Source: a virus
Virus record (IMG/VR): IMGVR_UViG_3300027498_000002
Strand: one strand, 5' to 3'
Length of the DNA stretch: 37,720 nt
The notes beneath the pieces were generated by a model. That model had not been told where the DNA came from, did not search any database, and saw only the letters and a program-made list of their open reading frames with translations. The position numbers and the translations under genes were made by a program. Shown one piece after another: positions 1 through 37,720 of the stretch (positions within the stretch are counted from its first letter, which is position 1; each line of letters begins with the position of its first letter).

Positions 1-127
1 ATTTTGGAAATCATAGACTATAAGCCTTTATTTGGACATACATCAGGAAGACACGAAAAAACTAAATGGGTTACGTTCTTTAAAAAGTAGCGGACTTGAT
101 CTTTCATCTACCCTCCCCCTTAAACTA
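1..127. repeat. Terminal overlap copy 1 (identical to 37594..37720)
   Basis: Direct comparison: nt 1-127 match nt 37594-37720 base for base. 127 is a common de Bruijn k-mer overlap in circular contigs. Confidence 0.95.
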
Positions 128-155
128 GAAGCAGGAATAAATTTTAAATTTAATC

Positions 156-383
156 ATGAATAAAAGATACACAAAAGGAATTGCCTTTGATGGTGCAGCA
201 ATACTAGATAACGGTAAACCAATCACAATAACTGAAATTATAAATAGATTAAACAGGCTTGATTCTATCGAAGGCGATAGACCCAAATCTAATTACTTTG
301 AAAGTAAATATGTTTTATCTGACAAACAACCTACTCCCGATAATACAACTCTACCTCATCCCCTGCCTCCAGCGCCTCACTAA
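156..383 (+). CDS. Hypothetical small protein, last plus-strand ORF. Its 3' end overlaps the convergent 877-aa gene.
   Basis: ATG-initiated 75-aa ORF in AT-rich sequence. The proline-rich tail overlaps the opposite-strand gene end, so the true C-terminus is uncertain. Confidence 0.35.
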   Translation: MNKRYTKGIAFDGAAILDNGKPITITEIINRLNRLDSIEGDRPKSNYFESKYVLSDKQPTPDNTTLPHPLPPAPH

Positions 384-2964
384 ACACTAGCTCACTACCA
401 GCTAATAGAATACTATACTGATTATAGCGCATCGCTGGGACCACCACGCCGTCATTATTCACGTAGCGCATCTTGACACCATTGAGATACAGCTTGATGC
501 GCTTACGCACCAGCACCGCCCCCAGCTCAGCAGGATCAGGCAGGTCAGCCACTGTCACCTGCACCCGATCAGCCGTGACACCTGTCCACTCCTCATAATA
601 CTCAGCCACACCTGAGGGAGTACCCACGCTGCTATCAGCATTATCGGAGGACTGCAGGCGATTGATGCCATCGCTATGTGCATTAGACGTCTGGTCATCC
701 ACCTTGATGTAGGTATTAAGTTCAGGGCCATCATAAGTACCGTTAGTGCTACGCAGATACCACTGGCCTGACAGCTCCCTGCTGCGCGTCTGAAAGGCCC
801 CTTGTATCAGTATGTATTGATCACCAGCGTAGGTGATGTGGCCATAGAGCAGATTATCTACACAGAAGGTACCATTAAAGAGCTTCACGGGCTTGTCCTG
901 GTGTACTGCGCTCTGCTCAGTGAGCCGCTCCTGTAGCGCCTTGCCATCATACAGACCTGGGCGCACCCAGTCTGAGCCGCTCAGCACCGCCACGGCACCA
1001 GGGTCATTATCCTCTACCCACAAGTCAGAGAAGCGCAGGGGCTGGTTATGACTGTAGCTATTGAGCCTATTTTGCACCTGGCTGACGATAGTCTCACTAT
1101 AGTATACATTATCTTCATCATCAGCCGCATTCTCAAAGGTCGATAAGCTCAGCTTTACCAGGTCCCAGCTGAACGTCGGAAACTTTTTAAAGACCGTCTT
1201 GCCAGGGTCAAAGACATCATCCGCGATAGTCTGACTATAGAATACACGAATACTTATCTCCCCCGTGTAGGTGATAGGAGGTAGGGCGAAGTTGATTTTG
1301 AAGTCATACAGCTTACGTGCGTCAGTCTGTACAGGATCACTCACCAGCGTCATGAATAGCCCCGTGTTAAGTTCAGGCTCACTATAGGACACTTCGTCCT
1401 CCACGCCCCCTTGTATCTCATTGAATACATATACATTCTGATTGCCGATACCTACCAGCAAGCCAAATTGGTGCCGGTGGGGGCGGTCGTTCAGTAGGTT
1501 ATAGTCTGGATCCACTAAGCTAATGCCCCTCACCCTGAAGGTAGCGGACAGATACATCAGCTCATCTTGCCAGTCTACCTCTTTTTTCCAAGTGTAGAGA
1601 GGGTCTTCATTAGGAAAGTAAGCCGCTGCGCCTGCTATGATGTTACGCGTACGCAGTCTCGTATAGGCACTGCTGATAGACTTATAGGGAGGGAGGTAGT
1701 CATAATATGATGTGTACAGTATCTGCATGGGCGACTCTGAGAATAGGCCAGACCTGCTACCTATCTTTGAGAATTGACGATTATATGTATTTCGCTGAGG
1801 GAGGCCCGTCACGGGGATCATATGATATGAGCCGTTGCGGTAGGTCAGCTGGGCAGCACAGAGTATCGCTATCTGCTCCAGGCATTCCAGCGCATCGAGC
1901 GTCTCTATAGTCGTAGAGGCTACATTTTTTACAAAGGCATTATACGGGATACCAATATAGGCCTCTGCTGACTGACCGCCCTGACTGGCCTCTGTGTAGG
2001 GTATATCAATACTAAAGAACTCCCCTGAGCCTGTATACTCATCATAAGTGGGTAGCTGCTTCAGGAGGTTAGCACAGTGCTCTATCACGGAGCCGTATAT
2101 GTTTCTCACGCTAGCAGCAGTAGGGATGATGTTCTCAAAGAAGCTCGTCTGCTCCAAGGTCACCTTAAAGGTACCTGTCATCAGTATGCTGAGCTGCACA
2201 AATACCTCATCAGTATCTGATAGGGTAGCCGTAGCGCTCAGATCATGTATGATTCGGGCGTTCTCAGCCTGAGGGGCAGCTCTATTCTCAGCCAGCACCT
2301 CACTATTCCTGTATAGGGTGGTGATGATCAGCCCCGTATTATTGCTGGACTCTACTAGGAGAGACAGGTGGGCGTTAAATCGATACGTTCCAGCCTTTTT
2401 AAACTTACCCTGCGTGACGTAGCCGCCTGGGTCCTCTCCTCCGCTCCATATGTTTATATAGTTATTACTAGTAGTGTAATTATTGATAAATGAATCAGTG
2501 GACAGCAATTTGAATTTACCAACTTTCGCTTGATCAATATAGGACTTGCCTAAAGCCTCCAGGTAGTCTTGCCCTTTGAGCATACTTAGGCCATCGTTAG
2601 CCCCTATCCTGAAGGGGATAGGGTAGGTGATGTTATCTAGTTTGCTCTGGTCTACCTGTATCATGCCAATGAATTCTGTCGCGTTACCATCCTTGACGTG
2701 TAGAAAGAAGCGTTTCTCATTACTCAGCGATAGCTCTATGGCGAATGTTTCTTGATTAGCATCAGACAGCAGTACTGTGAGCTCAGCCGTGGTAGGGATG
2801 ATCCTATTTCTGATGTCCCTGGCCTTACCTCCGTACCGGTACGTCACTTGATCCTGTATGCACAGCTCTGTACTGGCTCCAGTATACTGTTTGTCGTGTA
2901 TCTCTACAGTATAGCTATGCGTATCGTCGTATGACTTGTATGTACCGTGGTATCGTATTGCCAT
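331..2964 (-). CDS. Tail tip / baseplate host-specificity protein (large distal tail protein)
   Basis: 877-aa ORF immediately downstream of the tape measure and last gene of the late operon. An internal segment (about aa 150-280) has a jelly-roll-like alternating pattern (AGTYRFNAHLSLLV ... TLYRNSEVL ... TLSDTDEVFVQLS). Confidence 0.6.
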   Translation of the reverse strand: MAIRYHGTYKSYDDTHSYTVEIHDKQYTGASTELCIQDQVTYRYGGKARDIRNRIIPTTAELTVLLSDANQETFAIELSLSNEKRFFLHVKDGNATEFIGMIQVDQSKLDNITYPIPFRIGANDGLSMLKGQDYLEALGKSYIDQAKVGKFKLLSTDSFINNYTTSNNYINIWSGGEDPGGYVTQGKFKKAGTYRFNAHLSLLVESSNNTGLIITTLYRNSEVLAENRAAPQAENARIIHDLSATATLSDTDEVFVQLSILMTGTFKVTLEQTSFFENIIPTAASVRNIYGSVIEHCANLLKQLPTYDEYTGSGEFFSIDIPYTEASQGGQSAEAYIGIPYNAFVKNVASTTIETLDALECLEQIAILCAAQLTYRNGSYHMIPVTGLPQRNTYNRQFSKIGSRSGLFSESPMQILYTSYYDYLPPYKSISSAYTRLRTRNIIAGAAAYFPNEDPLYTWKKEVDWQDELMYLSATFRVRGISLVDPDYNLLNDRPHRHQFGLLVGIGNQNVYVFNEIQGGVEDEVSYSEPELNTGLFMTLVSDPVQTDARKLYDFKINFALPPITYTGEISIRVFYSQTIADDVFDPGKTVFKKFPTFSWDLVKLSLSTFENAADDEDNVYYSETIVSQVQNRLNSYSHNQPLRFSDLWVEDNDPGAVAVLSGSDWVRPGLYDGKALQERLTEQSAVHQDKPVKLFNGTFCVDNLLYGHITYAGDQYILIQGAFQTRSRELSGQWYLRSTNGTYDGPELNTYIKVDDQTSNAHSDGINRLQSSDNADSSVGTPSGVAEYYEEWTGVTADRVQVTVADLPDPAELGAVLVRKRIKLYLNGVKMRYVNNDGVVVPAMRYNQYSILLAGSELVFSEALEAGDEVELYYRE

Positions 2965-2981
2965 TTATTTTTATTAATTAA

Positions 2982-5048
2982 TCATCCCCTGGCCCTGCCC
3001 AGTAGATTCAGTCCAGCCTCATAGCCTAATACCAGGTCACGCCCATCAAAGCGCACTTCTCCAAACTTGACCTGCATCTCTCCACCGCGCTGGGGGCTGA
3101 GCATAGACATCAGGTCATCATTATTAGTCACGTGCCCCCCTTTATTGAAGTTGATCAGCTCAGGCCCTGCCTCACCCACTAGGGCCAATCCTCCTTGGTA
3201 CGCGCCTCCTTTTTCGAAGGCTGGTATACTGATAGCACTCATAGCTTTGCTGAATAAGGTAGTAGCTGCCAGCCCAGCACCAGCACCCATAGCCAAGTTA
3301 ATTGGAAAGGGAAAGCTAGCCAGCGCACTACTCACAGTAGAGGAGACGCCCTCATATATTTTAGCCTTCACAAATTTCTGGGAGGCCGATAATGCCGCAT
3401 TGGCCATTTTACCGAATGAAGCCCCAGACGACACGGCCATCTGCTTGAAGGTACCAGCTAAGCCTAACACAGCTTGGCCTAAGTCACTAAGTTGCTCAGT
3501 GTCAGGCATGTACTCTGGTATCTTAGATAGGGCGGTACCCATATTCTCTGATTGCACTGTTAACTCTCCCATGGCTGCTGATAGCTCAGCCACAGAGCCT
3601 ACGGAGCGAGCTATCCCTGCTGCTGGATCATCAGATGAGACGGAGCTTACACTTGATACATCGGTACCAGCCTGCCCAGCTCCTGAGGACATGCCTGAGT
3701 AGTCCGGCACTACAGGTACCTTGACTACGGGGATCTGTATATCCGCTGGTGGTTCTAGTGCATCAGGTTTAGATAGCGTATCTGCATAGCCTTTCCTAAA
3801 CGCTTCTCCCAGCCTATTCCCTTCTGACATGGCCAGTTTTAAGGGGTTGGCTTTTACTATACCATCTTTGAATCCCTTTAGTGCGGCCTTAAAGTCTCCA
3901 TCTGCTAATGCCTTAAAGCCATCGATAAAACCGCCTACAGCCTCCTTGATCACTGTGAATACTTCTTTAGCCATGGCCCCGATGCCATTCATCACCGCCC
4001 TGAATCTCTCTGATTTATTATAAGCGACGACCAGACCCCCTACCAGCAGCCCTATCGCACTGATAACCAGCCCTAGTGGATTCATTGACATAACCAGATT
4101 TAGAGCTTTCTGAGCTGCTGCAGCCAGTAGCTGGCTTTTACTCAGTGCCTTATAGGTACCGATCATCGTAGAGGCTAGCCCTGACACTGATGATAAGACC
4201 TTCAGCCCCACGCCCATAGCCGCAGCCAGCCCTGTGAATTTCACTATATTCTGTTGAGTCTGAGCTGATAGACCTGTGAACCACTTAGCCAGGTCAGTCA
4301 CTTTCTGCGCGAGCTGCTGCACGTAGGGTAGTAGTATGGCCCCTATTGACTCTGAGAGGTCGCCCAGTTGGTTTTTTAGTTGCTGCACAGGACCCAGACC
4401 AGTCTTGGATACCGCCTCAGCCGTCCCCCCAAATTGGATCTCTAATTCTTTCATGATGATCCTCTGAGCGTCAGCCTCCCTGCCTGTCTCAACCAGTATC
4501 TTTATCAGCTTTTTCTGCTCGTCTGAGAATTGCACACCAGCCCTAGCTAATGCATTAATTCCCTTTACGGGGTCATTAAGAGCCTTACCCACTTGTAGAG
4601 CTGCTGATTTTAGATCAATATTGAGTTTAGACGCATAGTCGATGACATTTTGCTGCGCCTCATCGAATACGTCGCCTTGGATCTTGACGAAGGTGAGCAG
4701 TGGTGAGGTGACATTTTCTAGAATGTCTTCATCACCGTACAGGCTTTTAGTTTGTAGCTGTGCGGCCAGCTCCTGTAGCTCTTTTGAGGTTTTGCCGACT
4801 GCGTTACCTGTTGACTGCAGTCCCGTCTCTATTTTCGCTATAGCTTTTTGCTGTGCATCAAAATTCTTGAGGGATACCGCACCTAATGCCACGAAGGGCA
4901 GCGTGATATTTTGATTGATCGAGTTAGCCAGCTTTCCCGTTGTCCTGGAAAATTTATTAAGCCGCTTCTGGGCTGCAGATAGTGTGTCATTAAGTGCCTT
5001 AGCACTGGCCCCTATCTTTACATTCAGTTCTGCTAGTGTCTTACCCAT
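2982..5048 (-). CDS. Tail tape measure protein
   Basis: 688 aa, alpha-helical and Ala/Gly/Leu-rich, with central hydrophobic segments (LGLVISAIGLLVGGLVVAY). Sits directly after the chaperone pair. The N-terminal region resembles the TP901-type TMP core. Confidence 0.85.
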   Translation of the reverse strand: MGKTLAELNVKIGASAKALNDTLSAAQKRLNKFSRTTGKLANSINQNITLPFVALGAVSLKNFDAQQKAIAKIETGLQSTGNAVGKTSKELQELAAQLQTKSLYGDEDILENVTSPLLTFVKIQGDVFDEAQQNVIDYASKLNIDLKSAALQVGKALNDPVKGINALARAGVQFSDEQKKLIKILVETGREADAQRIIMKELEIQFGGTAEAVSKTGLGPVQQLKNQLGDLSESIGAILLPYVQQLAQKVTDLAKWFTGLSAQTQQNIVKFTGLAAAMGVGLKVLSSVSGLASTMIGTYKALSKSQLLAAAAQKALNLVMSMNPLGLVISAIGLLVGGLVVAYNKSERFRAVMNGIGAMAKEVFTVIKEAVGGFIDGFKALADGDFKAALKGFKDGIVKANPLKLAMSEGNRLGEAFRKGYADTLSKPDALEPPADIQIPVVKVPVVPDYSGMSSGAGQAGTDVSSVSSVSSDDPAAGIARSVGSVAELSAAMGELTVQSENMGTALSKIPEYMPDTEQLSDLGQAVLGLAGTFKQMAVSSGASFGKMANAALSASQKFVKAKIYEGVSSTVSSALASFPFPINLAMGAGAGLAATTLFSKAMSAISIPAFEKGGAYQGGLALVGEAGPELINFNKGGHVTNNDDLMSMLSPQRGGEMQVKFGEVRFDGRDLVLGYEAGLNLLGRARG

Positions 5049-5394
5049 CAGTCATTTTTATTTTATAAGCAGTATTATCGCGCTTATTGATTCGGTCTAA
5101 CATCGCCTTTACCTCAGCTCTGCTCTGCCGTTTTTCCTGCTGAGATCCCATCTCCTCCCAGGGGAACTTTAAGATATCGGCTGGCTTCATGCGCCTACCT
5201 TTCTTTTGATGAGGCAATAAGCTGATATAACCTATCCAGCGTGTACGCTCCCATGCCTGCTGGTATTGCTCAGTTTCTTTTTTCCTGTATGCGCTGACGA
5301 TCAGGTGATACTCCTTAAGAGTCAGTTCATTATATTCTAATATGGAGCGGCCCATCTCTCCACAGAATAGGCCGACCATATCATCAAAGGTCAA
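5041..5394 (-). CDS. Tail assembly chaperone, -1 frameshift extension (T part of a G/GT pair)
   Basis: No ATG at its 5' end (the track start is TTG). The frame stays open in -1 relative to the upstream chaperone ORF, across that ORF's stop and back through the slippery site at 5433..5439. Confidence 0.6.
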   Translation of the reverse strand: MTFDDMVGLFCGEMGRSILEYNELTLKEYHLIVSAYRKKETEQYQQAWERTRWIGYISLLPHQKKGRRMKPADILKFPWEEMGSQQEKRQSRAEVKAMLDRINKRDNTAYKIKMTDG

Positions 5395-5411
5395 AGGTTT
5401 ACTAGGCTGAA

Positions 5412-5774
5412 CTATACCTTTGACCGCTTTAGCTTTTTTCCTTTGTCCGCTTCTGGGAAAAAGAGAAATATCGTCTTACTCACCAGAGCAGTATTCATGC
5501 CGACGTGGTCAGCCAGATCGTCCAGTGACATATCTAGTGTTTTACCCACTCTTCTGGCTCCATACTCTAGCATGAAGTGTAGTAGCCTGAGCGTATTACC
5601 GATTGAATTCAGATAAGTCTCCCAATCTTCCATTTTGATAGATTCCCTTAGCTGGTATTCTTCTAGTGCGATCAGATTCAGCGATACAGGATACTTTTTC
5701 CCTCCTAGGAGTATTGTATGTTTTACCATCTCATTTTTGATTTTATTCGTAATGATTAATTGAATTGTGCGCAT
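5412..5774 (-). CDS. Tail assembly chaperone (G-like)
   Basis: 120-aa ORF between the major tail protein and the tape measure. Carries the slippery heptamer near its 3' end. Confidence 0.65.
   Translation of the reverse strand: MRTIQLIITNKIKNEMVKHTILLGGKKYPVSLNLIALEEYQLRESIKMEDWETYLNSIGNTLRLLHFMLEYGARRVGKTLDMSLDDLADHVGMNTALVSKTIFLFFPEADKGKKLKRSKV
5433..5439 (-). promoter_or_regulatory. Programmed -1 ribosomal frameshift slippery heptamer A_AAA_AAG
   Basis: The minus strand reads GGA AAA AAG in the zero frame of 5412..5774. The heptamer is in correct X_XXY_YYZ register 6 codons before the stop, and the -1 frame runs uninterrupted into 5041..5394. Confidence 0.65.
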
Positions 5775-5854
5775 GAAGGGTGGACAGCAGGCATCATCCT
5801 CTTAAAACTACCTGCCGCCACCTTCATACGAACAAAATCTACATCTTTATATCT

Positions 5855-6289
5855 CTATGCATTGAAGCCTTTCACAGGTACACCTATACCTTGAAATGAG
5901 ACACTATAAGTGACATTCTCACCTGCACCTCCTGATGAGCTGATAGGGACTGAGGATATCAGCGCATCGCCCTCCCAGTAGCTGTCACCGCTCTCATCTG
6001 TGCCAAACCTGATAACCAACTTAGTGCCTGCTATTATCAAGTCTAAGAAGTCCACACCACCTAGTACTGCGTCAAATGCGAATAGTCCGGATGCGCTCCC
6101 AGTCCAGCGGATGGTAGAGGGCTTATAATCTACTCCACCGCCTGTGTCCTTGCAGAGAATCTCTCTAAGGTCGCTTGATACCTCCAGCTGAGCATCAGTA
6201 GCACAGCCTATAGCTACCTTAGTACCTGCCCCCCCCGTTACATCTACGAATAAGGTCAAGTCTTTTACGTCTACTACTCCTTGAGTCAT
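5855..6289 (-). CDS. Major tail protein
   Basis: 144 aa, Gly/Ser/Thr-rich and beta-like, immediately upstream of the chaperone pair. The call is by position. Confidence 0.6.
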   Translation of the reverse strand: MTQGVVDVKDLTLFVDVTGGAGTKVAIGCATDAQLEVSSDLREILCKDTGGGVDYKPSTIRWTGSASGLFAFDAVLGGVDFLDLIIAGTKLVIRFGTDESGDSYWEGDALISSVPISSSGGAGENVTYSVSFQGIGVPVKGFNA

Positions 6290-6315
6290 ATTTTTTAGGT
6301 TTTTTTATTTATAAT

Positions 6316-6645
6316 CTATCTTTTCCTGCGTAGGTAGTGCTCAGTCATGCCCTTTATCTCCTTCAGGCGATTAGACACGATGAGCTGGTGTATCTCCTTC
6401 AGCTTCTCCACGTACTGAGGGTAGTCACCATAATCATGGTGATCCTTTCTGCACAGTGCCATCAGATTGCTGATGTGGTCACGCTCTACATTCTTAGTCC
6501 CTCCCATACCCCTATTTATGATGTGGTGGATGTCTACCGCCATCTTGCCGCATATCTCACAGGGCACGAATTCTGTTACACCATGGTTATCATAAGCGTA
6601 GCGCATGAAGTCTAGATATACCCGTGTATGCCTCCTCACCTGCAC
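6316..6645 (-). CDS. HNH endonuclease (free-standing, inside the tail module)
   Basis: Motifs CEICG ... DIHHI ... NLMALCRKDHH, the typical HNH/zinc arrangement. 109 aa. Confidence 0.8.
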   Translation of the reverse strand: MQVRRHTRVYLDFMRYAYDNHGVTEFVPCEICGKMAVDIHHIINRGMGGTKNVERDHISNLMALCRKDHHDYGDYPQYVEKLKEIHQLIVSNRLKEIKGMTEHYLRRKR

Positions 6646-6648
6646 CCT

Positions 6649-6840
6649 TTACTCAGCTGCTTTTTTCTTCTTCTTCTCTACCTTCACCAGAGGAGCTGGC
6701 CAGTTAGGCCACACGGTCACCTTGTCCCCGTAGTCCTCTTTTATCTTACCGACGCTGTCCGGACTAGCCCTCAATAACCGCCCTTTGTCCAGTGTCGCTC
6801 CGGTATACCAGACTATCTTTTCTTCTACTAGTATTCTCAT
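6649..6840 (-). CDS. Hypothetical protein
   Basis: 63-aa ORF, translationally coupled (overlaps the upstream gene by 4 nt), with a lysine-rich tail. Confidence 0.4.
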   Translation of the reverse strand: MRILVEEKIVWYTGATLDKGRLLRASPDSVGKIKEDYGDKVTVWPNWPAPLVKVEKKKKKAAE

Positions 6841-7229
6841 ATGATTATTCTGATTTTATAAGTTAGTGGTACCAGGTAGACATTCAGCTCCTGGTCATAT
6901 TGCTCATGATCTTGACCGACGAATGTGATGCTACTCACCTTGATTCCTGATACACTCAGTTTATCCAGGCGATCTAATGACGTACGTATCATCTGTGCTA
7001 TCTCGTCAGCCTGATCTAGGTTATTAGACACACAGTACAGGATGATCATGACATCCTCTATCTTATTACGCGCACCCTTCGTGTTCACTGGCTCTATACG
7101 CTTAGTGAATGCGACAGCTGGATAGTCTTTATTCTGCGCGATAGTGACAGGGTATACTCTTTTGTTTACCGCTGCTACTATATTCGGGCTGTTAGAGAGT
7201 ATGCCGTATATTACTTCGTTATAGTTCAT
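6837..7229 (-). CDS. Tail completion / tail terminator-like protein (DUF3168-like)
   Basis: 130 aa. The N-terminus (IYGILSNSPNIVAAVNKRVYP ... YPAVAF) resembles DUF3168 tail-component proteins. Position after the gp10-like gene fits. Confidence 0.55.
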   Translation of the reverse strand: MNYNEVIYGILSNSPNIVAAVNKRVYPVTIAQNKDYPAVAFTKRIEPVNTKGARNKIEDVMIILYCVSNNLDQADEIAQMIRTSLDRLDKLSVSGIKVSSITFVGQDHEQYDQELNVYLVPLTYKIRIII

Positions 7230-7741
7230 CTGGCAACACTTAATATTCTATTTTTTAATTCTTTGCTTATCTTAGACAGTACCTGGGGCAGGGTGCGCTT
7301 CCATGAGGGAGCTATGAAGGGCGTAGCCTTTTTGTGCTTCGTGGCGAACTCCACCAGGTGCGCGTAGAATCCATCTACTTTACGCCCCTTGAATACTCCT
7401 TGTGCACCCCTCGCGCCCTTTTTTGGACCCACGATGATGCTTTTCTTCAGTCGCCTCAGTGGCAGTGCTCTAATAGACCTACTCAGATTGCCAGGCGTGT
7501 AGGTTGCCACTATCTTACCCATCCCTTTAGGAGCCTTCTTCTTCTTTGAGAGCTTAGGTGTGTTATACCTATGCACATTGCGACGAGCCACAGGAGCGGC
7601 TGATTTTGCAGCCTTAATGAAAGGCTTCGCACCTACTCGCATGATCTTTCTGACTGTCTTGTCATCCAGGCTATTAGCGAGCTCTTTTATCTTCTCATTG
7701 AGCAGCTTTACATCAGCATGATTTATTTCTATAGTGGTCAT
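7226..7741 (-). CDS. HK97 gp10-family head-tail joining protein
   Basis: 171 aa with pattern AKPFIKAAKSAAP ... GNLSRSI ... YAHLVEF and conserved position. Confidence 0.65.
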   Translation of the reverse strand: MTTIEINHADVKLLNEKIKELANSLDDKTVRKIMRVGAKPFIKAAKSAAPVARRNVHRYNTPKLSKKKKAPKGMGKIVATYTPGNLSRSIRALPLRRLKKSIIVGPKKGARGAQGVFKGRKVDGFYAHLVEFATKHKKATPFIAPSWKRTLPQVLSKISKELKNRILSVAR

Positions 7742-8097
7742 TGATGCAGTAATGTTTTGATCATTAGGTACTTCTTTCGCCCCACCTCTGACAGGCCCGT
7801 GATGTCATATCTATTACTTGTCTCATCTAAGATTATCATCTTAGCGTCTATGCCGGGCCTCCACCTGATGTACCATATCACCGTATCCGTTAGCGTCTCT
7901 CGCATAGATTCTAAGTCCTCCGTACTGCTGCCTACAGAGTTCAGGCTGGGTATCATTTTAAAAGCCCATATCTCTACCAGGTCTACATACTCTACTTTCT
8001 CATGCCCTGACAGTGTGCGCTGCTCTACATACTGCTGTATCTTGATTCTCCTGTCAAATGCTGGTATCCTGATATGTGATCTATAGCTATTTTTCAT
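7738..8097 (-). CDS. Head closure / head-tail adaptor protein
   Basis: 119 aa. FDRRIKIQ ... VEIWAF resembles the phage head-closure (SPP1 gp16-like) family. 4-nt overlap coupling. Confidence 0.6.
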   Translation of the reverse strand: MKNSYRSHIRIPAFDRRIKIQQYVEQRTLSGHEKVEYVDLVEIWAFKMIPSLNSVGSSTEDLESMRETLTDTVIWYIRWRPGIDAKMIILDETSNRYDITGLSEVGRKKYLMIKTLLHQ

Positions 8098-8678
8098 CAG
8101 TGATATCGAATATATGATGCGAGTAGATTATCCACCATACTGGGGTGTCGCCTGATGCCATCATAGCGCTCATCATACCAGGTCCGGATCAGCTTTTTTT
8201 GAGCGATGATGACTTTAGCTGGAGTGACCGGATAGCCGCTCTCATATCTCAGAATCACCTTGCCTATACCAGCGTCAGTAATGGGCCAGCTGTACCCCTG
8301 ATTCAGCACTATGATCGTCGTGCTGCCCTGCACATCGGCTTGGTAGCTCTCAGCAGTCATCGTCTCTTCAGTGTTATTATAGATGTAGCTGATGTCTAAC
8401 ATAGCTGAGATGGGGTAGCAAGTGTGAATCGTCTGTCCTCTATATGACGTCTGCACTGGGTGAGGCTCATCAAAAGTATCTCTGTACTCTGTCACCTGTC
8501 GTTTGACAAATAGACGCTTGGTGAACTGCTCAGCATATTCTCTGCTCGCACCTATCAGCTCCTGTATCAGCTCGTCCTCATCACTATAGCCATCCAGCTG
8601 CAGGAATGATTTAGCTTGATCCAATGAGATATGCTCTTTGGCTGGGGTGACAGTCTTGATATCTATGTTATGCCTCAT
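8097..8678 (-). CDS. Head-tail connector (gp6-like)
   Basis: LDQAKSFLQLDGYSDEDELIQELIGASREYAEQFTKR matches the typical gp6-like connector N-terminal motif. Confidence 0.7.
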   Translation of the reverse strand: MRHNIDIKTVTPAKEHISLDQAKSFLQLDGYSDEDELIQELIGASREYAEQFTKRLFVKRQVTEYRDTFDEPHPVQTSYRGQTIHTCYPISAMLDISYIYNNTEETMTAESYQADVQGSTTIIVLNQGYSWPITDAGIGKVILRYESGYPVTPAKVIIAQKKLIRTWYDERYDGIRRHPSMVDNLLASYIRYH

Positions 8679-8682
8679 TAGC

Positions 8683-8916
8683 CTATACCTCAGTGGTGCA
8701 CACTCCAGCTTCCAGCATCGCTTCTAATAGCTCAGGATCAGTGACTTCCATGGTGTCACCGACTCCATAGGCCAGATTAAAAAGCCCGGTAGGACTTCTT
8801 AAAAATTTAACCTTCTTTCCTCCCTTCTTCCGCTTGGCACTCGCAGGAGTCGCTGGTGCACTCTTTTCTACATTCTTGTTTTCTGCCTCTTCCTTTTTCT
8901 TTTTTGCGTCTGCCAT
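8683..8916 (-). CDS. Hypothetical lysine-rich protein downstream of the capsid gene
   Basis: 77-aa ORF with a basic disordered N-terminus, following the capsid gene. Confidence 0.45.
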   Translation of the reverse strand: MADAKKKKEEAENKNVEKSAPATPASAKRKKGGKKVKFLRSPTGLFNLAYGVGDTMEVTDPELLEAMLEAGVCTTEV

Positions 8917-8934
8917 GTTTTCTTTTTAGATAAT

Positions 8935-8969
8935 GATGCTGGGCAGCATCGTCATACTTACCCAGCATC
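8935..8969 (-). other. Stem-loop between the capsid gene and the next gene (possible attenuator)
   Basis: GATGCTGGG (8935..8943) pairs with CCCAGCATC (8961..8969). 9-bp stem, 17-nt loop. Confidence 0.3.
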
Positions 8970-8998
8970 GTGTTATGATAATTTGTCTTCATATGCGA

Positions 8999-10336
8999 TT
9001 AAGCTACGTCAGCATCCTTGATGACACTGAAAGCCTGATCATGTCTGCTGTTAATGTCCCAAAAGGAGTTAACGACAATTTCCACCGTCGCCTCTTTAGC
9101 CTTCGTGTAGGGATTCACAATAATGTCAGCACCAGCCCACTGGCCTATGATTAGCTGATTCCACACACCGAATATGATAGCGTTGAGATCAGTACCGGTA
9201 CCTTTAGTCAGATCAGAAGGCACATTATTACTTACCTCAGCTCTATAGCCTAATAGGTCATTTGCCATATTATTCCAGACGAATAGCCCTGACCCAGCAT
9301 CTACCTTAGTCGTCTGTAGCTTGTAGCGTACGCCAGGCGTGAGCAGGAAGGCCATGTCTCCTATGTCAGCATCCTCTACCGCTATTTCTTTTGCCATCTC
9401 TAATAGCTTCTCCCTTGTAGGGGCTCCACCATTCGCTCCGATAGCGACTGTATTGATATCAGCAAAGTTCAATAAGCCCAAAGGCTGATTACCCGTACCT
9501 GATCCATTCAGAGCCGTAGAGTCCAGCTTTCTAGCTATCGCCATTGATAACTCCTGACGTATCCAGTTTTCTGTAGAAATACTGCTCTGCATGAGTAGCT
9601 GAGTACTGAGATCAGTATACGCAGCCAGCCTCTTAGGAGATAAGGTAAACTTATCTAATGAGGGCTCGGTTTCTACAGCGGTCGTTTGTTCTCCAGCCCA
9701 TTCAGCTGTGGCCACGCCAGTCTGCTTCTTTAGTTCTATGTTTCCGACTAGGCCAGTCATCACACTAGCACCCATCTCCATCACTTTTAGCTTCGGACGC
9801 AGGGCAGGGATGAACTCTCCGTACTCTGTTTCAACCAGATTACCAGCCGTGGCAGCAGTACCTACAGTCAAGTCTCTACTCTCCACTGAGATCAGTGCAG
9901 AGGGTACACCTATACCGCGCACATTATTGCCTGACGCTGTCGCTTCGAGTACAGCTTCCTGGTGCATTTCCAGCTCCAGCCCTTCCAGTGCTCTACCTTC
10001 CATCTTAGCGCGCATGGCTCTCAGTATACTGTACCGTTTAGATACTTTAGAGATCTCAGTCGCACGCTGCTCTTTTACCTTTCGCTTGACGGTCTGTACA
10101 GCGAGTAGGCCATCAGCTTTGATATTAGCCTCCGTCTCGCGGATCTGCTCATCTATCGCCTCCAGCTCAGTGGTGAGCGCATCACGTGTAGCTTTCTCCT
10201 CTTTTTTTAGGGAGCGAGCCTTTACAGCTTCGACGCCCTCTGAGGCTTCTACCCCTTTGGTGATGGCCATGATACTTTTGAGCTCCTCAGCCTTAGCGGT
10301 ACGCTTCTGCTGTAACTCTAATAATTGTTTTTTCAT
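8999..10336 (-). CDS. Major capsid protein, HK97 family, with N-terminal scaffold (delta) domain
   Basis: 445 aa. The first 100 aa or so are coiled-coil and charged, and the rest has HK97-like capsid motifs. It follows the prohead protease. Confidence 0.9.
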   Translation of the reverse strand: MKKQLLELQQKRTAKAEELKSIMAITKGVEASEGVEAVKARSLKKEEKATRDALTTELEAIDEQIRETEANIKADGLLAVQTVKRKVKEQRATEISKVSKRYSILRAMRAKMEGRALEGLELEMHQEAVLEATASGNNVRGIGVPSALISVESRDLTVGTAATAGNLVETEYGEFIPALRPKLKVMEMGASVMTGLVGNIELKKQTGVATAEWAGEQTTAVETEPSLDKFTLSPKRLAAYTDLSTQLLMQSSISTENWIRQELSMAIARKLDSTALNGSGTGNQPLGLLNFADINTVAIGANGGAPTREKLLEMAKEIAVEDADIGDMAFLLTPGVRYKLQTTKVDAGSGLFVWNNMANDLLGYRAEVSNNVPSDLTKGTGTDLNAIIFGVWNQLIIGQWAGADIIVNPYTKAKEATVEIVVNSFWDINSRHDQAFSVIKDADVA

Positions 10337-10370
10337 CGATTGAAATTTGATTTTTTTAAATAATTAGTAA

Positions 10371-10949
10371 TTATTGCAAAGCGTATGCAATACTGATTGC
10401 TTTATGATTACGTTGCTCTTCTTCTATATCTTCAGGTCGCTCAGCGTCAGACATGTGCTGCTTTATCGTGTCTATGCTTTTCTGGATCAGCGCATTAGGA
10501 TTAGAGCCGATGGGCACTATTGAGAATTCTAATAGTGACTGCTTAGCATAGTAGAATTTGTCAGGATCTTCCCCCAGGTCACTGTAGCCCCATCGATATT
10601 CTGTTGGGTCAAAGCCTACTGATGTCATCCTGATCGTCCCAGCGATGATCTTTTTTAAGACCTTTTCTGCTAAAGGGTTCACATCCTCAGTTTCGAAAGT
10701 CGCATCAGCCATTAGCTTATTGCCTTCTCGATAGACTCGCCCTGTCCCTATCACCATATCAGGATTATCAGTGTGCGACTTATGGCCCCAGAGAACGACG
10801 GGGTTTTTATTATAGTCAGTAAGATCCCAGCCATCGATCTTGATGATGGTGCGGTGTCTATCCTCAGTCTCATCAGAGATGCAGAAGGTCACTGTGCGTG
10901 TCTCCTCATCTATCGTGCGCTGCTCAGTTGATAGTAATTTTTTAATCAT
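10371..10949 (-). CDS. Prohead serine protease (HK97 family)
   Basis: 192 aa between portal and capsid. Pattern FCISDETEDRH ... VLWGH ... resembles the caudovirus prohead protease. Confidence 0.85.
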   Translation of the reverse strand: MIKKLLSTEQRTIDEETRTVTFCISDETEDRHRTIIKIDGWDLTDYNKNPVVLWGHKSHTDNPDMVIGTGRVYREGNKLMADATFETEDVNPLAEKVLKKIIAGTIRMTSVGFDPTEYRWGYSDLGEDPDKFYYAKQSLLEFSIVPIGSNPNALIQKSIDTIKQHMSDAERPEDIEEEQRNHKAISIAYALQ

Positions 10950-12174
10950 CAGTTTCCTTTTTTTCGGCCTGCTCCATCTTGGCAGCTACTTTTTCAGCCA
11001 GTGATTTACTAAACTCCTCGATATGGTCAAGTGAGATCATATTACTAGGTACCAGTCGCGTTTTTCCTAAGTCGTCGGGGAGAGGGTTCAAGTCCTCCAG
11101 TGCGCGTACCTCGTCGATATCATACAGCCCTACCCCCAGCATCATTTTATTAAATTCAGCTCTAGTCTTAATGTCACCCTGTAACAGTCCCTTGAGTTCC
11201 AGCTTGCTGTAGATGTTCTCCAGATTACGCACATCGAAGCTCTTATAGGTGAACTCCTCATCTATCAGGTTGGCATAAGGACGTACCGTGTTATTCACGA
11301 ATGAGAGCATCATATGTTCTGAGCTCTTAAAGTTTGAGTTCTCGTAGTGGCCCACCATCCAAGGCGGTACGCCAAACATTCGACAGATATCAGTCACTGT
11401 ATGTTTGTGAAATGCGATAAACTCCGCATCCTTCATAGCCATCCCCACAGCTTTGAATTTCATTCCGAACTCTAAGAATCCTATACCTCCATTCTTTCCC
11501 AGCCCTTGTATCGTCTCAGCCCTTAAGGTCATCTTCTGATCCTTGTTAAGCGTCCCCTCAGTCTCTAAGAATCCATTTATGAAAGTTCCATTTTTCCAAA
11601 ACTCAGAGGCGAAATCTCCCAGCTTAGCAGCAGTGCCCAGCCCATCTCTATGCAGGTTAATGATTGAGACAGGGGTAATAGCGTCGCGACTGTGGGCTAA
11701 TACATAGATCATATCATCACTATGCGTTATCTCATTCTTGCTGTAGTCGTAGTAGTATAGCTCGTCAGTCTTAGGGCTGATGACTGGCAGGATGTTGCTG
11801 GCATTCCTGACGCCATAGCTGACGATACGCTGACCATCTTTTACGATCTTAGCTGCGCCTACCCCCTTGGTCATCATAGATGTCACCAGTAGCTTTCTGA
11901 ATATGTATGAGCTGTAGTGAGGGTGAGGACGTCGCTTTAGCAGCCTGCTTTCTGCGCGGTCATTCGCTGATGACTTGATCCCATTAACATTTTTTTTCAA
12001 ATGCCACGGGATGGAGGCGATAGTCCTACTCACTACGTCCAAACATTGGTGCACTGTGCTGATGCGCTGCGCGCTATTCTCATTGATAGGCGTACCTGCC
12101 TTAGTGGCATAGCCTGCAAACAGAGATGTCCAGTCCCCACCATTCGCAAAACTTATATTACGCTGCTCTGACAT
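10942..12174 (-). CDS. Portal protein (HK97 family)
   Basis: 410 aa in the conserved position between terminase and protease, with a portal-like sequence pattern. Confidence 0.9.
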   Translation of the reverse strand: MSEQRNISFANGGDWTSLFAGYATKAGTPINENSAQRISTVHQCLDVVSRTIASIPWHLKKNVNGIKSSANDRAESRLLKRRPHPHYSSYIFRKLLVTSMMTKGVGAAKIVKDGQRIVSYGVRNASNILPVISPKTDELYYYDYSKNEITHSDDMIYVLAHSRDAITPVSIINLHRDGLGTAAKLGDFASEFWKNGTFINGFLETEGTLNKDQKMTLRAETIQGLGKNGGIGFLEFGMKFKAVGMAMKDAEFIAFHKHTVTDICRMFGVPPWMVGHYENSNFKSSEHMMLSFVNNTVRPYANLIDEEFTYKSFDVRNLENIYSKLELKGLLQGDIKTRAEFNKMMLGVGLYDIDEVRALEDLNPLPDDLGKTRLVPSNMISLDHIEEFSKSLAEKVAAKMEQAEKKETDD

Positions 12175-12256
12175 ATAAAGAATAAATATATATGTCTTTA
12201 TAGCAGCTCACCTCATGAGCTGTTTACCTACATATTATATGCATGTATGGGGCTAA

Positions 12257-12469
12257 TTATTTATATAGGAGCGTCACTATCCTTTGGTATCTCCATTCAT
12301 CTACTGCGTCCTCAGATACTACAAAGCCAGTTTTTATGGATTCAAAGTGGTAATTAATATCGTTATCCCACTCTAATGTATATCCATAAAGTATTTTAAC
12401 TCCTGTTAGTATGTCTATAGGCTCACCACTTAGAGGCATATCGTCTTCGTGTATTTTTGTCCAGTTCAT
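12257..12469 (-). CDS. Hypothetical protein (late-strand, within the AT-rich island)
   Basis: ATG-initiated 70-aa ORF. Confidence 0.4.
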   Translation of the reverse strand: MNWTKIHEDDMPLSGEPIDILTGVKILYGYTLEWDNDINYHFESIKTGFVVSEDAVDEWRYQRIVTLLYK

Positions 12470-12528
12470 ATTTTTCTTTTTCCGACTTTGGCGTTAGTCA
12501 CTCATGATGCTATTTCGAAAGTTAAAAA

Positions 12529-12542
12529 TTAACAAATGTTAA
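12529..12542. promoter_or_regulatory. Palindromic operator-like site TTAACAAATGTTAA upstream of the plus-strand moron
   Basis: Half sites TTAACA/TGTTAA with a 2-nt spacer. Near-identical sites occur at 27322..27335 and 27367..27380. Confidence 0.4.
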
Positions 12543-12651
12543 TTTATGTAAATAAATTAATATTAATTCCATTTAATGATGTATTATGTCAATATAATTC
12601 TTATATTTACATCATCGAAGCAATTAAGCGGAGAGTAAAAAGTAAATTATA

Positions 12652-12858
12652 ATGAAAGTATCAAAAGCAATTAAAACAGGGAAAATAACATTAGAAGAAA
12701 TTGTTGATTTTATGAATGATGAATTAAGTAATGCGGATCATGTTAAAAAAACTCTATCTGAAATAACTGGTTATGAAGTAGCTAAGATAGATTCTGGTAA
12801 TGAGTGGGATTCTGATTCAATCCTTAATTGTGATATAATTGACGCAACACCTTGTTAG
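12652..12858 (+). CDS. Small acidic protein (candidate anti-defence / moron gene)
   Basis: 68 aa, rich in D/E, on the opposite strand to all flanking late genes. Has its own AT-rich upstream region and terminator. Confidence 0.5.
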   Translation: MKVSKAIKTGKITLEEIVDFMNDELSNADHVKKTLSEITGYEVAKIDSGNEWDSDSILNCDIIDATPC

Positions 12859-12874
12859 TAATTTAAACTAAATA

Positions 12875-13054
12875 ATGAGATTCTACAAACTAAAATCAGA
12901 AAGCCAAGAGCTTTACTATTCAAACCTAATGTTACTTTGTAAAGCTCACAAATTATCATACAGGTCAGCCAACGATAAAATCAAACGCCAAAAGCTACCC
13001 TATAAAAAAAATGGAATGGTAGTTAGAGAGCTGCACATGATTGGACGTGATTAA
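12875..13054 (+). CDS. Small basic putative HTH protein (59 aa, not in the ORF track)
   Basis: ATG at 12875 and TAA at 13052, translated by hand as MRFYKLKSESQELYYSNLMLLCKAHKLSYRSANDKIKRQKLPYKKNGMVVRELHMIGRD. The helix-turn-helix-like core resembles NUMOD1-type DNA-binding modules. Confidence 0.4.
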   Translation: MRFYKLKSESQELYYSNLMLLCKAHKLSYRSANDKIKRQKLPYKKNGMVVRELHMIGRD

Positions 13055-13070
13055 TTCCCATTATCTATTC

Positions 13071-13097
13071 CAGTTGTAACTATATTCTTTACAACTG
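13071..13097 (+). other. Stem-loop (9-bp stem) preceding the terminator
   Basis: CAGTTGTAA (13071..13079) pairs with TTACAACTG (13089..13097). Confidence 0.4.
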
Positions 13098-13132
13098 CCT
13101 ATTGTGTATCTGCTTTAACATTCATTCCACCT

Positions 13133-13185
13133 AATGCAGTATGTGAAATTTTGGCACATACTGCATTTATTTCTCATTTGATTTT
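13133..13185 (+). terminator. Rho-independent terminator of the plus-strand moron
   Basis: Perfect 13-bp stem, AATGCAGTATGTG (13133..13145) with CACATACTGCATT (13155..13167), and a 9-nt loop, followed by a T-rich tract (TATTTCTCATTTGATTTT). Confidence 0.6.
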
Positions 13186-13341
13186 ACGAGACTTCACCGA
13201 TTTGAAAGAATCATAATTTTTATACTTCCGATACCCAAACTCCCTGGCGTGTCTGATCTCCAGCACCTCATAAGCATCACAATGAAAACTAAACTTGTGT
13301 AGTATCCGATAGAATTCATTTATAAATTGTTCAGTCGTCAT
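13174..13341 (-). CDS. Hypothetical small protein (55 aa, not in the ORF track)
   Basis: ATG 3 nt after the terL stop. Hand translation: MTTEQFINEFYRILHKFSFHCDAYEVLEIRHAREFGYRKYKNYDSFKSVKSRKIK. Confidence 0.3.
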   Translation of the reverse strand: MTTEQFINEFYRILHKFSFHCDAYEVLEIRHAREFGYRKYKNYDSFKSVKSRKIK

Positions 13342-13344
13342 CGC

Positions 13345-14955
13345 TTAGTTTATTGTAAAAAATTCCATCTTGTAATCATCAGGCATTTCTGGCACTGGTT
13401 CTGCTTCCAGCTGAGTCAGGTAATCACATATGGCATTGCAAAGTGATACTGGCCCATCGATCTTGTCTTTAGACTTAGCCTTGTCCATCCACCTATTTCC
13501 GTTTCGGTCACTATATGTTCTGACGTTATCCATCTGCCAGGCCAGCGCAGGATTACTGAATTGTATATGCCCCTTCATAATCAGAACCTCTACGAAGTCA
13601 ATGACCCGACCCATAGTAGTGGGCCCCTGCCTGTACTTTTGCATATTGATACCTTCCTCCAGCAGCGTAGATACCACGCCCCACGCCTTCCATGGATCAT
13701 ATCCGTTGCTGAGTATCTTGTACTCCGTGTGCAGCTGGAGTATAAACTCATGCATAGGTCCATACTCCATAGCGTTACCCGGCACTGTTTTAATATGCCC
13801 CTGCTTATGCCATAGTCTGAAGTTGGTGTTATCATCATTCATACGCTGATATAGTCGCTGCTCTGGCAGCCATTGGTAGCACATCCAAATGAAAGGGTCT
13901 TTCTTTGTTGGACTCTTCCCCAGTGGAGGAAACAAAAGCGAGTAGCTACAAAGATCATTCACGTATGCCGTATCTAATCCTCCGTAGGCATCACGCCCAG
14001 CCAGCTTCTCAGGCTTGATGTTCACTTGACATTTTTTTACCACATTCGCAGATATCCAAGCATTCACATTTCCTACCCATTGACCTAGTCTGAGTCGTCT
14101 AAATTCTGGCTCCGATCCTGGCATCTGCTTAACCTCTCTAGAGCCTGCCTCCATGGAGCGCTTTAGTGATTCATTGAAACCAGGATTTACTTTGTCCCAT
14201 ACCTTCGGATCGTGGATGTCATCTTTTTCGTCAATGCCATATATCACAACATGCCAGGAGGGTTCGTAAAAGACACCACTCTGAATCTTCAACGCCCTTT
14301 CATGCATCTGATGAGCGAATGTATTAATATACCCACTGTTAGTAATCACCCAGGTGATAGGCTGCGTTCTGGAGCTAGTACCTTTATAGAGCGAGTGCCA
14401 GAGCTTATCAGTAGGCTGGGCGTGTAGCTCATCGAATAACACACTATGCAGGTTATGCCCATGCTTAGTGTCTGCTGTGCTTGATATAGCTTTATACATT
14501 GAGTTGGACTTGATGTGCTCAATGCTACCACTCATCACGTTAAGTCTTGATGATAAGAACTTAGATTGCTTCACCATCTGCTTCGCAAAGCCGAATATGA
14601 TCTTTGCCTGCTCATGTGCTGCGGCTGCGCCAAAAATATCTGCGCCAAGTTCACCATCAGCACACAGCATGAATAATGTCAGAGCAGCAAGAAGTGTAGA
14701 CTTCCCGTTTTTTTTCGGTATCTCCACCCAGCATACCTGATGTTTCCTATACCCAGTTGATTTTTTTTTGACTCCAAAAACAGGGTAGATGATATCCCTC
14801 TTCTGCCACTCAGATAAGATCAACGGCTCACCTGCCAATTGGCCTTGCACGTGAGTGCAGTAACTCTCTACAAACTTGACTACACGCTCAGCTGCTACCT
14901 CGTCAAAATAGTATTTCCGCTTGTCATATTTTGGAAGCAACTTTTTTTTTATCAT
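13345..14955 (-). CDS. terL: Terminase large subunit
   Basis: 536 aa. Walker A-like IPKKNGKSTLLAA, Terminase_1-type N-terminus (EPLILSEWQKRDI) and a nuclease C-terminal half. ATGA overlap with terS. Confidence 0.95.
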   Translation of the reverse strand: MIKKKLLPKYDKRKYYFDEVAAERVVKFVESYCTHVQGQLAGEPLILSEWQKRDIIYPVFGVKKKSTGYRKHQVCWVEIPKKNGKSTLLAALTLFMLCADGELGADIFGAAAAHEQAKIIFGFAKQMVKQSKFLSSRLNVMSGSIEHIKSNSMYKAISSTADTKHGHNLHSVLFDELHAQPTDKLWHSLYKGTSSRTQPITWVITNSGYINTFAHQMHERALKIQSGVFYEPSWHVVIYGIDEKDDIHDPKVWDKVNPGFNESLKRSMEAGSREVKQMPGSEPEFRRLRLGQWVGNVNAWISANVVKKCQVNIKPEKLAGRDAYGGLDTAYVNDLCSYSLLFPPLGKSPTKKDPFIWMCYQWLPEQRLYQRMNDDNTNFRLWHKQGHIKTVPGNAMEYGPMHEFILQLHTEYKILSNGYDPWKAWGVVSTLLEEGINMQKYRQGPTTMGRVIDFVEVLIMKGHIQFSNPALAWQMDNVRTYSDRNGNRWMDKAKSKDKIDGPVSLCNAICDYLTQLEAEPVPEMPDDYKMEFFTIN

Positions 14956-15443
14956 ACATCTGAAAATTCGTCAGCCTCATCAGAGGACCTACCCCCTTCG
15001 TTTTCTATTGCAGGAATTTTCAGACCAGCCCTGGCCGATGGAGTAATACCAAACTTAGAAGCCAGCTCCAATGACTCCTTTATCATCCTACTCCTCAGTA
15101 AGAATATCGGATTTTGAACCATGTTGCCGCGTCCCCCTTTCATTAAAAATTCAGCCGTGTTACATTGGCTAGTTATAGTTCTCAGATCTGCCTGTATAGT
15201 AGCCAAGTGAGCCAAGGCCTCCAGGTCTTCATCTCTTAGTATCTCAATATTATTTAACTTTTCATACAAGAATTCAAATTGAACTTTTGCCGCTTCGGAA
15301 AGATGGTCTGGGGCAAAAGACATCGAGATAATCTTTTTTCCCTTTGGGTCATTCTGGCTGGCCTCATGCCTGGTCTTATTGTAAGTGCCGCGCCTCTCTT
15401 TTATTTTTTTTGGAAGCACTGGCCTCCCTCTCTTTTTTGCCAT
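14952..15443 (-). CDS. terS: Terminase small subunit (P27-like)
   Basis: 163 aa immediately upstream of terL and overlapping it. Basic N-terminus GRPVLPKK and a P27-family-like pattern. Confidence 0.75.
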   Translation of the reverse strand: MAKKRGRPVLPKKIKERRGTYNKTRHEASQNDPKGKKIISMSFAPDHLSEAAKVQFEFLYEKLNNIEILRDEDLEALAHLATIQADLRTITSQCNTAEFLMKGGRGNMVQNPIFLLRSRMIKESLELASKFGITPSARAGLKIPAIENEGGRSSDEADEFSDV

Positions 15444-15506
15444 GTGAGCAGTTTACAGAATTTTGCAATTTCGTGAGAACGACTAATGCAACGTTGTTGA
15501 GAGGGG

Positions 15507-15905
15507 CTAAGAATAGCTAATAGACCCCCTTACCCCCTCGTTAAACTTACGTGCAGAAACCTTCTCGCTGTTTTCATTGTATACATGTGCTTCGTAAAGG
15601 CCCTGGCTCTCTTTCTGTCGCTTAATCTGGTGACACTTGAGCTTATTCATTGACTGCAGGTTTCTCTCGTCAAACTTGGATCCTCCTATCCTGATAGGGA
15701 TGATATGGTCTGTCATAGTCGCATCTAATGGATCGTCTGACACTCTACATGCTGAGCACTCGCACGTAGGGTGGCGCTTCCTTCGAGCGAGAGAATGCTT
15801 GCGCCATTTATGTGAATTATAAAAAGGATAATCACTTGACACAGGCTTGTCTCTCACTGGTGCAGGTTTCTGCCAGGGTGGCTTTTTAAACTTCTTTTCC
15901 AGCAC
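15507..15905 (-). CDS. HNH endonuclease (terminase-associated)
   Basis: CECSAC ... DHIIPIRIGGS ... NLQSMNKLKCHQIK motif. Lies directly upstream of terS, as in HK97-like cos phages. Starts with GTG. Confidence 0.85.
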   Translation of the reverse strand: MLEKKFKKPPWQKPAPVRDKPVSSDYPFYNSHKWRKHSLARRKRHPTCECSACRVSDDPLDATMTDHIIPIRIGGSKFDERNLQSMNKLKCHQIKRQKESQGLYEAHVYNENSEKVSARKFNEGVRGSISYS

Positions 15906-15907
15906 AG

Positions 15908-16675
15908 TTATTGAACTAAGTATGAGCGTTTCTCTACTAATACTGTGGCCATCGTGTCTATCTGTGCGTCAGTGAAGGTTGTCCTGCACTGCAGATAGCT
16001 CATGTTATTATTGTCTACGTCATCACAGTTGTGTAGCTCTCGCTTATAGAATGTATGTCTCAGACCAAAAAAGTGGCCGAGCTCATGACTGATCGTATTA
16101 GTATGTGTAGAGGTCTCCGAAAGAAATATAGAATTCCAGCGATGATCATATTCTCTATCCATCCAGTCAGCTGGGAGGAACGTGAAGCCATTCAGATATC
16201 CCGATGATTCGAGGACATACACATTAATCACCGTATCATCAGCGTGAACTGATAACTCCTTCGTATTGTACGCTGGGTCAGCCATGTAGTGTTCTATTGA
16301 CTTACCTATACTGGACGTGTAATAAAGGCTATCAGGTGGCAGTGTGAAGTCGATCAATCCTCTGAACGAGGAGTTGACATCACCCAGCATCTTGAATACT
16401 GCTGAGTCCCTGGTGATAGGTGACAAGACTGCCTCATCAAAGTGAAACCTGATAGCAACATTGATACCTTCTGTGTACTCTTCCTGGAGCTCTTCAAACT
16501 TGATTAGAGGGATGGTAACAATCGGAGTGATAGTCTCACATCCAAAGCCGCATTGATAAGGGCAGGGGGACGCTGTTGATTGTCCCCCTACCTTATTCTT
16601 AATGAGTGCGCAGCCACCTATCGCATAGAAGAGCAATAAACAGAATACAACAACTAAAGTCTTATGATGGCTCAT
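15908..16675 (-). CDS. Zinc metalloprotease lipoprotein, metzincin M43 (pappalysin/cytophagalysin-like)
   Basis: Lipoprotein-type signal (LLLFYAIGGC), zinc site HELGHFFGLRHTF, and the downstream M43-like NNNMSY ... C ... FTDAQ motif. Confidence 0.8.
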   Translation of the reverse strand: MSHHKTLVVVFCLLLFYAIGGCALIKNKVGGQSTASPCPYQCGFGCETITPIVTIPLIKFEELQEEYTEGINVAIRFHFDEAVLSPITRDSAVFKMLGDVNSSFRGLIDFTLPPDSLYYTSSIGKSIEHYMADPAYNTKELSVHADDTVINVYVLESSGYLNGFTFLPADWMDREYDHRWNSIFLSETSTHTNTISHELGHFFGLRHTFYKRELHNCDDVDNNNMSYLQCRTTFTDAQIDTMATVLVEKRSYLVQ

Positions 16676-17018
16676 TGACGATCTTATTTTTGATCATAAA
16701 AAGGTTAGTGATAGAGGCTGTGAGGCTGAGCACATCAAACATGATCTGCTCATAATGGGGCTCTGCCTCATCGTATAAAATATCAAAGCGATCAGCTATG
16801 AGCACCTTAAGCTCGACACGCTCAGCATCATCCAGGTCCATCAGCTCCTTAATGATGTTCTCAGCCCCATTGATCGCTTGAGGGGCTCCCATTATAAGTT
16901 CTAGTACGGGGGAGAGGTCATCTATCTGAATCTTCTTATCAGAGAAAACCTCCGAGTATAGATCTAAGATATCGAAGCCAAAGCTGAGGGCCTCTTTTGT
17001 TTCCTTAATATTTGCCAT
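16662..17018 (-). CDS. Hypothetical acidic protein
   Basis: Start trimmed to the ATG at 17018 (MANIKETKE...), which removes the overlap with the upstream gene. 118 aa, helical and acidic. Confidence 0.45.
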   Translation of the reverse strand: MANIKETKEALSFGFDILDLYSEVFSDKKIQIDDLSPVLELIMGAPQAINGAENIIKELMDLDDAERVELKVLIADRFDILYDEAEPHYEQIMFDVLSLTASITNLFMIKNKIVNEPS

Positions 17019-17029
17019 AGTAAGTATTT

Positions 17030-17488
17030 TTATGATTTGAATAAATTGAATGTCTTTAGGAATTCTAATGCCTTGTCCTTGTCGTCTGTGTTTACGAAAT
17101 CGACGAATAAAGCACAATCGTTTTTAGAGACGTTTTCTGGCTCGTGGGGCTCCATGGAGTCATATACAAGCTCTTCGCCTTCTCCTGTCTTTATGCCAGT
17201 GAGGGAGTCGTGTAGCTCGCCCCTGATGACCGTACATACCTCTACGTAATCATGAAAGTGAGGAGGTGTAAAGCCTTTGCCTGGGGGTATGATCGTGACA
17301 AACCTCATGTGGTAATCATTACTAACTACCTTGATATTAAGGGTACCATGCAGGTCCATCATCTGCCCTTGCTTCCACTTGTCATCATAGATAGCGTCCC
17401 AGGTAATCAGGTTAGTGAAGTTCTGAATCGAGCCTAATGCAATGACCTTTTTCTCTATGATTCGTAATAATTCTAACTCACTTTTCAT
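17030..17488 (-). CDS. Cupin-fold protein
   Basis: Cupin motifs PPHFHDYVEVCTVIRGEL ... EPHEPEN. Confidence 0.55.
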   Translation of the reverse strand: MKSELELLRIIEKKVIALGSIQNFTNLITWDAIYDDKWKQGQMMDLHGTLNIKVVSNDYHMRFVTIIPPGKGFTPPHFHDYVEVCTVIRGELHDSLTGIKTGEGEELVYDSMEPHEPENVSKNDCALFVDFVNTDDKDKALEFLKTFNLFKS

Positions 17489-17846
17489 TTATATCAACTA
17501 CTTTTTTGTTATCAATGGCATGTAATAGGGAAGTCAAGCAGTCGCTATCACAGTTAGTTTTTATTGACTGTATCAGGGAGTTGAGTCTCACGTTTTCTAT
17601 CCTTGCTGTGTGGTGCTTTTTGGAGGCCTCTAGATGCATATCAAAAACCTTTGATAGCTCTTCGTTCACCTTAAGGAGCTGTATCCTGATCTTGCTTTCG
17701 CTCTCCATCTCAATGGACTCCTTTTCGCTTTTTCTTCGATATTTACCGACGCCAAAATAGCCCACCACAGCTGTAATGATAGATCCTGCAATGATCACCA
17801 CCTGGCCGCTGTGCTCTTTAATTATATCTGTCAAAAGGTTACCCAT
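17478..17846 (-). CDS. N-terminally anchored membrane protein with coiled coil (i-spanin-like topology)
   Basis: TM segment VVIIAGSIITAVVGYFGVG followed by a charged helical region. Confidence 0.5.
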   Translation of the reverse strand: MGNLLTDIIKEHSGQVVIIAGSIITAVVGYFGVGKYRRKSEKESIEMESESKIRIQLLKVNEELSKVFDMHLEASKKHHTARIENVRLNSLIQSIKTNCDSDCLTSLLHAIDNKKVVDINEK

Positions 17847-20800
17847 TAATTTAATTTATATCGGTTTACGGTAAATGTAGAGTCAGCGACTACAGAGACA
17901 TCAGAGCCAGAGTTATCCTTTCTGACTTCTAAGAATAGCTTAGATCCTGCCCTAAGGTACTTGGTCAACGTGCTTGAAAAATGTGACTTATCACTAGCAG
18001 GGCCAGTGGGATTATGAACATAATGGCTCCACTCTTCGACAACTGAATTACCTGCGCTGGAGACGTAGAATAGTCTGATATACACTGTATTTTCATTCGA
18101 TCCGCTCCCAACAAATTCTAAGTCTAAGGTGATCTTATAATAATCATCTTCAGACATGTTTATCTCACTACTATTGGTCTGGCTGAGCGTAGACCCTGTA
18201 GAGGAACCTAAACCACCAAAATTCAAACGGCTATACGAGCCCCCTACTGATGTACTACCGCCACCCTTGGTATATGTGGCGCTATCAAACAATAGACTCG
18301 GTGCGCTACCTCCTGAGGCAAAAAAATCAAGACGGTTGTTTTGATCATTGTAGGTGACATTAATGTTAGATTCAACATTGTTGCTCACCATGCCCCCTAT
18401 TATATCTTGTACGTTTTCGCTGCTTAGGACATCGTCAAGCACCTGACCTCCACCGCTCAGAATGATATTCCTGCCTGATTTTGTCAGCTGCTGTATCTCA
18501 TTAGTGCCACTCACGTCATTGGCGTAAAAGTTCAGCTTTCCGTTGGTGTCGTTATATGATACATTAATACCTGATTCGGTGTTAGACACTACCATGTCGC
18601 CTACCAAATCTTCTATGCTCTCGTCGCTGCGACCTCCTGCTAAGCTAGAAAGATCAACGTCATTTTTACTGGAAATTGATAGTATGTTATTAGATGAGCT
18701 GAATGCTAAATTTTGAAGTTCATTGATGATGCTATTGTCATTATCAGCAACTGAAAATGTCGCATTAGTACCTCCCTTATCGATTGAGATCGTGCGATTA
18801 GTGCCCGACGAACTCGGTGAGAGGTTCTGTATCTCATTAGATGAGCTATTGTCGTTGTTGGCAGGAAAATTCACAACAAAGTCGATCTCATTGTTCAGGT
18901 CATCATATGTGACATTTATCCCCGATTCTGTATTGCCCGACAACATCGGCTCGATGTGATCTTGCACTTGCTCTCGAGTCAGGTTAGTGTTATCTAAGTA
19001 GCCAGCCAGCGATATATTTGTTAAACTATTCGTCAGGGACAAATTATTATTAGAGAAAGTCAAATCTTGAAACTCATTGCCTATCAAATTGTCATTATCA
19101 GCAACTGAAAATGTCGCATTAGTACCTCCCTTATCGATTGAGATCGTGCGATTAGTGCCCGACGAACTCGGTGAGAGGTTCTGTATCTCATTAGATGAGC
19201 TATTGTCGTTGTTGGCAGGAAAATTCACAACAAAGTCGATCTCATTGTTCAGGTCATCATATGTGACATTTATACCTGATTCTGTATTGCCTGAGAGCAT
19301 GGGCTCGATGTGGTCTTGCACTTGCTCGCGAGTCAGATTAGTGTTATCTAAGTAGCCAGCCAGCGATATATTTGTTGAGCTATTCGTCAGGGACAAATTA
19401 TTATTAGAGAAAGTCAAATCTTGAAACTCATTGCCTATCACATTGTCATTATCAGCGATGGAGAAGGTCGCATTAGTACCCCCTTTATCAATTGCGATTG
19501 TGCGATTAGTGCCCGACGCGCTGGGGGAGAGATTCTGTATCTCATTAGATGAGCTATTGTCGTTATCAGCGATGGAGAAGGTCGCATTAGTGCCCCCTTT
19601 ATCAATTGCGATTGTGCGATTAGTGCCCGACGCGCTGGGGGAGAGGTTCTGTATCTCGTTAGATGAGCTATTATCGTTGTTGGCAGGAAAATTCACGATA
19701 AAATCTATCTCATTGTCATCGTCATCGTAGGTGACATTTATCCCAGATTCGGTATTGCCTGAGAGCATGGGCTCGATGTGGTCTTGCACTTGTTCGCGAG
19801 TCAGATTAGTGTTATCTAAGTAGCCGGCCAATGGGACCACTATGCTACTGTTAGTCATAGATAGGTCATTGCCTGTCAGTGACAAATCTTGATACTCATT
19901 ACCTATCACATTATCATTGTCAGCGATGGAGAAGGTCGCATTAGTACCTCCTTTGTCGATTGCGATCGTGCGATTAGTGCCAGACGCGCTGGGTGAGAGA
20001 TTCTGTATCTCATTAGTAGAACTGTTGTCATTGTTAGCTGGTACGGTGGACCAGATAACCCCATCTGCGTCGCGGCTGAGGTACTGGCCTGTGCTGCCTA
20101 TGCTTTGATTACTGTCTTCTATGTGATTGAGGAGGCCGAGTTTGCCATTTACTTTTAGATAATCAGCGAATACGTCACCGTAGATCAAGTTACCATTTCC
20201 AATATAAATCTTTCCATTTTGAGTACCGCTAAAAGCAGGGGGACCAGCGCCCGTGCCAATGCTTATGTTCTCACTTCCATTTTCAAGTTGGGACTCACCT
20301 ATTATGATGTTTAGGTCCCCTGATGAGAAACTAGGCGCAGCAAAATTGCCAAGTATCGTGTTATTGTTTCCTGTATTAAAGGTCGATGCAGCAAATGACC
20401 CAACTATCGTATTACCTATACCCGTATGGCTAAGTCCGTTACCTATTATTACATTCTGATTGTCGTTAAATTCATAAATACTTGCCCTCACGTTTCCTTG
20501 CACGTGTAGTTTCCTGTTAGGGTTACTCGTCCCTATCCCCACAGTCACACCAGTATTATTATATAGCTTATCCCCTGACGCGGTCCAGAAATTATCTTGA
20601 ATAGGTAGAAGGGCACTACCTCCATCCTCTAAGAATAGTTCATTGCCCAATATGGTGAGCTGCTGATTATCGAGGTATGGGTCTAAGCTAACGCCATTGC
20701 CATAGCTGATGAGAATACTATCATTTCTTAGTTCAAGGTTACGCCTTGGTGTCTTGATGCCATTAGTATTAGAGATGTAAATACTGTCACTAGACACTGA

Positions 20801-21325
20801 TAAACTCTGAGCAGCTCCAGCGATGATTGAGCCAAGGTTTACACTGTTGCCATTACTGATATATAATAAGGAATCAATAATTGATAATGTCTGGACATCC
20901 ACTAAGTCAATAGGTACGCCATTGCCTCCAGTGATAAATATTGAATCATTAAGAATCGTGAGCGTTTGGACCAGACTATCAGGAAAAAAGGAATCTATAG
21001 AAACACTGTTTCCTCCTGATATGATAAGTGAGTCCCCCACAATAGACAGTGTCTGCTCATCAGTATCAGTATCAGTATCAATAGAGCTGATATCAATGTT
21101 CCCCCCTCGCTGTAGCGTGATGATACCATCGTTATAAAACAGCTGCTGAGCATCGGTATCGAATACGGCCAGATTGACTGAGTTAGAACCTTTGAGCTTT
21201 AGGAGGTTACCCGATAGAATCAATGAATCTATCTTACATTTGTCATACCTCAACGTGTCTCGTGATACCTGAGCTGATAACCCGTACGCCACCAGCAGCA
21301 TAGCTATGATCTTTAGAATCCTCAT
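17846..21325 (-). CDS. Large exported repeat protein, tail-fibre/adhesin-like
   Basis: Start trimmed to the ATG at 21325, giving signal peptide MRILKIIAMLLVAYGLSA|Q. Roughly 22-aa repeats (QTLSI.GDSL.ISGGNSV.L) come first, then a fibre-like segment (GVTVGIGTSNPNRKLHVQGN, GNTIVGSFAAS ... NTILGNFAA). After that are 118-aa tandem repeats and a beta-sandwich-like C-terminus. Confidence 0.8.
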   Translation of the reverse strand: MRILKIIAMLLVAYGLSAQVSRDTLRYDKCKIDSLILSGNLLKLKGSNSVNLAVFDTDAQQLFYNDGIITLQRGGNIDISSIDTDTDTDEQTLSIVGDSLIISGGNSVSIDSFFPDSLVQTLTILNDSIFITGGNGVPIDLVDVQTLSIIDSLLYISNGNSVNLGSIIAGAAQSLSVSSDSIYISNTNGIKTPRRNLELRNDSILISYGNGVSLDPYLDNQQLTILGNELFLEDGGSALLPIQDNFWTASGDKLYNNTGVTVGIGTSNPNRKLHVQGNVRASIYEFNDNQNVIIGNGLSHTGIGNTIVGSFAASTFNTGNNNTILGNFAAPSFSSGDLNIIIGESQLENGSENISIGTGAGPPAFSGTQNGKIYIGNGNLIYGDVFADYLKVNGKLGLLNHIEDSNQSIGSTGQYLSRDADGVIWSTVPANNDNSSTNEIQNLSPSASGTNRTIAIDKGGTNATFSIADNDNVIGNEYQDLSLTGNDLSMTNSSIVVPLAGYLDNTNLTREQVQDHIEPMLSGNTESGINVTYDDDDNEIDFIVNFPANNDNSSSNEIQNLSPSASGTNRTIAIDKGGTNATFSIADNDNSSSNEIQNLSPSASGTNRTIAIDKGGTNATFSIADNDNVIGNEFQDLTFSNNNLSLTNSSTNISLAGYLDNTNLTREQVQDHIEPMLSGNTESGINVTYDDLNNEIDFVVNFPANNDNSSSNEIQNLSPSSSGTNRTISIDKGGTNATFSVADNDNLIGNEFQDLTFSNNNLSLTNSLTNISLAGYLDNTNLTREQVQDHIEPMLSGNTESGINVTYDDLNNEIDFVVNFPANNDNSSSNEIQNLSPSSSGTNRTISIDKGGTNATFSVADNDNSIINELQNLAFSSSNNILSISSKNDVDLSSLAGGRSDESIEDLVGDMVVSNTESGINVSYNDTNGKLNFYANDVSGTNEIQQLTKSGRNIILSGGGQVLDDVLSSENVQDIIGGMVSNNVESNINVTYNDQNNRLDFFASGGSAPSLLFDSATYTKGGGSTSVGGSYSRLNFGGLGSSTGSTLSQTNSSEINMSEDDYYKITLDLEFVGSGSNENTVYIRLFYVSSAGNSVVEEWSHYVHNPTGPASDKSHFSSTLTKYLRAGSKLFLEVRKDNSGSDVSVVADSTFTVNRYKLN
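18720..20040. repeat. In-frame tandem repeat, 354-bp unit x about 3.4, plus an extra 114-bp sub-unit duplication
   Basis: Units at 18723, 19077 and 19431 sit at exactly 354-nt offsets. The two lowest copies share a perfectly identical run of about 185 nt. The protein repeat is NDNSSSNEIQNLSPS.SGTNRTI.IDKGGTNATFS.ADNDN + ...GYLDNTNLTREQVQDHIEPMLSGNTESGINVTYDD. Confidence 0.9.
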
Positions 21326-21326
21326 A

Positions 21327-22304
21327 TTAGTAAATATCAAATGTGTAATTAGTTAATGACTTACTGGGCTTTATTCTGATGTCCTGTCCACCGATGATTA
21401 TGGTGTACTTAGAGTCGTGCACGGTATATGCTTTACCTGTCTTTATGAGACCAGAATAGTAGAGTACATTACCATTCTTTACTTTGATAGACTGTACCTT
21501 CTTTTTCTTGTCTCTGGTACCAGTCATGACAGCAGTCATCAGCTCTGTCTCATTCATGTAGTGTATGTCAGATGAGGTATTCATCTTGACCTTCTTTTGC
21601 TTTGCTGTGCGCTTGACACGCTCCAAGGGGTGCCACATCATCGCAAAAGGGGCAGGGGGAGGTATATCACAGATTATGTCAGCTGAGATGTCCCTGATCT
21701 GCTGAGTCAGCACCTTGTTTCTTTCCTTCTTATCAGGGATGAGCTCAAGGGGGTAGGACCAGCGTATATCTCCTGCTCCATCCGTAGAGTCTTGGAGCAC
21801 AGCTATATTCATAATCTGATGTAAGGTATCATTGTGCTCCTGTATTGTCTCAAAGTATACGATAGTCGCGCACTGCACTGTATTGACGATTCTATAGTTA
21901 GATAGCTCGATGTCGTCGATGTATTCAAATTCCATTTGGCTACCAGAAGGCCGGAGGGGGTCCATGAAGTAATCAGCTATATCGATGGTATCACACGCCT
22001 TGGCTGACTCAATAGCCTGGGTCTCTAAAGCATACCAGACACTGTCTGAATGAGCTTGGCTCCTGATAAGGTCGTAGGCGTACTCATGCATTGACTTGAT
22101 GTAAGGGTCTGTCTGCTGGTAGCCTCCTGCAGCCTGTACTTGATAGCCGAACACCCTGACTGAAGTGTCTCTTATCTCTCTATCTCGATCTATGGTGATG
22201 ACCTCATAGCAGTCATAAGTGTGCACAGGGGTGATATTAACCTGGCCCCACATCGTGAGTGGAGCCAGTAACATGAAACACAGCACGGATCTATACCTTC
22301 TCAT
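21327..22304 (-). CDS. Exported hypothetical protein
   Basis: Signal peptide MRRYRSVLCFMLLAPLTMWG|Q. 325 aa. Confidence 0.6.
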   Translation of the reverse strand: MRRYRSVLCFMLLAPLTMWGQVNITPVHTYDCYEVITIDRDREIRDTSVRVFGYQVQAAGGYQQTDPYIKSMHEYAYDLIRSQAHSDSVWYALETQAIESAKACDTIDIADYFMDPLRPSGSQMEFEYIDDIELSNYRIVNTVQCATIVYFETIQEHNDTLHQIMNIAVLQDSTDGAGDIRWSYPLELIPDKKERNKVLTQQIRDISADIICDIPPPAPFAMMWHPLERVKRTAKQKKVKMNTSSDIHYMNETELMTAVMTGTRDKKKKVQSIKVKNGNVLYYSGLIKTGKAYTVHDSKYTIIIGGQDIRIKPSKSLTNYTFDIY

Positions 22305-22626
22305 TGGTTATCTCTTTAATGGCCTTACGTATGACAGCCTTTAGTTTTTTTAATCTCTTTCTCCTGATGCCTGTATTCTGCTGTAGCATCTTCTCATAGT
22401 GATCCCATAAGACCTGTATGCGCTCGCTCTGCTCTTTAGATACTTCTACAGCCCCCCTCTTCATCCTGCGCTTGCCTCGCTCAAAGGAGGCGACTGAGCT
22501 GTAAGATGTCGTATCAATCAAGTCGTACTCCGACGCGACGACTGGCTTACCGGATGGCAGCACCGCGTACGTCTGTCCAGAGAGCGTGACGGATATAAAT
22601 AGTAGTATGGTGGTGATGGTCTTCAT
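22291..22626 (-). CDS. Exported small basic helical protein
   Basis: Signal peptide MKTITTILLFISVTLSG|Q. 111 aa. Confidence 0.55.
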   Translation of the reverse strand: MKTITTILLFISVTLSGQTYAVLPSGKPVVASEYDLIDTTSYSSVASFERGKRRMKRGAVEVSKEQSERIQVLWDHYEKMLQQNTGIRRKRLKKLKAVIRKAIKEITNEKV

Positions 22627-22635
22627 CTATCTGAA

Positions 22636-23403
22636 TTATTGAAAGTTTGAGCTTGCGTATATAGATAGGTCCATGTCTATGCTGATCCATTCTGCCTGAT
22701 CGGCTGTGACTCCCAAATCTACTATCTCCAGCTCAGCCAATATGCTGACTGACTTACTGCCTATGGGTCCTATATTAACTGGTATGCGCTTAGACAACTC
22801 AAAGTCTCCCTCATAGTCTCCCACATTATAGTATATGCGTTTCTCTGAGATGACAGTAGAGGGGCCTGAGTCTACGCTGGCCTTGAGTCTGAGTATATAT
22901 GATGCTACCTGTGCGCCTGCTAAATGAAACTTAGCATCTACCGCATAGAAGCCTTTCATAGGCAGGCACTCTGATGGGTTGTTGACAGACAGCGTATTGA
23001 CTATAGAGCTTGTTTTTATGGTGCCAGAATTGAGCTGCTTGCTCTCTATGTTAGATGTGCTATTATACTCATTGAGCGTATAGGGATCGCAGCCGCTGCC
23101 TCCTGTCTCAGCAGCATTAGAGCCTGGCTCTCCTCCATCTCCGCATATGTCTAAGAGCACAGCTGAGGTGTCTTTATTGAAAACATAGTACAATGACTGA
23201 TCTTCTGCGTACAGCTTAGAGGTGATGCCTATGTCTATCCCTAATGAGTCAGCATCGTAATAGTACTGTCTGCCATCTGTGTCAGTTAGGATCATCTGAT
23301 TGATCGTATCTGAGTGTTCTATCTGCTTTAACCTGACTTGGCCCTGCAGTGATTGCAGGACCAATGTCAGGAATGCGCCCAGTAAGGTATATTTTAATGT
23401 CAT
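22636..23403 (-). CDS. Exported hypothetical protein
   Basis: Signal peptide MTLKYTLLGAFLTLVLQSLQG|Q. 255 aa with a beta-rich C-terminal half. Confidence 0.6.
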   Translation of the reverse strand: MTLKYTLLGAFLTLVLQSLQGQVRLKQIEHSDTINQMILTDTDGRQYYYDADSLGIDIGITSKLYAEDQSLYYVFNKDTSAVLLDICGDGGEPGSNAAETGGSGCDPYTLNEYNSTSNIESKQLNSGTIKTSSIVNTLSVNNPSECLPMKGFYAVDAKFHLAGAQVASYILRLKASVDSGPSTVISEKRIYYNVGDYEGDFELSKRIPVNIGPIGSKSVSILAELEIVDLGVTADQAEWISIDMDLSIYASSNFQ

Positions 23404-23485
23404 TGGGATTAATTAATCTAAAAAAGCAGCCCTGTAGACGGGCGTCAGGTAGGGCCGCTTAAAAGACGAAATCAAAATTTGTATC

Positions 23486-23896
23486 TTAATTACATTGATA
23501 ATTGAAAACACCAGATATAATGCCAGTGTGGTCTGATAGCTCAAAAGTCACGCTCGTGTTACTCATATTAGTGATGCGTGTAATAGAGTGTGTCATAGGG
23601 GTCACTGTGCAGGTAGGCAGGTAATCCCTGTAGATGTCTTTGAAATAGATCTTATATCGTTTGTTATGCAGGATTAGGACTTTATCGATGTTGTTGTGAT
23701 TACTAAAAGTACCGTCCGCGTGTATGGTGCCGTGGCTCTGGATGACCTTTCTTAGGGTCAGATCAGTCATACTATTCGAAGTAGTATCATTATGTAGCGA
23801 TAGTCTGTCAGTGACTATACGGCCTTCAAACTCAGCAGTCTGAGCATGGGTGACGGTGCTAAGGACCATCAAGAGGGTAAATATTATAAATCTCAT
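23486..23896 (-). CDS. Exported hypothetical protein
   Basis: Signal peptide MRFIIFTLLMVLSTVTHA|Q. 136 aa. Confidence 0.6.
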   Translation of the reverse strand: MRFIIFTLLMVLSTVTHAQTAEFEGRIVTDRLSLHNDTTSNSMTDLTLRKVIQSHGTIHADGTFSNHNNIDKVLILHNKRYKIYFKDIYRDYLPTCTVTPMTHSITRITNMSNTSVTFELSDHTGIISGVFNYQCN

Positions 23897-24114
23897 AAAT
23901 TATGTTGTTTACGGAATTTAGCTAATGCGGCCTGGTCGACTCTGTGCTTGATGCCATCTGTGGTTAGCAGCTCCTTCTCTTTCATCCATTCAAATACTTC
24001 GTTAGATCTCTTCAAGCTGAACTTGAGTAGGCGCTGTAGCTTGTTAGGGCTGATCACATCTAGGCTGGAGGATAGCTGTATGGCCCACTTCTGATATTTG
24101 TCGAATTCACTCAA
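23893..24114 (-). CDS. Small winged-helix protein (FtsK-gamma-like)
   Basis: ISPNKLQRLLKFSLKRSNEVFEWMKEKELL resembles the FtsK gamma domain pattern (S.S.LQR.L.IGYNRAAR..E.ME..G). TTG start. Confidence 0.35.
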   Translation of the reverse strand: MSEFDKYQKWAIQLSSSLDVISPNKLQRLLKFSLKRSNEVFEWMKEKELLTTDGIKHRVDQAALAKFRKQHNL

Positions 24115-24385
24115 AACAGTCTAATAATTTTTTAGTAACGACAACTAAGAAGAAGGCGCAGCTCACGACTCGCTTAACCTGCCACATCCTCAAAGGCTTG
24201 TATTTTTTATCTTCAAAAAAATTATCTTTCGCAAAGGATGCGATATCTAACAGCACACCGGAGATATTGCATTGTCGCTGAAGCACTCGTTTCACTTCAG
24301 GGCGAATAGCCCCAGGGATACTCCTATCGTCTTCAGCTGCTATTTGGAATGCGCTGGTAGCTTTATTAAGACTTTGTAGTTTCAT
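24107..24385 (-). CDS. Hypothetical protein with C-terminal hydrophobic segment
   Basis: Start trimmed to the ATG at 24385. C-terminal VVSCAFFLVVVT. Confidence 0.4.
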   Translation of the reverse strand: MKLQSLNKATSAFQIAAEDDRSIPGAIRPEVKRVLQRQCNISGVLLDIASFAKDNFFEDKKYKPLRMWQVKRVVSCAFFLVVVTKKLLDCFE

Positions 24386-24581
24386 CACTTTTTTTATTCC
24401 TATTTCTGAATAATATTCTGAAGACGACAAATATGCTTAGCCAGCTAATTAGGGCCGTGGTAAAATGGTGCTCCGCAATTTTTCGATCATTGTAAGAATA
24501 GAACACACCCATGTTGAGCATATACCCTAATAGGTAGATGATGACTATGTCTGACAGGCCGAATCTGATAAACTCTATCAT
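24366..24581 (-). CDS. Holin-like two-TM protein
   Basis: Start trimmed to the ATG at 24581, forming an ATGA overlap with the amidase stop. 71 aa, two hydrophobic helices and a charged C-terminus (RNRNKKSDETTKS). Confidence 0.55.
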   Translation of the reverse strand: MIEFIRFGLSDIVIIYLLGYMLNMGVFYSYNDRKIAEHHFTTALISWLSIFVVFRILFRNRNKKSDETTKS

Positions 24582-25198
24582 AGTTTGCGCTTGTTGATTT
24601 GGTTTTGAATATCGATACACATGCAGGTTAGAAAACCCGACTGGTCGGATATGCCTTTATCTGACAATAGATACTTACGCCCTGCTGGATTCGTCATAAA
24701 CTCCCACTCTGTCAGTACTGCTGGGCAAGATGTCTTTGTCAATACTGCGAAGTTTGCCTCCTTTGAGCGTTTCCCTGGAATGACTTGATACCAGCGCTTT
24801 TTACGATTCGGGAATCTACGCTCAAAGTGAGATGCGATATGCTCTGCGTAATCGTCTGACCTGGTCTGACCGATCGAAGTAAACAGCTCAAAGCCCGATA
24901 CACTTTTTTTCTTATATCCGTTTTGATGCACCGATAGTAAAAAACAATTGTGTGGCCTGTACTTGCCGGCTATCGCGTTCACTCTCATGACACGAAGACC
25001 AAGCGGTATGTCTTCATTCTCTGGGGTCACTACATGAAAGGGTACATTTTTACTGGATAGGTTGAAGGCGATCATACTCACTATCATACGATTATATGCT
25101 CCCTCTGAGAATGAGCTGAGCCCATTGTACAGCCCTCTATCAGGTGTCTGGGTGACTCCCTCTACGTATCCTCCATGTCCAGCATCTAATAATATCAT
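24578..25198 (-). CDS. N-acetylmuramoyl-L-alanine amidase (endolysin, Amidase_3-like)
   Basis: MILLDAGHGG ... SVHQN ... FAVL ... VLTEWEFMTNP, a typical zinc amidase pattern. Confidence 0.9.
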   Translation of the reverse strand: MILLDAGHGGYVEGVTQTPDRGLYNGLSSFSEGAYNRMIVSMIAFNLSSKNVPFHVVTPENEDIPLGLRVMRVNAIAGKYRPHNCFLLSVHQNGYKKKSVSGFELFTSIGQTRSDDYAEHIASHFERRFPNRKKRWYQVIPGKRSKEANFAVLTKTSCPAVLTEWEFMTNPAGRKYLLSDKGISDQSGFLTCMCIDIQNQINKRKL

Positions 25199-25229
25199 AG
25201 TTTGATTCCGTGTGATATATTATAGAAAT

Positions 25230-25237
25230 CAAACATA
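25230..25237 (-). promoter_or_regulatory. Candidate Bacteroidota -7 promoter box (TATGTTTG) for the late/lysis operon
   Basis: The minus strand reads TATGTTTG (matches TAnnTTTG) about 30 nt upstream of the amidase ATG. Overlaps an isolated AACATATGT box. Confidence 0.25.
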
Positions 25238-25405
25238 TGTCATTTACCTATTCTCTTCATGTGTCACCATTATATGGATGTCGAATATTAGGTATCGTGG
25301 GCGTATTCGTGAACATTAGGAGTAAAGGGGGGATGTAAGGTGTTGTGGGTGAGGGTGTTATGGGAATTGGGGAGGCCCCAGACCGGTCACCATCTCCCCC
25401 AAAAT

Positions 25406-25438
25406 GCCGACAATTTAACACATTGTCGGCCTTTTTCT
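25406..25438 (+). terminator. Orphan hairpin plus T-tract (terminator-like) in the int-upstream intergenic region
   Basis: GCCGACAAT (25406..25414) pairs with ATTGTCGGC (25422..25430), followed by CTTTTTCTCT. No plus-strand gene lies upstream in the circular form. Confidence 0.4.
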
Positions 25439-25506
25439 CTCTTTTATCAGGCAGTTGCCCTATTTTTTGGATGTTTTTGAGGCTTTTTTAACCCCTCATC
25501 GTGTAC

Positions 25507-25544
25507 AAAATCGTGAACAGCCTTTATCAGTTGTTCACGATTTT
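25507..25544. promoter_or_regulatory. Perfect 13-bp inverted repeat abutting the integrase start codon
   Basis: AAAATCGTGAACA (25507..25519), 12-nt spacer, TGTTCACGATTTT (25532..25544). ATG at 25547. A third half-site, TCGTGAACA, is at 25307..25315. Confidence 0.55.
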
Positions 25545-25546
25545 AG

Positions 25547-26737
25547 ATGAATAAACTAAATCTCCCCCAAATGAAAGTAAGGTACTTACTGCGTAATAAG
25601 GCTCGCTATCATGATTATATCCCACTGATCTGTCGCATCAGTCATCGTGGAGTCTCTGAATTCAACACAGGGCTATTGATAAGAGAGCAGCACTGGGACC
25701 ATGACAAGCAGCGAGATAAACGCGACAAGATAAACGTTAAAATAAAGCTGATCACGCAGAAAATCATGGATGTGTATAACGAACATGCTGACAGCAGCTG
25801 GACCAGCACCGATATTTTAAATCAAATGGAGGCAGACCATTCGCCAAAATTCAATTGGCCCGATCTATTCAGCGCACATGATCAACACCAAGCAGTCGTG
25901 AAAAGCTCAGCTAAGTACACCAGGGATAGATACATGAGGTGCATGAGGTATCTGATAGAAGACATTCCTAATATCAGCATCAACTATCTTAAGCGATCAC
26001 ACATCAGTTTATTCTACCAGGCACTGAGGTCACGAGGCATATCTAATAATATGGCCGTGAAGTATATCAGCCTGCTATCATCTGTCATTGAGTATGGTAA
26101 CTATATGGATCTCATAGACATTAAGAATCCTTGCAAGGGGCATCAATTTAAGCTGGAGGAGGTAGAAACTGTCTACCTGGATCATGCAGAGCTGGGCAGG
26201 CTGGAGCACAAAGACTTGTCTATGCTCCCTAGGCTGGAGCAGGTCAGAGATGTCTTCGTCTTTCAGTGCTATACAGGCATGGAGTACAGCAGAGTAGTGA
26301 CACTCCATATGCAGCAGATCAAAAAAGATGCGCAAGGGGATCTTTGGATAGAGTCTACCAGACAAAAGACAGGCGTGAAGATACATATATACCTCTACCC
26401 TGAGGCGAAAGCTATATTAAATCGTTATAGCTGTTACCAGGACGAGCACGGAGGCAAGGCACTACCTGTCAGCAGTAATCAGCATATGAATGCGTATCTA
26501 CAAGAGCTATGCACTATATGTCAGATTGACAAGAAGCTGACGACACATAAGGCCAGACACACTTTTGCGACTACAGTGCTACTAGATAGGGGTGTCTCCA
26601 TGGAAAGCGTAAAGAATCAGTTAGGCCATAGATCCATTAAAACGACTGAGTCAGTGTATGGCAAGATCACGAGAAAGCGCATCAAGGATGAATCATTGAA
26701 GGTATTAAAGGACCACTATTCTACTGAAGAAGGTTAA
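25547..26737 (+). CDS. int: Tyrosine recombinase / phage integrase
   Basis: 396 aa. The C-terminal catalytic region HKARHTFATTVLL ... LGHRSIKTTESVYGKI supplies the R, H-x-x-R and Y residues. The N-terminal arm-binding and SAM-like regions are typical of Bacteroidota integrases. Confidence 0.95.
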   Translation: MNKLNLPQMKVRYLLRNKARYHDYIPLICRISHRGVSEFNTGLLIREQHWDHDKQRDKRDKINVKIKLITQKIMDVYNEHADSSWTSTDILNQMEADHSPKFNWPDLFSAHDQHQAVVKSSAKYTRDRYMRCMRYLIEDIPNISINYLKRSHISLFYQALRSRGISNNMAVKYISLLSSVIEYGNYMDLIDIKNPCKGHQFKLEEVETVYLDHAELGRLEHKDLSMLPRLEQVRDVFVFQCYTGMEYSRVVTLHMQQIKKDAQGDLWIESTRQKTGVKIHIYLYPEAKAILNRYSCYQDEHGGKALPVSSNQHMNAYLQELCTICQIDKKLTTHKARHTFATTVLLDRGVSMESVKNQLGHRSIKTTESVYGKITRKRIKDESLKVLKDHYSTEEG

Positions 26738-26744
26738 TTCTCTC

Positions 26745-26774
26745 GGTTGTCTATATAAATATCTATAGATAACC
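26745..26774 (+). terminator. Hairpin just after the int stop (possible terminator)
   Basis: GGTTGTCTATA (26745..26755) pairs with TATAGATAACC (26764..26774) with one G-U pair. There is no strong T-tract. Confidence 0.3.
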
Positions 26775-26917
26775 ATTAAAATACCTCATTTAAACACTTA
26801 CCCCCACTTAACAGTTATATATACACTAATCGAAATCTTTATCATCTGAATCTAGTGGACATAAAGGCATCTTTTAACTGATTTTGCTTTTTATCCATTT
26901 AACTACTATTGACTCAG

Positions 26918-27316
26918 ATGAATTACGTAAAGACTCAAACGTATAGCCATGAGGCTATATCCTCACCAGTACAGGGGACAATCAAAATTAAATTATACAC
27001 CATCAGTGGACGGCTCACGGAGACCATTAAGGGCATCTTTGCCCAGCTCATCCATAGGGACCATGAGCTGCTAAAAGGCCATCAAATAGCTGCGCATACA
27101 TGCAGAACGTTTTGGCTGATTCGGGCCGAAAAAGGGGCTGTTATACCACCTCATTATCACACATATAGTCAGAGAATCATCATGCTGAGCGGCCTTACAT
27201 GGGAGACAGAAAGGGGTATATCTTACACTCCAGGCATGATATATGACATCCCAGCTCACCAAAATCACGGCTTTTTAATGCGCGAAAAGAGCGCGTATCT
27301 AGTCTTAATCAAATAA
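26918..27316 (+). CDS. Cupin-fold protein
   Basis: Start trimmed to the ATG at 26918. Motifs IPPHYHTYSQRIIMLSG ... IPAHQNHGF. Confidence 0.55.
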   Translation: MNYVKTQTYSHEAISSPVQGTIKIKLYTISGRLTETIKGIFAQLIHRDHELLKGHQIAAHTCRTFWLIRAEKGAVIPPHYHTYSQRIIMLSGLTWETERGISYTPGMIYDIPAHQNHGFLMREKSAYLVLIK

Positions 27317-27321
27317 TTATG

Positions 27322-27335
27322 ATAACATTTGTTAA
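27322..27335. promoter_or_regulatory. Operator-like palindrome ATAACATTTGTTAA
   Basis: 13 of 14 match to the reverse complement of the 12529..12542 site. Confidence 0.4.
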
Positions 27336-27366
27336 CATTTATTGAATTTGCCGCGCTTATTTTTAA

Positions 27367-27380
27367 TTAACAATTGTTAA
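27367..27380. promoter_or_regulatory. Perfect 14-bp palindrome TTAACAATTGTTAA
   Basis: Same half sites (TTAACA/TGTTAA, 2-nt spacer) as 12529..12542. Confidence 0.4.
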
Positions 27381-27392
27381 GGATATTAATAA

Positions 27393-27420
27393 CATATGTT
27401 CAACATATGATGAACATATG
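27393..27420. repeat. CATATG box array A (3 boxes, 11-bp phasing)
   Basis: CATATG at 27393, 27404 and 27415. Confidence 0.9.
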
Positions 27421-27454
27421 GCGTGAGACTTTTTGCACGTTTTTTACCTATTCT

Positions 27455-27472
27455 TAGCGACACTTGTCGCTA
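27455..27472. promoter_or_regulatory. 18-bp inverted repeat TAGCGACA-CT-TGTCGCTA between arrays A and B
   Basis: Perfect 8-bp arms with a 2-nt spacer, which looks like a protein-binding site. Confidence 0.4.
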
Positions 27473-27533
27473 TTGATCGCGCTAAATGTCACTATAAAAA
27501 TTAAACGCCTGATTTTCAATGACTTACGATTAT

Positions 27534-27594
27534 CATATGATAAACATATGATGAACATATGATCATCATATGAAAAACATATGTTCATCATATG
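27534..27594. repeat. CATATG box array B (6 boxes, 11-bp phasing)
   Basis: CATATG at 27534, 27545, 27556, 27567, 27578 and 27589. Flank consensus is (A/T)CATATG(A/T)T. Confidence 0.95.
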
Positions 27595-27642
27595 GAAATA
27601 GAAATAGAAATAGAAATAGAATTAGAAATAGAACTAGAAAAA
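27595..27642. repeat. Hexanucleotide microsatellite (GAAATA)n, 8 units (5 perfect)
   Basis: GAAATA x4, GAATTA, GAAATA, GAACTA, GAAAAA, directly abutting array B. Confidence 0.9.
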
Positions 27643-27775
27643 CTAGTACCAAGAATTCTAGAATTTATCTAGAAAAAGAATTTTCAAAAAAAATGAAAAA
27701 TCGAAAATCAAAATTTGGAAAATCAGAAAATTCGAATTAGGTTTGCATCGTCGAATTTATCGAAATCGAAATCTC
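27643..27775. repeat. A-tract / short tandem repeat block (GAAAATC- and ATCGAAA-type units)
   Basis: Runs of A4-A8 every 7-13 nt, then ...TGAAAAATCGAAAATCAAAATTTGGAAAATCAGAAAATTCG... and ATCGAAATCGAAATC. Confidence 0.7.
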
Positions 27776-27829
27776 CAGCCCAGCAGCTGGAAGCCACAGC
27801 GGCTAAAAAATGTGAGTCCGACATTCGAA

Positions 27830-27847
27830 TTGTAAAAATTTTTACAA
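27830..27847. other. Perfect 18-bp palindrome TTGTAAAAATTTTTACAA downstream of the lipoprotein gene
   Basis: Self-complementary. Lies 35 nt beyond the stop of 27882..28319, so it may be a bidirectional terminator or a binding site. Confidence 0.35.
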
Positions 27848-27881
27848 CAATCAGCAGGACCAAATCGACAGCTTTAATTTC

Positions 27882-28319
27882 CTAATCGTTTTTCTTAAAT
27901 ATGTGGTGGTACACACTTTTATCACCTACCCTCAGCACGTAGCTATCCTCTAAGGTCCAGCCCTGCGCATGTAGTGCATTCATCACATCTACCATGCTAT
28001 TAAATAGCAGAGGGAAGCCTCGCTCATCCTGCACCTCTGACTTCATCCATGTGGCAGAGGTCTGACCTATGTCTATATTGATCTTCACACGCTCACCCAG
28101 CCCCAGGAATCCTGCACGCTCACCCACCACTTGTAGGTACCTCAGGTGCGGTATCTCATTCAGGTCAGTACCATCGATGTACAGTAGAGGGTAGGCCTCT
28201 CCGGAGCGCTCGAAGTAGCTCTTAGTACTGTCTGAGCCTGGCGCAGGCCTGCGCACGACGCATGAGCTCAGCGTGAGGGATAGGAGGCTACAGAGTGTGA
28301 TTAGCTTTAGTATGTTCAT
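27882..28319 (-). CDS. Lipoprotein co-transcribed with the repressor (candidate superinfection-exclusion factor)
   Basis: Lipobox MNILKLITLCSLLSLTLSSC. 4-nt ATGA overlap with the CI-like gene. Confidence 0.7.
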   Translation of the reverse strand: MNILKLITLCSLLSLTLSSCVVRRPAPGSDSTKSYFERSGEAYPLLYIDGTDLNEIPHLRYLQVVGERAGFLGLGERVKINIDIGQTSATWMKSEVQDERGFPLLFNSMVDVMNALHAQGWTLEDSYVLRVGDKSVYHHIFKKND

Positions 28320-28699
28320 GTGAGTTTTTCTTGTATTAATAATTTGATTGCGCGTTGATTGTCTAAGATAGCACTTAATACAGGATCCGCTGGAGGTATA
28401 GCTGGTGACTTAGCCAGCTGAGTCAATACGTCAGTTACGCCCGTGGAGTATGTTTGTTCTTGATCGCTGATGAGTGCATCCCCCTCACCAGTGAATAGCC
28501 AGTTGAGATTGACCTGCTTGACATTAGATTTTAGGTGATAGAGTACCTTATAGTCGATATCTGTAGTCCCTTTTCTGAGGCGTGACATCTTACCTGTATT
28601 GATGTCCAATGCTGCATAAAGAGCAGCTTTAGAGTGATATATCCGCTCTTCAATAATTTTTTCTACTAAATTATCAAAGCGTGTAATCACCTGATTCAT
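28316..28699 (-). CDS. CI-type phage repressor (Phage_CI_repr-like HTH)
   Basis: Start trimmed to the ATG at 28699. HTH region followed by the signature NLNWLFTGEGD. Divergent from a Cro-like gene. Confidence 0.75.
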   Translation of the reverse strand: MNQVITRFDNLVEKIIEERIYHSKAALYAALDINTGKMSRLRKGTTDIDYKVLYHLKSNVKQVNLNWLFTGEGDALISDQEQTYSTGVTDVLTQLAKSPAIPPADPVLSAILDNQRAIKLLIQEKLT

Positions 28700-28739
28700 A
28701 GCACCGTATGTAGCCTCATCCTCCAAAATATCTAATTTA

Positions 28740-28795
28740 TTAGCATGTTTATGTGCTAATTATTTGCACACATCAAAAATAATTACATAAATTTG
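28740..28795. promoter_or_regulatory. Divergent promoter/operator region of the immunity switch
   Basis: Overlapping inverted repeats: TTAGCA (28740) with TGCTAA (28754), and TGTGC (28752) with GCACA (28766). TAAATTTG (28788..28795, plus strand) and TATTTTTG (minus strand, 28781..28774) both match the Bacteroidota -7 consensus TAnnTTTG. Confidence 0.35.
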
Positions 28796-28799
28796 TATC

Positions 28800-29090
28800 A
28801 TGGATAGTAAGATACATTACACAGAAGTAAAATCCAGAAAAAAGTTTTTGGAGCTCTGGGATGAGCTAAGTGTGTATAAGCGAAGGTTCGACATGGCTGA
28901 CATAGCCAAGCGAATGAATCTCACTCCAGCACAGGTGTCATCATATGTCTGGCAGGTCCGTAATGACCTCAGAAGAAGCTACGACATTAACACCTTAGAG
29001 CTGATCTATAATCACCTTGCTGACATAGTCAGAAGTCGCAAGGCTTTTATCGAGAAGCAGAAAGAGGAATTGAGAGCTTCTCTTTCCTAG
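28800..29090 (+). CDS. Cro-like / early regulator with HTH
   Basis: 96 aa. MADIAKRMNLTPAQVSSYVWQVRN looks like an HTH. Divergent from the repressor. Confidence 0.5.
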   Translation: MDSKIHYTEVKSRKKFLELWDELSVYKRRFDMADIAKRMNLTPAQVSSYVWQVRNDLRRSYDINTLELIYNHLADIVRSRKAFIEKQKEELRASLS

Positions 29091-29168
29091 CTTACATCAC
29101 AAAGATAGATGATGTAAGCTCACCGAACAATAACCAGAATCGGTATTTATCGCATGACGAGCAAATCT

Positions 29169-29196
29169 CATATGATACACATATGATCATGATATG
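29169..29196. repeat. CATATG box array C (CATATG, CATATG, GATATG, 11-bp phasing)
   Basis: Boxes at 29169, 29180 and 29191. Confidence 0.8.
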
Positions 29197-29322
29197 AAAA
29201 ATAAAAAGCGCAAAGCGAAAGCAGCAAAGAACATTAAGAAGCGGATCAAGAAAATAGAGCGGCAGCTGAGAAAGCTACGTAAGGCGCATAACTACTCTCA
29301 GATAGGGTATACACAATATTAG
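29194..29322 (+). CDS. Possible 42-aa hyperbasic peptide (not in the ORF track)
   Basis: Hand translation: MKNKKRKAKAAKNIKKRIKKIERQLRKLRKAHNYSQIGYTQY. Its ATG is part of the third box of array C. Confidence 0.25.
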   Translation: MKNKKRKAKAAKNIKKRIKKIERQLRKLRKAHNYSQIGYTQY

Positions 29323-29530
29323 ACATCAAAGACGTAAACCATTTTCGGTTTTCAAACAGACCATAGGAGGGGCTAAAAGTAGTCTCTATGATCTCAAGGG
29401 TTAATTACTCTCAATTCAATTCTTAGACAACATTCAGTAATAGATGGGGGAGATACCATTTTATACTGTTTTGGGTAGAATATGCACATAGTGTTAATTT
29501 TTTTTACACACCCTTACCCTTGAGATCCCT

Positions 29531-30253
29531 ATGATTCTGACAGACATATTTTCATTCTTATTTACATTTTTTATTAGCGCAGTTGGTCGCCTGGTGCAAA
29601 GGCATCAGGAGACCAATTTATTGCCTAAAGTCAATGCAGATATTGAAAGGCTTAACCATAATCACCATATAATGACCTTTAACCCTATCATAGACGAACC
29701 CAGGAGGACCTACAGGATCAAGAAAAAGTGTGAACATAATCGCTACACCCCTGAGATGATCAGCTTCATTAAGAAGCATTACTCTAAGGCTGAAAACACT
29801 GACGAGTTCGCTAAGCTCTTTAATCAGAGATTTAGCGAAGCACAAAGGGCCGTCGCCACGCTGCAGGCGAAAGCCAATAAACTAAATCTCAAGCGTCCAA
29901 ATGGAAGCCTGCGATATTCTGATCAGGAGATAGCCTTCTTTCATGAGCACTACCTGGCAGCTAAGACGATAGCTGATTTTCACAAAGCATTTAATGAGGC
30001 ATTCAATAAAAAGAGAAGTGCCTCAGCTCTGCGCATGTATGCTAATGATAGACTGGGACTACAGCGACGAGGGCAGAAGTGGACCAGGGTGAACTTTACG
30101 GAGGCCGAAGTAGCCTACCTCATCAAGCACTATCCCACAGCCCCTAACCTCAGGACCTTTGGCAGCGCATTCAATAAGCACTTTAAGAGCCTCCGAAAGA
30201 TGGACACACTCAGCAGCAAAGCGAAGATGCTGGGACTGAAAAGGAATAAGTAA
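29531..30253 (+). CDS. Protein with three tandem repeats of about 50 aa, Myb/SANT- or GcrA-like HTH
   Basis: Repeats: FIKKHYSKAENTDEFAKLFNQRF..ATLQAKANKLNLKR, FFHEHYLAAKTIADFHKAFNEAF..ALRMYANDRLGLQRR and YLIKHYPTAPNLRTFGSAFNKHF..TLSSKAKMLGLKRN. Confidence 0.6.
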   Translation: MILTDIFSFLFTFFISAVGRLVQRHQETNLLPKVNADIERLNHNHHIMTFNPIIDEPRRTYRIKKKCEHNRYTPEMISFIKKHYSKAENTDEFAKLFNQRFSEAQRAVATLQAKANKLNLKRPNGSLRYSDQEIAFFHEHYLAAKTIADFHKAFNEAFNKKRSASALRMYANDRLGLQRRGQKWTRVNFTEAEVAYLIKHYPTAPNLRTFGSAFNKHFKSLRKMDTLSSKAKMLGLKRNK

Positions 30254-30272
30254 ATTTTTGAAATTAAATCTG

Positions 30273-30794
30273 ATGATCAATATAACTAATTCACTGGCCC
30301 TTAGAGTAACTGAGAGTTTACTATCTAAAAGAGGGGTAAAGTTAAATGCTAATTTCAAACATATCCGTGAATCGATTAAAGAAGAGTATCTATCATCACT
30401 GCCAGAGATGATACAGGAAGCCTTTGAAGTCTATCCTCAATATTTTAAAAATAGTTGTGTAAGTTTTCAGGACACCAGCCCCATCAATTTTACAGAGAAA
30501 TTGCCGCATGTAAAACATTCACATGATTTTATTTATATAGAATCAGACATATTCAGCGATGATCTAAAGGAGGAATTATATAATTATAGGATATTAAAAG
30601 AAGAGTTTAAGCAAAAAGAAATTGAAATCTGTCAAGCTATCATTAAACTTTCAACTCTTCCAAAATTAGCATTAGAATTTCCAGAAGCATATGAAATCAT
30701 CATAGGGATAAGTCCCGATGAATTATACGATACAACGACTCACCACCCTTCTAATGTTGAAATTGAATTACTCAGAAATTACATAAACACATAA
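30273..30794 (+). CDS. Hypothetical protein (AT-rich gene)
   Basis: Start trimmed to the ATG at 30273. No motif recognised. Confidence 0.5.
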   Translation: MINITNSLALRVTESLLSKRGVKLNANFKHIRESIKEEYLSSLPEMIQEAFEVYPQYFKNSCVSFQDTSPINFTEKLPHVKHSHDFIYIESDIFSDDLKEELYNYRILKEEFKQKEIEICQAIIKLSTLPKLALEFPEAYEIIIGISPDELYDTTTHHPSNVEIELLRNYINT

Positions 30795-30798
30795 GCCA

Positions 30799-31065
30799 AT
30801 GAACCCTCGTTACTCATACTTAGTCGATAAACGTAATCGGCTCCACATAGTCGATCAAAATACACAGTTAGCTAACAGGAATATGAAGTTTAAAAACGTG
30901 TGGAGAGGCTACACCAGCTATGGCGACATAAGAGCTGGGCTACATGGTCGTTTTACCAAGCATTGGCAGGAACTAAAAGAAATGAAAGAGATCACTAAGG
31001 AGGAAGCCATCAGCATGGACCAGCTCCCCGTCATGTCACTCACTAATAAACTCATGGAGAGATGA
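30799..31065 (+). CDS. Hypothetical protein
   Basis: 88-aa ORF, tightly packed with its neighbours. Confidence 0.5.
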   Translation: MNPRYSYLVDKRNRLHIVDQNTQLANRNMKFKNVWRGYTSYGDIRAGLHGRFTKHWQELKEMKEITKEEAISMDQLPVMSLTNKLMER

Positions 31066-31337
31066 CCTTTAAAATCAATGACAAATACACAGCCTACTAC
31101 GCGCGTCTATTCATGGCCTACCATAAAGGACGCAGGCCATATAATAAGATATTCGAGCTCAGAGGCTTCACGGGCGAGCATAAAGAAGAGTTCTGGCGCT
31201 TTCACCAGGCTAACCCCATAATATATGAGCTCTTTAAGGAGAAAGTATATCAGGAGGTAGCCGCTGGACACACTAAGCTAAGCAGTAAAGGTATCCTCAT
31301 GGACATCAGAAAAGAATATAAGCAGCGGACGTATTGA
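31062..31337 (+). CDS. Hypothetical protein
   Basis: 91-aa ORF with a 4-nt overlap with the upstream gene. Confidence 0.5.
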   Translation: MTFKINDKYTAYYARLFMAYHKGRRPYNKIFELRGFTGEHKEEFWRFHQANPIIYELFKEKVYQEVAAGHTKLSSKGILMDIRKEYKQRTY

Positions 31338-31392
31338 ATTCGGTAGATCTCCCAAGAGGTAACTAAATCCTTCATCAATCAAAATAACACAC

Positions 31393-32145
31393 ATGTCTAC
31401 ACCAGCATTCTTATTCTACCCAGGCGACTACCTCAGAGATACCCAAATGCTCAGCTCTAATAGCCAGGTAGCATATGACCGGATGATGTGCGAGTCTAAG
31501 CGTAGCCCCATCATCAATGAGACACAGCTGAACTTTTTAACGAAGAAGCTCACGGATGATGAGCGAGCCGAGCTCATGAATGTACTCACCGCTGTAGAGG
31601 GCGGCTATGAGATCAGCTGGGTAGCACGGAGCATAGAGAAGCGCGAGCGATACGTAGAGAGCCGAAGGAGAAATAAGACTAATTATGAAAATAAAAAGAA
31701 TCCCCTTAAAGCCGTCACCATCGAGCAGCAGCCGAGCGGAGCGCATCAGGCGCAGGGTGAGCCGATGGCTGATCAAGTACCTGAATCCGAAGGGGCCGGA
31801 CTCCCAGCGGTGATAGATCACCTCAATGCAGTAGCTGACGTGATGTACCCTTTTGACTATCCCACGAGCCAGCTCATGCTGGCCCTGCTCACAGAGGGGT
31901 ACAGCTGCGCTATGATGATTGACGTGATAGACCTGAAGCTGAGGCAGACACAAGTGAAAGGCAAAGGCGGACCAGCCTTCCAGCGCAGGTGGCTCAGCCC
32001 ACACACGTTATTTTCAAAGCTAAAATTTCCAAAATATGCCAACGAAGTCAGAGACATCAAGCAAGGCCATACAGCCGCACCAGCGCAAAGTAATGACCAG
32101 CGTTTACAAAAATTTGCCGATGATCTTGAAGAAATGGGACTGTAA
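31393..32145 (+). CDS. DUF1376 (YdaU-like) replication-associated protein
   Basis: N-terminus FLFYPGDYLRDTQMLSSNSQVAYDRMM matches the DUF1376 signature. Confidence 0.7.
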   Translation: MSTPAFLFYPGDYLRDTQMLSSNSQVAYDRMMCESKRSPIINETQLNFLTKKLTDDERAELMNVLTAVEGGYEISWVARSIEKRERYVESRRRNKTNYENKKNPLKAVTIEQQPSGAHQAQGEPMADQVPESEGAGLPAVIDHLNAVADVMYPFDYPTSQLMLALLTEGYSCAMMIDVIDLKLRQTQVKGKGGPAFQRRWLSPHTLFSKLKFPKYANEVRDIKQGHTAAPAQSNDQRLQKFADDLEEMGL

Positions 32146-32149
32146 AGAT

Positions 32150-32755
32150 ATGATTAGAGCTAATGAAATAGTCCAGAACCTCCAGCAGGTGAATAATATA
32201 GAGAAGGTCTTCCAGATCCCGACACCCTCTATTAGGCTACTGAATAAGACACAGGCCTGCGCCTTCATCACCATCCGTATCGTGAAGAACGTCACCAGGT
32301 ATTGGAAGGGCATGGAGCGCACCATAGATCCTGAGATGGCCAAGCTCATAGCTGAGATGATCGTAGACGACTATAGTAGCCTTAAGCTCACAGAAATAGA
32401 TCTAGTCTTTCGTAATGCCGTAATGGGCACATATGGCCCTACCTACGAAAATTTGAATATCGAGCGCATCCTCTCCTGGTTTAGCAAGTACTGGGAGTCG
32501 CGGGCCATATATGCGGAGCAGCGCGTACACCATCAGCACATGCAGCAGAAGTCTCTCTCCTGGAGTGATAAGATACTCCAGCAGACACCAGCTATCCAAG
32601 CTCCCACGAAGACCTATACACGCCTGGACCAGCGCACAGCAGCTAAGAAGGGTGAGGACCACCAAGCTAACATGGAGACCCTGAGGCTACAGGCCGAGGA
32701 TGCGGAGCGTAATAGACAGCAGCAAGAAGCAATTGATCATAATATCAATCAATAA
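32150..32755 (+). CDS. Hypothetical replication-module protein
   Basis: Start trimmed to the ATG at 32150, just after the upstream stop. Confidence 0.5.
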   Translation: MIRANEIVQNLQQVNNIEKVFQIPTPSIRLLNKTQACAFITIRIVKNVTRYWKGMERTIDPEMAKLIAEMIVDDYSSLKLTEIDLVFRNAVMGTYGPTYENLNIERILSWFSKYWESRAIYAEQRVHHQHMQQKSLSWSDKILQQTPAIQAPTKTYTRLDQRTAAKKGEDHQANMETLRLQAEDAERNRQQQEAIDHNINQ

Positions 32756-32757
32756 AT

Positions 32758-32943
32758 ATGAAAAAGGATAATTTAGAAAAACTAGGACAACTAATTGATA
32801 AGCTGGATAATATAATTCAGATGTCATCAAACTCGCTGCTTGCACATATACACTGGGAAGGGGTAAAAAGTGCCTTGCCAGAAATAAGGGAGAATGTACT
32901 TGAAGTGTATATCGATGAAGGAGGATCACCATATACAACATAA
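32758..32943 (+). CDS. Hypothetical small protein
   Basis: 61-aa ORF. Confidence 0.4.
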   Translation: MKKDNLEKLGQLIDKLDNIIQMSSNSLLAHIHWEGVKSALPEIRENVLEVYIDEGGSPYTT

Positions 32944-32953
32944 GAACTATAAC

Positions 32954-33280
32954 ATGAAGAAGGTAATCATAGAAAGCCCATACGCAGGCAATGTAGAACG
33001 AAATATTAAATATGCTCGTAAATGTGTACGTCATAGCCTGTCTATGGGTGAGGCTCCGATCGCATCACACCTGCTGTATACGCAGGATGGCATATTAGAT
33101 GACACTATACCACAAGAACGAGAATTAGGCATAAACGCAGGCCTTGCTTGGAGAGAAGTAGCTGAGCTACACATATTCTACGTTGACTATGGCATAAGTA
33201 AAGGGATGCAGTATGCGCTCGAATATGCATTAGCTGAAAATAAGATAGGTACAGTATTCAGAGAAATAGGTACACTTTAA
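32954..33280 (+). CDS. DUF4406-like / nucleoside 2-deoxyribosyltransferase-like fold protein
   Basis: Start trimmed to the ATG at 32954. Pattern ESPYAG..NI.YAR.C ... GEAPIASHLLY ... DD...R..G ... ISKGM..A resembles this phage family. Recalled from memory, so the name is uncertain. Confidence 0.45.
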   Translation: MKKVIIESPYAGNVERNIKYARKCVRHSLSMGEAPIASHLLYTQDGILDDTIPQERELGINAGLAWREVAELHIFYVDYGISKGMQYALEYALAENKIGTVFREIGTL

Positions 33281-34171
33281 ATGGTCTTGCTTGGAAGGAA
33301 AAAAAATGCTTCGGAGCTGAACAAGAAACATATGAAAGAAAAAGATATAATATGCTGGTGGTCTGGAGGAATTACGAGTGCTATAGCTTGTAAGATAACA
33401 ATAGGCTTGTATGGAAAAGATAGATGCAGGGTGATATACATTGCAACTCACAACGAAGACGAGGACACAGAAAGATTTAAGATAGACTGTGAAAAATTAT
33501 ATGACTTAGAGATTGAAGAAATATCTGCTATAGGTGAAGGCAAAAAATACTCTTCTATTGAAGATGTATGGTATGATTTCGAGTCTTTAAATGTAGCTCA
33601 CGGTGCAATATGTAGTAGTGAGTTAAAGAGACAAGTAAGATTAGACTTCCAAAGAAAAACAGAATACACTCACCAAGTATTCGGCTTTGAAATAGAGGAG
33701 GTCAATAGGGCTAAGAACATAAAAAAGAACTACCCTAAATCAGTGCCAGTATTCCCATTACTAATGTTCTGTCTATCTAAAAAAGACTGTATCAAAAAAA
33801 TGGAACAATACGGCATAGAAGTACCAAGAATGTACAAGCTGGGATTTAATAATAATAATTGTTTTAACACTGGATGCGTCCAAGGAGGTATAGGCTACTG
33901 GAAGAAGATACAAAAAGAATACCCTGACAAGTTTGAAAAAATGGCTAAAATAGAACACGCCCTAACCAACCTAAAAGGCAAACCTGTTACTTGCTTGAAA
34001 GACCAATCTAAAGTTGCAAAAGCGACAGGTATAACAAATGTGTTCCTTGAAAATCATCCCGATTATCCTGAGTACAAATCAATAAACGATATGAAAGGTA
34101 GACCAGTCGAAAACCTTATGGAATGCAATGGTTTTTGTGGAATACAATCTGAATTATTCAAATCAGTCTGA
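33281..34171 (+). CDS. PP-loop ATP pyrophosphatase superfamily protein (PAPS-reductase-like)
   Basis: WWSGGITSAIAC is an SGGxxS PP-loop. C-terminal Cys clusters NNNCFNTGC and ECNGFC. The gene is AT-rich. Confidence 0.6.
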   Translation: MVLLGRKKNASELNKKHMKEKDIICWWSGGITSAIACKITIGLYGKDRCRVIYIATHNEDEDTERFKIDCEKLYDLEIEEISAIGEGKKYSSIEDVWYDFESLNVAHGAICSSELKRQVRLDFQRKTEYTHQVFGFEIEEVNRAKNIKKNYPKSVPVFPLLMFCLSKKDCIKKMEQYGIEVPRMYKLGFNNNNCFNTGCVQGGIGYWKKIQKEYPDKFEKMAKIEHALTNLKGKPVTCLKDQSKVAKATGITNVFLENHPDYPEYKSINDMKGRPVENLMECNGFCGIQSELFKSV

Positions 34172-34390
34172 AAGACTGAAAGAGGGTGGGCTTTTTAGTT
34201 AGCTGTAGACTCACTTAACAAGATTGAAAAAATGAACCTCAGCTTAGTAGCTGGAGATAAAGACACTAACTATTATAATGAATCTAAATTAAGGATCAAA
34301 CAACAGACATCGTGGCAGTCATTGTTTTAATGAATTTAAGCCGCCAGACGTAAGAATATTTAATCAGTCATCAAAATATCAATATAACCC

Positions 34391-34666
34391 ATGGAATTAA
34401 AATTATCAGGAACCATCATTGACATCTTCCCGAGAGAGCAAAAATCAGAAAAATTCACCGTCAGGGAGTTTCACCTACTCACCAATGGGCAGTACGGGCA
34501 GTACATCAGGTTTCAGCTGACTAATGATCGCTGCGACCTCATAGACCCCTTTTTCTCTACCCAGTCCGTGACAGTACACTTCAGCATAGAGGGCCGCAAA
34601 CCAGAGGAGGGCGGCAGATTATGGAATAATCTGAGCGCATGGAAAATAGTAGCGAATGAAGACTAA
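34391..34666 (+). CDS. DUF3127 protein (OB-fold-like, Bacteroidota and phage family)
   Basis: MELKLSGTIIDIFPREQKS ... REFHL ... VTVHFSIEGR ... WNNLSAWKI fits the DUF3127 pattern. Confidence 0.7.
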   Translation: MELKLSGTIIDIFPREQKSEKFTVREFHLLTNGQYGQYIRFQLTNDRCDLIDPFFSTQSVTVHFSIEGRKPEEGGRLWNNLSAWKIVANED

Positions 34667-34904
34667 CGCACTCACCCAGCCCAGTGCCAGGGAGATCAGA
34701 CAGATGAGCCTGGCACTGGATACCCTCAAGTTCTACAGAGAGCTGATAGGCTCAGCTGTATTCTGCTCTATGCGCTCCATGCTGGCAGCACACTATACCA
34801 TAGAGTTACACATGCATATGAGTCGTGACGGCTCATATGGGAGGCTTAAGAGGATCATATGCACCCCAGGGGCTGGGCCAGAAGTCAAAGTCATAGAGCC
34901 ATGA
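34656..34904 (+). CDS. Hypothetical protein
   Basis: 82-aa ORF. Confidence 0.4.
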   Translation: MKTNALTQPSAREIRQMSLALDTLKFYRELIGSAVFCSMRSMLAAHYTIELHMHMSRDGSYGRLKRIICTPGAGPEVKVIEP

Positions 34905-35251
34905 AGATGGCGCAGATATTCGGGCGCAGCTTCTTAGATGAGCTGAGGCAAGGCATCATCAGCGTCGTAGCTGAGTGTCTCAAAGAGGCACTACCTCAGC
35001 AGGGCGCGCTCATCAGTAAGCAGGAGGTAGCCAGTCGATTAGGCGTGACTAAGCACAAGCTAGACTGCATGACGAGGCTCTACAGCATCCCTTTTCACGT
35101 CATGCCTGGCTCCGCTGATCGATCATATATATATAGTGACGTACTCGCTGCTATCCGCGCAGGGAGCAGCTACGATAAGCTAAAGCGACGCACCGGACGA
35201 AAGCCGAAAAAGTGGCTGACAGATATAGTAGAATCACAACACGAAGGATAG
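34901..35251 (+). CDS. HTH DNA-binding protein (excisionase/MerR-like HTH_17)
   Basis: Start trimmed to the ATGA overlap at 34901. ISKQEVASRLGVTKHKLDCMTRLYSIPFHVMPG is excisionase-like. Confidence 0.5.
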   Translation: MKMAQIFGRSFLDELRQGIISVVAECLKEALPQQGALISKQEVASRLGVTKHKLDCMTRLYSIPFHVMPGSADRSYIYSDVLAAIRAGSSYDKLKRRTGRKPKKWLTDIVESQHEG

Positions 35252-35280
35252 GATATTTTAACTTTTTAAAATTAGAGATA

Positions 35281-35559
35281 ATGCAATTATACAGAATAGA
35301 TTCTGGCGAAATAGAATACGTTGCCGCTGAAAGCCTGGTGAAGCTATTCAACTTCTACAAAGAAGAAACTGGCGAAGACTTATTAGGGATGGACGCTAGT
35401 GTAACAAATGTTCATAAATCTAAGTGGCCACACATGAAAATATACGACTTAGAAGAGAGAGATGAAAAAGACAAGCCCCTTTACATCCAGACAGTCGAAG
35501 AAGCCATGAATGATGAATCATTACACAAGCCTTGCATTATATCATCTTCGGTTTATTAA
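35281..35559 (+). CDS. Hypothetical protein
   Basis: Start trimmed to the ATG at 35281. Confidence 0.45.
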   Translation: MQLYRIDSGEIEYVAAESLVKLFNFYKEETGEDLLGMDASVTNVHKSKWPHMKIYDLEERDEKDKPLYIQTVEEAMNDESLHKPCIISSSVY

Positions 35560-35564
35560 AAGAT

Positions 35565-36023
35565 ATGAAAAGAATACAAAGTGATTTATGCAGGGCATCA
35601 GTATACTTAAAGTATGATGAGTGCTGCGCTTATTGTGGGCAGATGATCGATTATGATCAAATGGAGGTAGACCATATGATCCCCCAGTCAGGCTATGTAG
35701 ATCATCTGAATGCTGGGACGGTACCAGATAGGTTACAGCATTTGACATTGGATGATTTGGATCACATTGATAATTTATACCCGAGCTGCGCTGACTGTAA
35801 TCGATTCAAAGGTAATAATCCATTGGCGGTCTTTCGATCACGATTGCAGAATCAAGCTAAGCGAGCTAAAGAGCTGAGTGCACATGCGAGACGCGCGCTG
35901 CGCTATGGGCTGCTGGAAGAAACAGAAGGCAGCGTCATATTTTATTTCGAAATGATAGAATCACAAGACAAAGGATTATTGGCTTACCAGCCGTCAACGA
36001 GCAGCCATGACGATCTCCTTTAA
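35565..36023 (+). CDS. HNH endonuclease
   Basis: CCAYCG ... VDHMIPQS ... DNLYPSCADCNRFKGN. Confidence 0.8.
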   Translation: MKRIQSDLCRASVYLKYDECCAYCGQMIDYDQMEVDHMIPQSGYVDHLNAGTVPDRLQHLTLDDLDHIDNLYPSCADCNRFKGNNPLAVFRSRLQNQAKRAKELSAHARRALRYGLLEETEGSVIFYFEMIESQDKGLLAYQPSTSSHDDLL

Positions 36024-36094
36024 TGATTTAGAGTTAGCAAGCATTGATTTTAGAGTATTAGATTAAAATCGAAACAGTATAAAAATTATCTTAA

Positions 36095-36868
36095 ATGGCT
36101 AAAAATAGCAAAATAGAATGGACAGACCACACAGTAAACTTATGGTGGGGATGCACTAAGGTTCACGCAGGGTGTGACAATTGTTATGCTGAAACTTTAT
36201 CTAGAAGATGGGGTAACAATGTGTGGGGAAATCAGACTGGAAGGAAACGAATAAAGTCTGCATATCATAATCTCAATAAGTACCAAAAGCAATCAGAAAA
36301 AGAAGGTCGTCAAATCAAAGTATTCGTTGGATCAATGATGGACATATTTGAAAAGACTATGATTATAAACAATCCAGTAGAGGATAAATGGGAGTGGACT
36401 GGTGCAATTAGAAGAGATTTTTTTGATAGAATAGAAAACGGTCAATGGAAAGGGATAACATTTTTATTGCTTACTAAGAGACCAAGCAATATTAATAAGC
36501 TAATCCCTGAAAGATGGAAGTACGAGCCACCAGAAAATGTATTTTTCGGATGCTCTCCCGTGGATCAAAAGACCTATGATATATTAGTGAGCCAATTACT
36601 TGAGGTTCATGGAAACAAATTCTTATCAGTAGAACCACAACTTGGATTGATAGATATAACTACCGTACAAGGCTTTGATAACATTGCCTGGATTATACAA
36701 GGCGGAGAAAGTGGACATAAGAGAAGACCTTTTATGTTTGAATGGGCCCACTCTATGAAAAAACAATGTGAAGTATGGGGCATACCTTATTTTTTCAAGC
36801 AAATAGATAAAGTCATGGAAATACCTGAAACCATGTTAGTGCGAGAATTTCCAAAATCACTCAAATAA
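36095..36868 (+). CDS. DUF5131 / phage Gp37-Gp68 family protein
   Basis: N-terminus KIEWTDHTVNLWWGCTKVHAGCDNCYAE is the family hallmark, including the three-Cys motif. Confidence 0.9.
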   Translation: MAKNSKIEWTDHTVNLWWGCTKVHAGCDNCYAETLSRRWGNNVWGNQTGRKRIKSAYHNLNKYQKQSEKEGRQIKVFVGSMMDIFEKTMIINNPVEDKWEWTGAIRRDFFDRIENGQWKGITFLLLTKRPSNINKLIPERWKYEPPENVFFGCSPVDQKTYDILVSQLLEVHGNKFLSVEPQLGLIDITTVQGFDNIAWIIQGGESGHKRRPFMFEWAHSMKKQCEVWGIPYFFKQIDKVMEIPETMLVREFPKSLK

Positions 36869-36882
36869 TAAGCCAAATACAT

Positions 36883-37098
36883 ATGATATACTTACCACTA
36901 CTCACCACAGGCCACAGCTCAATTATCGCCCTCTTCCTCCTTTTATGCACAGGGAGCTACTACGTATACAATTACTATGCCTCTATCAGGAATGATAGTA
37001 AAGGCAGCAGAGAGGGTGACCCTATGGGCGATATCGACTGTCTCTCATGTGATCGGCCCTGCGATGATTGTATCTTATATCAACATGAGAATGATTAG
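36883..37098 (+). CDS. Small membrane protein with a Cys-rich tail
   Basis: TM segment IIALFLLLCTGSYYVY, then CLSCDRPCDDC. Confidence 0.4.
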   Translation: MIYLPLLTTGHSSIIALFLLLCTGSYYVYNYYASIRNDSKGSREGDPMGDIDCLSCDRPCDDCILYQHEND

Positions 37099-37191
37099 CA
37101 TTTAAGTACTAAAGTAAAATTCGAAACACTTAAATAATAACAAATACTTGTTAATTTAATATATCGAATTTGAAAAACTAAAATTATAATT

Positions 37192-37479
37192 ATGAACGGA
37201 ATAGTATCATTTAGACTCTGTAAATTAACCAACAAACAATTAGCGGAACGAGTAGATAAACTTACAGACAATCTCTACAAGCTCGGTCCAGAAAAAGTAA
37301 TATCAAGGCACATACCAGCGAGACCCGATGAGGATTACGACTTACTTATAGGTGAGCTTGTAATGCGGTTCACTGAACTATTCGAGCAGCTCGATAAATC
37401 TGATGACATACCTCATATTATGGAGAGTCATCAACCAGTAACCGATGAGCAAGCAGTACAGATGTGTCAACAGGATTAA
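37192..37479 (+). CDS. Hypothetical protein
   Basis: 95-aa ORF preceded by an AT-rich region with a TAACAA-N4-TTGTTA inverted repeat (37138..37154). Confidence 0.5.
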   Translation: MNGIVSFRLCKLTNKQLAERVDKLTDNLYKLGPEKVISRHIPARPDEDYDLLIGELVMRFTELFEQLDKSDDIPHIMESHQPVTDEQAVQMCQQD

Positions 37480-37494
37480 CAGCAATGGAGATAG

Positions 37495-37683
37495 CAGGAT
37501 ATAAAAGCTGGATTTGACGAATGTATGAGAGTCTTAAAACCCATGGGGACCCTTATCTTTAAATGGAATGAATCTCAAATATCATTAAAGCAAATTTTGG
37601 AAATCATAGACTATAAGCCTTTATTTGGACATACATCAGGAAGACACGAAAAAACTAAATGGGTTACGTTCTTTAAAAAGTAG
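37495..37683 (+). pseudogene. C-terminal remnant of a small SAM-dependent DNA methyltransferase (spans into the terminal overlap)
   Basis: The open frame after the TAG at 37492 reads QDIKAGFDECMRVLKPMGTLIFKWNESQISLKQILEIIDYKPLFGHTSGRHEKTKWVTFFKK. This matches only the C-terminal third of roughly 190-aa phage methyltransferases that carry FDECMRVLKP.GTL.FKWNE. No N-terminal catalytic part lies upstream. The internal ATG at 37525 would give 52 aa. Confidence 0.5.
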
Positions 37684-37720
37684 CGGACTTGATCTTTCAT
37701 CTACCCTCCCCCTTAAACTA
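37594..37720. repeat. Terminal overlap copy 2 (identical to 1..127)
   Basis: Same as above. Confidence 0.95.

Follow-up and report, generated by a model that had tools for sequence, protein, structure and literature searches.

A four-gene module that is fibre-like in composition and that occupies the tail-fibre position in relatives, yet in which every protein carries a secretion signal, was found among the late genes of a temperate marine Bacteroidota siphophage. It is strongly supported that all members of this module, of 255, 111, 325 and 1159 aa (the last one a fibre), are made as Sec pre-proteins, and that their N-termini fit cleavage by signal peptidase I before a glutamine, in agreement with the Bacteroidota Q-rule. 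As to function, we tentatively favour, with a probability of about 45%, that the module is non-virion, is exported late and has the host envelope as its target, for instance through receptor masking.

The window, i.e. the whole stretch of DNA analysed (37,720 nt), represented a complete circular genome of ~37.6 kb, and the phage was called temperate due to the presence of an integrase at 25547-26737. The module lies in a cassette of nine ORFs, all of which were confirmed on the minus strand at the coordinates given by a first-pass annotation of this DNA; the flanking genes also agreed with that annotation, and all features described below lie on this strand. The co-oriented late array starts with an Amidase_3 endolysin (24578..25198; Pfam PF01520, E 2e-19; PHROG endolysin), in which no signal peptide, SAR segment or hydrophobic N-terminus was found, and the array of the related lineage L011 is headed by a 56% identical endolysin homologue. 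It is followed by a holin-like protein (24366..24620; TM-like segments at residues 13 and 52, start codon uncertain) with a weak homologue in L011, by an adjoining 107-aa protein with a C-terminal hydrophobic segment (24107..24430; 39% identical homologue in L011) and, immediately 5′ of the exported genes, by a non-exported 73-aa basic ORF with a TTG start (23893..24114). ORFs of 67-68 aa fill the slot of the latter in other lineages, but their equivalence is by position only, since sequence similarity was undetectable between lineages. The downstream boundary of the cassette is an HNH endonuclease (15507..15905), which precedes TerS and TerL.

Signal peptides were called by a home-made rule, neither SignalP nor another trained predictor, which required at least 11 uncharged residues in a row up to the cut site, a mean Kyte-Doolittle value of 2.0 or more in the best 8-residue segment, A, G or S at –1, Q at +1, and cleavage after residue 14-32. 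This strict rule was satisfied by exactly 5 of the 54 genes, and these were consecutive (23486-23896, 22636-23403, 22291-22626, 21327-22304 and 17846-21325), confirming the earlier claim of five successive ORFs with Sec-type signal peptides ending in A or G before Q. By our own arithmetic, the chance of five adjacent matches among 54 genes is ~50/C(54,5), or ~2e-5, and none of the other Met-started peptides of at least 60 aa in the six frames (268 in total) fitted the rule. Among homologues of the exported proteins, 13 of 16 fitted it strictly and the other three nearly, and the n-h-c layout followed by a small residue and Q was present in all 21 N-termini from five families and five lineages. 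The signal regions drifted faster in sequence (42% identity versus 73% in the mature parts; Fisher p = 8e-9) with their hydrophobicity retained. Moreover, all cysteines of the mature 255-aa (C87, C105, C146) and 325-aa (C32, C104, C145, C212) proteins, as well as the single cysteine of the fibre N-terminus, were invariant. Since every copy keeps a Q-rule signal peptide and conserved cysteines, export of the four core proteins is well supported, and the sequences support reading the five N-termini as genuine signal peptides of the Sec/SPI type. The Q-rule itself is a specific trait of SPI substrates in Bacteroidetes (PMC5837995). No T9SS CTD, the outer-membrane translocation signal, was found in the exported proteins with Pfam and NCBIfam profiles.

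The first exported protein (136 aa, 23486..23896; signal peptide ending in THA/Q, two cysteines) is the one moron-like member of the set; its gene was present only in the window and in the closest relative, L010, and absent from L011, L013, L014 and L016. The 82-nt gap 3′ of this gene (23404..23485) is filled by a hairpin followed by U6 (dG –25.2, z –5.15), which is either a terminator-like or an RNA-stability element, and L010 carries a counterpart of different sequence in the same place (dG –29.6, z –6.8). The 255-aa protein (22636..23403; LQG/Q) is the best-conserved member, with 48-50% identity across lineages. It consists of an N-terminal domain that is conserved, a linker rich in G and S and, in its AF2 model (mean pLDDT 58, C-terminal domain ~54-86), an all-beta jelly-roll head at the C-terminus; this arrangement makes it look like a receptor-binding protein. 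Foldseek matched the model to the lambda gpJ C-terminus, Chlamydia Pgp3, a cyanophage short tail fibre and CD40L, these fold matches being generic (TM-score 0.2-0.4), and matches in BFVD included tail-fibre tips. The 111-aa protein (22291..22626; LSG/Q) has a mature part of pI 10.1 with a lysine/arginine-rich C-terminus. The 325-aa protein (21327..22304; MWG/Q) belongs to a near-orphan family, with only two remote homologues among 1.84 billion representatives; its AF2 model (pLDDT 59.5) presented two beta4-alpha repeats and a C-terminal beta domain, and had no significant match to PDB folds. The 1159-aa fibre (17846..21325; LSA/Q) consists of a conserved N-terminal domain, short beta-repeats, NEIQ-type repeats, some of which arose by recent tandem duplications of 354 bp, and a C-terminal domain whose sequence points to a probable beta-rich fold. 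The N-terminal domain, just past the cut site, is the best-conserved part of the fibre.

Four of the nine cassette proteins were given as non-exported, among them a cupin, an acidic protein and a coiled-coil membrane protein; the first two have no hydrophobic N-terminus. The 122-aa membrane protein (17478..17846; 49% identical homologue in L007) carries one N-terminal TM, then KYRRK and then a coiled coil, which is probably cytoplasmic given the basic residues after the TM. The cupin is cytoplasmic (17030..17488; Pfam Cupin_2, 28.1 bits versus a cut-off of 27.2) and has a 77% identical homologue in L007. The acidic protein (16662..17018; 118 aa, pI 4.2) has one of 89% identity and most likely starts at ATG 17018 rather than at TTG 17117. 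The last gene encodes a 255-aa M43 metzincin lipoprotein (15908..16675; Pfam PF05572 Peptidase_M43, 36.8 bits versus a cut-off of 23) with the lipobox AIGG/C, the HELGHFFGLRH motif and a downstream NNMSY...FTDAQIDTM motif, a weak NCBIfam metzincin lipoprotein match and a pappalysin match around the zinc site; its L007 homologue is 70% identical and has the same lipobox. The identities first assigned to the M43 lipoprotein, the cupin and the membrane protein were thus correct. These three and the acidic protein were conserved in one close relative, L007, and the M43 protein and the cupin look like cargo, as tblastn against GenBank phages (E up to 0.01) matched neither.

The four core genes, in contrast, recurred as a block in at least four further metagenomic phage lineages, and were kept even between lineages with tail-tip proteins of only 26-33% identity. 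Unlike typical cargo, the block was conserved at least as well as the tail-tip protein. In two lineages the block comes immediately after the genes for the tape measure and the tail tip, where stop and start codons overlap, whereas in the window and in L011 it directly follows the amidase and holin. The tail-tip protein of the window (877 aa, 331..2964) is the only gene after the tape measure; it shows collinear 26-33% similarity to an 867-aa protein of L013, and in other lineages the exported block directly follows its homologues. No match to this tail-tip protein was obtained with PHROG, Pfam, NCBIfam, PDB sequences or tblastn against GenBank phages, and the complete genome contained no fibre or receptor-binding candidate devoid of a signal peptide. 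On these sequence comparisons, the four-gene module is ancestral to a family of marine Bacteroidota siphophages and not a sporadic acquisition.

The nearest homologues of the fibre were chromosomal Bacteroidota proteins with signal peptides, and nearly all of ~120 fibre homologues carried a signal peptide ending in AQ or GQ. The closest ones showed 31-43% identity over 18-40% of the fibre length. The three closest Bacteroidota-type homologues with an examined context were placed among housekeeping genes with no phage genes, and a fourth contig likewise had none. A distant homologue without a signal peptide precedes the holin and lysin of another phage, for which a Gram-positive host was suggested by a Dp1-type holin and a CHAP plus GH25 endolysin.

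In the favoured, non-virion reading, folding of the mature proteins would take place in the periplasm, where the invariant cysteines would form disulfides and the N-terminus would become pyroglutamate. The proteins would build a fibre or ligand-binding complex located in the envelope outside the virion and resembling the exported chromosomal fibre proteins of Bacteroidota. This complex would act on the envelope of the infected cell itself, where the jelly-roll head protein and the fibre may bind or intercept the phage receptor or another surface structure. By analogy with Cor and Llp, such interception could reduce superinfection and keep progeny from becoming stuck on debris. The M43 lipoprotein, a protease facing the periplasm, may trim envelope proteins, and the cupin, acidic and membrane proteins would be cytoplasmic or inner-membrane companions. 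This reading is favoured by the strict-rule signal peptides, which virion fibres normally lack, by the cellular and exported relatives of the fibre, and by the M43 lipoprotein as a second exported enzyme in the same array. On the other hand, the lack of a detected T9SS CTD leaves surface display of the module proteins without an explanation, the lack of an internal promoter makes expression in lysogens doubtful, and a stalk of 1141 residues exceeds the needs of receptor masking.

Other observations that count against the non-virion reading speak for the main rival, true virion fibres, a host-recognition apparatus that folds in the periplasm, which we regard as possible though somewhat unlikely. 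They are the canonical tail-fibre slot with overlapping codons in two lineages, the family-wide conservation alongside the tail tip, the single post-tape-measure gene in a complete genome with no signal-peptide-free fibre, and the modelled resemblance of the 255-aa protein to a receptor-binding protein. Of its members, one would be the long fibre, one a short receptor-binding protein and two assembly factors; they would be exported, cleaved before Q, cyclised and disulfide-bonded, and would then dock on the tail-tip protein. They would meet finished tails only once the holin had made large openings in the inner membrane, with the cell still enclosed by its outer membrane, or just after lysis; the endolysin, having neither a signal nor a SAR segment, implies a large-hole holin, and no recognisable spanin was found. 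The composition is typical of a fibre module (stalk, jelly-roll head protein, small accessory proteins), the fibre N-terminal domain is best conserved, as expected for a docking domain, and distant fibre homologues are ordinary tail fibres in other phages. However, we know of no tailed phage with Sec-routed virion proteins, and a full-text literature search returned no paper describing them. In addition, no signal peptides were found in the tail modules of five cultured Bacteroidota phages, the nearest relatives of the fibre are cellular exported proteins, the 877-aa tip may itself bear a receptor-binding domain, as lambda gpJ does, and it is hypothetical that cytoplasmic tails could efficiently capture fibres from the periplasm. 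The extracytoplasmic fibre route raised in the first-pass annotation has gained weight from the tail-tip synteny and is still a proposal.

The same annotation had placed the cassette at the lambdoid moron site of bor, between the lysis genes and cos, and had suggested lysogenic conversion, for example by an adhesin and a receptor-shaving protease. Read in this way, the cassette would be a bor/lom-type moron region that is expressed from the prophage and converts the lysogen surface. The phage is temperate and the proteins are exported, the 136-aa gene is lineage-specific with a terminator-like hairpin behind it, and the M43 protein and cupin are cargo-like; Q-rule proteins of P. gingivalis prophages have been interpreted as modifying the outer membrane (PMC10367356). 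Nevertheless, this explanation is unlikely, being disfavoured by the conservation of the core genes across deep lineages and by the placement behind the tail tip in two of them, where the block is not tied to the lysis/cos site. Nor was support found for an own promoter. Apart from the hairpin-filled gap, the cassette genes are spaced by –14 to +9 nt, a packing among late genes that leaves no room for one, and no Bacteroidota-type motif (TTTG...TAnnTTTG) was found inside the cassette; the only –7-like motifs were one located 39 nt ahead of the amidase gene and another within a coding region. Furthermore, no related prophage was detected in 185,579 species genomes, in a scan reaching close relatives only.

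It is very unlikely that the exported proteins belong to the lysis system and breach the outer membrane of a host whose phages have no recognisable spanins. Candidates for this role would be the 111-aa protein, cationic and periplasmic, together with the M43 protease and the coiled-coil protein of the membrane. The position behind amidase and holin in the window and L011, the absence of a detected spanin pair, the basic 111-aa protein and a PHROG Rz-like match of the coiled-coil protein (only E 0.006) point in that direction, but known lysis systems have no place for a 1159-aa repeat fibre or a jelly-roll head, the coiled coil is probably cytoplasmic, unlike that of Rz, the M43 protein is a 255-aa enzyme and not a short proline-rich o-spanin, and the block lies behind tail genes in two lineages. 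That the hydrophobic N-termini are uncleaved anchors or chance occurrences on ordinary cytoplasmic structural proteins is scarcely credible: the calls came from a home-made rule and the 255-aa homologue of L011 has its hydrophobic segment ~95 residues into a longer ORF, but the layout kept by every N-terminus, its restriction to these genes in the window, the retained hydrophobicity and the invariant cysteines all oppose it.

Among known systems, Q-rule proteins encoded by five genes in P. gingivalis prophages have been read as outer-membrane modifiers and, compared by description only, are alike in the N-terminal glutamine after the signal peptide (PMC10367356). They belong to a different phage family, and the passages that describe them mention no operon of fibre type conserved at the tail-fibre position. 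Chromosomal 'tail fiber domain' proteins of Bacteroidota (such as P0004, P0020 and P0034) have the repeat types and signal peptides of the phage fibre, but they occur in non-phage contexts without the 255/111/325 partner genes; two follow a small T9SS-CTD gene that the phage lacks, and many carry a C-terminal Peptidase_S74 chaperone domain, which the phage fibre does not have. The 255-aa protein shares with siphophage receptor-binding proteins the layout of N-terminal domain, linker and head and, in relatives, the gene position after the tail tip, and its modelled jelly-roll, TNF-like C-terminal head resembles those of the lambda gpJ C-terminus and the cyanophage A-1(L) short tail fibre; known receptor-binding proteins and fibre tips, however, are cytoplasmic and have no signal peptides. 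The virion proteins known to be made with Sec signal peptides, including an adsorption protein, are those of filamentous phages (pIII and pVIII), viruses of an unrelated type whose particles are assembled while being extruded through the membrane and which have no homology to the module.

PblA and PblB of the Streptococcus mitis phage SM1 are tail-fibre-like proteins that end on the bacterial surface as adhesins, but they lack signal peptides and reach the surface of their Gram-positive host via holin/lysin release. Lambda Bor and Lom are likewise exported envelope proteins from the late region of a temperate siphophage, Bor being encoded behind the lysis genes and Lom behind the tail-tip gene J; they are single genes with their own promoters, expressed in lysogens and sporadic among relatives, whereas the four-gene block is family-wide, coupled to late genes, and has a fibre plus head-domain architecture. 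The Cor proteins of phi80, N15 and T1 and the T5 Llp are Sec-exported, encoded beside receptor-binding genes, and act on the phage's own receptor, preventing superinfection and the loss of progeny on debris. Although these are single small proteins, they offer the working analogy for the non-virion reading, in which the exported module would act on the receptor in a comparable manner.

The self-comparison of the sequence revealed an exact terminal overlap of 127 bp (1–127 identical to 37594–37720), so that the window represents a circular assembly and a complete genome of about 37.6 kb. The integrase (25547–26737) and the early genes are placed on the plus strand, and the late genes form a co-oriented array on the minus strand that starts with an Amidase_3 endolysin (24578–25198), followed by a holin-like ORF with two transmembrane (TM) segments, two small ORFs and the nine ORFs of the cassette (15908–23896). 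Further along the array are the genes for HNH, TerS, TerL, portal, protease, HK97-type capsid, connectors and major tail protein, and the array ends with two chaperone-sized ORFs, a 688-aa tape measure and a single 877-aa protein (331–2964), the tail tip. The intergenic spacing of the late array ranged from –65 to +11 nt, except for 82 nt after the 136-aa gene of the cassette and 63 nt before TerS. None of the late-array genes presented a Shine-Dalgarno sequence, which fits a Bacteroidota host; the other indirect signs of such a host are the sources of the homologues of the cassette fibre (Cyclobacteriaceae, Flavobacteriaceae and Saprospira) and matches to the promoter pattern TTTG...TAnnTTTG outside the cassette. 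Besides the HNH gene preceding TerS, two more HNH endonuclease genes were observed (6316–6645 and 35532–36023), one of which is an insertion in the tail module, with the connector genes on one side and the major tail protein gene on the other. TerL and portal are separated by a 1.1-kb gap of low GC content (0.34; 12175–13344), harboring a 70-aa ORF (12257–12469) and a Bacteroidota-type promoter match on the minus strand (12921–12952); the Rfam search gave no RNA family.

Two ENA metagenome contigs carry the exact sequence of the window, and the TerL of L007, a close relative from a marine metagenome, is 88% identical, while no close relative was found among cultured or GenBank phages, the best TerL identity being ≤38%. 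The GenBank phages returned one weak match to the fibre and none to the tail tip, the M43 protein or the cupin. In IMG/VR, the scan with TerL recovered one 4-kb fragment only, and no match came from the 325-aa protein or from the alignments of the 255-aa family and of the fibre N-terminus; similarly, no prophage carrying the 325-aa protein or TerL was found in GTDB genomes. The four small exported proteins and the tail tip had no meaningful match in Pfam, PHROGs or NCBIfam, searches of the PDB sequences with the tail tip and the fibre returned nothing, and the PADLOC defence-protein models produced zero matches at E up to 0.01.

The first five cassette ORFs, coding for proteins of 136, 255, 111, 325 and 1159 aa, had been described in the first-pass annotation as a run of proteins with Sec-type signal peptides. 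This description was borne out by a strict home-made rule, an n-h-c layout ending in A, G or S followed by Gln, which was matched by 5 of the 54 genes, all of them consecutive and identical to the ORFs named, and by no other Met-started peptide of at least 60 aa in any frame of the window. Among their homologues, 13 of 16 followed the rule strictly and the remaining three nearly so (T↓Q, or Arg in the c-region), and every copy of every family kept a small residue and Gln after its hydrophobic N-terminus. Glutamine at position +1 constitutes the Q-rule, which is specific to Bacteroidetes (PMC5837995). Moreover, between the window and the close relative L010, the signal regions were 42% identical and the mature parts 73% (Fisher p = 8e-9), and such faster drift is the pattern expected for cleaved targeting peptides. 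In shallow alignments of 3–5 sequences, all cysteines were invariant in the mature 255-aa protein (3/3, at 48–50% identity) and in the mature 325-aa protein (4/4, at about 25% identity), and the single Cys of the fibre N-terminal region was invariant in four aligned lineages and was also found in L010; these conserved residues would form extracytoplasmic disulfides. These features indicate that the signal peptides are functional and not due to chance, and the export of the module is a well-supported prediction from sequence. No T9SS C-terminal domain (CTD; Por_Secre_tail or type B) was matched in the cassette proteins by Pfam or NCBIfam at E up to 0.1, so that their reading as T9SS cargo was rejected and this system does not account for a route across the outer membrane.

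The examination of related phages, which the first-pass annotation had proposed, demonstrated that the four-gene core coding for the 255-, 111-, 325- and 1159-aa proteins (17846–23403, minus strand) was kept in all five lineages seen (5/5). The relatives are short metagenomic contigs of at least four further lineages, reached through homologues of the 255-aa and 325-aa proteins, both of which are near-orphans: a word search of 5.8 billion proteins found one homologue of the former, and 1.84 billion representatives contained two remote homologues of the latter. In L010 the products are ordered 136–255–112–327–fibre (sizes in aa), and in L011 the order is amidase–holin–102–327–109–317–fibre, the 327-aa product being the homologue of the 255-aa protein. 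The contigs L012, L016 and L017 present the end of the tail tip followed by 68–252–125–325–fibre, and L013, L014 and L015 present a 610-aa ORF, an 867-aa tail tip and then 67–251–126–327–fibre; the 610-aa ORF occupies the tape-measure position and had no detectable similarity to the tape measure of the window. The block comes after the lysis genes in the window and L011, and downstream of the tape measure/tail tip in L013, L014 and L012/L016/L017. In two lineages the block comes behind the tail-tip gene with an overlap of stop and start codons, and the slot after the tail tip is the normal place of baseplate and fibre genes. Across lineages, the tail tips share 26–33% identity in three collinear segments (877 aa in the window versus 867 aa in L013) and the tape measures have no BLAST similarity; across the same lineages, the 255-aa protein is 48–50% identical and the fibre N-terminus 37–47%. 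The idea that the module was transferred together with the C-terminal domain of the tail tip was considered and dropped, as the whole tail tips are collinear distant homologues. In L011, a single uninterrupted ORF (1275–2258) encodes the 255-aa homologue with an extension of about 95 residues ahead of the hydrophobic segment. This extension lies where the small upstream ORF is found elsewhere; it is either an error of the assembly or a natural fusion, in which case the signal or anchor is internal. The kinship of a 73-aa ORF with the 67–68-aa ORFs or with this extension was discarded because similarity was undetectable.

The 1159-aa fibre is composed of a conserved N-terminal domain, "QxLSLxGxxLxISGGNSVxL"-type repeats, a "VGIGTSNPNRKLHVQGN" collar motif, NEIQ-type repeats and a C-terminal domain, probably beta-rich judging from its sequence. 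Its gene contains tandem repeats at 18734–20032, of 354 bp (2.3 copies, 94% identical) and 114 bp, and the 354-bp duplications are recent. Both ENA contigs of the same phage stop in this repeat region, and L007 carries fewer repeats. Of the approximately 120 homologues of the fibre, most are Bacteroidota proteins whose signal peptides end in AQ or GQ; the closest Bacteroidota-type homologues examined were chromosomal and without phage neighbours, and a fourth contig was likewise without phage genes. Two of the chromosomal homologues have a small T9SS-CTD gene of 155–162 aa immediately before them (at 9525–9992 in contig L005 and at 6127–6615 in contig L006), an arrangement that may point to surface-fibre units of two genes in Bacteroidota. 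In a 64-kb phage with lysis genes suggestive of a Gram-positive host, a distant homologue lacking a signal peptide is an ordinary tail fibre encoded ahead of the lysis genes.

Regarding the smaller members of the module, the model of the 255-aa protein had a mean pLDDT of 58, with about 54–86 over residues 115–250, and an all-beta C-terminal domain. Foldseek matched this domain to the lambda gpJ C-terminal fibre, Chlamydia Pgp3 (TNF-like), a cyanophage short-tail-fibre domain and CD40L, with E-values of 5e-5 to 2e-3 and TM-scores of 0.2–0.4, and many tail-fibre tips were matched in BFVD. The modelled domain corresponds to a generic jelly-roll head, so that these matches are only suggestive, and the possibility that this C-terminus is a paralogue of the fibre C-terminus was unsupported (E 0.16 or worse). 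The 325-aa model (pLDDT 59.5) contained two beta4-alpha repeats, with a cysteine pair in each, plus a beta domain, and the fold search returned no significant structural neighbour. The 111-aa protein has a mature pI of 10.1 and a basic C-terminus.

The reading favoured here, with a probability of roughly 0.45, is that these genes encode an exported, non-virion envelope module. It is supported by the fact that the nearest relatives of the fibre are cellular exported proteins and that, to our knowledge, no tailed-phage virion protein with a Sec signal has been described. Precedent is provided by Cor and Llp, exported receptor-blocking proteins encoded beside receptor-binding genes. Q-rule proteins have also been noted in P. 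gingivalis prophages (PMC10367356). The same scan of five cultured Bacteroidota phages (11b, B40-8, P2559S, P12024S and FCL-2; 209 kb) found, per genome, at most one gene with a signal peptide followed by Gln and at most one lipoprotein gene at its annotated start, none of either kind inside the tail modules; therefore, signal peptides in the tail region are not a general Bacteroidota habit. In FCL-2 (L023), gp71 (45363–45806; 147 aa), located outside the tail module, presents a Q-rule signal peptide directly followed by a VGIxTxxPxxxLxVxG collar motif, and it was not retained as a fibre relative because only this short motif is shared, without significance. The lambda gpJ tail tip carries a receptor-binding domain, and by analogy the 877-aa tip may itself bear one.

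It is less likely, if still plausible, that the module supplies virion fibres and a receptor-binding protein matured in the periplasm, which would be Sec-exported, cleaved, cyclised, disulfide-bonded and joined to pre-assembled tails once the holin merges periplasm and cytoplasm. The tail-fibre-slot position in the relatives, the conservation across the whole family and the fibre-like composition of the module, with a clear repeat stalk and a head domain drawn from generic low-confidence matches, all speak for such fibres. So does the complete genome, which holds no other fibre or receptor-binding candidate: the tail tip is the sole gene after the tape measure, has no database match, and is accompanied by no recognisable separate distal-tail/tail-tip genes. 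The route is also physically conceivable, since an endolysin without a signal or SAR segment needs a large-hole holin and, with no recognisable spanin, periplasm and cytoplasm would mix within an intact outer membrane before release. However, every member carries a signal peptide, unlike tail-fibre modules made in the cytoplasm, and the five cultured phages lack signal peptides in their tail modules.

A lysogenic-conversion moron is doubtful. The first-pass annotation had placed the cassette at a lambdoid bor-type moron site, and this did not hold for the 255/111/325/fibre block, which is not sporadic but present in all five lineages in spite of 26–33% tail-tip identity, follows the tail tip instead of the lysis genes in two lineages, and lies in a cassette whose spacing of –14 to +9 nt leaves no promoter-sized gap. 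A crude scan for the pattern TTTG-N17-23-TAnnTTTG found three matches in the window and none in the cassette, the only –7-like motif nearby being TATGTTTG, 39 nt upstream of the amidase start; a σ70 promoter scan is uninformative for Bacteroidota. Moron-like behaviour was retained for the 136-aa gene, which was found in no lineage other than the window and L010 and has a strong hairpin behind it, the only one with a U6 run in the cassette. Strong hairpins with differing sequence occupy the same intergenic position in the window (23404–23485) and in L010 (410–490), with z-scores of –5.2 and –6.8, the window copy having a U-run and the L010 copy none. Another hairpin, of 9 GC-rich bp with T/A runs on either side, was observed between integrase and amidase (25406–25430) and could act as a terminator in both directions or belong to attP. 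A 145-aa lipoprotein (27882–28319, minus strand; lipobox LSS↓C) is encoded between the integrase and the early genes as a pair with a 136-aa ORF (28316–28726), and it makes a stronger candidate for expression in the lysogen than the cassette does; promoter-pattern matches occur near it at 27714–27745 and 28763–28795, on the plus strand.

A role as lysis accessory is more improbable still. The single-TM coiled-coil protein, the cupin, the acidic protein and the M43 lipoprotein that follow the fibre were found as first described, and they maintain the same order in L007 at 49–89% identity; the deeper-lineage contigs end inside the fibre. The coiled-coil protein matched the PHROG Rz-like family at E 0.006 only, and its basic residues come after the TM segment, which makes the coiled coil probably cytoplasmic and not Rz-like. 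No embedded ORF for a small lipoprotein was found, and its pairing with the M43 protein as a spanin was rejected on topology and size. The M43 protein presents the zinc site HELGHFFGLRH (HExxHxxGxxH) and, further on, NNMSY...FTDAQIDTM with the Met-turn, in agreement with membership of the family, and it scored 36.8 bits against PF05572 (gathering threshold 23; profile positions 17–89 of 152); a pappalysin chain aligned across the zinc site without significance (E 0.45). Its lipobox follows a hydrophobic stretch (LFYAIGG↓C in the window, LMYAVGG↓C in L007). In Bacteroidota, acidic residues after the lipobox Cys are the surface-export signal; here the Cys is followed by the basic stretch ALIKNK, and the lipoprotein probably faces the periplasm. 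A second, ChrR-like cupin is encoded right after the integrase (26909–27316, plus strand) and shows weak similarity to the cassette cupin near the PPH(F/Y)H motif. Finally, that there is no real export at all is hardly credible beside signal peptides that recur in every family, even if they were called by a home-made rule.

Known phage-encoded exported proteins are mainly single morons, exclusion proteins and spanins. Unlike these, the exported module combines a stalk, a head protein and accessory proteins. If non-virion, it would represent a new strategy, involving several proteins, by which a phage remodels or masks the host envelope, and would open a way into a large class of Bacteroidota proteins, those annotated with a "tail fiber domain" and bearing signal peptides, which is uncharacterised. 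If virion-borne, it would overturn the rule of wholly cytoplasmic virion assembly in tailed phages, periplasmic fibre maturation being, if true, the first case of a Caudoviricetes virion with an assembly step outside the cytoplasm. No conserved multi-gene, all-exported fibre-type module in the tail-fibre slot was found in the literature searched. Exported proteins of phages are of a known kind, and what would be new is a conserved, all-exported fibre-type module placed in the tail-fibre slot.

Follow-up and report, generated by a model that had tools for sequence, protein, structure and literature searches.

A candidate iteron-type replication origin detached from its putative initiator gene in a temperate Bacteroidota phage

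Introduction

In ori-lambda, four 18-bp iterons are joined to a 38-bp AT-rich tract, the whole lying within gene O and being bound by the O protein (PMC3349717). The locus described here is found in a 37,720-nucleotide stretch of viral DNA (IMG/VR record IMGVR_UViG_3300027498_000002), which is called the window throughout and is numbered from its first letter. It resembles ori-lambda in that a cluster of putative iterons runs straight into an AT-rich tract. In relatives of this phage the module is likewise placed within the initiator gene, where it separates the part coding for a putatively DNA-binding N-terminal domain from that for a presumed helicase-recruiting C-terminal domain; as in ori-lambda, the type of repeat changes with the type of N-terminal domain. 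Unlike ori-lambda, the repeats are 6-bp palindromes at 11–12-bp steps rather than 18–19-bp iterons and are grouped in two clusters, the AT-rich part consists of a hexamer microsatellite whose sequence is conserved, and the putative origin of the window is located 3.8 kb from the initiator gene.

The SaPI origins, oriL of SPP1 (gene 38) and the origin of TP901-1 (rep) are also iteron origins, in which two sets of repeats flank or adjoin an AT-rich region. The present locus shares with them two sets of short repeats beside or inside a rep gene and a phage-specific pairing of initiator and origin, while the proteins, the hosts and the repeat sequences are different. We know of no SaPI or Gram-positive phage iteron origin in which the last repeat continues in phase into a hexamer microsatellite and, to our knowledge, the replication origins of Bacteroidota phages are essentially uncharacterized.

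In the basal unwinding system of bacterial oriC, DnaA boxes abut periodic DnaA-trios. The arrangement in the window is similar in that boxes for double-strand binding abut a short periodic repeat where the strands would open, but the repeat is a hexamer instead of a trinucleotide, and no DnaA boxes were found near the arrays. By analogy with the DnaA-trios, one might conjecture that the initiator engages single-stranded (GAAAAT)n.

From sequence comparison we propose that positions 27367–27772 of the window constitute the vegetative replication origin of the phage, of lambda-like iteron type and detached from the initiator gene, and we put the probability of this assignment at roughly 0.7. The best reading of the locus is that of an iteron origin of the lambda type whose box geometry is unusual, with a microsatellite as the putative unwinding element, three-frame co-encoding in the relatives and a detached position in the window.

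The phage genome

The first 127 nt of the window are repeated at its end, which indicates that it is a complete circular contig of ~37.6 kb. It encodes the portal, capsid, TerL, TerS, tape measure and amidase lysin proteins of an HK97-type siphovirus and a Bacteroidota-type tyrosine integrase (25547–26737) with Arm-DNA-bind_5, SAM_5 and catalytic domains, and its early region runs rightward from 28.8 kb on. The phage is a temperate Bacteroidota phage. Two other metagenome assemblies (L001 and L002) are 100% identical to the window across the array region, including the hexamer copy number. Besides the JGI sample of the window, the metagenomes with this phage are ERZ511480 and ERZ27241780.

A scan of the 44 ORFs of the window revealed no helicase, primase, second Rep protein, ParA, ParM or ParB; the original prediction had likewise recognized no partition ATPase. 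The GC skew is flat over 18–32 kb and gives no origin signal. Few or no relatives were found by blastn of the window against GenBank phages or with the integrase as a single query against genome and viral contigs; an exact look-up of the 396-aa integrase ORF gave no match, the database entry using the start of a 388-aa form. The related integrases that were identified share 69% (P0002) and 44% (P0003 and P0004) identity with that of the window.

Box arrays and spacer

The CATATG hexamer starts at 27393, 27404 and 27415 and again at 27534, 27545, 27556, 27567, 27578 and 27589, with every step exactly 11 nt, as a direct recount verified. There are eight adjacent CATATGN5CATATG pairs in the window against 0.00 expected from 100 dinucleotide-preserving shuffles, so the phasing is beyond chance, and Tandem Repeats Finder calls a period of 11 for both arrays. 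The extended palindromes TTATCATATGATAA and AACATATGTT are found in the arrays, in agreement with the original prediction, while the shared flank (A/T)CATATG(A/T)T that it described holds in part: an A or T precedes the C in 9/9 boxes, but the full flank is present in 6/9 only.

Array A (27367–27420, plus strand) consists of five boxes in a single 11-bp register, since the three CATATG boxes are preceded by CAATTG at 27371 and GATATT at 27382, two boxes absent from the original prediction, which extend the array leftwards. Its part 27379–27420 is a near copy of the canonical 4-box cluster of the initiator family described below and in tblastn it translates to KDINNICSTYDEHM, compared with the family motif KDMINISKTYDEHM. 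Array B (27534–27594, plus strand), with its six CATATG boxes at exact 11-bp steps, is the main putative iteron array and has the design of the in-gene cluster 2 of the family. The two arrays are separated by a spacer of 113 bp (27421–27533, 64% AT), which holds the 18-bp palindrome TAGCGACACTTGTCGCTA (27455–27472); this inverted repeat, noted earlier, is real and has the structure TAGCGACA-CT-TGTCGCTA (8+2+8). Two blocks of the spacer, GACAnTTGTC and TTAAnCGnnTGATnnTCAATnAnTT, are kept in a relative, L003, and the spacer might be a site for an auxiliary or host factor. Decay of a former copy of the initiator gene was considered as the source of the array region and rejected: only the box-encoded peptides match in tblastn, and the spacer does not resemble the coding sequence of the initiator N-terminal domain. 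The region is thus not a pseudogene.

Box-like elements also occur outside the two arrays. Mini-array C (29169–29196, plus strand), likewise absent from the original prediction, is located between the ORFs 28800–29090 and 29531–30253 and consists of CATATG at 29169, CATATG at 29180 and GATATG at 29191, at 11-bp steps, followed by AAAAATAAAAAG; it may serve the protein of the main arrays as a secondary or control site. The box-like palindrome TAACATTTGTTAA, with a CATTTG core, occupies 27323–27335, just 3' of the stop codon of a cupin-like ORF (26909–27316). The sequence TAACANNTGTTA occurs exactly three times in the window, at 12530, 27323 and 27368, and with at most one mismatch it gives 7 matches against 1.5 expected.

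The arrays lie in a convergent gap (27317–27881), bounded by the end of the cupin-like ORF at 27316 and the end of a leftward operon at 27882. A terminator-like hairpin on the minus strand (27773–27792), recognized by pattern match only, ends this operon (28726->27882) just before the AT-rich block. Promoter-like sites in the gap are not above chance (5 against 4.1 expected).

Hexamer repeat, AT-rich block and duplex stability

The last box of array B is directly abutted by a GAAATA repeat (27595–27642, plus strand), for which Tandem Repeats Finder reports 7.7 copies with 90% match at 27595–27640. The repeat and its junction with array B had been correctly recognized as (GAAATA)8, except that five of the units are perfect and three are imperfect. 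It is the counterpart of the (GAAAAT)3-5 of the family and a putative sequence-specific unwinding element; the hexamer is kept in sequence and not in composition alone, which suggests specific recognition. It is followed by an A-biased block (27643–27772, plus strand; 75% AT) with GAAAATC and ATCGAAA mini-repeats, a putative extension of the unwinding region. The top strand of 27595–27772 contains 92 A, 44 T, 26 G and 16 C, and the AT content of this segment is 75–81%.

The A-tracts of the block had been described as phased and the DNA as likely bent. The spacings of the A-runs vary from 6 to 13 nt with no autocorrelation peak at 10–11 nt, and since the block is not helically phased, bending is not supported. 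The expectation of an easily melted region was borne out: among the 200-bp windows of the genome, the segment 27529–27728 ranks second in instability, at ~3.6 SD above the mean, and only 12517–12716 has a lower duplex stability.

The putative initiator

The original prediction recognized no Rep-type initiator in the genome. This no longer holds, as the ORF 31393–32145 (plus strand, 250 aa) encodes a PHROG 428/Phg_2220_C protein with a DUF1376-like N-terminal domain, a linker and a Phg_2220_C C-terminal part, and its gene carries no box array. The C-terminal domain scores 35.7 bits against a cut-off of 27 in Pfam (Phg_2220_C, PF09524) and corresponds to PHROG 428, “replication initiation protein”, while the match to TIGR02220 is below the NCBIfam cut-off (22.9 versus 66.65). 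The N-terminal domain (approximately residues 1–102) has a winged-helix-like model. Its matches to DUF1376 (PF07120) are below the Pfam gathering threshold, with 14.9–18.2 bits against 30.1, and the resemblance is confined to the N-terminal PAFLFYxxD(W/Y) region. No match to the lambda-O family was found in Pfam or PHROGs.

In the AF2 model of the protein (mean pLDDT 83) the N-terminal domain is helical and confidently predicted, and it includes a beta hairpin and a long basic helix (residues 75–102). Residues 108–133 form a disordered linker, at exactly the place where the array is encoded in the relatives, and the C-terminal domain is again helical. A Foldseek search of this model against the PDB returned nothing significant, the best hit being DnaD with a probability of 0.28, together with weak winged-helix matches, and a profile search against PDB sequences gave no match. 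The protein is the best candidate for the binder of the arrays, and it is not among the four proteins that had been put forward for EMSA. At the level of annotation, an initiator role of the family is indicated by PHROG 428, by the UniRef name and by neighboring helicase genes.

The module in related phages

When a 19-mer common to arrays A and B was scanned through metagenomes, unrelated contigs were matched, in which (GAAAAT)n or (GGAAAT)n comes immediately after five to six CATATG boxes at 11–12-nt steps, all inside an ORF. These array-carrying ORFs are homologous to the N-terminal domain of the protein encoded at 31393–32145 (hmmsearch E 1e-25; phmmer 3e-32), and in 118/120 of the best homologs the array-encoded peptide [DH]MxNI[SC]xTY[DV]xHMENEN follows right after this domain. 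An exhaustive search for the family yielded 214 cluster representatives at E<=1e-10 (clusters at 50% identity). The strict signature is present in 130/150 of the best cluster representatives and a relaxed form in most of the remainder. The in-gene module occurs in ~90–98% of the family members examined, within the linker-coding part.

The typical in-gene module has three to four CATATG boxes at 11- or 12-nt steps and then directly (GAAAAT)3-5. In 56 distinct IMG/VR loci it reads (G/C)ATATG-ACATATC-CATATG-CATATG at 11-nt steps, abutting (GAAAAT)3-5, the DNA consensus being GATATG-aataACATATC-t.aaaCATATG-tt.aaCATATG|GAAAATGAAAATGAAAAT. A first cluster of two to four boxes (HMRNIC or DMLxICxTYDED in the protein) lies 155–200 bp upstream in the same gene; with this upstream cluster and the abutting hexamers, the family module reproduces the two-cluster-plus-hexamer layout of the window (array A, 113 bp, array B). 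Some sub-families use 12-nt steps (GHMTSHMENEN), as does array A of L003. The search for the phasing in related genomes, which had been suggested for this locus, thus found the same boxes at 11- or 12-nt steps, and most relatives have only one such module.

The genes downstream point to replication. Of the 54 ORFs of relatives that were scanned for downstream genes, 19 have a DnaB-type helicase gene among these, and the neighborhoods also include Toprim primases and a DnaA-C-like protein. Genome matches are mostly from Bacteroidota and include prophages in the cultured Flavobacterium sp. Sd200 and F. beibuense RSKm HC5 (L188 and L191). The family is essentially absent from GenBank phages, a tblastn search of 50,697 records giving one metagenomic match and no cultured phage, and no description of the module was found in the literature searched. 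As far as these sequence searches tell, the family is large and almost wholly uncultured. The original reading of iterons next to an easily melted element as an origin is strengthened by the presence of the same box-plus-hexamer module in an initiator-like gene of hundreds of related phages.

Selection at the DNA level

An 11-nt step puts successive boxes into three different reading frames (HM, IC/IS and TY). Codon usage was examined in 63 distinct genes, in which the motif was located from the protein alone. The box-compatible synonymous codons are fixed (xCA 63/63, TAT 63/63, CAT 63/63), and so are the hexamer codons (GAA 204/204, AAT 171/171), compared with 46–79% for these codons in the remainder of those genes (Fisher p 1e-12 to 1e-34, values which overstate independence because related sequences, not independent events, are counted). 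The flanks of the motif have diverged to 25–75% amino-acid identity. The reading of the boxes in three frames and the fixed synonymous codons indicate that selection acts on the DNA and not on the peptide.

This result also bears on the alternative that the arrays are a control or incompatibility locus, which would titrate or “handcuff” the initiator in the manner of incA of P1, or serve as operators at which the initiator-like protein represses transcription, with replication starting elsewhere, for example in the AT-rich gap at 12.5 kb or near mini-array C. Sets of boxes do occur at three places (27371–27420, 27534–27594 and 29169–29196), the region adjoins the genes for lysogeny, and the box-like palindrome TTAACAAATGTTAA is found in the segment with the lowest duplex stability of the genome (12517–12716). 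However, hundreds of relatives conserve the boxes together with the abutting hexamers under selection on the DNA, which is the layout of iterons plus an unwinding element and not that of a titration array; only one module is present in most relatives, and the window arrays are in a convergent gap where promoter-like sites are at the level of chance (5 versus 4.1). A control locus is therefore considered unlikely.

Detached and variant modules

Among the top 120 homologs, only the gene of the window and P0122 (60% identical) are array-free. P0122 and L003, the relative with a free-standing array, come from one JGI sample (3300009446), and little or nothing was found when P0122 was searched in IMG/VR. 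L003, whose integrase is 69% identical to that of the window, has a cupin-like ORF, six CATATG boxes at 12-bp steps, a ~125-bp spacer holding the GACAATTGTC palindrome, and then further boxes, with CATATG directly followed by (GAAAAT)4. In the searches run, an array-free gene combined with a free-standing array was encountered only in the window phage and its closest relative, in which L003 and P0122 presumably belong together. The module of the window, being non-coding and 3.8 kb upstream of the initiator gene, does not itself belong to the origins embedded in an initiator gene.

The protein of the window is changed exactly where the relatives' boxes are encoded. Residues H36, M37, N39, I40 and C41 and the HM..EN linker are those encoded by the boxes; in the window protein CEHMRNICI is replaced by CESKRSPII, and the linker is without HM..EN.

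Other lineages show which part of the protein goes with the module. Loci L004 and L006 encode the C-terminal domain of the window protein with a different N-terminal domain and have no CATATG arrays, and L006 contains different 16-nt repeats in its own linker-coding region; among the loci examined, the module is exclusive to the present N-terminal domain family. In the lineage of P0207 the in-gene boxes are CGTACG (10593, 10605, 10628 and 10640, at 12-, 23- and 12-nt steps), abutting (GAAAAT)3, and the N of the basic motif SRRxN, otherwise kept by the window protein and by 201/201 proteins of the CATATG type, is replaced by S in this lineage. Around the gene of P0252 (L237), an array-free member, a search of +-10 kb for arrays of 6-bp palindromes of whatever sequence found none. 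A general rule that an array-free gene implies a free-standing array was thus rejected, as P0207 has in-gene CGTACG boxes and P0252 is arrayless; with these two outcomes the rule covers the window and L003/P0122 only, and, P0252 being without an array, the complementarity of gene and array is not universal.

It could also be supposed that the binder of the boxes is another phage protein or a host protein that is conserved, and that the module serves chromatin organization, packaging or recombination, the variants being a nucleoid-associated factor, a factor sensitive to CATATG methylation, or an island of homology for shuffling of C-terminal domains. In favor of such a role, CATATG hardly varies among N-terminal domains sharing only 25–35% or as little as 25–30% identity, the family homology stops exactly at the module with unrelated C-termini beyond, and DNA methylase genes are near the family gene at 13/54 of the relatives' downstream ORFs scanned. 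Yet the module occurs only with this N-terminal domain and is absent where the same C-terminal domain is joined to another one, and the switch to CGTACG goes with a change in the otherwise invariant basic motif. Packaging in particular is at odds with the distance of ~12 kb between the arrays and the terminase genes in the window and with the location of the relatives' module beside the helicase rather than the packaging genes. We regard this explanation, in all its variants, as quite improbable.

Integration site and partition

Short direct repeats near a tyrosine integrase gene are reminiscent of the arm-type sites in attP of the lambda family, and the arrays, with three repeats on one side of a palindrome and six on the other, lie in a non-coding gap between convergent genes, adjoined by an integrase with the Arm-DNA-bind_5 domain. 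They could be taken for the P and P' arms of an attP whose core would be the 18-bp palindrome. The attachment site is, however, elsewhere. A complete tRNA-Lys(UUU) gene is present directly upstream of int in both L003 and L004, while the window retains only the last 18 nt of tRNA-Lys, GCCCCAGACCGGTCACCA (25375–25392). The full tRNA gene in the relatives and its 18-nt 3' end in the window are in the classical relation of attL and attP, which places attP upstream of int, ~2 kb from the arrays and, unlike lambda-family arm sites, on the other side of int. Moreover, in the integrated L003 both arrays are contiguous and internal, ~1.85 kb inside the prophage. With attP at 25375–25392 the arrays are not arm sites of the integrase, and this explanation, refuted by the tRNA-Lys junctions of L003 and L004, retains virtually no probability.

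The 11-bp periodicity, the two blocks and the location of all sites on one DNA face are features also of parC of plasmid R1, and the original prediction had mentioned a ParR-type centromere, which an adaptor would bind for the segregation of a plasmid prophage. The two blocks of ~11-bp direct repeats do flank a central region in a superficially parC-like manner. In contrast to parC, there is no adjacent parM/parR operon with a promoter in the middle of the repeats: no ParM, ParA, ParB or ParR-like family is encoded in the 44 ORFs, and promoter-like sites in the spacer are not above chance. Furthermore, the genome combines an integrase gene with an attP of tRNA-Lys type, relatives occur in integrated form, and the relatives' module is inside a replication gene beside DnaB. 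For a phage that integrates into tRNA-Lys and has no partition proteins, a centromere is a very remote prospect.

Proposed mechanism and significance

The vegetative origin thus remains the preferred assignment for 27367–27772. The locus combines a repeat cluster (3(+2) and 6 boxes at 11-bp steps), an adjacent AT-rich and easily unwound element, and a cognate initiator coupled to the repeats, this coupling being comparative and not biochemical. From this combination we infer the nature of the binding protein, unwinding at the module and the start of replication there.

In the proposed mechanism, the N-terminal domain of the initiator would bind the two clusters of CATATG iterons cooperatively and on one DNA face, the iterons of each cluster being spaced by about one helical turn. 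The resulting nucleoprotein array would strain and open the adjoining GAAATA repeat and AT-rich block, and the Phg_2220_C domain would recruit the helicase of the host, because the phage encodes none; the absence of helicase and primase genes would fit an initiator that recruits host functions through this domain. In almost all relatives the module is in the gene, and in the lineage of the window it would have moved 3.8 kb upstream, into the non-coding convergent gap. Such detachment of the module from the gene makes the window a rare variant.

A more far-reaching proposal, which we advance tentatively, is that these phages possess an undescribed and very widespread class of Bacteroidota phage replicators. 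A basic helix of the DUF1376-like domain, with the invariant SRRxN motif at its end, would read E-box-like 6-bp palindromes placed one helical turn apart, the hexamers would act as a sequence-specific periodic element for unwinding or single-strand binding in phase with the last box, much as DnaA-trios adjoin DnaA boxes, and the module, co-encoded with the linker in three frames, would be excisable yet functional.

The signature of CATATG or CGTACG boxes at 11–12 bp followed by (GAAAAT)n would mark a probable origin together with its initiator in hundreds of genomes of uncultured phages, and the highly conserved peptide “HMENENEN” would be explained as a by-product of a DNA element. The in-gene and detached versions, as well as the CATATG and CGTACG versions, provide a natural experiment that separates origin function from coding constraint. 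The prophages in cultured Flavobacterium strains (L188 and L191) make the origin reading testable, and a working origin–initiator pair could seed shuttle vectors for Bacteroidota.

Genome organization

The first 127 nucleotides of the window (1–127) recur as a terminal repeat at positions 37594–37720. This repeat is an assembler overlap, which marks a complete circular genome of ~37.6 kb. The attP core, located upstream of the integrase gene at 25375–25392, is identical to the final 18 nucleotides of a tRNA-Lys(UUU) gene, and two related phages, L003 and L004, are integrated at the tRNA-Lys(UUU) gene (positions 50–125 and 68–141 of the respective sequences).

The ORF 17846–21340, which encodes a 1164-amino-acid product and is likely a tail or fibre protein, contains at 18734–20032 large tandem repeats with units of 114, 354 and 468 nucleotides that are 84–95% identical. 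The two metagenome assemblies with segments 100% identical to the window, L001 and L002, both break at these repeats.

Between the portal and terminase genes lies a gap of ~1.1 kb (12175–13345) with 34% GC and without long ORFs, within which DNA duplex stability reaches its genome-wide minimum (12517–12716). The gap also contains the palindrome TTAACAAATGTTAA, of the same type as the pair found at 27323 and 27368. The region could represent a moron, serve in regulation or act as a second cis site.

CATATG boxes and their counterparts in related phages

The hexamer CATATG occurs 33 times in the whole window, against ~11 occurrences expected from base composition. Three copies, at 34815, 34834 and 34856, fall within 47 bp at steps of 19 and 22, just ahead of the start of ORF 34859–35251. 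The last box of mini-array C provides the start ATG of a putative 42-codon ORF (29194–29322), whose product would have a very high content of lysine and arginine.

L004 and L006 are related phages that share the C-terminal domain of the window's putative initiator and have a different N-terminal domain. L004 carries a different repeat-rich block (1530–1745) that lies downstream of int, at a relative position matching that of the arrays in the window, and includes two copies of TTGATAAGTCAA, GTTATAAG repeats and a 34-nucleotide unit present 2.6 times. The block may be this phage's own detached origin. The early region of L006 contains a tRNA-Met gene (9436–9509).

Within the family of initiator-like proteins homologous to the window's N-terminal domain, the P0207 lineage retains the architecture (L233, 10300–10660), but its boxes read CGTACG, not CATATG. 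The P0207 protein has an inserted MUG113/T5orf172-like domain, and the CGTACG boxes correlate with an Asn to Ser replacement in the basic SRRxN motif of the N-terminal domain. In a second lineage, P0252, the family gene on L237 lacks an array and the 16.7 kb of this sequence contain no CATATG at all; together, these two features may reflect either avoidance of the site or a different type of origin.
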